Assembly: GCF_006345805.1 (NCBI RefSeq)
Contig: NW_021836126.1
Location: 62,001 to 126,000 of the forward strand
DNA: 64,000 bases
Source: Octopus sinensis
Taxonomy: Eukaryota
Direction: 5' to 3'
In this document: piece after piece, positions 1 through 64,000 of the stretch
Layout: each line of letters opens with the position of its first letter
How positions within the stretch are numbered: the stretch's first letter is position 1
The notes under the pieces: model-generated
What the model was told of the DNA's origin: nothing
The model's database searches: none
Seen by the model: only the letters and a program-made list of their open reading frames with translations
Translations under genes and position numbers: made by a program

Positions 1-201
1 GGTGGTAGTGATTACTGTCATTGCCCAGACATGAGTCGAGAAGAGGCAGTCGAGCTCGTCCAGAAGTGTGTTGACTGTGTTGGTTATACTCCACATTTGT
101 AGATACAAAAACGATTCATTGTCGATTTGGGGTCATTCTACATGCAGATAATCGACAAGGAGGGGATATCCACCACTCAGTTGGTCACAGCCACTCCCTA
201 A
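1..201 (+). CDS. PSMB2: Proteasome subunit beta type-2, 3' end (gene truncated by window start)
   Basis: Spliced translation PDMSREEAVELVQKCVDC|IQKRFIVDLGSFYMQIIDKEGIST..* resembles the PSMB2 C-terminus ([31 protein letters not shown]). 24-nt GT-AG intron at 79-102; TAA at 199-201. Confidence 0.8.
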
Positions 202-584
202 TCTGTCCTTACTATTATGGCTTATTACTTTTTTTATTTAACCCAAGAATCACCAACAGTTAATTAGAGTAATTAATTAGGTGATTCCAACAATCCTCTC
301 AAAAAGTTCAGACCTGCCAACCATTGCACAAAGTCAACCTGAATTGAGTAAACTAATGAAATTCTACGCAGGAATCAGCCACAAGAATCATCTAAAGATA
401 AACTCATATTATGTAAACAATAAACCAAAGAAATCAAGCACACCTACCTATATATCCTCTGCTGAAATTGCGAATTACCTGGTAAGATTGCTATAAATAT
501 TCTCTGGTACAGCCGGCTGGTTTCCCGGTGGTCAAAGGTTTTCTTTCCGACCAGTTTCCCAATTATAGACAGAATCCTCTTCCT

Positions 585-747
585 GGCCGGCCCAATCACA
601 CCATTGGGACAAAGTTGTACGCGTCAGGAAGGGGTGCGTACTTCCTCCGTTTGGTTTCCTCGGCCCGGTGAGAAGCGAAGCCAGGAAACGACGCAGACTG
701 AATAACCTTGGAGCAAATGTGTCCGCACAGGTAACACCGTCAAGGTC
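585..747 (-). mobile_element. Non-LTR retrotransposon restriction-like endonuclease fragment (CRE/HERO-like)
   Basis: Minus strand, one frameshift: DGVTCADTFAP / ASHRAEETKRRKYAPLPDAYNFVPM. Matches the D.T..DT.AP..A..AE..K..KY..L...F.P motif of REL-type elements. Confidence 0.6.
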
Positions 748-902
748 AATTATGATAATATCTTTAATTTTGATTTGTGGTTAATAAAGATATGTGAAAT
801 TTAATTTAAAAGTGAAAATCCTAGAAAATTGATTTTTTATCACGAATAATTAAGAGCACCTCATTGCTCATATTCTCGCTGTCGTTTTTATTAACATATT
901 GA

Positions 903-1126
903 AAATAATTCTTTAATTTTTTGTTTAAAGGTTTTAATTGACCTCATCATCAGAGTCGAGAACATTCACGTTGTTCATTTTAACCAAAATGCAAAAAATA
1001 ATTTTTTGTGGAAAAGGTTTTAAGCATCTCATCTGTGAATCGAGGACATCTTTGTTGTTGATTTTAACTAAAATGCCGAAAATAATTTTTTGTCGGAAAA
1101 GTTCTAAGGACCTCATCATCGAGAAT
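903..1126. repeat. Degenerate ~85-bp tandem repeat (about 2.5 units)
   Basis: gacctcatcatc-like and aaaataattttttgt..aaaag motifs recur at ~940, ~1025 and ~1109. Confidence 0.6.
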
Positions 1127-1347
1127 ATTCTTAATACGTCGGATTTTTAAGATTCTTGAAGGACCCCATCATTTTGAACTGTTTCCCCATTATTGACTAA
1201 TTATAAGGGCAAAGGATTTTGCCAATATAGGCATAGAACGCGACATATTTGTATCTCACAATATTTTAATTATTTATAATTTAAATAGTATTTTTTTACT
1301 TAAAAAATTAATCGAGTCACATTCAATTAATTTTTCTGTTGAAAATC

Positions 1348-1783
1348 ATGTTATTCCATACAAATTGGAAAGGAATTACTTTATTTTTTCAAAGGTTCAC
1401 TCTGCAATCACAAAAACGTATTATTCCTGCATTTAATTTGAAGACCTATGGCTCGCAATTTTCGCAACGGTGTTTCTAACAATGTTATCAGAGTTACTGC
1501 TTGTTTAGAAAAAATTGTGACATGTAAATACGGCAGAATCTGTAAAATAAATTATCGCTATGTGCAAACACTGAAATCCTTGTCTCATTTGGGCAAATCC
1601 GCAATTCTCACAATTCGACTCGGAATAAATTACATTTTAATGTTAATATTCATGTCTCTCAACTATTATCTGTGCTCGGCCGTTTTGGTTGGATTTTTTC
1701 TAAGTCAGATCTTCATTTCTCCCATTCAAATATCAGTCCAGAACTATCATGCTCTCAGCGACGAAAATGATTTGTGCTGCTAA
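1348..1783 (+). CDS. Ctr/SLC31-family copper transporter (multi-exon, junctions only partly resolved)
   Basis: N-terminus MLFHTNWKGITLFF, TM1-like LWLAIFATVFLTMLSE, MxxxM motif in INYILMLIFMSLNYYLCSAVLVG, C-terminal Cys pair. One junction after TM1 could not be placed. Confidence 0.6.
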
Positions 1784-1937
1784 TTACTTTTTTTCTTATT
1801 CCCAATTTTCAATAAATTTAATCAAATCTTTACTACGGTCAGTCTAATCATTGAAAAAATGGTTTTCAGATGTTTGTTAAAAACACTGAGTAAAGTAATC
1901 TAAAGGACTTTTGCCGAATACATTAATTAGTGGTATA

Positions 1938-3379
1938 CAGTGGTCGTCAAAAAAAATTGCTCACCAATGTTTATGTCTTTATATAGCATTATTCTGATTT
2001 ATTTTTTTGTAAACATCTTTAAGTAGTATTTTATTATTATACCTTAATTTTTATAATAAAATTTTTCTTTTTTATTTACAAACTTAAACAAAAACAAAAA
2101 ATTGCAAGACAAAAAACATTAGCACAAATTTGGAAATCTCATTATCAGTAATTAATATGTCCTCCCCTTGCTAAATATAAAGAATAACTCCTTTTTCTCA
2201 TTGAATTTACTAAGTTTTGTAAAAAACTTTTAGGAATTGACTGCCAAATTTTCATAATATTTGTCTTTAGGTCCTCTTTACTTTTCGGGGGATTTTTAGC
2301 TAATTCTTTTTTCATAAAGCACCATACATGCTCTATTGGGTTAAGATCCGGTGATTGCGATGGCCAATCAAGAATAATATATTTTTTGGTTTCGAAATAT
2401 GCCTTAACCATACGAGATGTATGGCATGGAGCATTATCCTGTTGAAAAATAAACAAGGATAAGCCCATTTTTTCAGCTGATTGGTCCAGATTATTAGACA
2501 GTAAATTTATATAATATCCAGAGTTCATAGTTTTTTCGATAAAAACCAAATTGCCTACACCACTATACGATATACAGCCCCAAATCTTAACTTTCCCTAC
2601 TCCGAACTTAACAGTCGGCAGCAAATGTGCATTTTTTAACTCCGTTTTATTTTTTCTGTAAACAAGCTGATGTTTTCTGTTGTTAAAAACATCGAACATT
2701 GACTCATCTGAGAATATCACCGATTTCCATGTACTATCAGATATCGATAAAAATCGTAGTGACGCAGACCATCTCGAAATAATATTTTTTGAGAAAGCAA
2801 TGGCTTTCTTTTTGCTACACGACAATATACCCCATTTTTATTCGAAGTTCTCAGAATTGTCCTAGGGGAAACATCAATATTGAAAGTTTCTTTAGTTTTG
2901 TTGGACAAATCCACTGCCAACAATGTAGGATGTGATTCGGTTTCATTACATAAAAATTGTATTTGGGGGGAACTTAGTTTCGGAAGACGTCCTGACCCCG
3001 CTCTCCGATGCAGTGTTCCAAATTCTTGAAATTTTCGAATATTAAATGAAATTGTGGAATACGGCAAATTAAGTATTTTTGAGATTTCTCTGATTGATTT
3101 ACCCTCTTTGAAGTAAGCAATAATCATCCCTTTTTTAAATTCAGTTAACTGTTTCTTGGGAGAACGTGGAATATGGAATAACAAGAAAAGTGAGCAATGT
3201 TTTTTGTCACGAGAGTTAAATTTTTATGCTTTAAATTCCTTATATTGAAATAAAATCGCATTAATAAATTAATATACTTAAGAATTAGAATAAAAAATGA
3301 AGCGTAAGATTAAATTTTTTATTAATTTGTTAATAAAAGCATGAAAAAATGGCTGAGCAATTTTTTTTGACGAGCACTG
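1938..3379 (-). mobile_element. Tc1/mariner (DD34E) transposon, full length, one frameshift
   Basis: 26-bp TIRs (cagtggtcgtcaaaaaaaattgctca, 1 mismatch); TA TSD at 1936-37 and 3380-81. HTH ORF 2717-3184 plus catalytic ORF 2145-2825 (FSDES, QQDNAPCH, SPDLNPIE). -1 frameshift in the T6 run at 2785-2790. Confidence 0.95.
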
Positions 3380-3497
3380 TATTATGTGACAGCGCATTAC
3401 ACATTGGGAACCGGTTACATTTTTTGATTTTGTAGACGTTTAAATAAAAGCTTTTGGTTATCAGTGATAACGTATTTGTGATAAGTTATCACAAATA

Positions 3498-5990
3498 CAG
3501 TTGAACCCCTGCCTCAATAAAAGTCCGCCGCCAAATACAGAGGGTATGATAATTTATACTTTTTTAACTTTTTCTTTAAATAAAATAGCATTTAAATCAA
3601 TTGTTTATTTTATGAACTGTCATATCTTAAACCAATTGTTGAAAATATTATTTGTCATCCATGCATTTTTGGACGCATCGTATATAATTTGTATTAATTT
3701 AAAACCATTAATTCACAATCCTCAGTTCTTATATTTTAATGCATCTGGGTGATTTATACTTTCCAATAACCAAAGGTTTAACTTTTCACCTTTAGTAGAA
3801 CAGCATAAAAGAAGGATTGCTATTTTTTCTTTACAAATTTTTCTACCTAAGTAATTTTCATTTTTAGTGACAAATAATTTAATCGGCTTCTTTTTAATTA
3901 AAAGTCAGGTTTCGTTACAATTAAAAATGTCTCCCATGTTCATAAAGTCATCATACTCTTCGTAAATTTTTTTAATTAAATTTTTGTCGGAGGAATTCTT
4001 TTCACCAAAAATTGCTCTAAAACAGGCCTGGCCAACCCAAATCGCATCGCGGGCCACTTTGTCCAAATGAATCCTTTCCGCGGGCCGCATATACATGTAC
4101 ATACTAAGGATAGATATCAAAACAACACAGATAAGATTTTATTTAGTAAAATAGCATTCAGTCCAATTATACGTATCAATGAGAAATCTGTTTTTCTTTA
4201 TCTTCACTTAATTTTTTCAAATCACTTCACAATTACTAGTTGCACATCTTAATTGGTTTTCTAAGTTTTTATCTGTTAAAGAAGATCTATATCTACTTTT
4301 ACTAAACTTTAATTTCGAAAAGAATGATTCACATACGTAAGTAGATCCAAAGGAGCTTACAACTCTTTGTGCAAAAATTCTTAAGTTGGGATATTTTTCT
4401 GCAGTCACATATTTGTTATAAAAGTCAATTTTGGATATAGTAGGATAAACAAGTCTTAGTTCACTGTTGCACTGTAGGTCAATTATTTCCGTCTGCAAAG
4501 TATTTGAAACAATAGAAACGTCAACATGAAATGGAGAAGAAAATGTTTCAAACATTTTCTCATATTTTTTTAGTTCCGAGAATCGACTGTCAAATGCTGC
4601 AGCAAGATTTTTTATTTCATCAGCGTACTTGAAGAAATTTTTACAATGGCTGATTTTAAATTGATTTAGCGTTGGAAAATGTTGATCATTTCCATTTCTT
4701 ATTTGACATTCAAACAATGACAATTTCATTCGAAATGCTTTGACTTGATGGCATGCATTAGTAATCAAATTATCCTGTCCTTGTAACTCCTTGTTTAATT
4801 GATTAATTTTTTCGGTTATATCTACCAAAAAGCACAGATCTAGCATCCATTCTTCATCATTTAATTCAGTTAATGTCATTTTCTTATGCATCATAAAACT
4901 TTTGATTTCTTCTCTCAAGTCGAAAAAACGTTTTTAAACATTTTCCGCGACTCAGCCATCTGACATTGGAAAAATACACAAGATCACCATAGTGAGAATA
5001 TAACTCGTTCAATAATTCTTTAAACTTTATCTGGCAAAATGTCTTTCACGACAGCATCCAAACACTCTTTTACGAATTCTCCATCCGAAAATGATTTCAT
5101 TCTCTTTGAAATTATCATTGCAACAGAGTAAGTAGCTTGCTTTAACAGTATCAGAAGAAGAGTGTATCGATGAATTTAATAGTCTTTGCTGATTTCTCAA
5201 TTCAGATTTAAGCGAATCCAGTTTCCTTGTTTTCAATTCCTTACTAAATTTCGCGTATTCGGAATGCTTTGTTTCATAATGTCTTCTTACATTGTACTCT
5301 TTCACCACCGATACTTTCTCCTTGCAAATTAAACATGTTGGCTTGGAATTATGCATTATAAAAAAGTAATCTTCTTCCCAATGATTGCTGAATTGCCTGT
5401 TTTCTTCAAAAATTTTCCTTTTCTTCATATTGATAACAGCTACAAAAATAGATAAACTTTAAAATTTATTAAACTTATAAAATTTATCTTTATTTATTAA
5501 ACTTAAGAAAAATTTATCTTGAATGTATTTATAGGTTAACTACATACAAAATTTCTCTCGCGGGCCGCACCAAACTCCATCGCGGGCCGCATGCGGCCCG
5601 CGGGCCTTGGGTTGGCCAGCCCTGCTCTAAAAGATAGTTCATTAAGTTTTTTAAAGTGGTCTAGCTATCCATTAGAGTCTTTAAAACTGCTAAAATTTAC
5701 CCGAGTCGCGATATTTCTGGCATTTTATTTAATCTTTGTTCAGATTCGTGAAAAGTTCAAAACCAGACGATCGAGTTTTGATGATAAATCTGATTCATAG
5801 TCTTTGTATAGAACTACGTCAGTAATGGGATTTGAATCAAATCCTTGTCTAGTTTCCATTTTTATTGTAAATACTGTTCCCTTCCCAACTTTAAACATCT
5901 TGGATATTTAGCTTTCAAATATAGAGTTTGCCAATGGCACAAAATTTTTTTTCCTTAAACCACAAGAAAGTTTTTTAGCATAACCACTAA
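3498..5990 (-). mobile_element. Degenerate pogo/Tigger transposon interrupted by a hAT element
   Basis: Minus-strand remnants FKDSNG*LDHFKK (~5650), then DIFNCNET, PLVIGK..SPRC and SKNAWMT on the far side of the hAT insertion. Tigger-like end ta-cagttgaaccc at 3496. Confidence 0.7.
4023..5624 (-). mobile_element. hAT transposon (GTF2IRD2/SPIN/Charlie-like), internally deleted
   Basis: 16-bp TIRs caggcctggccaaccc / gggttggccagccctg; 8-bp TSD ctctaaaa (4015-22, 5625-32). BED-type N-terminus 5027-5428 is joined directly to the VRWLSRGK region and the dimerisation domain (FGSTYVCESFFS). Confidence 0.93.
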
Positions 5991-6295
5991 GCCACACGCT
6001 ATTATTAAAAAAATAATGCATAAAAATTTTATTTAAATTTATTTAAAAAATGCCCCAATAAGCGGGGTCGATAATTAGTTAATTTAGTATTCTATCGTTA
6101 GAAATTTGAATAATTTCTTTGGTCAATAAACTATTAAATAAACTGCTATAAAATGGACTTTAGAAATAAAAGTGGCTCAAATTGTTCCCCAAGGCTCATT
6201 AACTTTTTCTCTCTTTTTCGGCTTTTCCTTTTAAATAAATAAATTCATTCATTCACATAGAAAGAAATAATTAAGAATGTCATATTTGATTAAAC

Positions 6296-6917
6296 CAGGG
6301 GTCGGCAAATCGCGGCCCGTGGGCCAAATTAGGCCCAGGAAGATTTAAAAATGGCCCGCGAACAAATTTTATAATACTAAGGGAAATTGGCCCGACAAAT
6401 TTTTCCAACTAACATGGCCCGCGGGCAAATTTAGTAAAGTACTAGACTTTTAATAATATAGATTTATACATACATTTTATCTATTATTTAAAATTAAATA
6501 AATTTATAAACGTGTTAATAATTTTGTGTGGTGAATTTGAATGCCGAATTGTTCGAAAAGAACTAAAGATCTTCAAACCCGTACGTTTAATCCAGATTGG
6601 ACTCATGAATATTTCTTGAGACAGTACCAGGGTGTTATCAAATGGAATTACTTGAAATTCAATGCGACAGTACACTTAAATCAAAATATTTTTCTGAAAT
6701 GGATGTTTTGAGCTTCTACAAAAATTTTGTATGTGTCAGAAAATATCCTCAATTAACCGACAATGCTATGAAAATGTCTTGTATATTTGGAAGCACATTT
6801 TTATGTGAACAGTTATTCTCTAAAATGAATAATGTAAAAAATTGTCTGAGAACGAGGATTACTGATTCACATCTTAACGATATATTACGTTTAGCAACTA
6901 GTCAGATTAATGAGTAA
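6296..6917 (+). mobile_element. hAT remnant (one end plus dimerisation domain)
   Basis: End caggggtcggcaaa at 6296 with ggcccg subterminal repeats; IFGSTFLCEQLFSKM..RTRITDSHL at 6642-6917. No matching second TIR found. Confidence 0.7.
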
Positions 6918-7214
6918 AATAAATAAGTCAAGTCATATTAACATAAAAACGATGACTAATTATTTTCATCTAAATAATAAATGAGATAAAAATTTATTAT
7001 TTCATGAATCACAGTGTTAATTCCAGAAATATTACTAAACTTTTTGAAGGTTTCATTCAACACCGAGTGATGTGTCGTATTATACGAATAAGTTACTTTG
7101 TCTAAATATAGTTTCCATTTTTTTATTTTTCCATCAGTTTTGCAATACTTTGTTTCAATGTTTGTTTAAAGCGGTCAATCACACCTTAATTCAGTTAAAC
7201 TTATAAACTTGGAC

Positions 7215-7760
7215 TGTTAAACTTTTTGATTTTATTTTTTTGCATATTTGACTTATCAGCTGTTTTTTGAATTCCACTCCGTTGTTGGAAACTCGAAAAT
7301 AAATTGTTCCGTAACATATTGATAACTGATTTTGTAAATAAAATTCTCATCCGTTGTCTGTTTGTAAAATTTGGCAATATCAAACTTGACAAAATTTTTT
7401 TAGTTTATTTATAGCTTCTAAAATAAGTATCATTAAAAGCAGTTTTATTTTTTAAGAATTTGCAGACTTTGAATTTGTTGTAAATGTTGATGATTGTTTG
7501 TTAAAATATTTATATTTGTTAACATTAAAAGGATTCCCTCAAAATCTTTCATGTGGACTTCTTGCAGTTACATGGTAATTAGAATCGATACCTAAGTATA
7601 TTTATTTAAAAATTTTTTTAGCGGCTCGGGCAAATTTACAAATTTCTCAGTCTTTTATAATTCATTCAATAATTAAGCGTTTCGCAGAAAAAAGAAATTT
7701 ATTACATTTCTTATGAAGTTTTTGTATTCTCTGGCGGCATTCTTGTGAATAGCGAATTCG
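7215..7760 (-). mobile_element. Ginger-like integrase remnant related to the element at 58979
   Basis: Reverse complement shares gattctaattaccatgtaactgca, aaaaataaaactgct and LQTDNG-type segments with 59449-59750. Confidence 0.6.
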
Positions 7761-8454
7761 AGTGTTTTCATCTCAATTTCATTGTCTAAGTAACTAATTA
7801 ATTTATGTTTTTAGTTATTCTAGTTTTTTGGATAAAGATTGAATTAGGAATAGAAAATATGCCGTCATCAATTATAAATTAATTCTTTTTTATAAGTTTG
7901 TATTTTTCTAATTTAGATGTAGTTTTTGCTGTGAGTTTTTCACTTAACCCAAGGAATATTGTAGCACATCCCGTAAGAGCATTAACAGTAAAATTTATAT
8001 TCCCACACGTGAGTTTTTCACTTTTTACATTTACAAGAAATCCCCTGCAAAATCATCCCTATCCTGTGGACCAGATCTGATTCCAACAACCTTGCTAAAG
8101 CAGCTTGGTCCCATCGGAATGATGCAGTGACAAAAATTTTCAACTATTCCGTTAACCAGAATCAAATACCAAATACACTTAAACCTCTCTATAATGCCAC
8201 GCCGCTTATTGCCACGTCATTTTTTGGTTCTTCTTTGAATTTCTCTTTATAATGCCAAATCCCGCCACTCAGTTATTGCCACGCCAATTATGTGCCTTAT
8301 CCGATATAACGCCATTCAAATTTTTAAATTATTTTACTTTTATTTAAGATTTACACCAATTTTTGCTGGCATACCATAATTTTTGACAATAAACTCAATA
8401 AACTATTTCACTAATCACGTTGTTCTGATTTCTAACAAAGTTTTCATAAAAATA

Positions 8455-9640
8455 ATGAAGAGTACAACATTATAAAATTTATCCTCGAAGGACAAGACCT
8501 GAACATCTCAACTTCTCGGAAGTACAAACTAAAAAAGAAGGCTGAAAAATTCGTTTTAATAGACGGAAAGGTCTATCTTCAAGATTATTTATCTAATCAC
8601 AAACTTGTTATTGCCTCAACCTACAAACATGAGATGTGGACAATTGCAGAAGATATCCACGACGCTAACCATTATGGACACAAGGCACTCGAAGAATTGT
8701 GTGGAAAACGATTTTGTTTTGTTAAAAGAAATGTTATTCGTCAGGTGGTAAGAGACTGTGATATATCCCAGTCTGCAGGTCCGCTGAAACAATATGACGA
8801 CGTAAGTCATATTTTTGCGGATGTACCGAATGAGAGATTTTAGATTGATCTTATTGACCTATAAAGGTATAAAATTGTGTTATTCCCAAAGTTTGAAAAT
8901 GACAATGATCAATTTTCTTGGTTGCTGACTGTGATTGACGTCTAGTCGAGATATGCTTTCACCAGGAACCTACTGAACAAAAGTGGAAGAGAAGTTGCCA
9001 ATAAGTTAGAAGAAATTTTTATTGATCACGGACCTTGTAAATATTTGCAATCAGACAATGGTACGGAGTTCAAGAATGATTATATAAGAAAACTCTGTCA
9101 AGAGTACGCAATTGTTCAAATTCATGGACGACCCAACAATCCCCAGAGTCAGGGGATAGTTGAAAGATTTAATCAGACAATCACAAAGAGTTTATCCAAA
9201 TTGATGGCTCCGGTTGATAAAAACGAGTGGATAAAACACATTCGAAAAGCTGTGTTTTTGTACAATCAGAGAGCTCATTCATGTAAATTGCATTTGTATA
9301 TTTTCTAGGCGTTAGTCCATTGCTGGAATCAACACTGTTGTTGAATCAGGCGTTGACGAAAATTCGAAAAGTTTTGATATGGAAGAATTTGAAGTTGTCG
9401 AAAATCCCGACATTTATAATAAAGGTTTTTTATTGTTATTTATTAGTAAAGATGATGAGTGCCAGTTTAATTTTGAGAGAATGAATTTGCAGTCTTCATA
9501 TTATAGAAAAATGAATAAAAAAATGGGAGTCTACCGATAAAAATATGAGTTAGATGTTGGGGATATTGTATTCTATTTTTAATTACTTAAAGGTTCGTGT
9601 ACAAAAAGATTATGGGACGAATCTTTCTCTTTGATTAAAA
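8455..9640 (+). mobile_element. Ginger/KRBA2-like DDE integrase pseudogene
   Basis: H-H-C zinc-binding region (IHDANHYG..VVRDC) followed by IDLID, LQSDNGTEFKN and PQSQGIVERFNQT, with several stops. No RT or LTR seen nearby. Confidence 0.8.
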
Positions 9641-10009
9641 AAATTTGAACATCCGTATGGGGATCCAGTAACTATTGTCGAGAAATAATGTTTAATTATC
9701 ATTTATTAATTGTCAATAATTGACCTTAGTTAACTTTGATGTAATAGATTATTTTTATTTTTGACAATCATTTACATTGATAGATCGCTCTCAGCACTCG
9801 ATCAAAAGGTTTCAAAATATTGTTTTGAATAACAAGCAAAAAAATTTGAGCGGGGTCGCGTTATAATTCCATCTTGCCTATTGCCATGAAATATTTGGTT
9901 TTTTTTCGAGACAATATAGAAAGGATTAAGTGTAGATGAAAAAATTCTCTTATACGCCCAATTCTCAAGCTGGGCTGACCTCGATTTGATAACCCCTACT
10001 CTCCCCCTT

Positions 10010-10330
10010 ACATACATCCAACATGGTTTCCGGAGTAATTTCTCTACCTCGACACATCTTACCACATTAACCCAGTTTATAATGGAAGGTTTCCAGTTTC
10101 CAGAAAGATACTGACTCAAAAAATAACCTATCCATCAACTCGAACATAAAACTTTGACTTTCAAATTTCCTCAGCGAAAGAAGAGGGCTGAATGGAATCA
10201 AATCAATCTCAAGATTGCTTCCAAATGGAGTTCCCCAAAGCTCTCCCTTTCTCCTGCTCTATTCAATTTATACCTATCCGACATTCCTAACCCTGAAATG
10301 GAGAACTCAACCATTATGGCTTATTAATGC
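10010..10330 (+). mobile_element. LINE reverse transcriptase fragment
   Basis: IQHGFRSNFSTSTHL and GVPQSS..SPALFNLYLSDIP..IMAY remnants with frameshifts. Confidence 0.6.
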
Positions 10331-10346
10331 GAAATAATGAAAGTGA

Positions 10347-11112
10347 CTAGTCCTCCTGATAAATGGCAGCCTGCAACTCAGTTTTGGTAATCGTGTCTTT
10401 CAAGTCCATGAGCCTCTCACATCGCTGTAGAGAAGCATAGTAGGAATCCCGTTCAGACTCCACTTTAAGGACATGGTTGTACAAAGTCTCATACTATTGA
10501 TTATACAACTAAACACACCTCACTCCTGACCAACTGCAGTTCACTTTTAAGAGAGGTCACTTCAGAATTATTGACAGCAGTCTTGAGAGAGGCCACCTCA
10601 GAATTAACAGCAGTCTTGACAGGACGTATTTCCCGACTCTGCTTGGCCACCCCAAACCACCTTCTGTGGCGGAGAGTGGTCTCCTCCCTGGAAGAGGGGT
10701 CGTAGTTCATTAGGAATAGTTTGTGGAACCACTGCACGAACTCGTAGTTGTCCTGGAATCGGCCTTTCGCCAATTTCTGGATGGGCACCACTTTGTCCAC
10801 GCCTGTCTTCGAAAAGAGGTTTTGCAGTTCTTTCAGGTTCTGGAAATACTCGTATTCTTGACATGCCTTGGTCTTTAGTTTCGAAGGGGAAAGGATTTCT
10901 CTCAATTAAGGAATACTGTACTTGGGAATAAAAAGTCCATGAGAATGCAGTAGTGGTACCCTTTCGCTAAATCCTCCACTTTTTCTATTTGGAAAGGAAT
11001 AAAGTCATTGACCCACTCCACCACCTGATTCCGACTGATGTTGTCGGTTGTCACGCTTGTACTTATCACATTCACTGCCTAGGGTCGATTACAGTATCGA
11101 TATTACTACCAT
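10347..11112 (-). CDS. MAPRE: Microtubule end-binding protein EB1 (MAPRE family)
   Basis: ATG followed by a 31-nt intron, then AVNVISTSVTTDNISR..GYHYCILMDFLFP, GRFQDNYEFVQWF (CH domain) and ESERDSYYASL (EB-homology domain). Three short GT-AG introns; TAG at 10347-49. Confidence 0.92.
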
Positions 11113-11957
11113 AATAACACACCACAAGGATATGGACGGGAATGTACTATTAATGACACTTTATACAAGTTGTTGACCATTTAAATATTCTTATGAAAAA
11201 ATAGAAATTATATTAAATAAATTGACAGGTTATTTGTTATGAATTAGTATTTGTTGGTCACTGGTTCATCCCATTCTCAGATATCCACTACCATCACGGT
11301 TATGACGGACACTTTCAACATGGTGACTGTCCTCTATTGGATCGACCAGTGAATCTTGTTCTTCAACCTGAACACTTTGGGGCACAACATGATGTGCCAT
11401 CGACAACAGACAAATCATAAGTAAATAATTCATTGAACAACTCTCTCGACTGACATATAGATAAGTCACGAATAACATATTGAAATATGTCACAATCAAT
11501 GCATATAATCAATCATATTCTCTATCCCTGACCTCAGAAGTGATTATGAAATACAGCAAATCAATGATCGATTATTCAATATCTTTATTTTGTTAATAGT
11601 TAGAATGATTAACCAGATGTATACTCAATTGAACACACACCGACGTACTGCCTTAATTTAGTGTCTATTGATATACAAAGTATTTGAATTTGTTTCCAGA
11701 AAACTCAGAATTCGGCTGTAAGAATTGAAAATCTTGATAATTTATCAAGTTGTATGATATTAGATAATTCGGGTCGTTAATTCAAAGAAAACTCATATGG
11801 CCACTATCGCACAATTCTTATCTCGAAAATACAATTCCGGAAATGTAAATGAATTGATAATATCAAAGCTGATGATTCATCAAAGCTGATATTTCACGTG
11901 AATATTTATGGAAAATTAAAAACCCATTTAGTCAAATCTATCACTACCAACTGATTT

Positions 11958-12110
11958 GTGAAAATCCGAGTTGACACAAACCTTCCGGCGGATAATGCTG
12001 TCCCGGATAACAAGTCCGACATATTTGTTTACGACAAATCGAACAACAAAATTACACTTGTCGAGGTGAGGATTATTTCACAAAATTGTTTCAAGCAGGT
12101 CGAAGTGGCT
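11958..12110 (+). mobile_element. Non-LTR REL-endonuclease fragment
   Basis: KIRVDT..NKSDIFVYDKSNNKITLVEV resembles the PD-(D/E)xK domain of R2/R4/NeSL-type elements; same family as 20585-20910. Confidence 0.65.
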
Positions 12111-12329
12111 TTATCCAAGAGAATTTATAAACCATTTAAAGTGCCCTTAAACGGGTATATTTCAAATGAATCTTTGGAAAGAGCTTTCGGATTCCGTCGA
12201 AGACTTACCAGAACATCTTTCCACGATCATTAAAATGAGAATGCATTAATACTATTCACCCTTCCACAATTCTCCATGGAAGAATCACTACGACAAAACG
12301 AGTATTTTAAACAAAACCACTAGAAATGA

Positions 12330-14000
12330 CAAATTAGTTCACGTGGTTGTAGATGCATTATTCTCAAATATCCTTCGCCCACATCAACGAGAAGTTTTTC
12401 CACAAATTTGAATTTCAGGGCATAAAATTCATGTTTGATTGTGTCACTGGAGCACAACTCACAGGTTTCCGTGAATGTATAATGGCAGATGAAATGATCG
12501 TTTAATTTTGCTAATTTTTAAGGGACTTGGCAAAACTTTGAAATGCATTTGTCTAATTTGGACTTTAATCCTGTAGTTTATGGAAGTCTCGTGGTTGATA
12601 AAGTCGTGGTGGTAACTCCAAGCAGTCTCGTAAAAGTTTATTTTGTCATTATTTTTGACATAGAATTGAGAAAGGAGTTTAAAAAGTGGTTAGATGATAA
12701 AATTTGTGTTATGACCGCCAATGGAAATGAAAAAAACTCTATCAAGTCGATTTTGAGTGATTTGATGTTTAATTCATTTAAAGGAAGGTTTTCTGAAGAA
12801 AGAAGGTCGAATGGACCGGTTATGATCATTTCATACGAGACTTTGAGATTGCATTGCAGTCTATTGAGAAGAATTGAGTCCAGTCTATTGATTTGTGATG
12901 AAGTCTCTGATTGTTTTATTACCGCTTGGGGTCATCGACTAAAAAACAACAAAGTCAGGTTTACACAACATTGATGTGGTTGGCTATTCGAAGAAGAATT
13001 ATTCTTTCTGGGACACTGATTCAAAATGATTTTTTGGAGTATTTCTCGTTGGTTAATTTCGTCAACGAAGAGATTCTTGGTGGTTTGTATTTTCATATTA
13101 AAGGATTGTGTTTGGAATTTAAGAAAAAGTTTGAAAATCCAATTTTTCGAGGACGGGATTTAGACATTACTGAAAGTCAAAGATTAAAGGGAGATCAAAA
13201 ACTGGCTGAACTGATCTCTATAGTGAATCTTTACATAATTCGAAGGACAAGCAGTTCCCTCTCACATTATTTTCCTATGAAAAGTCCAATGAGCTTTGTT
13301 TTATGTTTAAGGAGAATACGTGGTCTGTTGTGCTCTTACAAATCAGCAAATACAGTTATATTCCTCATTATTGAATGATCGAGAATTGGATTTGTTGGTT
13401 TTGATTTCTTCTTTAAAGAAGTTGTGCAATCGTAAGGTTGGTTGGGCCAATTTAAATTCTGCCTTGAAGGGACTGTGGATAGCGATAGTTCTGGTTTGTT
13501 GCTGCATTTAAGATAAAGGCAAGTTCAGAGTGTTAGATTGCCTGTTGAGAATAGTAAAATCATTGAGAATAATAAAAGCGGTCTAAGCTTGTTGGTGAGT
13601 TTAGTAATTCTTCTGTACTTGTTGTGTAAGTATGGTAAAATATATTTGTCTTCATGTTGAGTAGAAAGGCCGGGGACTGTGAATATTACAGAGACAGGCT
13701 CATAAGAAGGCATTAAGTGATTGTGTGGTCGACCAAGAGGACGCTGAGAGACATTTTAGTTTGGATGATTTTCGTGAAATATCAACCCCTCTCTCGGACT
13801 CATTTAGATACACGCACGACAAGTGGGATGATTATTCAGTGGTTTAGACTTAATTGTCGGATATATGTGGGTGGAATTCAACATACTCCGCCGTGTGAGG
13901 ACAGTAATTGTGCTTCTGATCTGTCTAATTAATATCATTGCAGTGATCCAAGGAATGTTTTTGATGTTGTTCTTCAAAGGGTTTTCTCTACACTCAAGGA
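12330..14000 (+). pseudogene. RAD54: RAD54 pseudogene, internally deleted
   Basis: LRPHQREGIKFMFDCVTG, CIMADEM|GLGKTL, LLICDE|GHRLKN, SGTLIQNDFLEYFSLVNF, SLKKLCN, QRQAHKKALSDCVVDQEDAERHFSLDD. Has frameshifts, stops and decayed splice sites; most of the second RecA lobe is missing. Confidence 0.85.
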
Positions 14001-14224
14001 TGGAATTACATTTGTATTTTGGCATTTTTCTCATAATAGACAGAGAATTACCTTCTAATTACGCTCTGTTCCTTTTTGAGAGTAATTTTAAATGTATAGA
14101 ATTCGATCTGACGGTTTATTCCGACATATTTCATTTTTATTCCACTATGAATATAAGACTTAGGGCTGGTTAATTTGTTTCTTTCGCACTCTTTGGATGC
14201 CCTGGCAACTTATTTCTAGATAAG

Positions 14225-14640
14225 CAGCTATCAACCTAATTCACAAAGCTCTGGAAAAAGCTGGTTTCTCTTCAGTTCTAGAACCGACGAGTTGTACGCT
14301 TCGAGAAGCAGCTTGTTTTGGACGTCACTTATGCCGACTCTTTCGCCAAGGGAGCTTTGAATTCCACGGCTTGTCGACAGGGTTCGTCGGCCGAGAAGGC
14401 CGAATCTACGAAACTGGCGAAATACAAGGATTTGCGCGATCGATTTTGCTTTTGGGAAATTGCCGTCAAGACTTCCTGTGTTTTGAGGCCAATACACTTG
14501 CTCATCTTAAGAAACTTGGCTGTCTGTGCACACATCGCTTCGAAGATCCCAGGGAATTTATATTCCTTATTCAGAAGATTTCGCTGGCTGTTTTACGCTG
14601 GAATTGTCTCTCAGTCCTGCGAGCCTGTACTTAATGGCTA
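14225..14640 (+). mobile_element. CRE/HERO-like non-LTR 3' fragment (REL endonuclease)
   Basis: KALEKAGFSSVLEP, DVTYADSFA..SAEKAESTKLAKYKDL, RDPREFIFLIQKISLAVLRWNC. Confidence 0.75.
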
Positions 14641-16545
14641 GATGTTTTTTTAATTACCCTTTTACATCTGAATTGTCAAGTAAATTCCTCAATCAATTCA
14701 AAGACGTACCAAAATTGGATTCCCAGGGACAGACCAGTCACAATAAATAATTTCATCTTACGTGGGCATTCGAGAAACTTAATCTTTTGGACGAATGAGC
14801 ACCCCGAACTGGATTACGTTATCGGGGACTACTTGGAGACACATTCCCCATCCTCCAAAAAAGTGTACATTCAGTAAATGAAAGCACTCACCCATAAAAC
14901 AGTGAATTCATGGCTGAACTTATTCTCGAGGCGTTCTAAGTGGGCGTAAAATACATTAGAATGCAGGCACTGATGTCACTGTTTGCCTCTTGGGCTAAAA
15001 GTGCTGTGAACGACAGACCAACCACTGGAATTGTGATCGACTCCGTAATGTACTAACAAAGTGTGTTTATTGAATTTTCAACTACGCTAAGAGTGCAATT
15101 GCAGGGTTATTAGGCAATTCGCCGGGCTTTAGCAATGTTACTGCTTTTGTTTGCACTACTCACATTTGCAGAATGTGAAAATAATCAGAGTATACATATT
15201 TATTTACTTTGAGATTATCTAGAGTCCAGTTCCATTGGGGAGGGTATAGATAAATATTTTTATATTAGGTGATAACACAAGAACTATCTCTGATGACGAA
15301 TCAGGTATATTGTTTGGTCATTTAAGAATTCTACGACCCACTTTCAAATGGGAATGACTGGCTACGAATTGGACTAAATTAACAATTCTAACTCACATAA
15401 TATAATTATAACTCACCTAACTCTTAAACAATCGAAATGATGATAAAGAGTACTCCTGTAGTATCATCTCTTCTTTCCGAGAAAATGATTTGAAAACTTA
15501 AGGAGTGACTAAATTTCAGGAAAAAACAAAATCGGTGATCATCATAGCAACTAGGGCTTACTTAAGCAGGATTGATCACTCAGTATCTAAGTACCCGTTG
15601 TGTTACTTGGAGACAAGTCTTACAATTACATTTTATTCATACAAATATCAATAACAACATATAATTAAACGTGGTCAACTTCTTTACCAGGAATGTAACG
15701 TTTTAATTACCTTCAGATGAGCTTATCATCATGAGAGCCCCAATCTCCAGCCGAGGATTAGAAAAAGCTCTTTCAGAAAAACTATCACTTTTTTAAGTCA
15801 TTTCCTGTCGAATTTGTATGTGTCGCTCCGACCACGCTCTTTTTCATTTGAAGAACTTTTTACTAATCCCAAAAATAATTTACCTTCTCTTTTCACTATT
15901 TTGGTATTGACCTGAGATTGTCTTTTGGCCATAGACAATGCTGTTGTGGATTTTTTCTGATCGATCTTAAATACTAAGTTCGTGTGTAGTATTCCGGTTC
16001 TTACAAGTCTGCGTGTCGCTTTGTAGGAAATAGGGTCCTCTCCTGTAAAGACCTGGCCTTTGTATGTGATCTATTTTCTCTTTCTTTATCTACGGATTTT
16101 GTAGCTCTGTTATTTTTCACTCACTTGAACACGCTGGGCTTACGGAATGTTCAGAAGCGTTAGAGTCATGGAGTTGCGTCGGCTACTCAGTGTTTGAAAA
16201 GACCTCATTTCAAAAAAAGTTGGGACGAATTTTTAGATCTTTTTAAAGAAATGCGATTCAATCCTGACCTGCTCGAGCTGGCATCACTAGGCGCCACTTT
16301 CGAGCCACACTTTCTTAATGTCGGTAATTACTTAATTTTTTCATCCGGGCTTTTACCTTGGCAGAAATCAGTTTGACTTAAGGTTTTGAATAAAGATTTT
16401 ACATAAAAACCTAGTTTTGGCGTGAGTGCATGAATTTTTTTGCCTGTGAAAATTTTTTAAAAATTCATATCTTAAAAAAATGCATTTTCCATCCATTCGA
16501 TTTTTCAAACCTTGTAAAGTTCAAAGCAATTTTCATATCTTATGA

Positions 16546-18707
16546 CAGTGGTTCTCAAACTTTTTTTCCTTGCGTACCCCTTGCCATCTAAATAATTTTT
16601 CGCGTACCCCTTATCGATTTTTAAAAAATTAAGGAAAAAAAATATTTAATTAATGAGATGGATGGTGTTGTTTATCAATCACTAATCTATCGATTTCTGG
16701 ATCCTTTGACGAAAGACACACCCGAATATCATGAACAACATTCAGCCTCGCACGATGAACTGATTTTAAATTAAACAACGATGAAAATCCTTGTTCGCAG
16801 AGATATGTAGTCGGAAACAAAAGCAAAAAATCGATTATATAAAATCCAATATTGTGATATTTTGATGTCATTTTACACCAAAATTCAATTAATGGTGCAG
16901 ATTCAAATAAGATTTTTGACTCGTAAGAATTTATTAATTCAATAACTTCTTCTTGAATATTTGAAGGCAAAACATTAACTTTTACGGAAAAAGGATTGAC
17001 AAAAAACTTAAGATCTACTTCATTAATTTCAGGTATATATTTTTCAATTTCATTCTTCAATCCAAGTAAATGGGAAGTTATTTGATGTTTTAAATTTTCT
17101 ATTTCATTTAATTTTAGATGGAAAATGTTTTCATTCAACTTATCAAACATAGTAAAATTAGAATTTGTTGTATTATCTATCCACAGTTGGAGCTTCATAC
17201 GAAAAGACCTACAATATTGCATTATTTCGTAAAAAACCTTGTTTTTTCTAAAAAGTCAACAATGGTAACTCCCTTAGTTTGTACCGATAAATTCAAAGCA
17301 TTAATTCGCGAAAAAATGTCCGTTAAATAAGATAGCATTACACCCCAATACATATTTGATAACTTTGATAAATATAAATTTTTATTTTCGCGAAGAAAAT
17401 ATTCATAAATTTCATTCTTCAAACTGTGCACTCTGGAAAGAACATTTCCTTTGGATAACCATCGAACTTCTGTGTGATATAGTAAAACCTTCTCATCTGA
17501 ACCAAATTCTTCACAAATTGAATAAAAAATTCGCGAATTTAAAGGACTTTTTTTGATATGATTGACAATTTTAATAACATCGTCAAGAACATTTTAAGTT
17601 CAAGAGGCATTGTCTTCACAGCAAGAACATAACGATGCAACATACAGTGAAGATGTTTTACATTTGGATTGACAGATTGTACTCTACCTCGGAAACCAGA
17701 GTTACATCCAAGCATAGCTGGTGCTCCATCTGTGGTGCATGCACTAAGATTTTGCCACAATAGGCCTATCATAAGTAAAAAATCAAAAATGTACCTTCTG
17801 TTTCAAAAAAACAATTAACTGCATCGAAAATATCAGAACCTTTTGTGTTTAAAGGTAAGGAATAGTTGAACAAAAATTCTTCCTTAATATTTTCCATATA
17901 AATATATCGCACATAAACGAGTAACTGAGAGCAATTTGCTACATCTGTTGATTCATCCAATTGAATTGAAAATTTTTTAAAGGCAGCACTTTTTATTTCA
18001 GTAATGACCTAATAATAATTAACTAGAAAATAACTTGTTCTTTTATGTTTTCGGATAGATCTCGTATTCTTCTATTGACGGTATCATTTGAACATGGAAT
18101 TTTTCGAACAATATGCTCCAATTTATTGCCAGGGAAACATTCAAACATGTCCTTAATGCACGGTATAATAAGATTCTCGGCAATTGTATGTGGTTTTTTG
18201 GCTTTTGCGATCCGATATGAAATCATGTAAGAGAGTTTTGATAGTAAAAAATTAATGTCAAAATTGAAAGAATCGTCTATTTTCCGAATATTATCTTTTT
18301 TGTTCTTAAAAAAGTCATTTGGTTTTCCGATAGTTTCGAAATGATTAGAAACTTGATGCCGAGAAAGTAATGAAGGTTTCATGGATTCAGGGCAAAGAAT
18401 CTTTTGGCAAATAATACACTGCGGATGTGGCACACCGTTTTTAATCACAAAATAAAATCCATAGTTGAGATAACTATCGTTGTATTTTCGAATCTTGTTA
18501 ACAGGTAAACTCATAAGAAAAACTAGTAGCGTGGAGATTTATTTTATTATTAATTATTTAATTTAATTATGATTTTTATTATAATTAGAATTAATAACTT
18601 TTTATGTTGAAACGAAAATTAAATAGATTTTCAAAAAATTTTCGCGTACCCCCTACAGAATTTCGCGTACCCCTAGGGGTACGCGTACCCCAGTTTGAGA
18701 ACCACTG
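16546..18707 (-). mobile_element. hAT Buster/Charlie (ZBED5/ZBED8-like) transposon, full length, three introns
   Basis: Perfect 15-bp TIR cagtggttctcaaac; 8-bp TSD tcttatga (16538-45, 18708-15). Transposase 18514->16650 (MKPSLL.RH, LDESTD, CTTDGAPAM, HTEVRWLSKG, TTYLCEQGFS). Introns at 18009-34, 17766-94 and 17209-37; one -1 frameshift at 17592-95. Confidence 0.95.
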
Positions 18708-19151
18708 TCTTATGACAATGTAAGAACAATTAAAATTACCAATTTTTTAAATAAAAGCTCCAGTCACCAAACAAAAGAGAAATAAATTATTTATTAGGTT
18801 TTTATTCAAAAAGAATTGTTCATTTTGGGTAGAGATCATATAATGTGTTCCAAAAAATAAAGTGTTCCAAACATAAGATTCATTTTAAATCAAAGTCCGG
18901 TTGTCCGTCTCTAACAAGCTTTCTGCGCTTATATTTTGAATATTCATAATTGATGGCATAAGCTGCCATTAAGCCTAAACTTTCTGAATTATCTATCTAT
19001 CCTTTCGGAAAATTTACTCTGTTCAATATCCAGATTGAACTTTTGCTACTAAGGAACCGGTAATCAATCTAAACGCTAACTTATATATTGAGGATCTGGC
19101 CACCGCAGTTGACTCAATTAGGAAACATATTTCTCCTCATCTAGAGAAATA

Positions 19152-19898
19152 CAGTCAAACTTCCGAATTTAATCATCTTTTGGACCGACATTAGAATTTG
19201 GCAATCAATAGAAGTTTTGCACTTCCGGTTTTTTACTAAAAATTGAAAATTATTTACGTAATTAAAATATCTGTTTCTTGTGTTTGATTATCACATGTAA
19301 TTCATTTACCATGCTTAAAAACAACTCCCAATTGTTCGTTAAGTAACATTTTACCATTCAAAATACGTAAACAGAAAGTTGTCATTTAAAATCTGTTTCT
19401 TATGTGAATCTACAAGATCAGTTCCATTGTCAATTTTGTCTAACATTGCTTAGAACGGCAAAAATCAGTAATTCCGCGTAGAACGGCGAAAAAGAATTGT
19501 CGTCCATGAATCCGCCACGGAGTTCTATCCATGTCACAACTTTTGTATCAATAGTTGAATGTGTTAGATTGAATAGGTGTTTTTTGCTGAGAAAAGAGGA
19601 TCACTATCAAGTAATTTTTGTTTCTCAAGACCGAAATCATTTTTTGATCTTTGTAAAAAAATTTTTCGCACGATTGAAGAAGAAACAGCGGCTATATGTT
19701 CCATTTCATATGTTTTTAACATCGATTAGAATATTATGCATCTTTTTTAAGTCTACTACACTTGCGCATGTTTTAACCCAAAAAATTTTTTTTATAATGA
19801 AAAATAGTGGCGAGATTTAGAATTTGGCGTGAAATAGAGGTTTCTTTAGAAATTTTCCTTTTTTTGAAAATATGTGGCGTGCGATAGAGGTTTGACTG
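19152..19898 (-). mobile_element. Possible pogo/Tc-type deletion derivative
   Basis: ta-cagtcaaac at the left and gtttgactg-ta at the right (9-bp IR plus TA). Weak CENP-B-HTH-like remnant (IDTKVVTWI). Confidence 0.35.
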
Positions 19899-20159
19899 TA
19901 ACACAGAAATGACTGTTCTTTTTAAATAAAATGAACAGAGGAGTCTTCTGGCATGCATAATTGCTTAGTCGCAAATTTTTTTTCCAAATGGAGAAATAGT
20001 AAAAGAGTTCTTTTTATCTGGGAACGAACTCAGTATTAAACGTGTTGAAAGCAATTATCTCCTCTGGAGGCAAACAGGCCCGCTTAAAAACGAGGAGTCA
20101 CCAATGGTGGTTGGTTAAAATGCTACCCCTGTTTGAAAGCGGAACGTTTGAACTTACTC

Positions 20160-20545
20160 AGAATGAAGATTATGCTCCACACTGACACCTCAGTTGGCAG
20201 CCTTGCTTCCGAGGAGGCGACGCAGAAGAATGGACAGGGTTTCCTACGTTTCTGCAAGGAACTGGGAACTTCTCTGTCTGGAAAAATTAGTGTCATCGTC
20301 GACGACGAAAAAATAGAATGTGTTGAAAGTTATATCTTTCTTGGAAGTCTGATAACCAGAGATGGTGGTTGTGACTCAGAAATTAATAGACGGATGGCTA
20401 TGTGCAAGAGTATGATGATAAAACTGAATTGGATCTGGAGTAGCAAGGATGTTTCTCTCAAGACAAAGATAAGACTAGTCAACGCGATTGTGTTTCCCGT
20501 TTTTCTCTATGGCTGTGAATCTTGGACACTGTCCAAAGCTCACAG
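20160..20545 (+). mobile_element. Chimeric LINE fragments: a C-terminal piece fused to an RTE RT C-terminus
   Basis: GFLRFCKELG segment (same DNA as the insert at 61181-61444), then IECVESYIFLGSLIT..EINRR..SLKTKIRLVNAIVFPVFLYGCESWTL (RTE/BovB-like). Confidence 0.75.
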
Positions 20546-20584
20546 CAAAGAGCATATTTATGTAATTTTTCTAATTCGGTTTGC

Positions 20585-20910
20585 TCGAGTCTCTCTTGCG
20601 ATGTAATTCCCGCTTCAATTATGGAAACCTTATTCTTCAACTTGTCGTAGATAAAGATATCAGGCGTATTGAACTGAACTTGAGTATCTGTCAATTTTAA
20701 TGTATCCACCCGTATCTCGACATTTTGCGTCAAAAAACTAGATTGTACTGAACAGGACATTAATTTCCTAGTTTTCTTTATTTCAAACTGTCTGCAAACG
20801 TGCATATCGATGCATCTCAAAGCTCGTCTGTATCTTCTTACATAGTCACTGTTTACCATTCTGTCACACCATGTAACCATGTGATTTACTGTCTTCTTAG
20901 TTTTATGCAA
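20585..20910 (-). mobile_element. Non-LTR zinc knuckle plus REL endonuclease fragment
   Basis: TVNHMVTWCDRM..EIRVDT..PDIFIYDKLKNKVSIIEAGITSQERLEQTELEKLHKY. Confidence 0.75.
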
Positions 20911-22289
20911 TGATTACCTACCACGCCCAGAAAAGAACACATTTCTATCTTGTAAGGAGTATTACAAAGCTTCACTTTTTGCTGCATTGTTCCGTTTGTC
21001 CAACCACTCACTAGACATCTACAGTAGTATCCCATTCAGATCTGAACAAAACAAAATGAAATAACTTGTTCTTAATTTTGTTCAATAAATATTGCATATG
21101 AGAGAGATTCAGAGAGATTTGTCAGTTTATGAACTCTCAAAAATCATAAGTTGAAAAATTGAAGGACGGTGAGCAGATGTATGCAGATATCAGACTACTT
21201 CGCCTTCGACAGCAAACAAAGCTGTAGACTTTTTGTTTCATGACAATTCGACATTCGAAGAACTGCTAAAAATTATTTTTTACGCACTGAAAAGATGGTT
21301 TTTGAATGTAAACTTGAAAAAAACTGAATATGTAACAATTGACCGGAAGGCAAACAGAACAGACGAGAAAGGTGAAACTCGAAAAAATTAGAACACTGCT
21401 AGAAGATAGCGAAGACATTATGAAAAGAAAGATGCTGACGACTATTACATTTAACGATCTGCGGACCACATGGTTACAAAACCGCAGGGTTGGAACGGCC
21501 TTACTTGCTAAGTTATGCAATGCTTTTGTTAAGCATACAACAGAGGAACATGGGGACTTCTAAGTCTGAACTAAAATTTTTCGATGCGTTCACAAAAAAC
21601 AGTTAAGACTTCTTAACTGCCCTGCCAAGGAAAATCAAAAACTCCACTATATTTAATTAATGACATTTCGGCACCCGAGGATTGAATCGCTAAAGAAGTA
21701 TGCGAAGAGAATTCAAAGAACATTAGATTCTGAGATCACCTAGCCTAGTTAGCTCAAATTGCTTTTGTGATTGTCTTGGGGTTCATTAATAATAGTTTTT
21801 CTGGCAGAAAATAGGCTGAGAAATTGTGAAATCTAACTTGAAAAAAGTTCTCCAAAATATTTTTTAGTAAAACCTAAATGTAATAAAATGCAGATAAAAT
21901 ATCAAAAAATGTTTCCTTACAGTTAAAGCGATTCAATTTGATTTAAAATTCATAAATTTGGCAATAAATTCAACATTATCAAAAACTGCCAAAACTCGTT
22001 AAACTGTAGATTTTGAGATAATTTAAATCAGACTTATCCTAACATAAAGTTTTGAACCGTTTCCGGAATTGAAAAATTTACATGAAATAATTTTTAGGTA
22101 AAAAAACTAAAGATATTAAAAAATTTTCATCAGAACATATTTTCAAAGTTCAAAAAATTAAATTTGCTAATTAAGCCTTTTCTGCCTCAAAAAATGCTAA
22201 AATGATGATCAAGTAAATGCCTGTCAAAATCCATACCCCAATATATTAAAGAAAAATCGAACCTTTGTGATTATTTTATCAAAAAATCG

Positions 22290-22440
22290 TTGGGCCAAGA
22301 CGCTTGCTCATCTCAAGAAACTCGGCCGCTTGTGCACCCACCGCTCCAGAGATCCGAGGGAATTTATATTCCTTATTCAGAGGATCTCGCTAGCTGTTTT
22401 ACGCTGGAATTGTCTTTCAATCCTGCGAGCCAGTTCATAG
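22290..22440 (+). mobile_element. 3' tip of the CRE/HERO-like element
   Basis: Closely similar to 14495-14640 (ttgctcatct.aagaaact..gggaatttatattccttattcag..gttttacgctggaattgtct). Confidence 0.75.
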
Positions 22441-23575
22441 TAGCTAGTTTTTTTTGATGATTTCTTAACCAACTATATTGAACAATCAAAAATCGTTTAT
22501 AACAAGAATTATAAGCCTCTCTGAATATCCTTACAAGCTATTTATAGTTCAAAAAGAATATTTTTCACCAAAAAACATTGTTTTAAATGATTATAGTTAA
22601 CCCCGTGTTAAATGAGTATAGATATGATCAATTTATAACCTCTGAAAATGGCTATTACGATTTCGAGAGACCCCAGAAACCGGTTCTTGGTTGTTTGATA
22701 ACAATAAATGTAAAATATATTCATTTTGAGCTATAAAGTCACAAAACTAGTTACTTTGCATAAAAGATTTTACAGCTCTAGCAAGTTCATTCATTTTATT
22801 ATATACTAAATTCTAAAACATTAAAAAACACTACAAAACCAATATTTCTTGATAAGCTCTGTCCGTTCTAGCATTGTATAGTGTATGGTTTTGAACAACG
22901 TTCTACAGTAGTATTAAGATATTACTGTGATATTTTCTATTTGTTGCCTATAAAAATTGAACATTTGAGTCGTGAATGTATTAACTGTTAAATGACCCCG
23001 ACATTCATTAAATAAGGAATCATAAGTGTTCTGAAATAAATATGACTGATTACTTTGATTCTAATCAATGTATTTTCATTTTCTGTCAATGATCCTTTCC
23101 GCGTAAGATTGCGATATAAGTAAGATACGCAATATTGCAAAGCGTTTTCCTAAAGATCTCAATATATAATATACTAGAGGAAAAGGGCTGTTTCCACTTG
23201 GCACTAAATATAAAGAGTAATAAATTTACCAAAATCAGGGCCTGTTGTATTAATCAAATTGACTATTTTTTTCTGAAATTAGTTATAACTAAAGTAAGTA
23301 CCCCACAAACAATTTTAATATTGTTATCAATTAAAGTTAAATTCAACTTGAGAACAAAATATTCCAACAAATCGACGTTTTGTATCTACACTATTAAAGA
23401 AATATCAATACGGTGCACTCCATGTTCATATCTCTATCTAATAATATATAACAAAAATATTGAACATGTGGAGCGAGGTTGAAAGATTAACGGATATGCG
23501 GAAAGAGCCTGACAGATTAAAAAATTGAAAATCATTATGAAAGGTCGGAAAATTGGGATTATATACTCTTATTTA

Positions 23576-23980
23576 GGTCATTTAATTTGAATTGCATTCC
23601 TGAAAATCATAAAGAGACTGTTTTTGCTTGTTCTTGATGATTTTATTGCTCTAAAGTAATGTACTAAAATTATTTTATGAGTAAATAGCTAATTTTATGA
23701 ATTATTTGAGCAATTCTTTTAATTTCATAATTTTAGCTTTTTTGAAGAATTCAGAAAATTCGAATTGATATTTTTTTATTTGGGTCATTTAATTTGAATT
23801 GCATTCCTGAAAATCATAAGAGACTGTTTTTGCTTGTTTTTGATGATTTTAATGTTCTAAAGAAATTGACTAAATTTATTTTATGAGTTAATAGCTAATT
23901 TTATGATTTATTTGAGCAATTCTTTTTGTTTCATAATTTTAGCTTTTTTGAAAAATTCAGAAAATTCGAATTGATATTTT
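23576..23980. repeat. Tandem duplication of a ~207-bp AT-rich unit
   Basis: ggtcatttaatttgaattgcattcctgaaaatcataa starts at 23576 and again at 23783; the two units align along their length. Confidence 0.9.
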
Positions 23981-24073
23981 AAAAATTTAAATTATGTGTT
24001 AATAATTTTAACAGTATATCTCTTTTCTTTCTTTATTTATTGAAGATAATCTCAAATCGCCTTAGTGGTTATA

Positions 24074-25960
24074 GAAAAGATACAAAGTCTCTGTTGGATG
24101 TTTACAGGAGACAAAACTGCATGGGGGATTAGAAGAGGAACTGTCGGGCTATCACTTCATCTAATTCCGAAGTGAATGCAGACACTTTGGCCGAGGATTT
24201 GTAATAAAGAAGGAATTGAAACCAATGGTTCATCTCTTTTGGAGCATAAATGATCGGATTTGTGTACCTCAGATCAGCATGAATAAGCTTTTCCTATCTA
24301 AAAGCTTACTATCCATTATAATCGTATACGCACTCCACAGTGGATGGATTGAAAATGACCCTACTAAGATAGACTTGTTCCACTCTTGCCTGTCTGAAGC
24401 TTATTCTGAACTTGTTCACTCGTCAACAACTATCATTGCTGGCGACCTTAACGCCAAAGTGGGATTACGAAGAAACCTTCATGGAAAAACACGGGAGGGG
24501 AATAAGGAACGTGGCAGGAACATTACTTGCCGATAACTATAGGAAATGCCTTGATACGTATTTGGGAAGTGTGGAAACAAACCAACCATTCTTCAAACTT
24601 GGGGGACAAATCCAGGAATCAATAAAAGGAGCAGCGGAGAAACAGCTCATGGACACAGAAATGGTTACCACATCACCAAATGGAACAACTGAGATATTCT
24701 TCTTGTGAATAAACAAAATATCTATTTGGCTACAATATTTAAATACGGAGGACAAGCATATCAAAGAAAAAAGTGGTCGGAAAAGATCGAATATTAAGAA
24801 GAAGATCAAGAAGTGGTGTCCTATATGTCAAGGAAGGAGGCTGAGATACAGATCAAGGCCATGGAAGTCTTGAAATGTATTATGAGGCGATCAGATTATT
24901 ACGAGGACGTAAACACAGACAACCACTAATCATAAATGACAGACGAATTGCAGATTCCGCAGAATTAGCAGAACTAATCTCCGGCCACTTCGATAAACTG
25001 TTGTTCCACCATTTAAATGTTCAAAAATGCGACATACATTCTTGGCTACTCGATTAATTGTCAGAAATTAATGGAAGTCCTCGCAGGATTCCTTGATGAA
25101 TCTTCTATCCGGATGATCAGAGCACTCTTATCAGAAACCTATCTGTCGGTCAGGGTACGAGACAAGTGCTCTAAACCATTTGAAACAACATCTGAAACAC
25201 CTCAAGGGGATCCGTTATACTGTTTGTCATATATCTGGAAGCTGCATTGAGAGAATTAAAACCATACTATAAAGGAAAGATCAATGTGGTGGCATACGCG
25301 GATGACGTGGATTTTATTCCTTCCGACAGGGACGCTCTGGAAAGTCTACTGGAAATGATGCCAAACAGACGAACAAGACGTGATTATGCGAAAAACACAT
25401 GCAAACAGTGCACTACACAGCTTAAAGGAAAATTGGCTAAAACGCAAAAGACTCAGCATAAAAACACGGATACGACTATACAATTCACTAGTGAAGCCTA
25501 TACTCCTATATAACGCCGGAACTTGGGAACCTTCCGCTACAGACAATGACAACCTAGACTCTTTCCATAGAGATCACCTCCGACGTACTCTAGCCTCCAA
25601 GTGGCATTCAAGGCTGAGTAGCAGAACAGTTTCATCAAGCAAACAAATCTCGATCGAAATTACCGAATCCAGATGGAGGCTGTTTGGACACATTCTAAGG
25701 ATGGATTTGGACACCGGAAAACGCCGCTATGGAGGACTATTTCGAAGCTGGGGGCCATCGTTTCCGTGGACGACCAAAAAATACTCTCTCGAGTACGCTG
25801 GATAGAGACCTAAAGAGGGCTGGTAGAGAATTGAAGAACGAGGACGATCTCGATGCACTACGGGACGTCGCCAAGATCGCGGGAAATGGAATAAACTAAT
25901 TACTCGTATTGTTTCCTGTGCTGCACAAGCTTTGTCATGATCCATAGCATCGCAAAAGTG
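24074..25960 (+). mobile_element. Degenerate RTE-clade LINE (copy A)
   Basis: APE motifs CLQETK and IIAGDLNAKVG; RT motifs PQGDPL and AYADD; C-terminal KPILLYNAGTW and WRLFGHILR. Many deletions. Confidence 0.85.
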
Positions 25961-26002
25961 CCTATAATAATTATTATCGCCCCCGGGTTGAAAACACCTA
26001 CT

Positions 26003-26051
26003 CTATACCATATCTGAAACCGTAGACCCATCACTATGGATCACCGAAGCT
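26003..26051 (+). other. 5S rRNA-like 5' fragment (also at 45442-45490)
   Basis: ctataccatatctgaaac...gatcaccgaagct resembles 5S CCATACCAC.TTGAA...GATCACCGAAGT. Confidence 0.35.
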
Positions 26052-26935
26052 TGTTAGCGCCTATTCTGCACATAATCCGCCTCAAAAATATATTTGAAAT
26101 GGAAAAATTCTGATATCCGTCATTTTTTAATTCTAATATCCGCCACAAATAATCAAAGGTTATTTAATCAACTCTAGAAATTTTGACGTTAATGGTGTTA
26201 TTTGATTAAATGAATAAGTAAGACTCATTTTTAGCAAATGTGAGAGACTTTACTGTATAGCGTTTTCCCAGCTTTAAAGTAGAAAGCATAAACAGTAGTG
26301 TTAACCCTTCAAACATTATTATTTCCGACGAAATTTTATGGAAAATGATTCCATATTTATTCATCTCTGCAAAAACAAATGTTTCTGCTATTTACTGGAG
26401 GCACTGTCTAATAAGGCGAGTTTTCAAAATTGGCTCTTCCATTTTTCACACGCGCACAAACTGGAAATATTTTTTGCTTAGTTCAATAGTAGTGTCAATA
26501 TTTTGCCTCGTCAGTATTTTCACAATTTGTTTTACTGTGTGGTGAAAGTCTTAGACACCTGTTAATAGTACTATCCGATATTCAGAAAACATCATGTTTT
26601 TTAACTTTGATTTGTCAGTAATAGACTAAACTAAGAATTTATTGCTTGTATAAATCATTCAATTTGAAAAAATAATCATTTTCTCAATTGACAAAGTATT
26701 CGGCTTATGGAGATTGAGGCATATTTAATAGTCATTTATTTCTTTTTAGATTTTCTACTAATAGAGCGTTCAACAATCAGTTTTTTGACTGCAAGAAATA
26801 TAGTATTTCTTTTTCGTCGATTAATAGCTCTTACTCTAACACACAATTTCCCACATAACATCAATGCCTGCTTATATTTAGAGCTTTGACAGTAATATTT
26901 CTCAACAACAACCCAGAAATAAACAAGAAAAAGAA

Positions 26936-27648
26936 TTATCGATTATTTTTACCAGCCCGTTCAATTTCATCCCTACGTTTGACAGCATATGAATTGGTAG
27001 TGTTCTAGGGGATGGTGAGAAGAGTGACCTTGTAGGCATTGATGACCTCATCGGCGTAGCACTCCACGATTGTCTTCTGACTTCGGAAGGCTGCCTTCCT
27101 GGCACCCACAGCAATGTTATAAATGGCCTGATTCACTCGGCGGAGAGGGGACACGTCCACCGACTGTCTCCTCACACTCCCCTTCCTCCCGATCCTCGTC
27201 GAGTCCTCTCTCGGCCCGCAGTTCTCGATTGCCACAACCAGCACTTTCACCGGGTTCTATCCTTTAAACACATTTTGGACTTCGTTGAGGAGGAGGTTGA
27301 TTATCTCCAAGGCATGTTCCACGATTTTCATGGCTTTGAGCTTCTTTCCGTTATTCCTTCCGTGTCTCATCAGAGAACAAACACACCGCTCCACGATGAA
27401 GCAACTCGCCTTCCGGAATTTCTTGACTTGGTATCTGCCTGCACTGTGGGGGACGAAGGTCTCCAATAATTTGATGTATGGCTGGGTTTACACACCACAA
27501 TCAACCATCAAATGAATCTCCACTTTTACTTCATTCACGTCCCATTTACCAAACAACTTTACACGTGTGTCCTTGGGGGACTCGACCAACATTTCTGTTT
27601 GAGTATTCTCAATGTCTGCCTATTTGTGTTACTTAAATGCACCACCAT
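26936..27648 (-). CDS. RPS5: 40S ribosomal protein S5 (uS7), copy A
   Basis: M|ADIE..KLFGKW..|PHSAGRY..GRNNGKK..|[28 protein letters not shown]..|[15 protein letters not shown]. Four introns of 26, 24, 24 and 24 nt. Confidence 0.97.
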
Positions 27649-28317
27649 AACTCAGATACTATCACGTGAATATTTATTAATTGTTTTAAATGTATTTATT
27701 AAAACTTGTCATAAATAATTAAATAATACACGACTTCTTTGTCGTTTAATTTTTTTGAGATTGCGATTCGAAATTGGTGGTTGGTTTTCATCGTTTCGAA
27801 ATGATCTGCTATTAGTTCGTCTTATAGATTGAAGACTTTTAGAACTTCTGCTTTTACCGACGGGGTTTAAAATCTTGCATTTTTATTGCGGGACTCAATT
27901 TTTCAGGGGAAGTTTTGATGGCTGTTCTTTCTATTCGCAGTTTGAACTTTAGTTAATAACTTTTTGGATTTCCAATTTTTGTTTTCCTAAGATAATCCAT
28001 TGCATCTAGTTTTTATTTAATATGGAGAATGATGGAAATAGAGTCGTAACTAACTTGGAGACAGAGGATCAAAAAATGGTGTTGGTTACTTCCTACTCTA
28101 AAAGGAGTAGATTAACCTCTAGCGGACAAGGTCGGATTAACATCAATTAAATAATACTAACTTTACTATTTTACTTTTTCTTTTCTGATAAAATGATGAG
28201 TTTAATGTTAATCCTTTAATTTTTAAAGTTTTCCTGATTGTTATTACTTGTATAATCAAATTCCAAAAACAAAATTTGATGGTAGGTAGATAAATAACTA
28301 AGAAGATAGTTGAGAAC

Positions 28318-28420
28318 CTAACGGTCACTCAACGGTCACACCCATCAGATCTAAGCGGTCGGACTCGTTTGGCAAGATAACAGTCCTCGGATGGGTGACC
28401 CTTTCTCCGATGTGTCTAAG
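28318..28420 (+). other. Degenerate 5S rRNA-derived sequence (pseudogene or SINE3 head), copy A
   Basis: cccatcagatc-taagc (box A-like) and cagtcctcggatgggtgacc (box C-like) in 5S order. Too decayed to call a functional 5S gene. Confidence 0.55.
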
Positions 28421-29188
28421 TAATTCACACAAATAAAGTTAATGGCAATTTGGAATCCCCTTGTGCAAGTTTGCCTTTAATTCTGATTGATGGATGTAAC
28501 ACTGATTAGAGATAAGAAATGTAACAAGGAAATATCCGAATAAATAATTAGGTTAGTTAAATAGTGGAATTTGAATATTTGATTAAACTCCATCATTTCC
28601 GCATATCATATTTATTGAGGAATAAGAACAGGAGTTGCAATCTATTGTGAGTAAACTAACCCACCATTTGCTTGCTCAAATATTACTGTTGCCTCGTGAA
28701 ATTCACTTGCTTCTATTTGCAATCTCTTTTCTGTAAATATGTTGGGAAGCGTAAACACCACAGTTGACGTTTTCGAAATCCTTATATGAGAATATTTAAC
28801 TATATATTATGGGTTCAGACTTTTCTGTGAATATGCACATTTTCTGCGTTACATCAATACTACACAGTAAATAATTTAAAATACTAAATTTTTAGCTCAC
28901 GACTGAGTTCCGAAAATTTAATGTCTTGGACACAAATCTACAGCCCTTTCTAATACTATTAAAGTGAGAGTAGACCAATAAAAAACGGTATATATATATC
29001 AACTGTCCTTCCCAGAGCCATGTCGGATACCCATCGGTCAGAACAGAATTCAATCAAATTGCTTACTGAGAAGTATAAATTTATGCAAATATTTTGTTTT
29101 CCTACCAACTTTACTTAAATTAACAAAATAGATAATTTCTTAAAGTCAATTATTCATATAAATAAAATATAAAAGCGTTTGTTGTGAT

Positions 29189-29916
29189 ATGGAGGACATT
29201 GATTTGCGTTTGGAAATACTGTCAAAATCGGAACTCTACGACGGTATATATGCATAAATAGCAGAAATGTACGACACGGTGATAGAAATGTTGGGGAGAG
29301 ACATAACCCCCACAGCAAAACAGCGAAATTACATATCGACGGCCTTCAAACACAAAATATCAGGTCCTCGGCAGTCGTGCAAGTCTTTGGGGTATTTGAA
29401 AGTGGAGGGGAAGGAGAAATACCGGCAGAGTGTATTGATAAACATGGAGGAGTAGTTGGTGGAGGAAATGAGGGACATTAGCTCGTGTGAGTTGAGTGTG
29501 ATGAAGGATCTGATGAGCAAGTCGACGGACGAGCACTCCCTCGTGTTCTATTTGAAGCAGTTGGTGTGTTTGTGGATGGCAGAGTGGGGGACTGTTGTCG
29601 GTACATGGCCGAGGTGTTGGAGGAGGACGAGCGGGAGACGTACGTGAGGGAGTCCCAACAGGCCTACGAACGGGCTTTGCACGTGTCCAAGGACTTTGCT
29701 GCCACTGACACGGCTAGGCTGGGACTGGCCTTGAATGCGTCCGTGTTCTATTTTGAGATTGTGGGGGATAGGGAGAAGGCGTGTGAGTTGGCCAAGGTCA
29801 CTTTCGACCAGGCCATTTGCTCGTTGGACTCCACCAACGGCATTATTGACCCAGACGTGGCACTCATTGTACAACTCATTCGAGACAACCACAAACACTG
29901 GAATTCACGTCCCTGA
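29189..29916 (+). CDS. Divergent 14-3-3 protein, paralog 1, copy A
   Basis: MEDIDL..SELYD|EMYD..STAFKHKISGPRQS..|..VFYLKQ|VGDCCRYMAE..RLGLALNASVFYFE..LIVQLIRDNHKHW. Introns of 21, 24 and 23 nt. Confidence 0.9.
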
Positions 29917-30229
29917 CTTTTTCCTTTATTTTAATATTTCTACTGTGGTTAACCTAATAGTTGTATTTGTAAAATAGGTATTATATAAATTGTTTCCTAA
30001 GTATAATTATTAAATAAAATCTCCAACTGATTGAACTTTTTTTTGACTGTAATGTATCAGCTTGTTCAGATTTTTCTAAAAATTCCATTAGCTCTTCATT
30101 TTCAGTATATTCGTAATCAACAAATTCACTATAAGATATTGGATCGTCAATTTGAAATTTCTTAATTATTTCTTCATAATTATTTTCGTAGTTCTTAGAT
30201 TCACTGTTGATTGTGATTGTTTCACATTT

Positions 30230-30950
30230 TATCCATTGTGCATGACGGAAACAATTTTTAATGGCCGTAGGAGTAACTTTATTCCAAGCGAAGAATGTTA
30301 ATGTCGCAGCAGTTTCAAGGGTGATTGCATTTATTGAATTCTGATAATTTTCCCCTGCCCCAACCTTTTCGATTATATCATTTAAAGTATTTTATAATTC
30401 CTTGATCCATTGGTTGCAAGACAGGAAGTTCTAAGAGGCAAAACAAGAATTTCGATTGAGTTTAACGTGACAATAACTTGATGAGATGGGCATTGATCTA
30501 TTGCAAGTAGAATTTTTCTTTTTTTCTTCACAAGTTCACAATCAAAATCATTAAGCCACTTGTTAAGAATTTCACGGTTCATCCATGCCTTAGTGGAATG
30601 GGTGTAGGTAACATATTTTCTAATGTTGAAATTTTTAAAACACCTCGGACTTTTAAATCTTCCTATCAATACAGGCCTTCTCTTATCGGAACCAGAACAA
30701 ATTGCGCATAATAGTAAAGAAAATCGATCGACAACCTTATTCCAGACTTTAATTTAGTGCACACACTTTTAGAAGGAATCGCCTTGTAAAAACACCAGTT
30801 TCATATGCATTATAAACATTGTCCAATCCATATTGTTCAATTTTTAAACTGATTGTTTCATTAAAATCAGCAATAGATTTTTCATCATGATTTACTGATC
30901 CACTGTCTCCGTGAAATTTTCTTAACTTGATACCATTTCGTAATGTTAAT
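30230..30950 (-). mobile_element. pogo/Tigger DDE_1 remnant (also at ~51470-52160)
   Basis: FHGDSGSV..NVYNAYETG, IGRFKSPRCFK..KAWMN..RKILLAIDQCPSH. Lies between the two 14-3-3 genes in both copies. Confidence 0.8.
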
Positions 30951-31110
30951 TAATTTAACTTACAATTAAATAAAAAATTATTTTTCATAATACTTGAGGA
31001 GCGGGTAATATTTTCACTGTGGGTAACCTAATTGTATTTGTAACAAATAAATATTTTTACTGTGGGCAACCAAATAATTGAATTGGTAATAAAATAGATT
31101 GTTAGTGTGA

Positions 31111-31895
31111 ATGAATATTGACGAACTGAACCTGAGACTAGAAGTGTTAGCAAAGGCGGAGTTATACGACTGTAATAAGCAAGCCTGACTGTTAGACATG
31201 TACGACATTGTGATCGAACTGCTGAGTCTAAACATAATCCCCACTCCTAAGCAGAGGAACTACATGTCCGTGGCCTTCAAACACAGAATATCAGCCCTAC
31301 GACAGTCGTGCAAGGCCATGAACAGCCTGTGCAGAAACTACGGAGTGGAGGAAGACAAGGAGGGCATGGAGTGCGTCCACAAATACACCAAATTGGTACT
31401 CCTCCACCCGCAGGCCAGATTCAGGACGAAATGGAGTCCATTTGCAACACACAGATCGGCATCATCAAAGACTTAATAAAGAAATGTGACCAAGATCAAT
31501 CACTTGTGTTTTATTTAAAGCAGTTAATTAATTAATTATTTATTTTTAGATTGGGGGACTGTGGACGATACATGGCCGAGGTCCTCTCGACGGATGCCCG
31601 CCAATACTACGTGGACGAGTCCAAGGAGGCATACGAACAAGCCCTGTCCATCGCCCAAAACTTTGCTGTGAACGACACTGGGCGACTTGGCCTGGCTCTC
31701 AACGCCTCGGTCTTTTACTACGAAATACTGGAGGAGAAGGACAAGGCCTGCAGTCTGGCCAAAATGACCTTCGATGAGGCCATTGAGTCCTTGGACGATT
31801 TGACTGGGTTTTTGAATTCGGAGGTGTCTTTGATCCTTCAACTGATTCAAGACAATTACAAAAACTGGACTGACAAGAAGGATGGGTGGAAATAA
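31111..31895 (+). CDS. Divergent 14-3-3 protein, paralog 2, copy A
   Basis: MNIDEL..AELYD|YMYD..SVAFKHRISALRQS..VFYLKQ|LGDCGRYMAE..RLGLALNASVFYYE..LQLIQDNYKNW. Same three intron positions as paralog 1. Confidence 0.9.
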
Positions 31896-31964
31896 TATTT
31901 TGGTTAATTAATTTCCTATTATTAGTAATAATTAATTAATAAACCAAATAAAATAAAGTGAGTG

Positions 31965-34834
31965 ATGAGGTCTGGTGGGTCAGTAGTGGCAGAATACGGC
32001 AAGCTGATAGAGGGGCACCCGTGGAAAGTGATATGGCTGAGCATAATATGGACAGCGTCAGTGCTGATGTGGAAGCAGGAAGGGAGGGTGTGTGAGGTGA
32101 GTGAGTGTAATGAGGAATAGGTGTTGGAGAGTGAAATGATATCAATAGTGGTGGTGAAGATGTTGGCAGTGTTGAACGTATACATAGAATTGGGGCGTGT
32201 GAGTGGGCACAAGTTACTAATGGGTGTGATAGTGTGATGAGGGGCAGGGTTCGTGATAATCTGCACATTCCTGACGGCCTTCACATTCACGAGTGTGGTA
32301 GTGATGGGGACACAAGTGCATTCAATGGCATTCTACATGGTGTTGGTGGACATGTCCAGGCCGTGTGAGTTGGTGGAGTATGCAATGCGGGAGGGGAGTG
32401 TGGTGGGGGCACTCAGTCGGGTGGGGCCAGCCATGGTCAAGACTGCGTTGGTGGAGGCGGGGGTGATCGGGTCGGGCATGTTGGTGGGTGTGGAGATGTG
32501 TCTGTTTGGGGCAGTCCTCGTCATTGTTAACTGCATTGCCTTCCTCACCTTCTTTCCCAGTTGTCTCGCCATTTCACGACTTTCTCTTTTTCTTGTACAC
32601 TCACTCCATTCACACACAGTCCATTCTCGTCCTCTTCGCCAGTCAGTACGACCACTTTACTCCACATTCACCACCCATCTTTACTCTCCCTCTCCTCCTC
32701 CTCATACTACTCCTCGCTCTCATTCCCACACCTACCAAGGGGAGGTCAGGGGAGTCACTGCTCACTGGGGGGAGACTACTAATGGACATCCGCCCTCCTA
32801 CTGAGGACACACCAATGGACTTGGCCTCTACTAAGGACTCACTACTGACTGAGGATACACCAATGGACTCCCCTTGTACTAAGGACTCACCACTAATGGT
32901 ATACCCCTCTTTACTCACAACATAGTCTCCTACTAGTGAGGATTCACTACTGACTGGGGACACTCCATTAATGGCCTCTTCTCCTACTAAGGACACACCA
33001 ATGGACTTATTCTCTACTAAGGAGTCACCACTGACTGAGGGCACTCCACTGACTGAGGATACACCAGTGGACTATACCGAGGACACTCCACTAATGGTAT
33101 CCCTCTCTCCTACTTACAACATAGTCCTCTCCTACTAAGGATACACCAATGGACTACCCTTCTACTGAGGACTCACTACTGTCTGGAGACATTCCACTAA
33201 TGGACATCCGCTCTCCTACTGAGGACACCAAGGACTCCCCTTCTACTGAGGGAACACTTATTGAGGACTCACCATTAATGGTATCCCCCTCTTCTACTCA
33301 CAACATAGTCCCCTACTACTGAGGGAACACTACTGACAGGGGACATACCACTAATGGACATCCGCCCTCCTACTGAGGACACCGAGGACTCATCTTCTAC
33401 CAAGGACACTCCACTAATGGTATCCCCCTCTTCTACTTACAACATAGTCCCCTTCTACTGAGGACATACTAGTAACCGAAGGCACACCAGTCAGTGAGGA
33501 CACACCACGAATGGACTACCCTACCAAGGACACTCCACTGACGGATGAGGAGTGGCTGAGTGTGTTGGGGAGTGGGGGATTGTCAGTGCACAGACTGGAG
33601 AGTGTGTTGTGTGAGTACGAGCGGGCAATCCGAGTGCGGAGGGGGCACTTATTGGGGAGGAGGGGTGAGGGAATCCCGTATGAGAAGTACGGTCATTACG
33701 ACAAAGTGGAGGGGGCGTGTTGTGAGAATGTGATTGGCTTCATTCCTGTCCCTCTCGGAGTGTGTGGGCCTCTTCTCCTCGACGGCAGGGAATATATGGT
33801 CCCTTTGGCTACCACCGAGGGATGTCTGGTGGCCAGTGTCAATAGAGGGTGTCGGGCACTCTACTTGGCCGGGGGGGTCACTGCTGTCCTCACCGCCGAT
33901 GGCATGACTCGCGCCCCCGTCCTCAGGATGCAGTCCGTCCACCAAGCCCACCAATTGAAGGAGTGGATTGACGCACATTTCCCTACTATCAAACACATCT
34001 TCGACGGGGGCAGTCGCTTTGCCAGACTCCACACCATTCACTCCACACAGGCCGGCCGCTTGCTCTACCTTCGCTTTACTGCCACCACTGGAGATGCCAT
34101 GGGAATGAACATGGTCTCCAAGTGTGCAGAGACTGTCCTCACTTTCCTCACACAACACTTCCCACACATCCAAGTCATCAGTCTGTCTGGCAATTTCTGC
34201 TCTGACAAAAAGCCGGGGGCCATCAACTGGTATTATGTGCCATCACTCCCCACAGGGTACAAGGCAGGGGCAAGTCCGTGGTATGTGAGGCCACTATTCC
34301 TGCCTCCGTCGTGTCCTCTGTTCTCAAGACCACCGTCCAGAGCCTGGTCGACGTCAACATGTCCAAGAATTTGGTTGGGTCTGCCATGGCCGGGTCGATT
34401 GGAGGGTTTAATGCCCACGCAGCCAATGTGGTGACTGCTCTCTTCATTGCCACGGGACAAGACCCCGCACAGAACGTGGGGTCCTCCAATTGTATCACTT
34501 TGCTCGAGTTTGGTGGCCAGTCTGGTGGGGATTTGCTGGTGAGTTGTTCAATGCCTTCCATCGAGTGCGGCACAGTCGGAGGTGGCACTGTCCTCCCCCC
34601 ACAAAAAGCCTGTCTTGAGGTTCTCGCCTTTTATATTGCCAGTTGTTGGGGGTGGCGGGAGCGCATAGTTCGAGTTATGGGGGGAATGCACGTGAATTGG
34701 CCAGAGTTGTGTGTGCCACTGTCATGGCCGGGGAACTGTCCTTGTTGGCCGCCCTTTCATCTGGCCATCTTGTGGCAGGGCATATGCGCTACAATCGATC
34801 TCAAGCTAATATAAATACTGCCAATCATTACTAA
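31965..34834 (+). CDS. HMGCR: HMG-CoA reductase (class I, membrane-bound), copy A, reading frame intact after splicing
   Basis: N-terminal HPWKVI; sterol-sensing domain ([26 protein letters not shown]); T/E/D/P repeat linker; catalytic [62 protein letters not shown]. Nine introns of 23-28 nt. Confidence 0.97.
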
Positions 34835-35568
34835 TTATTTATTTTGTCTAACCCTCCTCTGTTTACCTTCGATATACATAAATCCTCAATATTTTTCAAG
34901 ACAGGAACTTTTTTTTCCGCGAGCTTGATTTGCAGCGTCCGCCCATTTGGCGATGCAAAGGAATGGTGACATTACAGAACTGAAATACGAGTTGATATTA
35001 TTATTCCTACCGAATAAAAAATCCAATATAACAAGGCGGATTTATACGACAAAAAATCAAACCAGATATGGCTAATAGAGAAGCAGTTAAAGTTGAAAAA
35101 CACATAAATATAATTTTGTGGCAAATGAATTTTAAATAATTTACAAATTCAAAATATTTCCGATTGTCATTACCTGGGATGCGATCGCCTTCAAGTATTA
35201 TAAAATATATATGGATTGGCATTAAAGACAATGTTGTGTAGTACATCCAAACAATTGCATTAAAGAAGACATTATAAAGTATGTTCGTAGAATATAGTTT
35301 GAACCGTAATTACTAAAGCATTGATTCTCAACAAAAATTAGACAGTGTGGAACACTCATCCAAATGGAAATAATTAAAGGATGAGAAAACATGAGGTGAC
35401 AGAAAACGAATACTCTAAAGAAGAGCATATGGATGTCCCGGTATAGGGAGGACCAGTAAATTAAAAATTCAACTAATCTAATTTTTAATTTCTTTGTTTA
35501 AATACAAAAAGTAGTAATTTAAATTGTAAAAATCTAATAAATATATATTTAATTGATATTGCAAGAGT

Positions 35569-36060
35569 ATGTGGTTCACTGCCCCTCTAGTATATGCTAT
35601 ACTGTTAATGTACAAAAAACACGTGAGTCCGTTCATTGAAAGAGTGGCGAAAAAAGTGATGCAAAGACGAGCAAAATACTGGCAAGTCACTGAGGAGTTG
35701 ACTAAACTTCGTAAAAAATGTGAGTCCTTCAAACTGCCTCGTGATTTGGTGGAGCATTCCCTAACAAACAGACAAATCCACAAAACAAGAAAAGAAAAAG
35801 AAAATATAGGTTTGCCACTATAAAATTAATTATAGATAATATTATTAAAAATAAACTTAAAAAAATCAAATCCTTTTTTGTGTATTTTAACATCGTGTTA
35901 GAGGTGAGTTCCCAAAGTTTATTTGAAGGTGATTATTCCTCTAGTGCTGGTCAGTGAGTCACCTTCCTTGCACAACCTGTTCTGGCCTTTCTCAGGGTTC
36001 TGTGATTCGTTGGCTTGGCTCGGGATTTGCAGAGTTGCTATTTTTAATTTTTATATTTGA
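35569..36060 (+). CDS. GET1/WRB-like tail-anchored protein insertase receptor, copy A
   Basis: TM, then coiled coil EELTKLRKK..RQIHKTRKE|..KNKLKKIKSFFVYFNIVLE|VIIPLV..LFWPF..AWLGICRVA. Aligns by eye with WRB (LAKIKWVISVAFYVLQ..CWILVCNKV). Introns of 26 and 25 nt. Confidence 0.6.
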
Positions 36061-36129
36061 ATATTTTTTTTTTAATTAAAAATAAATTTTTTTTAATTTG
36101 GTGTCTTGTGGATATACTTTGCTAGACTA

Positions 36130-36593
36130 ATGAAAGGAGACCAGAACAGTCTAAAGAAAAAAAATATTGACTTTTTTAAAGAATGTGAGAAAATAGGGGA
36201 CTCTCTCCTCTCATTAAAGTCTGAGGCAGTGGACGTGGACAAACAACGGCACAGAAATCGTGAAGCAATTCGGTTATCCCATTAAGTATCATTCCAGTGC
36301 TCTAAAAGCACAGAAAACATGGATGTGGTTCAACAACATTTTTATCAAAACAGAAACAAAATCGGCTGTGGACCGACTGTGGGGAGGTTGGTTTATTTGG
36401 TCTCCTCTCAGACCAGACTTCGTTAGAACGAAGGATATGCCATATTCGGAAAGAAATGAAAGGACATGTGGACAGACTGAACGACCTCGGAATAGTCGAT
36501 GACTGTCCGTTTTATTCCGGGTTTGACCTCTTTTCTCTGTCCTCCTCTGATCTGAGACACGTCCATTTTAATTCACTGTTCGATTATACTTAG
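36130..36593 (+). CDS. PDRG1: PDRG1-like prefoldin-family protein, copy A
   Basis: EAVDVDKQRHRNREAIR|ALK..WMWFNNIFIK..G|DQTSLERRI..VDRL..GFDL resembles PDRG1 (VDLDTKRNQNREGLRAL..FGNMFIK..DQDHLDKEI..VNRL..GFNL). Two 25-nt introns. Confidence 0.75.
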
Positions 36594-36619
36594 TAGTAAA
36601 TTTCTGTTTACATTTCAAC

Positions 36620-36680
36620 ACGGCAGTTAAGCTATTCTATTACTTGGCTGGGTGACCGCCTGAGAACAGACAGTGTCTTG
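36620..36680 (+). other. 5S rRNA-derived 3' fragment (also at 57353-57410)
   Basis: cggcagttaagc..tattacttggctgggtgaccgcctgagaac versus 5S CGGAAGTTAAGC..TAGTACTTGGATGGGTGACCGCCTGGGAA. Confidence 0.6.
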
Positions 36681-37339
36681 CTATTCATTGTTATAAAGTG
36701 TTTTTTGTGTGACTAACTGGGGGATATTTCAATATAGAGAACAAGTAGTCGACATTGACAGTTGGAGGGGACTAAGGAGGTCACCCAGTCCATTTATACA
36801 AGTGTCGTTTATTTCAGTCGATACTGGCTGTAGTCTTTTTAAGTGGTTGAGCATTTCGAGGGAGTTGAGGGCGAGTAGAGTCCTCGGGGATGCAGGAATG
36901 TTTTCAGATAGGCTTTTATGAATAATATTCCTTTTTACACATTCATTAGGTAAATATCAAATATTTAACTTTTGTTTTAATTCATTCGGAAAATATAGAA
37001 AATTGTGTTGCGGCTAATCCTAATTCTTCAGGAATATTTGCGAATAGAGATGGAGTGTCCGACCGTCCTCCAATACAATTCCTGGGAGAAATAATTTCTT
37101 TGGCTTTTCTCTTTCCATACGTGATCTCTCTGGGGTCAGCCGGAGTCCAAATATACGGCTCAATTGACCAGCATTTCTTTTTTGGATTTTAAAAAAGTTG
37201 ACTCTTTGTGGTTTCGCTACTTTTTATACTCCCGTAACACTCAGACCAATGCTACAGTTATTAGATTCATAGAAGGCAATTTTAACGAGGCGGATCGACT
37301 TTTTAGAGATTCTGGGTTTGAAATCATCCGAGTTTGGTA

Positions 37340-37948
37340 GATAATAAAACAGAAATATGTAATCTCTTTGAAAATATTTTTTATATTATTGGTTCTCCAA
37401 TTATTTTGCAAACCGACAGTGGAAAAGAGTTTAACAGTTCATATATAGAACGAGTTATTTGATGAATTGAATAGACAATATTAAACAAATTACTTATGAC
37501 TACAATAAGACGGTCCATGCAACCACAAAGCATAGTCCATTTCACATTTTTATGAATTTTTGAAATATTTTATACAAAATATAAAACAACTTGAAAGGCT
37601 AATAATTTTTGAAGCAGAAGATAAAAACGCGGAAATTTGTTATCAAACAAAGTCGGATAATATTTCACCTGAAAATTTTGTTTGAAAAATATCAAAAAAC
37701 CAGGAGAGAAAATGAAAAGTAAAAGAAAATGGAGGTACGATAAAGAAAATATAAATATCGGGGATCATGTCATTATTAAACATGACATCGATGCTAATAT
37801 GAACAATCAAAGGTTTTCCTTATCTGATAATGTCGATACAACAAAATATAGAATTATCGAAAAAAATAATTACAACTATTCTTTGAAAGATAAAAATGGA
37901 AATGTTCATAAGAATATTAACATTTCTAAAATAAAAAAGTTCACGTAA
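37340..37948 (+). mobile_element. Integrase (Ginger/KRBA2-like) remnant (also at ~58150-58735)
   Basis: IIGSPIILQTDSGKEFN and YNKTVHATTKHSPF remnants. Confidence 0.65.
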
Positions 37949-38313
37949 CTTTAAAATTCGCGGCCGTAGGCCGTATAGGGGATTAGTTGAATTTTTAAAT
38001 CAAACCTTTTTGGGTTAGGAATGTTTTTTATTGACCTGTCAAGCTGATAAGTCATCACCTTGGTCGCTAGTGTGGGTCATCACTGCAACATTTGTCATTA
38101 ATTATTCATTTAGATTAATAACGTCATTTTTGTCCTATTCTCTAATAACTGACACGATCCATAACATTTCTGTTAGAAATGATTATATTTGAGTTGTCTC
38201 ATTTAATTATCCAAGATTGCATGTCAGTTTGTATGTTCTAATAACGTTTGTTCTGTTTTATCACGTCTGTTTCCGTTGGAGACTGCAGAATTGATGAAAG
38301 AATCACTTTTGAA

Positions 38314-39925
38314 CAGGGTTGTTAGATTTAAATCATTTGATTTTAATCAACAATAAAAATCAATGATTTAAATCATTAAAAAAAATCAAAAAAATCAAAA
38401 AAATCATTTAAATTTTTTTAAATGTCTGGAAGAAAGCGTGATTCTTTGTGGGCTTATTTTGATAAACGTATTATTCCTGGAAAGACCGGAAGTCGTGCCA
38501 GATGTCGTAATTGTGGGAAGGACATACAAGGTCTTGTATCTCGGATGAGGGCAGCATCATTTATTATGTCGAAGTAATATTGATATCCCTGAAAATATGC
38601 CGAGACCTGAAAGCGAATTTCCTCCAAGGATGAAGGACCATTCATTAATCAATTTCGTAACTACGACGACTTCATCTAAGAAAGATTTGATGGATCTGCA
38701 ACTCGCTAGATACATATTTTCTACAAACACTCCGTTTGCTGCTGTAGAACATCCCGAATTTGTCAAATTCGTCCAAATGCTTCTTCCTGGGTATCGTTTA
38801 CCCTCTCGTCATCAAATTGGTGGTACATTACTTGATCATGTGTACGACCAAATACATGAAGACTGTCGACAAAGACTCCAGGACAAAACAGTGTCTATGA
38901 TGTTGGACGGGTGGAGCAACATTCATAATGAACCCGTTATTTGTGTCTCGGTTGTGACATCAGATGGGGAAAATTATCTCATTGACACTGTGGACACTTC
39001 TGGATATAGCCACACTGCGGAATATCTTCAATCTGTTGCTTTAGCCTCCGCACAATTGGCTGAACAACGGTTTGGATGTAAAATCGGCAGTCTTGTAACG
39101 GATAATGCTGCCAACATGACTAAAATGAGACGGATAATGATGGAAGATGGCAATGAAATAATTACTTATGGTTGCTCGGCACATTATCTCAACCTTCTTG
39201 TGAAGGATGTCGAGGTAGCGGACGTTAAAGGAACTATTGTAACAATCAATAAATATTTCCGAAACGTCCATCTTCCAGCTGCATGGTACAAATCTAATGG
39301 AGGAAAAAAACTCGTTCTTCCGATTGATGTACGGTGGAACACTTTATCAGACTGTTTTCAATCTTATCTGGATAATTGGTCTATTATTTTGAGAACTTGT
39401 GAGGAACACAGAACGGATATTGATACAGAGATTTTTTCCAAGGTCCAAAATATTTCCCTAAAACGACGCGTTGAAGAATATCTGATGCTTATTAAACCAA
39501 TTGCTGTCGCTTTAGATAAAATTCAGAATGATTCTACCACGATTAGTCATGCTGTAGAAATTTGGAAAGAACTTGAACAGACATATATTGACAATGGATG
39601 TACGAATATTTTAGGAAAAGTGAGAATTCGAGCAAAACAAGCATTAACACCTTTCCACTTACTTGCGAATTTGATCGACCCGACATGTAGTGGGAAATCT
39701 CTTTCAAATGTTGAGATTGACATTGCATTGAGTTATTGTGCTCAATTTTCAGTGTTTATGTACAAAGAGAGAGGTTCTCTGATAAGCCAGGTGGAAAGGG
39801 TCGTTTTGAAATAAAGATCATTTAATTCAAAAAAATCTGATTTAAATCAAAAAAATCGTGATTAAATCAAAAAAATCAGATTTTTTTGATTTTTTTGAAA
39901 AAAATCATGATTTTTAACAACCCTG
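38314..39925 (+). mobile_element. hAT transposon (BED finger plus DUF659-type core), C-terminally deleted, copy A only
   Basis: TIR cagggttgtta / taacaaccctg; 8-bp TSD cttttgaa (38306-13, 39926-33). BED finger from ATG 38422 with a +1 frameshift; ORF 38597-39814 with LDGWSN, TDNAANM, CSAHYLNLL, DVRWNT. Confidence 0.93.
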
Positions 39926-40207
39926 CTTTTGAACTCGATGAATTTGAAAAGGTTCTCCGAAAGACTCATTTTTAATCTGTTTCATTCTCTAAATTTTAGC
40001 TACAATTTCTTTAGTCTTAAAACAACCAAAATCGCACAAATAATATAACTGTTAAAATTAATTGAGAAATTAGTTACGAACCCACAAAAACTCACAAACT
40101 GGCAATGGTATCTTGTTTCAGATTGAATAAAAAGAACAGATGCGTCAAGTCTTTATAAAAAGCAGTTCTAATGACTAATTTAAATCACTGGTAGTCCAAT
40201 CTGGTGA

Positions 40208-40672
40208 GTGGAATATGTGATGTACTACAACGACTGTGTGTCGGACGTAGTGAATGTGACTGAATTCGGCTTCTGCGACTTGAGGTGCAACATAACTCAG
40301 AAAATAGACTTTCGGGGGCAGCGTCGATTACCAGTGTGGTCATGTTGGGAGTGTCCGTGTACTGGAGTGCGACTATTTACGAGGCATTTACAGTAAACCA
40401 AATAACGGGTCCCAGAGATGCCTTGTGTCGGTTTGACGCTATAGTGGGAGGGACCTCCTTGTTGGTTTCCCTTGCATTCCTCTGCGCTCCTATCATACCG
40501 GCAAATCGACTTTGTCACAATGATCAGTATTGTGGAGAAAGTGGAGAAATCTGCTTTGTATTTAATGTTGGATTCGTTCCCCCCTGCTCTCGTATTTCCC
40601 ACAATATTGGGTCGACTGTTGTTTAGTGGGATGCATTCAGGCAGACTATTTTGGTTGGGTTATGAGTATTGA
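40208..40672 (+). CDS. Putative multi-pass membrane protein, unidentified, copy A only
   Basis: GC-richer coding-like stretch with several hydrophobic segments and candidate 23-nt GT-AG introns. Start and exon frames unresolved. Confidence 0.35.
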
Positions 40673-40854
40673 TATCCGAGGGTGGACTTGCCTTTCTTGT
40701 AGCAAGGACTCTCATAAAGACGTATTATCGTCGTTAAATGCGCCTCAGACGGGACATGAGATTTATTGTTAATTATACGGAAATTTAATTTTTTGAACAG
40801 ATTTGTTTATTTATATCAAGCCTAATAATATATCGTTTATGAGATAATCTATAC

Positions 40855-41470
40855 CAGAGGTTGTCAAACGGTGTGCCGCGAGACGATTTCTATACCATTT
40901 CCCATACTAAATGGGATTAATATCAAACTAAGTGGGATTAGCAAAAAAACTAAATGGGATTAACATCAAACTAAGTGGAATTAGCAAAAAACTAAATGGG
41001 AAATACACAAGTAAAAAATCTCATTCTGAATTTATTTTTCAAGTAAAATTGTTTATCATCCTCAAACTTGAAGGATTCATACGATTTTCTGAGTCTATAT
41101 TTTTGCCTTTTAGGAATTTGACAATATGGGATTAATAGCAATTTGCATGGAAGTCTTGGCAAATGATGCTATGGTTCCTAGCAAACTAAAAAGACATTTT
41201 ACTTCCAAGCATCCGCACTATTTCGCAAAATCTGTGGATTATTTTATCCATTTGAAAAAACAATTTGGAAAAAAGTGATATTGATGATATATGTAACAAC
41301 AATAATAATTAAGATTTGATTTTCAGTATTAATAAAAATTTGGGCATTAAATTACCAATTTTGTACTTAGTTTTACATATCTTAAAAATTTATTTTTTTT
41401 TATTTTTAATGTGTGCCGTGGATTATTTTTTTAAGATTAGTGTGCCGCGATAATTATTTTTAAAAAGCTT
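40855..41470 (+). mobile_element. Buster-type hAT deletion derivative with an internal ~43-bp tandem repeat
   Basis: End cagaggttgtcaaac with gtgtgccgcg subterminal motifs; EVLANDAMVPSKLKRHF..KHP remnant; repeat at 40907-41005. Confidence 0.6.
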
Positions 41471-43059
41471 TGATCTATACACTAAGAGGGAAAAGAGCGC
41501 TCCTTTTGTGGAGATCTATCTCAGAAATAAGAAAATGTTCACCTTTGTTTGGCCAATATTTGAAAGTTTAGATTAACTCAGAATAAAGTGAATAACAAGT
41601 GTTACAAAATTTGAATCGTAAATTTGATTTCTATTCTTATTAAAGATAAGCAAATTTTGTGGTTTGTTTTTTGTTTTTATGAACATTCTGGTCTTGACTA
41701 AGATTGTTCTCAATGAGTTTTTTGACAATTTTTAATTTAATTTACGACACAACTAAACAACTTGATTGTGTCTTTACACTTTCCTGGTTATTTTCCGTAT
41801 CCTCAGTTGTCTCAGAGTTGTCTAAGATATTAAATGTAGGCGAATTAAAATATATGATACAATTCCTCAAATTAAATGGTTTACTAGTGCATTGTAAAGA
41901 AGAACTTTCTTTTTCACGTCAAGTTTTCATTGGTTAGAATTATTATATTTGGAATTCCTATCTATACTTTTTCATCAATTTTGACCGAATTAAAAATTCT
42001 CGAATAAACTTCAAACCTGTAGCGTATTCTATTCAACTCTGATTTTAAAGCACATTTTCGAGGATATCTCATTAATCGTAAGCCCCACGAACGCCGATAC
42101 TTTACAGTCACCACTTTCTTTGCAGAGAATTACAGCGAAAAAATTAAAAAATTTTTTTTCGATAATGTCTGCACACGTGTCGTCCGAAACTAGCAACTTC
42201 AAACTCAAGACGGGAAAACTAATAATTCCACCACTGCGTTTCCTAGCGTACCTAAGAAGTTTAACTACATTTCTGAAAATTGAAATTACAACGATTTCTA
42301 AAGATTTATTGTTCCCCTAAACTTATGTATTTTAAGAAAGCAAAATTCCATTATCCGAGAAATGGAATAAGTTTCCGAAAAAGCCGTATGAGAGCAAAAC
42401 TTAAATTATTGACAATAAAAGTCTGGACTATACGGACGTCAAAGAGACAGCTAAAAATGGTCCAAATAGATCTTCCTGCAGAATTATTAATTGGCACGTA
42501 TATTCGAGACGGTGCTTTGAAGTCTTGATTTACAAATTTGATTGTGCATAGCTTTTATAATTATAATAGATTCAAATTAAATGAAAAATTGATTTGAATT
42601 TAAATTGGAGACCAAAATAGAAATCAATTTCTATCAAAGACAATATGAGGCACATTTACAATTCGATTAATATAAAAGTCCAAAAATAATTAAAAAATAA
42701 TTTGCTGTCCATTAAACTGTAAAAGATAATACAACTTAATCATATAGTCAGGAAATGCTGTCATTCCTTCTGCTAGTTCTCTGCCTTCTGTTAGAAAACC
42801 AATTGCGTATTGTGTCTTCTGTCTTGTCAAGATGAGTGGCCGTCATTTGAATGATATGTCTGTCAGGCCTTCTTGTAGTTTGAAAAATTAGTTCCAAATA
42901 TGCTATATCATTCTCCATGAATGTTGTACGCCTTTTCCGATTCCTAAAACGCCTTGGATAGTGTTTGTCAGGTAGACGGGAAAAGTCTTCACTGCGGACG
43001 GGATTGGCCGAATTGAGTATTTGTCGGTCAAGGTTCTTATGTCATAATATTTTTGTAAA

Positions 43060-43330
43060 AATTCAATTCAAATAGAATATATCAATTTTCGTAAAATGAT
43101 CTCTTCAACCAAAACCAGGTCTTCTTTAGTCTGCAAAAATGCGACTATTGCATTTTAAAAATTAACAAATTTTAACACAGATTAACATTTCCTTTTGAAA
43201 TCCATCTTACTTTCGTGTGTAATAAAAGTCGAATAAAATCTTCATCAATATCCTTACAAAACTTTCTAAAAAGACGATCACATTTTCTTTGTGTTTCTAT
43301 TTTGTTAATTGTTTTGATTACAATGTTTAA
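43060..43330 (-). mobile_element. Buster-type hAT transposase fragment
   Basis: DRLFRKFCKDIDEDFIRLLLHTKVRWISKGN. Confidence 0.7.
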
Positions 43331-43490
43331 AGATTGATGTACATCATAACATAAAATCTTCGATACCAGTGGATGGTTCTTTTAAGATGGAGTCTAAAAG
43401 GCACAGAAAACTAACATCTTTTTCGCTACTCTCGTTTAATGTCTGAGGAATCGCTAAATCTTGGAAAAGAACAGCATTGTGCAAAGATCT

Positions 43491-45400
43491 GAAAAGAAAC
43501 AAAGTCTCTGTTGGATGTTTACAGGAGACAAAACTGCATGGAGGATTAGAAGAGGAACTGTCGGGCTATCACTTCATCTAATTCCGAAGTGAATGCAGAC
43601 ACTTTGGCCGAGGATTTGTAATAAAGAAGGAATTGAAACCAATGGTTCATCTCTTTTGGAGCATAAATGATCGGATTTGTGTACCTCAGATCAGCATGAA
43701 TAAGCTTTTCCTATCTAAAAGCTTACTATCCATTATAATCGTATACGCACTCCACAGTGGATGGATTGAAAAAGACCTCACTGAGATAGAATTGTTCCAC
43801 TCTTGCCTGTCTGAAGCTTATTCTGAACTTGTTCACTCGTCAATAACTATCATTGCTGGCGACCTTAACGCCAAAGTGGGATTACAAAGAAACCTTCATG
43901 GAAAAACACGGGAGGGGAATAAGGAACGTGGCAGGAACATTACTTGCCGATAACTATAGGAAATGCCTTGATACGTATTTGGAAAGTGTGGAAACAAACC
44001 AACCATTTCCCAAACTCTGGGGACAAATCCAGGAATCAATACAAGGAGCAGCGGAGAAACAGCTCATGGACACAGAAATGCTTACCACATCACCAAATGG
44101 AACAACTGAGATATTCTCCTTGTGAAGAAACAAAATATCTATTTGACTACAATATTCAAATACGGAGGACAAGCATATCAAAGAAAAAAGTGGTCGGGAA
44201 AGATCGAATATTAAGAAGAAGATCAAGAAGTGGTGTCCTATATGTCAAGGAAGGAGGCTGAGATACAGATCAAGGCCATGGAAGTCTTGAAATGTATTAT
44301 GAGGCGATCAGATTATTACGAGGACGTAAACACAGACAACCACTAATCATAAATGACAGACGAATTGCAGATTCCGCAGAATTAGCAGAACTAATCGCCG
44401 GCCACTTCGATAAACTGTTGTTCCACCATTCAAATGTTCAAAAATGCGACATACATTCTTGGCTTTGATATGTCAAGAGCTTTTGACTCGATTAATTGTC
44501 AGAAATTAATGGAAGTCCTCGCAGGATTCCTTGATGAATCTTCTATCCGGATGATCAGAGCACTCTTATCAGAAACCTATCTGTCGGTCAGGGTACGAGA
44601 CAAGTGCTCTAAACCATTTGAAACAACATCTGAAACACCTCAAGGGGATCCGTTATACTGTTTGTCATATATCTGGAAGCTGCATTGAGAGAATTAAAAC
44701 CATACTATAAAGGAAAGATCAATGTGGTGGCATACGCGGATGACGTGGATTTTATTCCTTCCGACAGGGACGCTCTGGAAAGTCTACTGGAAATGATGCC
44801 AAACAGACGAACAAGACGTGATTATGCGAAAAACACATGCAAACAGTGCACTACACAGCTTAAAGGAAAATTGGCTAAAACGCAAAAGACTCAGCATAAA
44901 ACACGGATACGACTATACAATTCACTAGTGAAGCATATACTCCTATATAACGCCGGAACTTGGGAACCTTCCGCTACAGACAATGACAACCTAGACTCTT
45001 TCCATAGAGATCACCTCCGACGTACTCTAGCCTCCAAGTGGCATTCAAGGCTGAGTAGCAGAACAGTTTCATCAAGCAAACAAATCTCGCTCGAAATTAC
45101 TGAATCCAGATGGAGGCTGTTTGGACACATTCTAAGGATGGATTTGGATGCACCGGCAAACACCGCTATGGAGGACTATTTCGAAGCTGGGGGGCATCGT
45201 TTCCGTAAACGACCAAGAAATACTCTCTCGAGTACGCTGGATAGAGACCTAAAGAGGGCTGGTAGAGAATTGAAGAACGGGGACGATCTCGATGCACTAC
45301 GGGACGTCGCCCAAGATCGCGGGAAATGGAATAAACTAATTACTCGTATTGTTTCCTGTACTGCACAAGCTTTGTCATGATCCATAGCATCGCGAAAGTG
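43491..45400 (+). mobile_element. Degenerate RTE-clade LINE (copy B)
   Basis: Paralog of 24074-25960. Retains FDMSRAFDSI, which is deleted in A. Confidence 0.85.
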
Positions 45401-45512
45401 CCTATAATAATTATTATCGCCCCGGGTTAAAAACACCTGCTCTATGCCATATCTGAAACCGTAGACCCATCACTATGGATCACCGAAGCTTGTTAGCGCC
45501 TATTCTGCACAT

Positions 45513-45770
45513 ACTAAAACACGAATCAGATGCTTGTGCTAACTGGGAAATGGAATCATGTTACAAAGACGACGATTGATGTTCTGAAAACGTCCACAAA
45601 CAACAATATCTATTTTATCTCAATAGATTTTCAACGCATTAAAAGACAGCTGAAAAATGGAGACGATTTTGATACTCTTAGGAGTATATCACGCACCTGC
45701 GCATCCTGGAATAATATGATCAAGACAGCAGTCTCTTGTGTGGGATACTTGGGCAAATAATAATACAGTA
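45513..45770 (+). mobile_element. B-only insert resembling a related LINE 3' end
   Basis: Absent at A ~26070. Translates KRQLKNGDDFDTLR, similar to the neighbouring LINE tail RELKNGDDLDALR. Confidence 0.6.
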
Positions 45771-46628
45771 ATCCGCCTCAAAAATATATTTGAAATGGAA
45801 AAATTCTGATATCCGTCATTTTTTAATTCTAATATCCGCCACAAATAATCAAAGGTTATTTAATCAACTCTAGAAATTTTGACGTTAATGGTGTTATTTG
45901 ATTAAATGAATAAGTAAGACTCATTTTTGGCAAATATGAGAGACTTTACTGTATAGCGTTTTCCCAGCTTTAAAGTAGAAAGCATAAACAGTAGTGTTAA
46001 CCCTTCAAACATTATTATTTCCGACGAAATTTTATGGAAAATGATTCCATATTTATTCATCTCTGCAAAAACAAATGTTTCTGCTATTTACTGGAGGCAC
46101 TGTCTAATAAGGCGAGTTTTCAAAATTGGCTCTTCCATTTTTCACACGCGCACAAACTGGAAATATTTTTTGCTTAGTTCAATAGTAGTGTCAATATTTT
46201 GCCTCGTCAGTATTTTCACAATTTGTTTTACTGTGTGGTGAAAGTCTTAGACACCTGTTAATAGTACTATCTGATATTCAGAAAACATCATGTTTTTTAA
46301 CTTTGATTTGTCAGTAATAGACTAAACTAAGAATTTATTGCTTGTATAAATCATTCAATTTGGAAGAATAATCATTTTCTCAATTGACAAAGTATTCGGC
46401 TTATGGAGATTGAGGCATATTTAATAGTCATTTATTTCTTTTTAGATTTTCTACTAATAGAGCGTTCAACAATCAGTTTTTTGACTGCAAGAAATATATT
46501 TCTTTTTCGTCGATTAATAGCTCTTACTCTAACACACAATTTCCCACATAACATCAATGCCTGCTTATATTTAGAGCTTTGACAGTAATATTTCTCAACA
46601 ACAACCCAGAAATAAACAAGAAAAAGAA

Positions 46629-47341
46629 TTATCGATTATTTTTACCAGCCCGTTCAATTTCATCCCTACGTTTGACAGCATATGAATTGGTAGTGTTCTA
46701 GGGGATGGTGAGAAGAGTGACCTTGTAGGCATTGATGACCTCATCGGCGTAGCACTCCACGATTGTCTTCTGACTTCGGAAGGCTGCCTTCCTGGCACCC
46801 ACAGCAATGTTATAAATGGCCTGATTCACTCGGCGGAGAGGGGACACGTCCACCGACTGTCTCCTCACACTCCCCTTCCTCCCGATCCTCGTCGAGTCCT
46901 CTCTCGGCCCGCAGTTCTCGATTGCCACAACCAGCACTTTCACCGGGTTCTATCCTTTAAACACATTTCTGACTTGGTTGAGGAGGAGGTTGATTATCTC
47001 CAAGGCATGTTCCACGATTTTCATGGCTTTGAGCTTCTTTCCGTTATTCCTTCCGTGTCTCATCAGAGAACAAACACACCGTTCCACGATGAAGAAACTC
47101 GCCTTCCGGAATTTCTTGACTTGGTATCTGCCTGCACTGTGGGGGACGAAGGTCTCCAATAATTTGATGTATGGCTGGGTTTACACTCCACAATCAACCA
47201 TCAAATGAATCTCCACTTTTACTTCATTCACGTCCCATTTACCAAACAACTTTACACGTGTGTCCTTGGGGGACTCGACCAACATTTCTGTTTGAGTATT
47301 CTCAATGTCTCCCTATTTGTGTTACTTAAATGCACCACCAT
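46629..47341 (-). CDS. RPS5: 40S ribosomal protein S5 (uS7), copy B
   Basis: Same structure as copy A with three amino-acid changes. Confidence 0.95.
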
Positions 47342-48017
47342 AACTCAGATACTATCACGTGAATATTTATTAATTGTTTTAAATGTATTTATTAAAACTT
47401 GTCATAAATAATTAAATAATACACGACTTCTTTGTCGTTTAATTTTTTTGAGATTGCGATTCGAAATTGGTGGTTGGTTTTCCTCGTTTCGAAATGATCT
47501 GCCATTAGTTCGTCTTATAGATTGATGACTTTTAGAACTTCTGCTTTTACCGACGGAGTTTAAAATCTTGCATTGTTATTGCGGGACTCAATTTTTCAGA
47601 CGAAGTTTTGATGGCTGTTCTTTTCTTTCGCAGTTTGAACTTTAGTCAATAACTTTTTGGATTTCCAATTTTTGTTTTCCTAAGATAATCCATTGCATCT
47701 AGTTTTTATTTAATATGGAGAATTATGGAAATAGAGTCGTAACTAACTTGGAGACAGAGGATCAAAAAATGGTGTTGGTTACTTCCTACTCTAAAAGGAG
47801 TAGATTTACCTCTAGCGGACAAGGTCGGATTAACATCAATTAAATAATACTAACTTTACTATTTTACTTTTTCTTTTCTGATAAAATAATGAGTTTAATG
47901 TTAATCCTTTAATTTTCTAATATTAAAGTTTTCCTGATTGTTATTACTTGTATAATCAACATCCAAAAACAAAATTTGATGGTAGGTAGATAAATAACTA
48001 AGAAGATAGTTGAGAAC

Positions 48018-48120
48018 CTAACGGTCACTCAACGGTGACACCCATCAGATCTAAGCGGTCGGACTCGTTTGGCAAGATAACAGTCCTCGGATGGGTGACC
48101 CTTTCTCCGATGTGTCTAAG
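48018..48120 (+). other. Degenerate 5S rRNA-derived sequence, copy B
   Basis: Near-identical to 28318-28420. Confidence 0.55.
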
Positions 48121-49390
48121 TAATTACACAAATAAAGTTAATAGCAATTTGGAATCATCTTGTGCAAGTTTGCCTTTAATTCTGATTAATGGATGTAACA
48201 CTGATTAGAGATAAGAAATGTAACAAAGAAATATCCGAATAAATAATTAGGTTAGTTAATTAGTGGAATTTGAATATTTGATTAAACTCCATCATTTCCG
48301 CATATCATATTTATTGAGGAATAAGAACAGGAGTTGCAATCTATTGTGAGTAAACTAACCCACCATTTGCTGCTCAAATATTACTGTTGCCTCGTGAAAT
48401 TCACTTGCTTCTATTTGCAATCTTTTTTCTGTAAATATGTTGGGAAGCATTGGGTTAGCTTAGGAAAATATTTTTGATAACAGTGTTTGACTTCCTCGAG
48501 GCGGATCTTTTGTATTCATGCACAAAAAGATCTCTAGTGAGTATCTCGGCTGATGCTTGCCGATCTAGTCCTTATAGCGATCAAGAAAACCTAGAATTGG
48601 TAATTGTCTTTGGTCACCCATTTGAATTCCAGATGGAAAGTATACTGTATTTGGGTTCGACTTCAGGCATCTCTTATGTTTTTCGAAGCACAACTGACCG
48701 GATAATATGCCTTTTGTATTTTAAGGAAATCTGGGTGGTTTTTCGTAGTACTTTGAGACAATTTCGTCCCATTTAGGCAGAAAAGGATTATTTTCATTAA
48801 CCGCAGATTTCTAACTGATATGTTCTGTTTATTATATTCCCGTTTACTATATGGCAAATCAAAAAACAATTTAAATGAAAAATATAGGCTTTATTGGTAT
48901 CAATAACCAACCTGCACTTGTTTAGTACTGTTATATATTTATTTTATTTATTCAACAAACTGTTACATAATAGTATTTCTGTCGGAAGTCTGACTTAAAC
49001 AACGCCCAGGGCATTGTCAATACCGCACTACTTCTTTGCTCGGTCCTGAAAAGGACTTTTAGTCGAAATTCAATAAACTATAATGATTAATAATGATTCG
49101 AAAATGGGTGGATACAATGTGGTCACTTTTGGCAGTTCTTTTGTTCTGTTGAAGGTTACCCTTTGTTGGCTATAGACATTGGCGGAACCAAATTTGAGTT
49201 AAAACCTAATGACTACATTTTTCCTATTGACTGAAAATAGTGTTTATTAAATTGATTTACTAGATTTAATAGATTTAGTGTTTATTAAATAGACCCACGG
49301 TAAAAGTGCATAGATTTTTAATAAAATTATGAAAATTATTTAAAATGAAGAAGCCGAATGGTTAGTGGATTAACGAATCGAAAGATCAAA

Positions 49391-50310
49391 TTAAAGCAAG
49401 TTATTTTCGCAATCAATGAGCAAGCACAGGTCTTTCTCATTTTTTAGTTTATCTCGAGAGAAAGTAGAAAAATAATCATATGTTTTAAAATTAGCTAAAT
49501 CGTACTAACGATATTTTTTAAAAATAAATATACTTTATAATTTTTAAGTTTCAATAATGCATTCGGATTGGTATTTTCAAGCATAAATATAGCATAATGT
49601 GAAAAGTCGGTTGTAAACACTAATTTATAACAACTAGTCGGGATCCAGACATTAGAATTAATTTTCTAAAATATGATTAAATAATATTCAATCACCGGTA
49701 TTAAATTTTGTTTATCAAAATAAGAACCAGTAATCACATACAGTTCTTTTTTAGTAGCTAGTACATAATCCCTAATAATTTTTTCTAATGCTTTCCATTG
49801 TTTTCTATTAAATCTTGGCACCTGGGGCATCATATTTGAATAATAGAAGGTATCACACATTGCTTGCTAATCAAAAATCAGGCATTTTAATTAACTTGAT
49901 TAAATTTAAAATCAGCAGCAGGGACTGCATGCCCTCTGTCATATCCTGAATGACCATAATCTACATTTTTTGATTGAAACTGAATTGGAACGTTTTCATC
50001 CACTTTAAAATTGAATTTTGATTGTTTAGCAGGACCTCAAAATGATTTAATTATATTAAACCTAAAGCATGTTGTGGTTTTAATTTATAAACCGTCCAAA
50101 TCAGCACTTTTGCCATTGGGTATATTCGAAAATATTTTGCCATCTGGAAATTTCCAATAGAAATAAACGTTATATGATTTGCAGCATCTCCATTGAAATC
50201 ACAGTCTCTTAAAAACCTAATTTAAAATAAGCATTGCTTCAAAACTCTTCTTCCAAGTTACAGTCTCTTTGTATCACTAAGTCAGCAAAAAGTAGGACAA
50301 GTGAAAACAT
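49391..50310 (-). CDS. DNA/RNA non-specific endonuclease (EndoG/NucA beta-beta-alpha-metal family), intact, copy B only
   Basis: Six exons in one frame: MFSLVLLFADLVIQ..DYGHSGYDRGHAVPAAD..|QAMCDTFYYSNMMPQVPRFNRKQWKALE..YVITG..WIPTSCYK. Introns of 29, 26, 29, 30 and 29 nt. Confidence 0.9.
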
Positions 50311-50425
50311 TATAATAAGGTCATATTTTTTTGTTTTCCTACCAACTTTACTTAAATTAACAAAATAGATAATTTCTTAAAGTAAATTATTCATATAAAT
50401 AAAATTTAAAAGCGTTTGTTGTGAT

Positions 50426-51153
50426 ATGGAGGACATTGATTTGCGTTTGGAAATACTGTCAAAATCGGAACTCTACGACGGTATATATGCATAAATAGCA
50501 GAAATGTACGACACGGTGATAGAAATGTTGGGGAGAGACATAACCCCCACAGCAAAACAGCGAAATTACATATCGACGGCCTTCAAACACAAAATATCAG
50601 GTCCTCGGCAGTCGTGCAAGTCTTTGGGGTATTTGAAAGTGGAGGGGAAGGAGAAATACCGGCAGAGTGTATTGATAAACATGGAGGAGTAGTTGGTGGA
50701 GGAAATGAGGGACATTAGCTCGTGTGAGTTGAGTGTGATGAAGGATCTGATGAGCAAGTCGACGGACGAGCACTCCCTCGTGTTCTATTTGAAGCAGTTG
50801 GTGTGTTTGTGGATGGCAGAGTGGGGGACTGTTGTCGGTACATGGCCGAGGTGTTGGAGGAGGACGAGCGGGAGACGTACGTGAGGGAGTCCCAACAGGC
50901 CTACGAACGGGCTTTGCACGTGTCCAAGGACTTTGCTGCCACCGACACGGCTAGGCTGGGACTGGCCTTGAACGCGTCCGTGTTCTATTTTGAGATTGTG
51001 GGGGATAGGGAGAAGGCGTGTGAGTTGGCCAAGGTCACTTTCGACCAGGCCATTTGCTCGTTGGACTCCACCAACGGCATTATTGACCCAGACGTGGCAC
51101 TCATTGTACAACTCATTCGAGACAACCACAAACACTGGAATTCACGTCCCTGA
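50426..51153 (+). CDS. Divergent 14-3-3 protein, paralog 1, copy B
   Basis: Near-identical to 29189-29916. Confidence 0.9.
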
Positions 51154-52324
51154 CTTTTTCCTTTATTTTAATATTTCTACTGTGGCTAACCTAATAGTTG
51201 TATTTGTAAAATAGGTATTATATAAATTGTTTCCTAAGTATAATTATTAAATAAAATCTCCAACTGATTGAACTTTTTTTTGACTGTAATGTATCAGCTT
51301 GTTCAGATTTTTCTAAAAATTCCATTAGCTCTTCATTTTCAGTATATTCGTAATCAACAAATTCACTATAAGATATTGGATCGTCAATTTGATATTTCTT
51401 AATTATTTCTTCATAATTATTTTCGTAGTTCTTAGATTCACTGTTGATTGTGATTGTTTCACATTTTATCCATTGTGCATGACGGAAACAATTTTTAATG
51501 GCCGTAGGAGTAACTTTATTCCAAGCGAAGAATGTTAATGTCGCAGCAGTTTCAAGGGTGATTGCATTAATTGAATTCTGATAATTTTCCCCTGCCCCAA
51601 CCTTTTCGATTATATCATTTAAAGTATTTTATAATTCCTTGATCCATTGGTTGCAAGACAGGAAGTTCTAGGAGGCAAAACAAGAATTTCGATTGAGTTT
51701 AACGTGACAATAATTTGATGAGATGGGCATTGATCTATTGCAAGTAGAATTTTTCTTTTTTTCTTCACAAGTTCACAATCAAAATCATTAAGCCACTTGT
51801 TAAGAATTTCACGGTTCATCCATGCCTTAGTGGAATGGGTGTAGGTAACATATTTTCTAATGTTGAAATTTTTAAAACACCTTGGACTTTTAAATCTTCC
51901 TATCAATACAGGCCTTCTCTTATCGGAACCAGAACAAATTGCGCATAATAGTAAAGAAAATCGATCGACAACCTTATTCCAGACTTTAATTTAGTGCACA
52001 CACTTTTAGAAGGAATCGCCTTGTAAAAACACCAGTTTCATATGCATTATAAACATTGTCCAATCCATATTGTTCAATTTTTAAACTGATTGTTTCATTA
52101 AAATCAGCAATAGATTTTTCATCATGATTTACTGATCCACTGTCTCCGTGAAATTTTTGATATTTCAAGCAGCCGATTCGAGAGGTTTCACTGTATTTGT
52201 AAAATAGATTAAATTATGTAATATTTTTACTGTGGGCAACCTAATTGTATTTTCTAACAAATAAATATTTTTACTGTGGGCAACCAAATAATTGAATTGG
52301 TAATAAAATAGATTGTTAGTGGGA

Positions 52325-53105
52325 ATGAATATTGACGAACTGAACCTGAGACTAGAAGTGTTAGCAAAGGCGGAGTTATACGACTGTAATAAGCAAGCCT
52401 GACTGATAGACATGTACGACATTGTGATCGAACTGCTGAGTCTAAACATAATCCCCACTCCTAAGCAGAGGAACTACATGTCCGTGGCCTTCAAACACAG
52501 AATATCAGCCCTACGACAGTCGTGCAAGGCCATGAACAGCCTGTGCAGAAACTACGGAGTGGAGGAAGACAAGGAGGGCATGGAGTGCGTCCACAAATAC
52601 ACCAAATTGGTACTCCTCCACCCACAGGCCAGATTCAGGACGAAATGGAGTCCATTTGCAACACACAGATCGGCATCATCAAAGATTTAATAAAGAAATG
52701 TGACCAAGATCAATCACTTGTGTTTTATTTAAAGCAGTTAATTAATTATTTATTTTTAGATTGGGGGACTGTGGGCGATACATGGCCGAGGTCCTCTCGA
52801 CGGATGCCCGCCAATACTACGTGGACGAGTCCAAGGAGGCATACGAACAAGCCCTGTCCATCGCCCAAAACTTTGCTGTGAACGACACTGGGCGACTTGG
52901 CCTGGCTCTCAACGCCTCGGTCTTTTACTACGAAATACTGGAGGAGAAGGACAAGGCCTGCAGTCTGGCCAAAATGACCTTCGATGAGGCCATTGAGTCC
53001 TTGGATGATTTGACTGGGTTTTTGAATTCGGAGGTGTCTTTGATCCTTCAACTGATTCAAGACAATTACAAAAACTGGACTGACAAGAAGGATGGGTGGA
53101 AATAA
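52325..53105 (+). CDS. Divergent 14-3-3 protein, paralog 2, copy B
   Basis: Near-identical to 31111-31895. Confidence 0.9.
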
Positions 53106-53174
53106 TATTTTGGTTAATTAATTTCCTATTATTAGTAATAATTAATTAATAAACCAAATAAAATAAAGTGAGTG

Positions 53175-55636
53175 ATGAGGTTAGGTGGGTCAGTAGTGGC
53201 AGAATACGGCAAGCTGATAGAGGGGCACCCGTGGAAAGTGATATGGCTGAGCATAATATGGACAGCGTCAGTGCTGATGTGGAAGCAGGAAGGGAGGGTG
53301 TGTGAGGTGAGTGAGTGGAATGAGGAATAGGTGTTGGAGAGTGAAATGATATCAATAGTGGTGGTGAAGATGTTGGCAGTGTTGAACGTGTACATAGAAT
53401 TGTGGCGTGTGAGTGGGCACAAGTTACTAATGGGTGTGATAGTGTGATGAGGGGCAGGGTTCGTGATAATCTGCACATTCCTGACGGCCTTCACATTCAC
53501 GAGTGTGGTAGTGATGGGGACACAAGTGCATTCAATGGCATTCTACATGGTGTTGGTGGACATGTCCAGGCCGTGTGAGTTGGTGGAGTATGCAATGCGG
53601 GAGGGGAGTGTGGTGGGGGCACTCAGTCGGGTGGGGCCAGCCATGGTCAAGACTGCGTTGGTGGAGGCGGGGTGATCGGGTCGGGCATGTTGGTGGGTGT
53701 GGAGATGTGTCTGTTTGGGGCAGTCCTCGTCATTGTTAACTGCATTGCCTTCCTCACCTTCTTTCCCAGTTGTCTCGCCATTTCACGACTCCCTCTTTTT
53801 CTTGTACACTCACTCCATTCACTCACAGTCCATTCTCGTCCTCTTCGCCAGTCAGTACGACCACTTTACTCCACATTCACCACCCATCTTTACTCTCCCT
53901 CTCCTCCTCCTCATACTACTCCTCGCTCTCATTCCCACACCTACCAAGGGGAGGTCAGGGGAGTCACTGCTCACTGGGGGGAGACCAATGGCCTCTACCA
54001 AGGACTCACTACTGACTGAGGGCACTCCACTGACTGAGGATACACAAATGGACTACTCTTGTACCAAGGACACTCCACTAATGGTATCCCCCTCTTTACT
54101 GACAACATAGTCCCCTACTACTGAGGACTCACTACTGTCTGGAGACATACCACTAATGGACATCCGCCCTCCTACTGAGGACACCGAGGACTCACCTTCT
54201 ACCAAGGACACTCCACTAATGGTATCCCCCTCTTCTACTCACAACATAGTCCCCTACTACTGAGGACATAGTAGTAACCGAAGGCACATCAGTAAGTGAG
54301 GACACTCCACCAATGGACTATACTACTGAGGGGAGACCACTGACGGATGAGGAGTGGGTGAGTGTGTTGGGGAGTGGGGGAGTGTCAGTGCACAGACTGG
54401 AGAGTGTGTTGTGTGAGTACGAGCGGGCAATCCGAGTGCGGAGGGGGCACTTATTGGGGAGGAGGGGTGAGGGAATCCCGTATGAGAAGTACGGTCATTA
54501 CGACAAAGTGGAGGGGGCGTGTTGTGAGAATGTGATTGGCTTCATTCCTGTCCCTCTCGGAGTGTGTGGGCCTCTTCTCCTCGACGGCAGGGAATATATG
54601 GTCCCTTTGGCTACCACCGAGGGATGTCTGGTGGCCAGTGTCAATAGAGGGTGTCGGGCACTCTACTTGGCCGGGGGGGTCACTGCTGTCCTCACCGCCG
54701 ATGGCATGACTCGCGCCCCCGTCCTCAGGATGCAGTCCGTCCACCAAGCTAACCAATTGAAGGAGTGGATTGACGCACATTTCCCTACTATCAAACACAT
54801 CTTCGACGGGGGCAGTCGCTTTGCCAGACTCCACACCATTCACTCCACACAGGCCGGCCGCTTGCTCTACCTTCGCTTTACTGCCACCACTGGAGATGCC
54901 ATGGGAATGAACATGGTCTCCAAGTGTGCAGAGACTGTCCTCACTTTCCTCACACAACACTTCCCACACATCCAAGTCATCAGTCTGTCTGGCAATTTCT
55001 GCTCTGACAAAAAGCCGGGGGCCATCAACTGGTATTATGTGCCATCACTCCCCACAGGGTACAAGGCAGGGGCAAGTCCGTCGTGTGTGAGGCCACTATT
55101 CCTGCCTCCGTCGTGTCCTCCGTTCTCAAGACCACCGTCCAGAGCCTGGTCGACCTCAACATGTCCAAGAATTTGGTTGGGTCTGCCATGGCCGGGTCGA
55201 TTGGAGGGTTTAATGCCCACGCAGCCAATGTGGTGACTGCTCTCTTCATTGCCACGGGACAAGACCCCGCACAGAACGTGGGGTCCTCCAATTGTATCAC
55301 TTTGCTCGAGTATGGTGGCCAGTCTGGTGGGGATTTGCTGGTGAGTTGTTCAATGCCTTCCATCGAGTGCGGCACAGTCGGAGGTGGCACTGTCCTCCCC
55401 CCACAAAAAGCCTGTCTTGAGGTTCTCGCCTTTTATATTGCCAGTTGTTGGGGGTGGCGGGAGCGCATAGTTCGAGTTATGGGGGGAATGCACGTGAATT
55501 GGCCAGAGTTGTGTGTGCCACTGTCATGGCCGGGGAACTGTCCTTGTTGGCCGCCCTTTCATCTGGCCATCTTGTGGCAGGCCATATGCGCTACAATCGA
55601 TCTCAAGCTAATATAAATACTCCCAATCATTACTAA
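53175..55636 (+). CDS. HMGCR: HMG-CoA reductase, copy B; -1 frameshift in the membrane domain (pseudogene or sequencing error)
   Basis: G4 run at 53669-72 versus G5 in A (32459-63) creates TGA at 53673-75. Shorter linker; catalytic domain otherwise intact. Confidence 0.85.
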
Positions 55637-56302
55637 TTATTTATTTTGTCTAACCCTCCTCTGTTTACCTTCGATAAATCCTCAATATTTATCAAGACAG
55701 GAACATTTTTTTCCGCGAGCTTGATCTGCAGCAGCCGACTATTTGGCAATGCAATAGAATGCTTAATTCTGATAAGACAAGGCGACATTACGAAACTGAA
55801 ATACGAGTTGATATTATTATTCCTAATAGAGAAGCAGTTGAAGTTGAAAAACACATAAATATGATTTTGTGGCAAGTGAATTTTAAATAATTTACAAATT
55901 AAAAATATTTCCGATTGTCATTAGCTGGGATGCGATCTCCTTCAAGTATTATATATATGGATTAGGATTAAAGACAATGTTGTGTAGTACATCCAAACAA
56001 TTGCATTAAAGAAGACATTATAAAGTATGTTCGTAGAATATAGTTCGAACCGTAATGACCAAAGCATTGATTCTCAACAAAAATTATTTAGTATTGAACA
56101 CTCATCAAAATGGAGTTAATTCAAAGAAGAGAAGAAATGAGGTTACAGAAAACGAATACTCTAAAGAAGGGCAAATGAATGTCCCTGTATAGGGAGGACC
56201 AGTAAATTAAAAATTCAACTAATCTAATTTTTAATTTCTTTGTTTAAATACAAAAAGTGGTAATTTAAATTGAAATATATATTTAATTGATATTGCAAGA
56301 GT

Positions 56303-56794
56303 ATGTGGTTCACTGCCCCTCTAGTATATGCTATACTGTTAATGTACAAAAAACACGTGAGTCCGTTCATTGAAAGAGTGGCGAAAAAAGTGATGCAAAG
56401 ACGAGCAAAATACTGGCAAGTCACTGAGGAGTTGACTAAACTTCGTAAAAAATGTGAGTCCTTCAAACTGCCTCGTGATTTGGTGGAGCATTCCCTAACA
56501 AACAGACAAATCCACAAAACAAGAAAAGAAAAAGAAAATATAGGTTCGCCACTATAAAATTAATTATAGATAATATTATTAAAAATAAACTTAAAAAAAT
56601 CAAATCCTTTTTTGTATATTTCAACGTCGTGTTAGAGGTGAGTCCCCAAAGTTCATTTGAAGGTGATTATTCCTCTGGTTCTGGTCAGTGAGTCACCTTC
56701 CTTGCACAAACTGTTCTGGCCTTTCTCAGGGTTCTGTGATTCGTTGGCTTGGCTCGGGATTTGCAGAGTTGCTATTTTTAATTTTTATATTTGA
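56303..56794 (+). CDS. GET1/WRB-like protein, copy B
   Basis: Paralog of 35569-36060 with the same structure. Confidence 0.6.
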
Positions 56795-56864
56795 ATATTT
56801 TTTTTGTTAATTAAAAATAATTTTTTTTTATTTTGTGTCTTGTGGATATACTTTGGTAGGACTA

Positions 56865-57327
56865 ATGAAAGAGACCATAACAGTCTAAAGAAAAAAAATA
56901 TTGACTTTTTTAAAGAATGTGAGAAAATAGGGGACTCTCTCCTCTCATTAAAGTCTGAGGCAGTGGACGTGGACAAACAACGGCACAGAAATCGTGAAGC
57001 AATTCGGTTATCCCATTAAGTATCATTCCAGTGCTCTAAAAGCACAGAAAACATGGATGTGGTTCAACAACATTTTTATCAAAACAGAAACAAAATCGGC
57101 TGTGGACCGACTGTGGGGAGGTTGGTTTATTTGGTTTTCTCTCAGACCAGACCTCGTTAGACCGAAGGATGTGCCACATTCGGAAAGAAATGAAGGGACA
57201 TGTGGACAGACTGAACGACCTTGGAATAGTCGATGACTGTCCGTTTTATTCCGGGTTTGACCTCTCTCCTCTGTCCTCCTCTGATCTGAGACACGTCCAT
57301 TTTAATTCACTGTTCGATCATACTTAG
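56865..57327 (+). pseudogene. PDRG1: PDRG1-like gene, copy B; start codon out of frame
   Basis: atgaaagagaccataacagtctaa: one G missing relative to A gives MKETITV*. The downstream frame is intact. Confidence 0.55.
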
Positions 57328-58978
57328 TATAAATACCTGTTTACATCTCAACACGGCAGTTAAGCTATTCTATTACTTGGCTGGGTGACCGCCTGAGAAC
57401 AGACAGTGTCTTGCTATTCATTGTTATAAAGTGTTTTTTGTGTGACTAACTGGGGGATATTTCAATATAGAGAACAAGTAGTCGACATTGACAGTTGGAG
57501 GGGACTAAGGAGGTCACCCAGTCCATTTATACAAGTGTCGTTTATTTTCAGTCGACACTGGCTGTAGTCTTTTTAAGTGGGTTGAGCATTTTGAGGGAGT
57601 TGAGGGCGAGTAGAGTCCTCGGGGATGCAGGAATGTTTTCAGATAGGCTTTCTGTGTTGGTGTTTAGGAGATAAAATATAATAATAAGAGAGATAGACAA
57701 TTTCCATTTTGTTTAATGGAGCGTGAATAATATTCCTTTTTACACATTTATTAGGTAAATATCAAATATTTAACTTTTGTTTTAATTCATTCGGAAAATA
57801 TAGAAAATTGTGTTGCGGCTAATCCTAATTCTTCAGGAATATTTGCGAATAGAGATGGAGTGTCCGACCGTCCTCCAATACAATTCCTGGGAGAAATAAT
57901 TTCTTTGGCTTTTCTCTTTCCATACGTGATCTCTCTGGGGTCAGCCGGAGTCCAAATATACGGCTCAATTGACCAGCATTTCTTTTTGGATTTTAAAAAA
58001 GTTGACTCTTTGTGGTTTCGCTACTTTTTATACTCCCGTAACACTCAGACCAATGCTGCAGTTATTAGATTCATAGAAGGCAATTTTAACGAGGCGGATC
58101 GACTTTTTAGAGATTCTGGGTTCGAAATCATCCGAGTTTGGTAGATAATAAAACAGAAATATGTAATCTCTTTGAAAATATTTTTATATTATTGGTTCTC
58201 CAATTATTTTGCAAACCGACAGTGGAAAAGAGTTTAACAGTTCATATATAGAACGAGTTATTTGATGAATTGAATAGACATTATTAAACAAATTACTTAT
58301 GACTACAATAAGACGGTCCATGCAACCACAAAGCATAGTCTATTTAATATTTTTATGAATTTTGGAAGTGATTTTATACAAAATATAAAACAACTTGAAG
58401 GACTAATAATTTTTGAAGCAGAAAATGAAAACGCGGAAATTTGTTATCAAGCAAAGTCGGATAATATTTCACCTGAAAATTTTGTTTGAAAAATATCACA
58501 AAACCAAAAGAGAAAATGAAAAGTAGAAGAAAATGAAGGTCCGATAAAGAAAATATAAATACCGGGGATCATGTCATTATTAAACATGACATTCGAAGGT
58601 TTTCCTTGTTTGATAATGTCAATACAACAAAATATAGAATTATCGAAGAAAATAATTACAACTATTCTTTGAAAGATAAAAATGGAAATGTTCATAAGAA
58701 TATTAATATTTCTAGAATAAAAAAGTTCACGTAACTTTAAAATTCGCGGCCGTAGGCCGTATAGGAGATTAGTTGAATTTTTAAATCAAACCTTTTTGGG
58801 TTAGGAATGTTTTTATTGACCTGTCAAGCTGATAAGTCATGACCTTGGTCGCCAGTGTGGGTCATCACAGCAACATTTGTCATTAATTATTCATTTAGAT
58901 TAATAACGTCATTTTTGTCCTATTCTCTAATAACTAACTTGCCTTCTTCAAAATAACTCTAGAGAAAACTGTTTAATA

Positions 58979-60442
58979 TGTCGCGACCCACGCTGGCGAC
59001 CATCCCACGCTGGCGACCATCAGTTTGACAGGTTATGACCTTCAGTTTGACAGGCGATTTAAACCGGAAAAAATTCATTTTAAGAAATGGTTTAGCGTCA
59101 TTTTACAAAAAAAATATGGTTTCTCTCAAAAGATGTTAGCACGAAAAAAGCGACTCAATTTATCATTATTAATGATCGGTATATTTGCGACTCCTAACTC
59201 ATAGTCTTTATCTAAAGGACGAGAATAACCAAAAACACAAATTGGTCATTTGTCTGGACAATGAAATGGAGATGAGGACACTAGCATTCGCCATTCACCA
59301 AGAATCCCAATGGGGAATACGAAAGCTTCAGAAAAAGTGCAGTGAATTCTATTTCACTGTAAAACGTCCAATCATCGAACAAATTATAAAAGACTGCGAA
59401 ATTTGTAAATTTGCCCTACCATTGAAAGTATTTAAAAAAAATACCTAGGTGTCGGATTCTAATTACCATGTAACTGCAGGAAAACCCAATGAAAGATTCC
59501 AGGCGGATCTTATTGTTGTTAGAAGATATAAAGATTTTAACGATGGATCTAATTGGATACTGACAATTATTGACATCTACAGCAAATTTGTTGTCTGCAA
59601 ATCTTTAAAAAATAAAACTGCTTCTGGTAAGACTTGAAATTTAATTGAAGAAGAGGTGAATAAATTCCAAAAATTGTTTTATCAAATTGGATATTGTCAG
59701 ATCTTGCAAACGGACAACGGGTTGGAATTCAAAAACCAACTTATGGCTCAACTATGCGAGGAATAAATTTGAAATAAATTAGGGTGTAATTGAGCGCTTT
59801 AACTTAATATTGACACGTGGTATGGCAAAACTGATGGATAAAGAAGGAACTAAAAAATGGAAACAATACGGAGGACATATTACGAACAAATTTCGACCTC
59901 TCTAAAAATCAAATTATACAACATGCTACTGAAACCGGTCTTATTGTACAATTTCTCTAGATAAACAAATACGTAAAAATTGGAAACAATTTTTAGACAA
60001 AGTAACTTTTTCCTATAATACGACACACCACTCGGCGATCCCAGGTTATAATCTTATTTATAATTTAGATGAAAATAACGAGGCATCGTTTGTCGAAGAT
60101 GAACTTAATGTTAAATTTACGATGTATTTATTTTTAGAAATGAATAATAAAAGATTGTGGGACGAATCCGTGATGAATCCCCATATGAAAAAAAGGGAAA
60201 AGTAAAAATATAATGTATAAATACAGATTAATGGTTAGTTGTCTTTCCTAACAAACATTTAGTTCGAATTACGAAATAGTTACTATGAATAGAGATAAAA
60301 AATGTTAAGTTTTTTGATTTTTTAGCAATTATCTTTAGTCAGTAATTAGTGTCAAACTATGTAGGTCGCCCTGTCAATCTTGTCAACAATGAAGGTCGCT
60401 CTGGTCGCCAGCGTGGGATGGTCGCCAGCGTGGGTCGCGACA
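58979..60442 (+). mobile_element. Ginger-type DNA transposon, copy B only
   Basis: TGT...ACA termini; 41-bp perfect TIR tgtcgcgacccacgctggcgaccatcccacgctggcgacca; 5-bp TSD taata. Integrase ERFQADL, IIDIYSKF, LQTDNGLEFKN; introns at 59428-48 and 59627-50; 3' part degenerate. Confidence 0.88.
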
Positions 60443-60644
60443 TAATAAACAGGGACGGACTACGCTCTTCCATCCATAACATTTCTGTTAGAAATGGTTA
60501 TATTTGAGTTGTCTCATTTAATTATCCAGGATTGCATGTCAGCTTGTATGTTCTAATAACGTTTGTTCTGTTTTATCACGTCTGTTTCCGTTGGAGACTG
60601 AAGAATTGTTTCAAGACAGGAACTTTTTGGTTTGTTTACTAGTG

Positions 60645-62863
60645 CAGGGGTCGGCAAAAGCAGGCTCGCGAGCCTTTGAAGGCTCTTTAACTCTTACGTT
60701 AGGCTCTTTCAATTTTTAACTATTTTTTTAATAAATGATTTCAATTTTTAACTATTTTTTCAATTTTTAACTAATAAAAAGTCAAATTTAGAGAGACACT
60801 TTAACACAAAACACTCAAATTTCGCAAAAAAATATCCAATTGGTGATTCTCGAAAGAAAGCTGTAGAAGAATTTGTAAAGAATAATCAGATTGAGAATTC
60901 CGCTTTTAAATATTGGTATCACAATGCCAGGACTGCAAATATTGCCAGTTTTTTGATAAGCCACGAGATCGCAAAAAGGGGAAAACCATTTACCGATGGC
61001 GAATTTATAAAGGCATGTTTCATTAAAACCTCTGAAGAACTTTTTCACGATTTTTCCTTTATCTGCGAAAATAGTAGCCGACAGGACTTTTAAGATGTCT
61101 TCGAATGTATCTGTTCAACAAGTTTCTGACATGAAATTGTCTAATTCAATTTCAATAGCAATATATGAATCATGTGATATTATTTATTTATTTATTAACT
61201 CCAAGATCACCGAGAAAGATAGGTCAGAACTAACTAATTAGGTGATCCCTGCCTCCAACCACAGCCGTACTTTCCTTACATGATCTTCTGATGACCCGAC
61301 CGTAATCCGGAAAACCCTTCTCTTCCTTCTGCAGAGGAACTCAATCGGAGTGCATTTCTTTATAACCGACCGAAATTCCTCTGCATGTGCCACCTTTTCC
61401 TTGAGTGGGTTTCCCAGTTCCTTGCAGAAACGTAGGAAACCCTTAATCATGTGATATAAATGACATTACACAAGTATCATTGTTCATGTCATACTTAAGT
61501 GTCTCTGTTTGTTCGTTATGTGTCTCGAGGTTTCTTGAGGCAAGAACTTTTGCCATTATTGCCTCTAAAGGGTCAAACCCGTGGTGAAGATCTTGTTGGC
61601 GCAGTCGTAGAATATTTTGAAACGAATTATATTCCTCTTAATAAAATCGTTTCAATTTCAACTGACGTTGCTGCAAGCATGCTGGGATCGAGAAAGGGAT
61701 TTATAACTTTAATTAAAAGGTGAATTGGTCATGAAGTGATTACTCTACATCCACCTAGAAGCACTATCTGCGCAAACGTTTCCGAAAGAAAGTTTAGAAG
61801 TGATGGAATTGGTCATAAAGATTACTAACTTCATTATATCATGAGTAATATATTATATATTTAAGGGACTTAATCATCGGCTATTTAAAGAGTTGTTAAA
61901 CGAAACCAACAACGAGTATATTGGTCTACATCAATACAACAAAGTTCGCTGTCTTTCGAGAGGGAACGTTCTCAATCGTTTTGCTTCTTGTATGCAAGAA
62001 ATCAAACTTTTTTTAAATGAGAAAAAAATTCATTATGACGAATTAAGTGATGACCAATGGCTGCAGAAATTCTATTTTATGGTTGACATAACATCAGAAT
62101 TAAACAAACTTAATTCAAAATTGCAAAGGAGTGGAAATATTGCATTTTTCGTGTATGAGGAAGTGATATTATTTGAAAAAATTAATTCTGTTTGAAGAAA
62201 ATATAGAACAAAATATTTTACATTTTCCTAAATTACGCCAATATTTGGAAGAAAATGATCGAATTATAAATAAAACTTATTAAAAAAATGCTCTTTTGTA
62301 TATGAAGGAATCTTTCAATGACAGGTTAAAAATGAATGTTTAAATATAAAAAGATTTAAGGATTTTAGAAAAGAAAAGGCAACACTATCGTTCGTTATAA
62401 ACCCTCTATGTGCTAAAGTCAGCACTTTAAATTTATTGCCATTTGAAATTAAGGCAGCTGAGTTCGAAATGCAGCTATTGGACTTGACATGTAAGGAATT
62501 ATGGGCATCAAAGTTTATTTGCCTTTCAGAATTACAAAATTTTTCTCATATGAATTATATAAAATTGAAATTAAGGAACAAAATTACAGATTTGAATTTG
62601 GAATCTAACCTCAGATTAAAATTAACGACTTACGACCCAGACATTAACCAACTTTCCAAAGAAATGAGGAATCACATTTCTCATTAATGTGTCCAATTAA
62701 TTTAATTTTTTAAAATAAATTCTTAATTATTTTTTAAATTAATGTCTATTTAATTTTATGAATTTAAATTTTTGACAAGTGGTAAAAGGTGGCTCTTCAA
62801 TTTTTCGAAGTTTCCAAAAATGTTCAAAATTGGCTCTTCTCCAAAAGTATTTGCCGACCCCTG
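60645..62863 (+). mobile_element. hAT transposon (GTF2IRD2/EPM2AIP1-like), degenerate, copy B only
   Basis: TIR caggggtcggcaaa / tttgccgacccctg; 8-bp TSD tactagtg (60637-44, 62864-71); single tactagtg site in A at 41882-89. Motifs KPFTDGEF, ISTDVAASM, VRCLSRG. Confidence 0.93.
61181..61444 (-). mobile_element. 5'-truncated retroposon inserted in the hAT transposase
   Basis: 13-bp TSD aatcatgtgatat (61168-80, 61445-57); (TAAA)n tail on the minus strand; ORF end GFLRFCKELG..EAGIT*. Confidence 0.88.
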
Positions 62864-64000
62864 TACTAGTGCATTGTAAAGAACTTTCTCACGTCAAGTT
62901 TTCTTTAATTAGAAATATTATATTTGGAATTCCGATCTATACTTTTTCATCAATTTTGGCCGAATTAAAAATGCGCGAATAAACGTTAAACCTGTAGCGT
63001 ATGCTATACAACTCTGATTTTAAAGCACATTTTCAAGGATATCTTATTAATTGTAAGCCCCCCGAACGCCGATCCTTTACAGTCACCACTTTCTTTGCAG
63101 AGAATCACAGCGAAAAAATTAAAAAATTATTTTTCAATAATGTCTGCACACGTGTCGTCCGAAACTAGCAACTTCAAACTCAAGACAAGAAAACTAATAA
63201 TTCCACCAGTCCGTTTCCTAGCGTACCTAAGAAGTTTAACTATTAAGAAAAATCTACCACATGTAGTTTAAAATGTCCTTGAGCGATATATTAGAGTGCC
63301 ACCTTCTAATACTGTGCTTCGGGATAGAATATTAACACTATTTGACTAATAGTCCGTCCTCATTAGATGTTGCATATAGAGTGTAAATTCAGTAATTATA
63401 ATCAATAATGTTGTACATAGTCCATTACAGGTCTGAACATTGAAATTACAACGATTTCTAAAAATTTATTGTCCCCCTAAACTTATGTATTTTAGGAAAG
63501 CAAAATTCCGTTATCCGAGAACTGGAATAAGTTTCCGAAAAAGCCGTATAAGAGTAAAACTTAAATTATTGACAGTAAAAGTCTGGACTATACGGACGTC
63601 AAAGAGACAGCTAAAAATGGTCCAAATGGATCTTCCTGCAGAATTGTTAATTGGCACGTATATTCGAGACAGTGCTTTGAAGTTTTGATTTACAAATTTG
63701 AATGTGCGTAGCTTTTATAATTATAATAGATTCAAATTAAATGAAAAATTGATTTGAATTTAAATTGGAGACCAAAATATAAATCAATTTCTATCAAAGA
63801 CAATATGAGGCACATTTACAATTCGATTAATATAAAAGTCCAAAAATAATTAAAAAATAATTTGCTGTCCATTAAACTGTAAAAGATGATATAACTTAAT
63901 CATATAGTCAGGAAATGCTGTCATTCCTCCTGCTAGTTCTCTGCCTTCTGTTAGAAAACCAATTGCGTATTGTGTCTTCTGTCTTGTCAAGATGAGTGGC

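What the first reader, a model, noticed from the sequence alone, without database searches (positions are those of the whole stretch)
16546..18707. Buster/Charlie hAT transposase carrying three host-type micro-introns, one base from intact
The four apparent ORF fragments join into one transposase once 26-, 29- and 29-nt GT-AG introns are removed (EQ|VITEIK, ETEG|LLWQN, KTR|SFRMKL). Only a -1 slip in a 4-nt homopolymer remains. TIRs and TSD are perfect, so the copy is young. Animal Buster/Charlie transposases are usually described as intronless, so these introns suggest long residence in, and adaptation to, this genome's minimal splicing. Splicing could also control transposase output (inference).
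Basis: partly seen in the sequence, partly recalled or inferred. Interest (0 to 1): 0.75.

Follow-up and report, generated by a model that had tools for sequence, protein, structure and literature searches.

The report
Mobile hAT transposon with three micro-introns
A young cut-and-paste transposon of the hAT/Buster family carries three 26-29-base introns in its transposase gene that its relatives lack. These introns match the ultra-short introns of the surrounding genome, which is probably a dicyemid parasite's DNA filed inside an octopus assembly.

Summary
Window 16546-18707 is a 2,162-bp hAT/Buster element with perfect 16-bp inverted ends, a perfect 8-bp target duplication (TCTTATGA) and six subterminal GGGGTACGCG motifs. 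Removing three GT..AG segments (26, 29 and 29 nt) and adding one base in an A4 run gives a 593-aa protein. It aligns gap-free at every junction with ~595-aa ZBED5/ZBED8/FAM200-like transposases (best 51% identity), and its model matches Hermes transposase.

Five relatives checked at DNA level are single uninterrupted ORFs, so the introns are derived. Housekeeping genes in the window (HMG-CoA reductase, a RAD54-like gene) have clean 23-26-nt GT..AG introns, so "host-type" holds.

The contig is deposited as Octopus sinensis, but its micro-introns and the lack of cephalopod-like homologues point to a dicyemid, a kidney parasite of that octopus with ~26-27-nt introns.

A second copy on another contig is an internal-deletion derivative with its own target duplication. 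It differs by one substitution and five 1-nt indels over 796 aligned nt and retains intron 1. So the introns travel with the element and mobilisation was recent.

Splicing was not tested with RNA. Whether the 1-nt slip is real or a consensus error is open. "Long residence" and regulatory splicing remain inference. It is a new variant of a known kind, of moderate interest.

The parts
16538..16545 (.). Target-site duplication, left copy (TCTTATGA; fits the Buster pattern nnnTAnnn)
   Evidence: consensus from PMC3517528
16546..16561 (+). Terminal inverted repeat at the 3' end of the element in gene orientation, CAGTGGTTCTCAAACT
16571..16610 (-). Two subterminal GGGGTACGC(G/A) motifs (16571-16580 and 16601-16610), putative transposase-binding sites
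   Evidence: six matches in the window, all inside the element ends, against 0.35 expected
16650..17208 (-). Exon 4 (SFRMKL...QHHPSH plus the TAA stop at 16650-16652). It holds the catalytic E546 and the C-terminal region that aligns with the hAT dimerisation domain of homologues.
17209..17237 (-). Intron 3: 29 nt, GT..AG, phase 2, 24% GC, flanked by AAG|..|GTC
17238..17765 (-). Exon 3 (LLWQN...LEKTR). It holds D244 (TDGAP) and the RW334 motif, and it contains the 1-nt frame slip.
17592..17595 (-). A4 run where one base is missing relative to the reading frame (LELK-x-VLDD). It may be a real mutation or a consensus error.
   Evidence: error question
17766..17794 (-). Intron 2: 29 nt, GT..AG, phase 1, 21% GC, flanked by AAG|..|GCC
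17795..18008 (-). Exon 2 (VITEIK...FFETEG), which holds D178 (DESTD)
18009..18034 (-). Intron 1: 26 nt, GT..AG, phase 0, 15% GC. It is also present, as 25 nt, in the deletion-derivative copy L002.
18035..18514 (-). Exon 1 (ATG at 18512-18514), encoding the BED-type zinc finger C33/C36/H53/H58. If intron 1 is retained, the product is the 163-aa protein that RefSeq annotates.
18643..18691 (.). Four subterminal GGGGTACGCG motifs, one pair of which forms the palindrome GGGGTACGCGTACCCC
18692..18707 (-). Terminal inverted repeat at the 5' end of the element in gene orientation
18708..18715 (.). Target-site duplication, right copy (TCTTATGA)
34230..34255 (+). Comparator, not part of the element: host HMG-CoA reductase intron of 26 nt, GT..AG. 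Its duplicate lies at 55032-55057.
34620..34642 (+). Comparator: host HMG-CoA reductase intron of 23 nt, GT..AG. Its duplicate lies at 55422-55444.
12394..12418 (+). Comparator: RAD54-like gene intron of 25 nt, GT..AG (LRPHQRE|GIKFMFDC)

Best explanation
This is a class II cut-and-paste transposon of the hAT superfamily, Buster/Charlie group. It is 2,162 bp long and lies in a genome whose spliceosome handles introns of about 23-30 nt.

Its transposase gene has four exons. The transcript must lose three micro-introns (26, 29 and 29 nt, in phases 0, 1 and 2) to encode the 593-aa enzyme. That enzyme has an N-terminal BED-type zinc finger, an RNase-H-like DDE core (D178, D244, E546) with a helical insertion domain, and a C-terminal hAT region. 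By analogy with other hAT elements (inferred), it would bind the 16-bp inverted ends and the subterminal GGGGTACGCG repeats, excise the element and reinsert it with an 8-bp duplication at nnnTAnnn sites.

Relatives lack these introns, so they were gained on the lineage leading to this element after it entered a micro-intron genome. In that genome only GT, AG and a suitable length seem to be required, so a short insertion in a coding region can be neutralised by splicing. The introns are part of the element's DNA and are copied when it moves.

The genome is most likely a dicyemid (Dicyema) from the octopus kidney, co-assembled with Octopus sinensis.

Shown here: the anatomy, the colinearity with homologues, host-type intron size and ends, intronless relatives, and a second recent insertion that carries intron 1. 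Inferred: actual splicing, intron gain within dicyemids, and the mechanism of gain.
For: - Anatomy and frames.
- Homology: gap-free alignment at all three junctions and at the slip with 12 and then 47 full-length homologues, with the zinc-finger, DDE and W residues invariant.
- Fold: AlphaFold2 model with pLDDT 85.6 and pTM 0.76. The 12 best PDB matches are all Hermes hAT transposase (E 1.7e-9 to 2.4e-7, probability 1.0).
- Target duplications: TCTTATGA here, ATTTAGAG in L002 and CTGTAGAG in relative L004 all fit the Buster nnnTAnnn pattern (PMC3517528).
- Host genes in the window: HMG-CoA reductase has 26- and 23-nt GT..AG introns, and splicing them gives a clean catalytic-domain ORF. The RAD54-like gene has a 25-nt intron.
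- Literature on Dicyema introns: 26.2 +/- 1.9 nt from genomic/cDNA comparison (PMC2222250); median 27 nt (PMC6543705); splice signals reduced to 'GTa' and 'AG' (PMC13644364).
- Relatives P0001, P0007, P0018, P0085 and P0069 are uninterrupted ORFs whose gene length equals 3 x (aa + 1). P0001 and P0007 lie between related inverted ends.
- Second copy L002:5677-6544 has both ends, its own target duplication and a 1,288-bp internal deletion with TTTA microhomology. It differs by 1 substitution and 5 one-nt indels in 796 nt, and it contains intron 1.
- Source: the contig is VCDQ01001570.1 of the O. sinensis assembly GCA_006345805.1. The HMG-CoA reductase has no homologue above 56% identity other than its own RefSeq 'LOW QUALITY PROTEIN' model. 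D. japonicum lives in O. sinensis, with a genome of 36.7% GC and 49% repeats (PMC6736024).
Against: - No RNA data could be examined, so splicing is unproven.
- As assembled, the gene still has a 1-nt frameshift, so this copy may be dead.
- Only one full-length copy and one deletion derivative were seen, so the state of introns 2 and 3 in other copies is unknown.
- The nearest relatives are only 51% identical. An intron-bearing sublineage outside dicyemids therefore cannot be excluded.
- Pfam gave no significant hit on the joined protein itself.
- Assignment to a dicyemid rests on intron size, the source animal and the lack of cephalopod-like homologues. No match to a Dicyema reference was possible, because none is in the searchable collections.
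Confidence: 0.8

Rival explanations
1. The introns are ancestral to a Buster sublineage. On this view they were longer elsewhere, were inherited by this element, and shrank to host size in the micro-intron genome. They would not have been gained there.
For: hAT transposases with several host-sized introns exist. One example is BuT2, which has five exons and introns of 58-154 nt (PMC3942097). The closest relative found is only 51% identical, so a large unsampled gap remains.
Against: All five relatives examined at DNA level, from four different sources or phyla, are intronless. More than 100 full-length hits of about 595 aa come largely from short contigs, and the two that were checked at DNA level (P0001, P0007) are single continuous ORFs.
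Confidence: 0.08
2. The element is a decaying pseudogene. The three segments would then be ordinary insertion mutations that merely resemble introns, and nothing is spliced.
For: The gene has a frameshift as assembled. Other transposons in the window also carry 1-nt frameshifts.
Against: - Three insertions that each have GT..AG ends, host-intron length and lower GC than the exons have a chance probability of about 4e-7.
- Apart from these segments and one base, 1,781 nt of coding sequence have no stop and keep every invariant family residue.
- The ends and the target duplication are perfect.
- A sister copy with 1 substitution in 796 nt shows recent mobilisation.
Confidence: 0.05
3. The segments are removed at the DNA level. 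They would be small eliminated sequences, as in ciliates, or the contig would come from a ciliate renal parasite rather than a dicyemid. They would not be removed by RNA splicing.
For: Eliminated sequences of 26-30 bp are typical of Paramecium (my own knowledge). Circular DNAs were reported in a Dicyema assembly (PMC6543705).
Against: The boundaries are GT..AG, not TA..TA. Host genes in the window carry the same kind of segment. TAA is used as the stop exactly at the conserved C-terminus, and 593 + 439 codons hold no in-frame TAA or TAG. That argues against a ciliate with a reassigned code.
Confidence: 0.02
4. The region is genuine octopus DNA, and the micro-introns are an annotation illusion.
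For: The record is deposited and RefSeq-annotated as Octopus sinensis.
Against: - Gene models with 23-26-nt introns fall outside the intron range known for animals other than dicyemids and myxobolid myxozoans (PMC13644364).
- NCBI flagged the HMG-CoA reductase model as low quality.
- No cephalopod orthologue appears among the hits, and the next best hit is 52-56% identical.
Confidence: 0.05

Closest known systems
Autonomous hAT-Buster/Charlie elements, the source of ZBED5, ZBED8, FAM200 and SCAND3-like proteins. Relatives found here: P0001 in L003 and P0007 in L004.
   Same: The ends begin CAGTGGTTCTCAA (L004: CAGTGGTTCTCAACCT). The target duplication is 8 bp with central TA. The transposase is about 595 aa with the same zinc-finger, DDE and W residues. 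The elements are about 2.2-2.6 kb long.
   Different: The relatives have a single uninterrupted ORF. This element has four exons separated by introns shorter than 30 nt, AT-rich coding sequence (31% GC), and at most 51% protein identity to any relative found.
BuT2 of Drosophila buzzatii (hAT, Tip family) (PMC3942097)
   Same: It is a hAT element whose transposase gene is split by several short introns of the size typical for its host, and it has internal-deletion derivatives.
   Different: It belongs to a different hAT family. Its introns are 58-154 nt rather than 26-29 nt. Its gene structure was predicted by gene finders, and its intron positions were not compared here.
Ac/Ds of maize and the P element of Drosophila (my own knowledge, not tested here)
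   Same: Ac has an intron-containing transposase and gives rise to Ds-type internal-deletion derivatives, like the L002 copy. The P element uses retention of one intron to make a truncated repressor. That is the model for the idea that retaining intron 1 here yields a 163-aa zinc-finger-only protein.
   Different: No evidence of regulated splicing exists here. The families and intron sizes differ.
Spliceosomal micro-introns of dicyemid host genes (PMC2222250, PMC6543705, PMC13644364)
   Same: Lengths are 23-29 nt, the ends are GT..AG, and there is no extended splice-site consensus and no polypyrimidine tract.
   Different: The published cases are introns of cellular genes, many at anciently conserved positions. 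The introns here sit in a mobile element at positions that are intron-free in all relatives checked.

Membership tests
hAT superfamily transposon | 8-bp target-site duplication | tested here: met
   TCTTATGA flanks the window copy and ATTTAGAG flanks the L002 copy.
hAT superfamily transposon | Short terminal inverted repeats (5-27 bp) | tested here: met
   The 16-bp repeats match 16/16 and are the only exact matches in the window. The range is from PMC3517528.
hAT superfamily transposon | Transposase with a Hermes-like RNase-H DDE fold and a helical insertion domain | tested here: met
   The model has pLDDT 85.6. The 12 best PDB matches are all Hermes transposase, with E down to 1.7e-9 and TM about 0.5. 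D178, D244, E546 and W334 are invariant in 48 sequences. Their assignment as catalytic residues is by analogy.
hAT superfamily transposon | C-terminal hAT dimerisation domain (Pfam PF05699) | tested here: inconclusive
   The joined protein gets no Pfam hit. Homologue P0001 scores 27.6 bits against a cut-off of 21.4 over the aligned region, and the C-terminus aligns without gaps.
hAT superfamily transposon | N-terminal BED-type zinc finger | tested here: met
   C33-x2-C36...H53-x4-H58 is conserved: C36, H53 and H58 are invariant and C33 is at least 90% conserved. Pfam zf-BED is not significant even in P0001, so this rests on the motif alone.
Buster family of hAT | Target-site consensus nnnTAnnn | tested here: met
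   Both insertions of this element fit (2 of 2), as does relative L004. The consensus is from PMC3517528. The sample is small.
Buster family of hAT | Transposase groups with Buster-derived proteins (ZBED5, ZBED8, FAM200, SCAND3-like) | tested here: met
   All named best hits are of this kind, at 40-51% identity over 99% of the length. No phylogenetic tree was built.
Spliceosomal intron of the dicyemid micro-intron type | GT..AG ends and a length within the host range | tested here: met
   The element's introns are 26, 29 and 29 nt. Host introns in the window are 23, 25 and 26 nt. Published values are 26.2 +/- 1.9 nt and a median of 27 nt.
Spliceosomal intron of the dicyemid micro-intron type | Removal restores the frame and gives colinearity with homologues | tested here: met
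   There is no gap at any of the three junctions in 13- and 48-sequence alignments.
Spliceosomal intron of the dicyemid micro-intron type | Removed from RNA (junction reads or cDNA) | not testable with these tools
   No RNA-seq access was available. No spliced full-length protein is in the protein collection, where the best hit is 51% identical.
Autonomous (active) element | Uninterrupted reading frame after splicing | tested here: not met
   One base is missing in the A4 run at 17592-17595. This could be a consensus error. The sister copy differs mostly by 1-nt indels, but the duplicated segments of the window show few such indels.
Autonomous (active) element | Evidence of recent mobilisation | tested here: met
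   A second insertion with a different target duplication shows 1 substitution in 796 nt.
Dicyemid genome (source of the contig) | Housekeeping genes with introns shorter than 30 nt | tested here: met
   Seen in HMG-CoA reductase and the RAD54-like gene. Among animals only dicyemids and myxobolid myxozoans show this.
Dicyemid genome (source of the contig) | Sequence match to a Dicyema reference genome or transcriptome | not testable with these tools
   No Dicyema assembly is in the searchable collections. The HMG-CoA reductase search returned none.

The most novel reading that the evidence does not exclude
The element may be a datable case of new intron creation in an animal. Three introns would have arisen inside a still-mobile DNA transposon after it entered the dicyemid lineage. 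A plausible route is capture of short DNA during double-strand-break repair. The element's own excision and gap repair make such breaks frequent, and the 2-4-nt direct repeats (AGGT..AGGT) that overlap the splice sites fit that model.

If so, in a genome where GT, AG and length suffice, coding regions could gain micro-introns easily, and transposon copies could be used to time the gains.

Two further readings are not excluded:
- Retention of intron 1 would give a 163-aa zinc-finger-only protein that might damp transposition, as the P-element repressor does.
- The second copy may lie in true octopus DNA, which would mean very recent parasite-host transfer.
Probability: 0.3. Interest if true: 0.75.

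Novelty: new variant of a known kind. Interest (0 to 1): 0.55.

Why it matters
How new spliceosomal introns arise is an old open question, and clear recent gains in animals are rare. This case offers three introns in a mobile gene whose relatives lack them, in the animal lineage with some of the shortest introns known. Copies of the element in dicyemid genomes could show the order and timing of the gains. RNA data could show how efficiently such minimal introns are removed.

It also matters practically. At least one contig of 388 kb in the RefSeq-annotated Octopus sinensis assembly appears to be parasite DNA. Some 'octopus' proteins are then probably dicyemid proteins, mis-modelled because the annotation pipeline did not recognise micro-introns.

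Tried and rejected
- Pfam on the joined protein gave nothing significant. The local Pfam copy appears to lack the newer FAM200/ZBED5 models that are precomputed for the homologues.
- Sequence search of PDB with the protein and with a 13-sequence profile found no Hermes match. Only the fold comparison found it.
- A third protein search used exon 1 and exon 4 joined, and was meant to reveal near-identical fragments of other copies. It did not even return the known 127-aa sister protein, so it says nothing about copy number.
- The cluster look-up found only one sister protein.
- A metagenome scan with the 26-nt terminus found one contig, L009. It holds an unrelated 246-bp miniature element with the same ends and no transposase.
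- Test for intron origin by duplication of flanking exon sequence, or from a repeated element: no significant similarity. The best was intron 3 against upstream exon, p about 0.012 before correcting for six tests. No other copies of the intron sequences occur in the window.
- Other transposons in the window were checked for micro-introns. The Tc1/mariner copy and the DUF659-hAT copy have 1-nt homopolymer frameshifts instead, so micro-introns are not a general feature of transposons here.
- The 'assembly riddled with homopolymer errors' idea was only partly supported. The two Buster copies differ mainly by 1-nt indels. The duplicated window segments differ mainly by substitutions, and HMG-CoA reductase is frame-clean.
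- Programmed ribosomal frameshifting at the A4 run was considered and dropped, because there is no slippery heptamer in frame (read directly from the sequence).
- The tRNA and Rfam scans of the window found nothing that could identify the organism.
- The origin of the L002 contig (dicyemid or octopus) could not be settled. Its flanks hold only reverse-transcriptase ORFs.
Full report
**What is there**

Window 16546-18707 is a compact 2,162-bp element. Both ends read CAGTGGTTCTCAAACT, matching 16/16 in inverted orientation, and these are the only exact matches in the 64-kb window. The 8 bases outside each end are identical (TCTTATGA at 16538-16545 and 18708-18715). The motif GGGGTACGCG occurs six times in the window, all within 100 nt of the element's ends, against 0.35 expected by chance. 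This is the layout of subterminal transposase-binding repeats in hAT elements; that role is inferred.

**The gene**

On the minus strand an ATG at 18514 opens a 163-codon ORF, and further ORF pieces follow in other frames. Three segments interrupt the coding sequence: 18009-18034 (26 nt), 17766-17794 (29 nt) and 17209-17237 (29 nt). Each begins GT and ends AG. Removing them joins the pieces into one frame except for one missing base in an A4 run at 17592-17595.

With one residue allowed at that point, the 593-aa product matches more than 100 full-length proteins of about 595 aa. These hits are named zinc finger BED domain-containing protein 5-like, ZBED8-like, FAM200 or SCAN domain-containing 3-like. 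Identity is 40-51% over 99% of the length. Alignments with 12 and then 47 of them show no gap at any of the three junctions or at the slip. The zinc-finger residues (C33, C36, H53, H58), D178, D244, E546 and W334 are invariant or nearly so.

Pfam and PDB sequence searches were uninformative. An AlphaFold2 model (pLDDT 85.6, pTM 0.76) has Hermes hAT transposase as its 12 best PDB matches, with E from 1.7e-9 to 2.4e-7.

**Are the segments more than chance?**

- Each segment can be placed in only 3-5 ways that give the same product, and exactly one placement is GT-AG.
- With the element's dinucleotide frequencies, all three being GT-AG by chance is about 4e-7.
- None of the three lengths is a multiple of three, and each brings a stop within a few codons if retained.
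- Their GC is 15-24%, against 31% for the exons.

**Are they of host type?**

The window holds two copies of an HMG-CoA reductase gene. Homologues map to it in three collinear blocks separated by 26 nt (34230-34255) and 23 nt (34620-34642). Both gaps are GT..AG, and splicing them gives a clean catalytic-domain reading frame. A RAD54-like gene has a 25-nt GT..AG intron at 12394-12418. So the surrounding genome does use introns of this size.

**Whose genome is it?**

The exon-1 ORF is on record only on contig VCDQ01001570.1 (388 kb) of the Octopus sinensis assembly GCA_006345805.1. The window corresponds to record positions 62001-126000.

The reductase matches only its own RefSeq model, flagged 'LOW QUALITY PROTEIN', at 100%. 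The next hits are 52-56% identical, come from plants, ticks and unnamed sources, and include no cephalopod.

Among animals, introns under 30 nt are known only in dicyemids and myxobolid myxozoans (PMC13644364). Dicyema japonicum lives in the kidneys of O. sinensis. Its genome is 36.7% GC and 49% repeats (PMC6736024), like this window. Dicyema introns measure 26.2 +/- 1.9 nt by genomic/cDNA comparison (PMC2222250) and have a median of 27 nt (PMC6543705). Their signals are reduced to 'GTa' and 'AG' (PMC13644364).

The standard genetic code is in use: TAA stops the transposase at the conserved C-terminus, and there are no in-frame stops. That argues against a ciliate renal parasite. I conclude that the contig is most probably dicyemid DNA co-assembled with the octopus. 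This is an inference, because no Dicyema reference could be searched.

**Are the introns derived?**

Five relatives were read at the DNA level. In every case the gene length equals three times (residues + 1), so there are no introns.

| Protein | Locus or source | ORF length |
|---|---|---|
| P0001 | L003 | 1,797 nt |
| P0007 | L004 | 1,698 nt |
| P0018 | Pycnogonum (sea spider) | 1,785 nt |
| P0085 | Oopsacas (sponge) | 1,788 nt |
| P0069 | Trichinella (nematode) | 1,776 nt |

P0001 and P0007 lie between related inverted ends. L004 has CAGTGGTTCTCAACCT with the target duplication CTGTAGAG. The nearest of these is only 51% identical, which is a caveat.

**Do the introns travel with the element?**

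A 127-aa RefSeq protein clusters with the exon-1 ORF. It lies on another contig, VCDQ01008158.1.

- Positions L002:5677-6544 hold an 868-bp copy with both ends and its own target duplication, ATTTAGAG.
- The copy has a 1,288-bp internal deletion joined at a TTTA microhomology.
- It differs from the window copy by 1 substitution and 5 one-base indels over 796 nt.
- It contains intron 1, which is 25 nt there.

This is a Ds-like derivative of an intron-bearing master. It shows that the family moved recently and that intron 1 predates that movement. All three target duplications fit the Buster pattern nnnTAnnn (PMC3517528).

As assembled, one base is missing in an A4 run. The two Buster copies differ mostly by 1-nt indels. 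The Tc1/mariner copy, the DUF659-hAT copy and the RAD54-like gene also have 1-nt shifts, the first two in homopolymer runs. That pattern is typical of long-read consensus errors. However, the duplicated parts of the window differ mainly by substitutions, and the reductase is frame-clean. I cannot decide the point; a read pile-up would.

**Mechanism and limits**

The best explanation is an ordinary Buster-type cut-and-paste element whose transposase mRNA must be spliced three times by the host's minimal-intron machinery. The introns would have been gained after entry into that genome.

How they arose is open. They are not duplicates of flanking exon sequence or copies of a repeat in the window. 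The 2-4-nt direct repeats that overlap the splice sites (AG|GT..AG|GT) fit capture of DNA during break repair (PMC3020277). They are equally what a splice-site preference alone would produce.

Retention of intron 1 would give the 163-aa zinc-finger-only protein that RefSeq annotates. A repressor role for that protein, as for the P element, is speculation.

Introns in hAT transposase genes are already known, for example the five exons of BuT2 (PMC3942097). The kind is therefore not new. The new elements are the Buster family, the sub-30-nt size and the evidence of gain. I found no paper on dicyemid transposons with introns.

**Verdict**

'Long residence' and regulatory splicing remain untested. 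This is a new variant of a known kind and of moderate interest. The likely mislabelling of parasite contigs in an octopus reference genome is a useful by-product.

Noticed in passing
whole window (= VCDQ01001570.1:62001-126000 of GCA_006345805.1): The contig is deposited and RefSeq-annotated as Octopus sinensis, yet it has 23-26-nt introns and no cephalopod-like homologues. It is probably dicyemid parasite DNA. RefSeq 'octopus' proteins such as the LOW QUALITY HMG-CoA reductase-like model (P0121) and the window's own 163-aa exon-1 ORF (P0241) would then be mislabelled and mis-modelled. XP_029655914.1 (P0242, annotated SCAN domain-containing protein 3-like) lies on a second contig whose origin, dicyemid or octopus, is undetermined.
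   Followed up: partly
window 24074-38150 and 43491-58935 (also 41882-42840 and 62864-64000): A segmental duplication of about 15 kb at roughly 20-kb spacing, 95.5-99.5% identical, includes the whole HMG-CoA reductase gene with both micro-introns. It may be real or an assembly artefact; this is undecided.
   Followed up: partly
window 2145-3184 (-): A Tc1/mariner transposase (HTH plus DDE_3 domains) is split by a single-base shift in an A6 run (SQK|NIISR). It has no intron.
   Followed up: yes
window about 4220-5458 (-): A second, internally deleted Buster/GTF2IRD2-like hAT copy. Its N-terminal zinc-finger part is joined to the C-terminal part, which has a Dimer_Tnp_hAT hit. Its ends were not mapped.
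   Followed up: partly
window 38422-39811 (+): A third hAT-like ORF (DUF659) has a 1-nt shift in a G run inside its BED finger (RMR|QHHLLC). The ORF ends at 39811 and the C-terminal hAT region was not found. An A/T-rich palindromic repeat block follows at about 39815-39920.
   Followed up: partly
window 12250-13900 (+): The RAD54-like helicase gene has one clean 25-nt intron but also some oddities. A 27-nt in-frame segment splits the DEGH box and ends GG rather than AG (12903-12929). A segment after MADEM has no GT at the expected place. A frame change follows the GKT motif. These may reflect non-canonical splice sites, sequence errors or a pseudogene.
   Followed up: partly
L002:5677-6544 (VCDQ01008158.1): A deletion-derivative copy of the element lies between two reverse-transcriptase ORFs. 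Whether this 203-kb contig is dicyemid or octopus DNA could not be determined. If it is octopus, this would be very recent parasite-host transfer.
   Followed up: partly
L009:2029-2274 (JGI metagenome contig JGI24022J15233_10096860): A 246-bp miniature element bounded by the same CAGTGGTTCTCAAAC ends and sharing the first 26 nt of the terminus. It is otherwise unrelated.
   Followed up: yes

Follow-up and report, generated by a model that had tools for sequence, protein, structure and literature searches.

Near-identical 27- and 28-nt introns in the repetitive linker of two HMGCR copies from an Octopus sinensis assembly

Results

Gene structure

The window analysed here, a 64-kb stretch of DNA, lies within the 388-kb contig VCDQ01001570.1 of the Octopus sinensis assembly GCA_006345805.1 and has about 35% GC, a transposon load and ultra-short introns. 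It holds two near-identical HMG-CoA reductase (HMGCR) genes, copies A and B, arranged head to tail in a duplication of about 19 kb (Table 1). The 14-3-3 gene beside copy A served as a local control for intron size. The twelve distinct introns of HMGCR copy A and the 14-3-3 gene are all 23-28 nt long.

Table 1 Features of the window, with positions counted from its first base; a slash in a peptide marks an exon junction
Feature	Positions	Strand	Description
Unit A, tandem segmental duplication	24074..42840		Self-BLAST blocks of 92-99.5% identity to 43491-64000; left boundary sharp
Unit B, tandem segmental duplication	43491..64000		Extends to window end
14-3-3 gene	31111..31895	+	Adjoins HMGCR upstream; introns of 24, 23 and 27 nt, from tblastn with a 14-3-3 protein and junction reading
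HMGCR gene copy A	31965..34834	+	10 exons, 9 introns of 23-28 nt, 878 aa, intact
Intron 1 of A	32097..32120	+	24 nt, GT..AG, membrane domain; takes out an in-frame TAG; junction fits animal HMGCR alignment
Intron 2 of A	32224..32247	+	24 nt; takes out two in-frame stops; KLLMG/FVII aligns with homologs' KYLLG/IAGV
Intron 3 of A	32595..32619	+	25 nt; supplies the +1 change from membrane-domain frame to linker frame
Linker of A	32776..33537	+	T/D/P/S/E-rich repeat, 217 codons long, with four introns
Linker intron A1	32899..32925	+	27 nt, GTATACCCCTCTTTACTCACAACATAG, phase 0
Linker intron A2	33097..33124	+	28 nt, phase 0
Linker intron A3	33281..33308	+	28 nt, phase 0; sequence identical to B2
Linker intron A4	33420..33447	+	28 nt, phase 0; B2 ortholog, 1 difference
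Intron 8 of A	34230..34255	+	26 nt, phase 2, catalytic domain; INW/VQGRGKS gap-free vs human INWIEGRGKS
Intron 9 of A	34620..34642	+	23 nt, phase 0, catalytic domain; ACLE/LLGVAGA gap-free vs human ACLQMLGVQGA
HMGCR copy B	53175..55636	+	Same structure as A, 7 introns; linker 53985-54339, 100 codons
Copy B introns	53307-53330, 53434-53457, 53804-53828, 54084-54110, 54222-54249, 55032-55057, 55422-55444	+
G4 run in B	53669..53672	+	G5 in A (32459-32463); frameshift, stop directly after VEAG, membrane domain
Linker intron B1	54084..54110	+	27 nt, TACTGAC branch-like motif
Linker intron B2	54222..54249	+	28 nt

The spliced model of copy A has a length divisible by three and zero internal stops. 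Its catalytic part matches Pfam HMG-CoA_red (PF00368) over residues 507-867 (profile positions 18-368 of 368; E 7.9e-136), and the alignment with human HMGCR 1DQ8 runs end to end (E 2.1e-156). When aligned with 1DQ8 and eight animal proteins, all four catalytic motifs (ENVIG, DKKP, GQD and GHL..H) are kept; their human equivalents are E559, K691, D767 and H866. At the N-terminus the eight animal HMGCRs can be aligned with copy A over the HPW motif and the TM2-6 region, where invariant columns are shared, and BLASTP of the full protein against a collection of 5.8 billion proteins gave query coverage of up to 98%. Judged by these alignments the gene is an animal-type class I (eukaryotic) HMGCR, in agreement with the original prediction, and copy A is most likely functional, coming from an animal whose introns are ultra-short.

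The membrane domain is another matter. It had been described as controlling degradation, a role borrowed from mammals. A Pfam search of the copy A protein for the sterol-sensing domain gave no PF12349 or PF02460 match even at E up to 10. Both are present in all of the full-length animal homologs listed. The TM7-8 region could not be aligned with the eight animal HMGCRs and appears to be missing.

The linker and its introns

A spacer built of module repeats of 139-198 nt with sub-repeats of 18-48 nt separates the last hydrophobic segment from the catalytic domain. As anticipated it is acidic and rich in T, E, D and P (67% P/E/D/S/T), with a net charge of -36 in A and -17 in B. The genomic length is 762 nt in A and 355 nt in B, a difference of 407 nt where about 400 bp had been given. 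A Pfam match of the linker to extensin-like sequence was sub-threshold, low-complexity and meaningless, and was discarded.

Four introns had been placed in the linker of A and two in that of B. All six positions proved exact to the base; each segment is 27 or 28 nt long, starts with GTAT, follows an ATG codon and lies in phase 0. Read unspliced in a fixed frame, the linker has at least 10 stops. The open frame moves by +1 at every 28-nt segment and the 27-nt segments finish with an in-frame TAG, findings that reject both unspliced read-through and retention of a 27-nt intron. Only splicing at every one of these sites gives a single open frame, of 217 codons (A) or 100 codons (B), that enters HMG-CoA_red without a stop, as had been proposed, and the exons between the introns of A are 171, 156 and 111 nt long, all multiples of three. 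From this frame logic, together with the homology-validated tiny introns elsewhere in the same gene, we infer that the linker introns are spliced out.

The six introns have the form GTAT…ACTNACAACATAG with the 3' end ACT[C/T/G]ACAACATAG. The segment CT[C/T/G]AC fits the branch motif yUnAy and lies about 8 nt before the AG; the 'n' of this motif is the sole variable site of the 3' half across the six copies. Given the GT..AG ends, the branch motif and the restoration of frame, the introns are predicted to be spliceosomal and of U2 type. The exon flanks read ...AATG/TCC... at six of six sites, in phase 0 with TCN downstream. Within the 64-kb window the 28-nt intron motif, with up to three mismatches allowed, is confined to the linker sites; the expectation from shuffled sequences is 0.

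The description of the linker of A as tandem exon-plus-intron units is upheld. The modules lie head to tail with periods of 198, 184 and 139 nt, and all six units have in common a conserved block that spans both exon-intron boundaries, reaching from about -22 to +16 relative to the intron. Because homology runs from exon through intron to exon, the introns were copied together with their exons rather than inserted separately. The intron copies are 82-100% identical to one another and the paralogous exon flanks 52-85%. Some introns may also resemble coding sequence. Compared with its own downstream 30 nt, an intron gave P = 0.0005 (A4), 0.0015 (A2) and 0.008 (B2), and 0.11-0.67 for A3, B1 and A1; against all linker exons P was about 0.02-0.03 for three copies. 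Intron-exon likeness scores were 15-21 for linker introns and 12-18 for control introns.

Searches beyond the window returned little. No protein spanning the linker junctions was found in the 5.8-billion collection (a 133-aa junction-spanning query gave zero matches), and the sole match to a query comprising the linker and the catalytic start was the RefSeq model of the same contig. An exact-pattern scan of metagenome contigs for the intron plus its flanks gave 0 matches, and Rfam reported nothing on the entire 64-kb window. The RefSeq model, P0121, is the sole public model of this HMGCR. It starts at the ATG at 33278, skips one exon by pairing donor 33281 with acceptor 33447, mishandles both validated catalytic-domain introns and is flagged LOW QUALITY.

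Comparison of copies A and B

As assembled, copy B carries a 1-bp deletion that frameshifts the membrane domain. A compensating alternative splice was looked for and none was seen; a TGA follows at once. The two units differ by 281 substitutions in 13.9 kb (2.0% of aligned bases). The HMGCR copies are about 98-99% identical, with less than 1% difference in the coding sequence flanking the linker, and in the distal linker even orthologous parts of A and B are about 10% apart.

The modules of A form two pairs, X1/X2 and Z1/Z2, of about 81% identity (Z1 vs Z2 ~81.5%; dozens of columns with differences between X1 and X2). Those of B are site-by-site mosaics of these pairs, with 0 private substitutions in Z and 2-3 in X. 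Each B module needs at least four switches, which makes a single unequal crossover too simple an origin. The differences specific to Z2 gather in a single patch of 22 nt, and a different sub-repeat of A matches this patch. Since the paired modules of A diverge far more than A does from B, and since B is a mosaic, a fresh gain in A after the split is argued against; the short linker of B would be better accounted for if B had contracted or undergone conversion, or if the assembly consensus had collapsed there.

Source of the DNA

The full copy A protein had a best identity of about 60% in the 5.8-billion collection, with no match at the level expected of a cephalopod; the only 100% match came from the same contig, labelled Octopus sinensis, and no match bore a Dicyema label. 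Together with intron size this speaks against an octopus origin of the gene. Among animals, introns under 30 bp are found only in dicyemids and myxozoans (PMC13644364), and the dicyemid median is 27 bp (PMC6543705). The introns here, at 23-28 nt, are like those of Dicyemida in size and in their minimal signals (PMC6543705, PMC6736024, PMC13644364). In Dicyema japonicum, a species sampled from O. sinensis, GC content is 36.7% and repeats make up 49% (PMC6736024). By intron size, GC and transposon load the source is most likely a dicyemid (Dicyema), a parasite of the octopus kidney that was assembled along with Octopus sinensis.

Discussion

Taking these results together, we think it reasonably probable that this is a dicyemid HMGCR whose spacer is a PEST-like coding minisatellite, that an intron has multiplied along with its modules, and that A and B differ by recombination or conversion. 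The acidic spacer between the membrane and catalytic domains would be lineage-specific. One spliceosomal intron of 27/28 nt inside the repeat module would have been multiplied by tandem duplication of modules of 139-198 nt, and unequal recombination or gene conversion among the modules would then change linker length and intron number together, giving four introns and 217 codons in A and two introns and 100 codons in B. Spacer length may, we infer, affect turnover of the enzyme. The original prediction of intron gain or loss by tandem duplication holds as regards duplication of a module with its intron; a recent gain in A fits less well, given the identity of only ~81% within pairs and the mosaic modules of B.

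Since the divergence of 2.0% is near the heterozygosity of 1.24% published for Dicyema japonicum (PMC6736024), A and B could be tandem paralogs or chained haplotypes or strains, and the predicted 'two recent paralogs' are one reading of these near-identical head-to-tail copies. It is possible, though the smaller likelihood, that haplotypes or co-infecting parasite genotypes were chained head to tail by the assembler, or that the linker of B is a collapsed or mis-polished consensus of four modules. The DNA came from a parasite population within octopus tissue, the mosaic of B with its several switches and essentially no private changes resembles a mixed consensus, and the 1-bp deletion in B is in a homopolymer. 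Against this, the contig has zero Ns and the duplication junction at 43490/43491 is sharp; large non-homologous blocks occur in A only (38294-41882) and in B only (48449-50328); substitutions far exceed 1-bp indels, 11 of 30 of which lie in homopolymers; and a 0.8-kb repeat is normally spanned by long reads. Rather unlikely, in our estimation, is a recent gain, in which a two-module ancestor like B gave rise to A by doubling of each module and its intron after the 19-kb duplication. The near absence of private changes in B looks as if an ancestral state had been kept, the 22-nt patch of Z2 suggests fast conversion-driven change inside A, and the ~10% divergence of orthologous parts of the distal linker indicates that the repeat is not clock-like. 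However, at equal rates two modules that arose after the split should differ less from one another than A differs from B, and the pairs differ as described while the coding flanks of the linker hardly differ. As the direction of change we consider it more probable that B contracted or was converted than that A gained modules.

Two further explanations concern the introns themselves. The repeat might not be translated as modelled, either because one or more longer introns remove most of the linker or because the catalytic domain alone is made from an internal ATG. All donors and acceptors are equivalent and in phase 0, such that any donor paired with a later acceptor stays in frame, and P0121 uses just such a start and splice. 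This is nonetheless decidedly unlikely: all five linker exons of A are open in the nearest-neighbour frames, the other frames being full of stops; B independently follows the same frame rule; introns of 23-28 nt are usual in HMGCR, in the 14-3-3 gene and in dicyemids generally; and P0121 is the low-quality model that failed at two validated introns. It is highly improbable that a mobile, introner-like sequence inserted independently at similar target sites to give the near-identical introns. The intron copies are indeed more alike than the wider exon flanks, but homology crosses both exon-intron boundaries, the motif occurs in the window in the two linkers only, and described introners are all far longer than 27-28 nt.

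The copying of an intron together with the coding repeat next to it follows a process that is already known, of which this is a neat instance. Hayashi and Lewis (2000) reportedly described iterated intron-exon modules in spider silk genes. In the silk genes Flag and MaSp2 an intron likewise spread with its exon through a coding array, the introns within one gene are highly similar and recombination homogenises the array (PMC3522626), whereas silk introns measure hundreds to thousands of bases in modules of kilobases and belong to a structural protein, and those of HMGCR are 27-28 nt in modules of 139-198 nt and sit in the spacer of a metabolic enzyme. As in the Rogers model, in which introns are gained through tandem duplication, an intragenic tandem duplication alters intron number; in that model, however, the new intron comes from an AGGT-bearing exon, and here a complete intron was copied with its exon. 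The flanks ATG/TCC at six of six sites have no AGGT, which rules out the AG/GT exon boundary of that model. In the fission-yeast case introns are made of short coding repeats, and introns A4, B2 and A2 may similarly resemble the coding sequence that follows them. The linker of mammalian HMGCR is rich in P/E/S/T. Animal HMGCR linkers in general lie, as here, between the membrane and catalytic domains, are poorly conserved and vary in length (90-454 residues by a crude estimate from 118 animal proteins), whereas the present one is internally repetitive with introns of its own, and neither the usual TM7-8 segment nor the PRxLEEC helix can be recognised.

The general process being well known, the case illustrates a mechanism and opens no new question. 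Clear recent changes of intron number are scarce, so debate on how introns are gained and lost draws on a small set of examples. In the present pair, copies of such high identity are set apart by two complete introns, and the sequence itself displays the mechanism, be it module duplication, contraction or conversion. In the dicyemid intron literature, which gives genome-wide statistics only, we found no description of intron copy-number variation within a coding repeat. With introns close to the smallest size that can be spliced, nearly every base is a signal, and the six copies form a small natural mutagenesis series in which only the branch-motif 'n' and a few pyrimidines vary.

A more speculative extension, which we consider unlikely, is that the linker intron was itself born from a unit of the coding repeat, then multiplied and deleted with the minisatellite, with a VNTR-like number in living dicyemids and isoforms of the linker. 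A unit like ATG GAC TCC CCT TCT ACT GAG GAC ATA would have become ATG/GTA TCC CCC TCT TCT ACT yAC AAC ATAG/, which would be feasible where a 27-nt stretch with GT, yUnAy and AG suffices for splicing. If so, living dicyemid populations would be polymorphic in intron number, as in the length of a VNTR, and alternative pairing of the equivalent phase-0 sites could give isoforms of different linker length.

Note that parasite DNA appears to make up this 388-kb contig, for all its Octopus sinensis label. Introns of 23-28 nt are not modelled by standard pipelines, and for this reason the HMGCR model in RefSeq is truncated and mis-spliced.

Ultra-short introns interrupt the HMGCR linker

The linker, the repeat spacer that joins the membrane domain of HMGCR to its catalytic domain, carries four introns in gene copy A (A1-A4) and two in copy B (B1 and B2). 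The original prediction had located these six segments exactly. Each follows an ATG codon, as it claimed, and TCN comes next at all six sites. All six begin with GTAT and end with ACT, a single C, T or G, and then ACAACATAG. Without splicing, stops occur throughout the frame of the linker region. Each 28-nt segment shifts the open frame by +1, and an in-frame TAG closes the 27-nt segments. Removal of all segments gave the expected uninterrupted linker, which runs straight into the catalytic domain in both copies. The B linker, put at about 400 bp shorter, is 407 nt shorter at the genomic level. A search of the window for the 28-mer with up to three mismatches gave no further site, and none was expected by chance.

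Within the 3' half of the six introns, variation is confined to one base, the free position in the branch consensus yUnAy (read as CTCAC, CTTAC, or CTGAC); in the 28-nt form this is position 19 (e.g. 33299, 33438, and 54240). From that base to the AG the sequence is invariant, the pattern that would be expected from purifying selection on a minimal intron. With every site in phase 0, the frame is kept whichever later acceptor a donor is spliced to, and isoforms differing in linker length are therefore possible.

Positions of the linker introns and other features of the window
Feature	Position	Strand	Remarks
Linker intron A1	32899-32925	+	27 nt
Linker intron A2	33097-33124	+	28 nt
Linker intron A3	33281-33308	+	28 nt
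Linker intron A4	33420-33447	+	28 nt
Linker intron B1	54084-54110	+	27 nt
Linker intron B2	54222-54249	+	28 nt
Linker of A	32776-33537	+	217 codons once spliced
Linker of B	53985-54339	+	100 codons once spliced
Membrane domain, copy A	31965-32775	+	~236 aa
RefSeq model P0121	33278-34834	+	451 aa
Antisense frame	32643-33071	-	142 aa, stop-free
Duplication unit A	24074-42840		head-to-tail; blocks 92-99.5% identical to unit B
Duplication unit B	43491-64000		head-to-tail; blocks 92-99.5% identical to unit A
14-3-3 gene, unit A	29190-29916	+
14-3-3 gene, unit A	31111-31895	+	directly upstream of HMGCR A; introns 24, 23, 27 nt
14-3-3 genes, unit B	50430-51153 and 52320-53105
DDE_1 transposase remnant	29984-30753	-	pogo/Tigger-like

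The HMGCR protein and its linker

Copy A as a whole (31965-34834) requires nine introns of 24, 24, 25, 27, 28, 28, 28, 26, and 23 nt, and their removal gives an intact protein of 878 aa. Residues 507-867 match Pfam HMG-CoA_red (E 8e-136), and over its C-terminal 415 residues the protein has an end-to-end alignment to human HMGCR (1DQ8, E 2e-156) in which the ENVIG, DKKP, GQD, and GHL..H motifs are retained. The alignment is gap-free at the junctions of the 26-nt and 23-nt introns, and thus introns of such sizes are validated by homology within the gene itself. At the N-terminus, 236 residues can be aligned to the membrane domain of animal HMGCRs, and this stretch includes the HPW motif and TM2-6. 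The TM7-8 region was not recognizable in that alignment and Pfam gave no match to the sterol-sensing domain in the copy A protein. The domain is shortened, with the CGWNY loop and other loops missing, and one or two novel hydrophobic segments replace TM7-8 and the PRxLEEC helix. The membrane domain is a reduced one, and sterol regulation may be absent.

In animal HMGCRs the same place is taken by a poorly conserved linker. By a crude estimate the corresponding region spans 90-454 residues in 118 animal proteins, a range that includes both A and B. P, E, D, S, and T make up 67% of the linker and the net charge is -36 (A) or -17 (B); no relatives were detectable among 5.8 billion proteins. We take the linker to be a disordered acidic tether, the length of which might affect stability or regulation. 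The minus strand here shows nothing but the antisense frame that spans the linker repeat and intron A1; such frames are typical of repeats of this kind, and it is most likely a by-product of repeat codon composition and no gene. No Rfam family matched in the window.

Introns multiplied together with coding modules

Alignment of the six sites gave a block conserved around the intron, from ~22 nt before it to 16 nt after it, which argues that the intron was copied along with exon sequence rather than inserted separately. From one intron start to the next the distance is 198, 184, and 139 nt in A and 138 nt in B, and the intervening exons (171, 156, and 111 nt in A, 111 nt in B) are all multiples of three. 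The intron copies are 82-100% identical versus 52-85% for the paralogous exon flanks. The sub-repeat ACTGAGGGAACACT flanks intron A3 (33243-33256 and 33318-33331) and is not found in the Z module of B; the pair could be the trace of a conversion tract, or of a smaller duplication of 75 nt in which A3 was carried along.

With linker modules denoted X, Y, y', and Z and introns numbered in order, A reads pre-X1-i1-Y-X2-i2-y'-Z1-i3-Z2-i4-tail and B reads X-i1-Z-i2-tail. Site by site, the Z module of B agrees with Z1 at 8 positions and with Z2 at ~14 positions plus a 15-nt indel, and has no private changes. The X module of B combines X1 and X2 in the same mosaic fashion, with no more than 2-3 substitutions of its own. 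Z1 and Z2 are ~81.5% identical, a divergence far above that of A versus B (281 substitutions in 13.9 kb, or 2.0%, between the units), and thus at roughly equal rates the module duplications are older than the A/B split. On this view the two-module state of B would be a derived one, produced by unequal recombination or conversion, and each module would need four or more switches. The same mosaic pattern would come from a collapsed or mis-polished consensus, or from a repeat that is not clock-like, in which expansion in A was followed by quick divergence through conversion. A recent gain in A is the direction we favor least. The original prediction of intron gain or loss stands, but the two recent paralogs between which it saw the event caught are only putative.

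The codons that differ between the copies number 5 of 246 in the membrane domain, 11 of 416 in the catalytic domain, and 17 of 67 in the orthologous distal linker. The G5 run of A (32459-32463) is one base shorter in copy B (G4, 53669-53672), giving a membrane-domain frameshift and an immediate TGA; this may be a real and very recent pseudogenizing change or a homopolymer sequencing error. The units also differ by 30 indels of one base, 11 of which fall in homopolymers, and by 19 longer indels; two large non-homologous blocks set them further apart. A 421-aa ORF (38549-39811) in the A-only block (38294-41882) encodes a DUF659 domain (E 6e-15) and probably belongs to a hAT-type element, and the 1.9-kb B-only block (48449-50328) has no match elsewhere in the window. 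The left boundary of the duplication is sharp; directly left of it are two copies (91% identical) of a 206-nt tandem repeat (23545-23980). In both units two divergent 14-3-3 genes with 23-27-nt introns lie just upstream of HMGCR, and the DDE_1 remnant (29984-30753) lies between the two genes.

Possible origin of the intron

Introns A4, B2, and A2 resemble the first ~20 bases of the following exon (e.g. CCTCTTCTACTTACAACATA and CCCCTTCTACTGAGGACATA agree at 16 of 20 positions), with P = 0.0005, 0.008, and 0.0015, respectively, in 2000 shuffles. The same test was not significant for A3, B1, and A1. Against all linker exons P was ~0.02-0.03. In the comparison with the following exon, scores were 15-21 for the linker introns versus 12-18 for unrelated tiny introns. 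These modest hints suggest that the intron may have begun as a diverged coding repeat unit. The classic Rogers model has AGGT at exon borders, which is absent from the linker exon borders. Tandem exon duplication is common, and the HMGCR linker is a further instance of a known process. What is unusual is the scale (27-28-nt introns, modules of <200 nt), the dicyemid host, and the near-identical copies two introns apart. An intron was likewise propagated through a repetitive coding array in spider silk genes (PMC3522626), and a repeat-born linker intron would resemble the 24-bp repeat introns of fission yeast as outlined in PMC4974935 (citing PMC3629103).

Source organism and annotation

Among animals, introns of <30 bp are known only from dicyemids and myxozoans (PMC13644364) and in dicyemids the median intron length is 27 bp (PMC6543705). 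Octopus sinensis is the host from which Dicyema japonicum was collected, and the genome of that parasite has 36.7% GC, 49% repeats, and 1.24% heterozygosity (PMC6736024). Among the matches listed in our protein collection search, the closest animal proteins were only ~60% identical to HMGCR copy A. Introns of 23-28 nt are not expected in an octopus gene, and no cephalopod was among the best 120 matches; on both grounds an octopus origin of the gene was rejected. Given these introns, a GC content of ~35% overall (~30-38% outside genes), dense transposon remnants, and no protein match at the cephalopod level, we infer, by this route rather than by direct match, that the window is DNA of a dicyemid kidney parasite within the octopus assembly and RefSeq annotation.

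The sole 100% match in the protein collection was P0121, a RefSeq model labeled 'LOW QUALITY PROTEIN, HMGCR-like [Octopus sinensis]'. It lies on VCDQ01001570.1 (388,483 bp) of GCA_006345805.1, of which a 7.6-kb stretch is 100% identical to the window; the window corresponds to about 62001-126000 of that contig. This probable contamination of the octopus assembly, with the mis-annotation that goes with it, is a useful side finding. The annotation pipeline is unable to model ultra-short introns: P0121 starts at an internal ATG (33278), joins donor 33281 to acceptor 33447 such that one exon is skipped, loses VQ at the 26-nt intron, and translates the 23-nt intron in the wrong frame.
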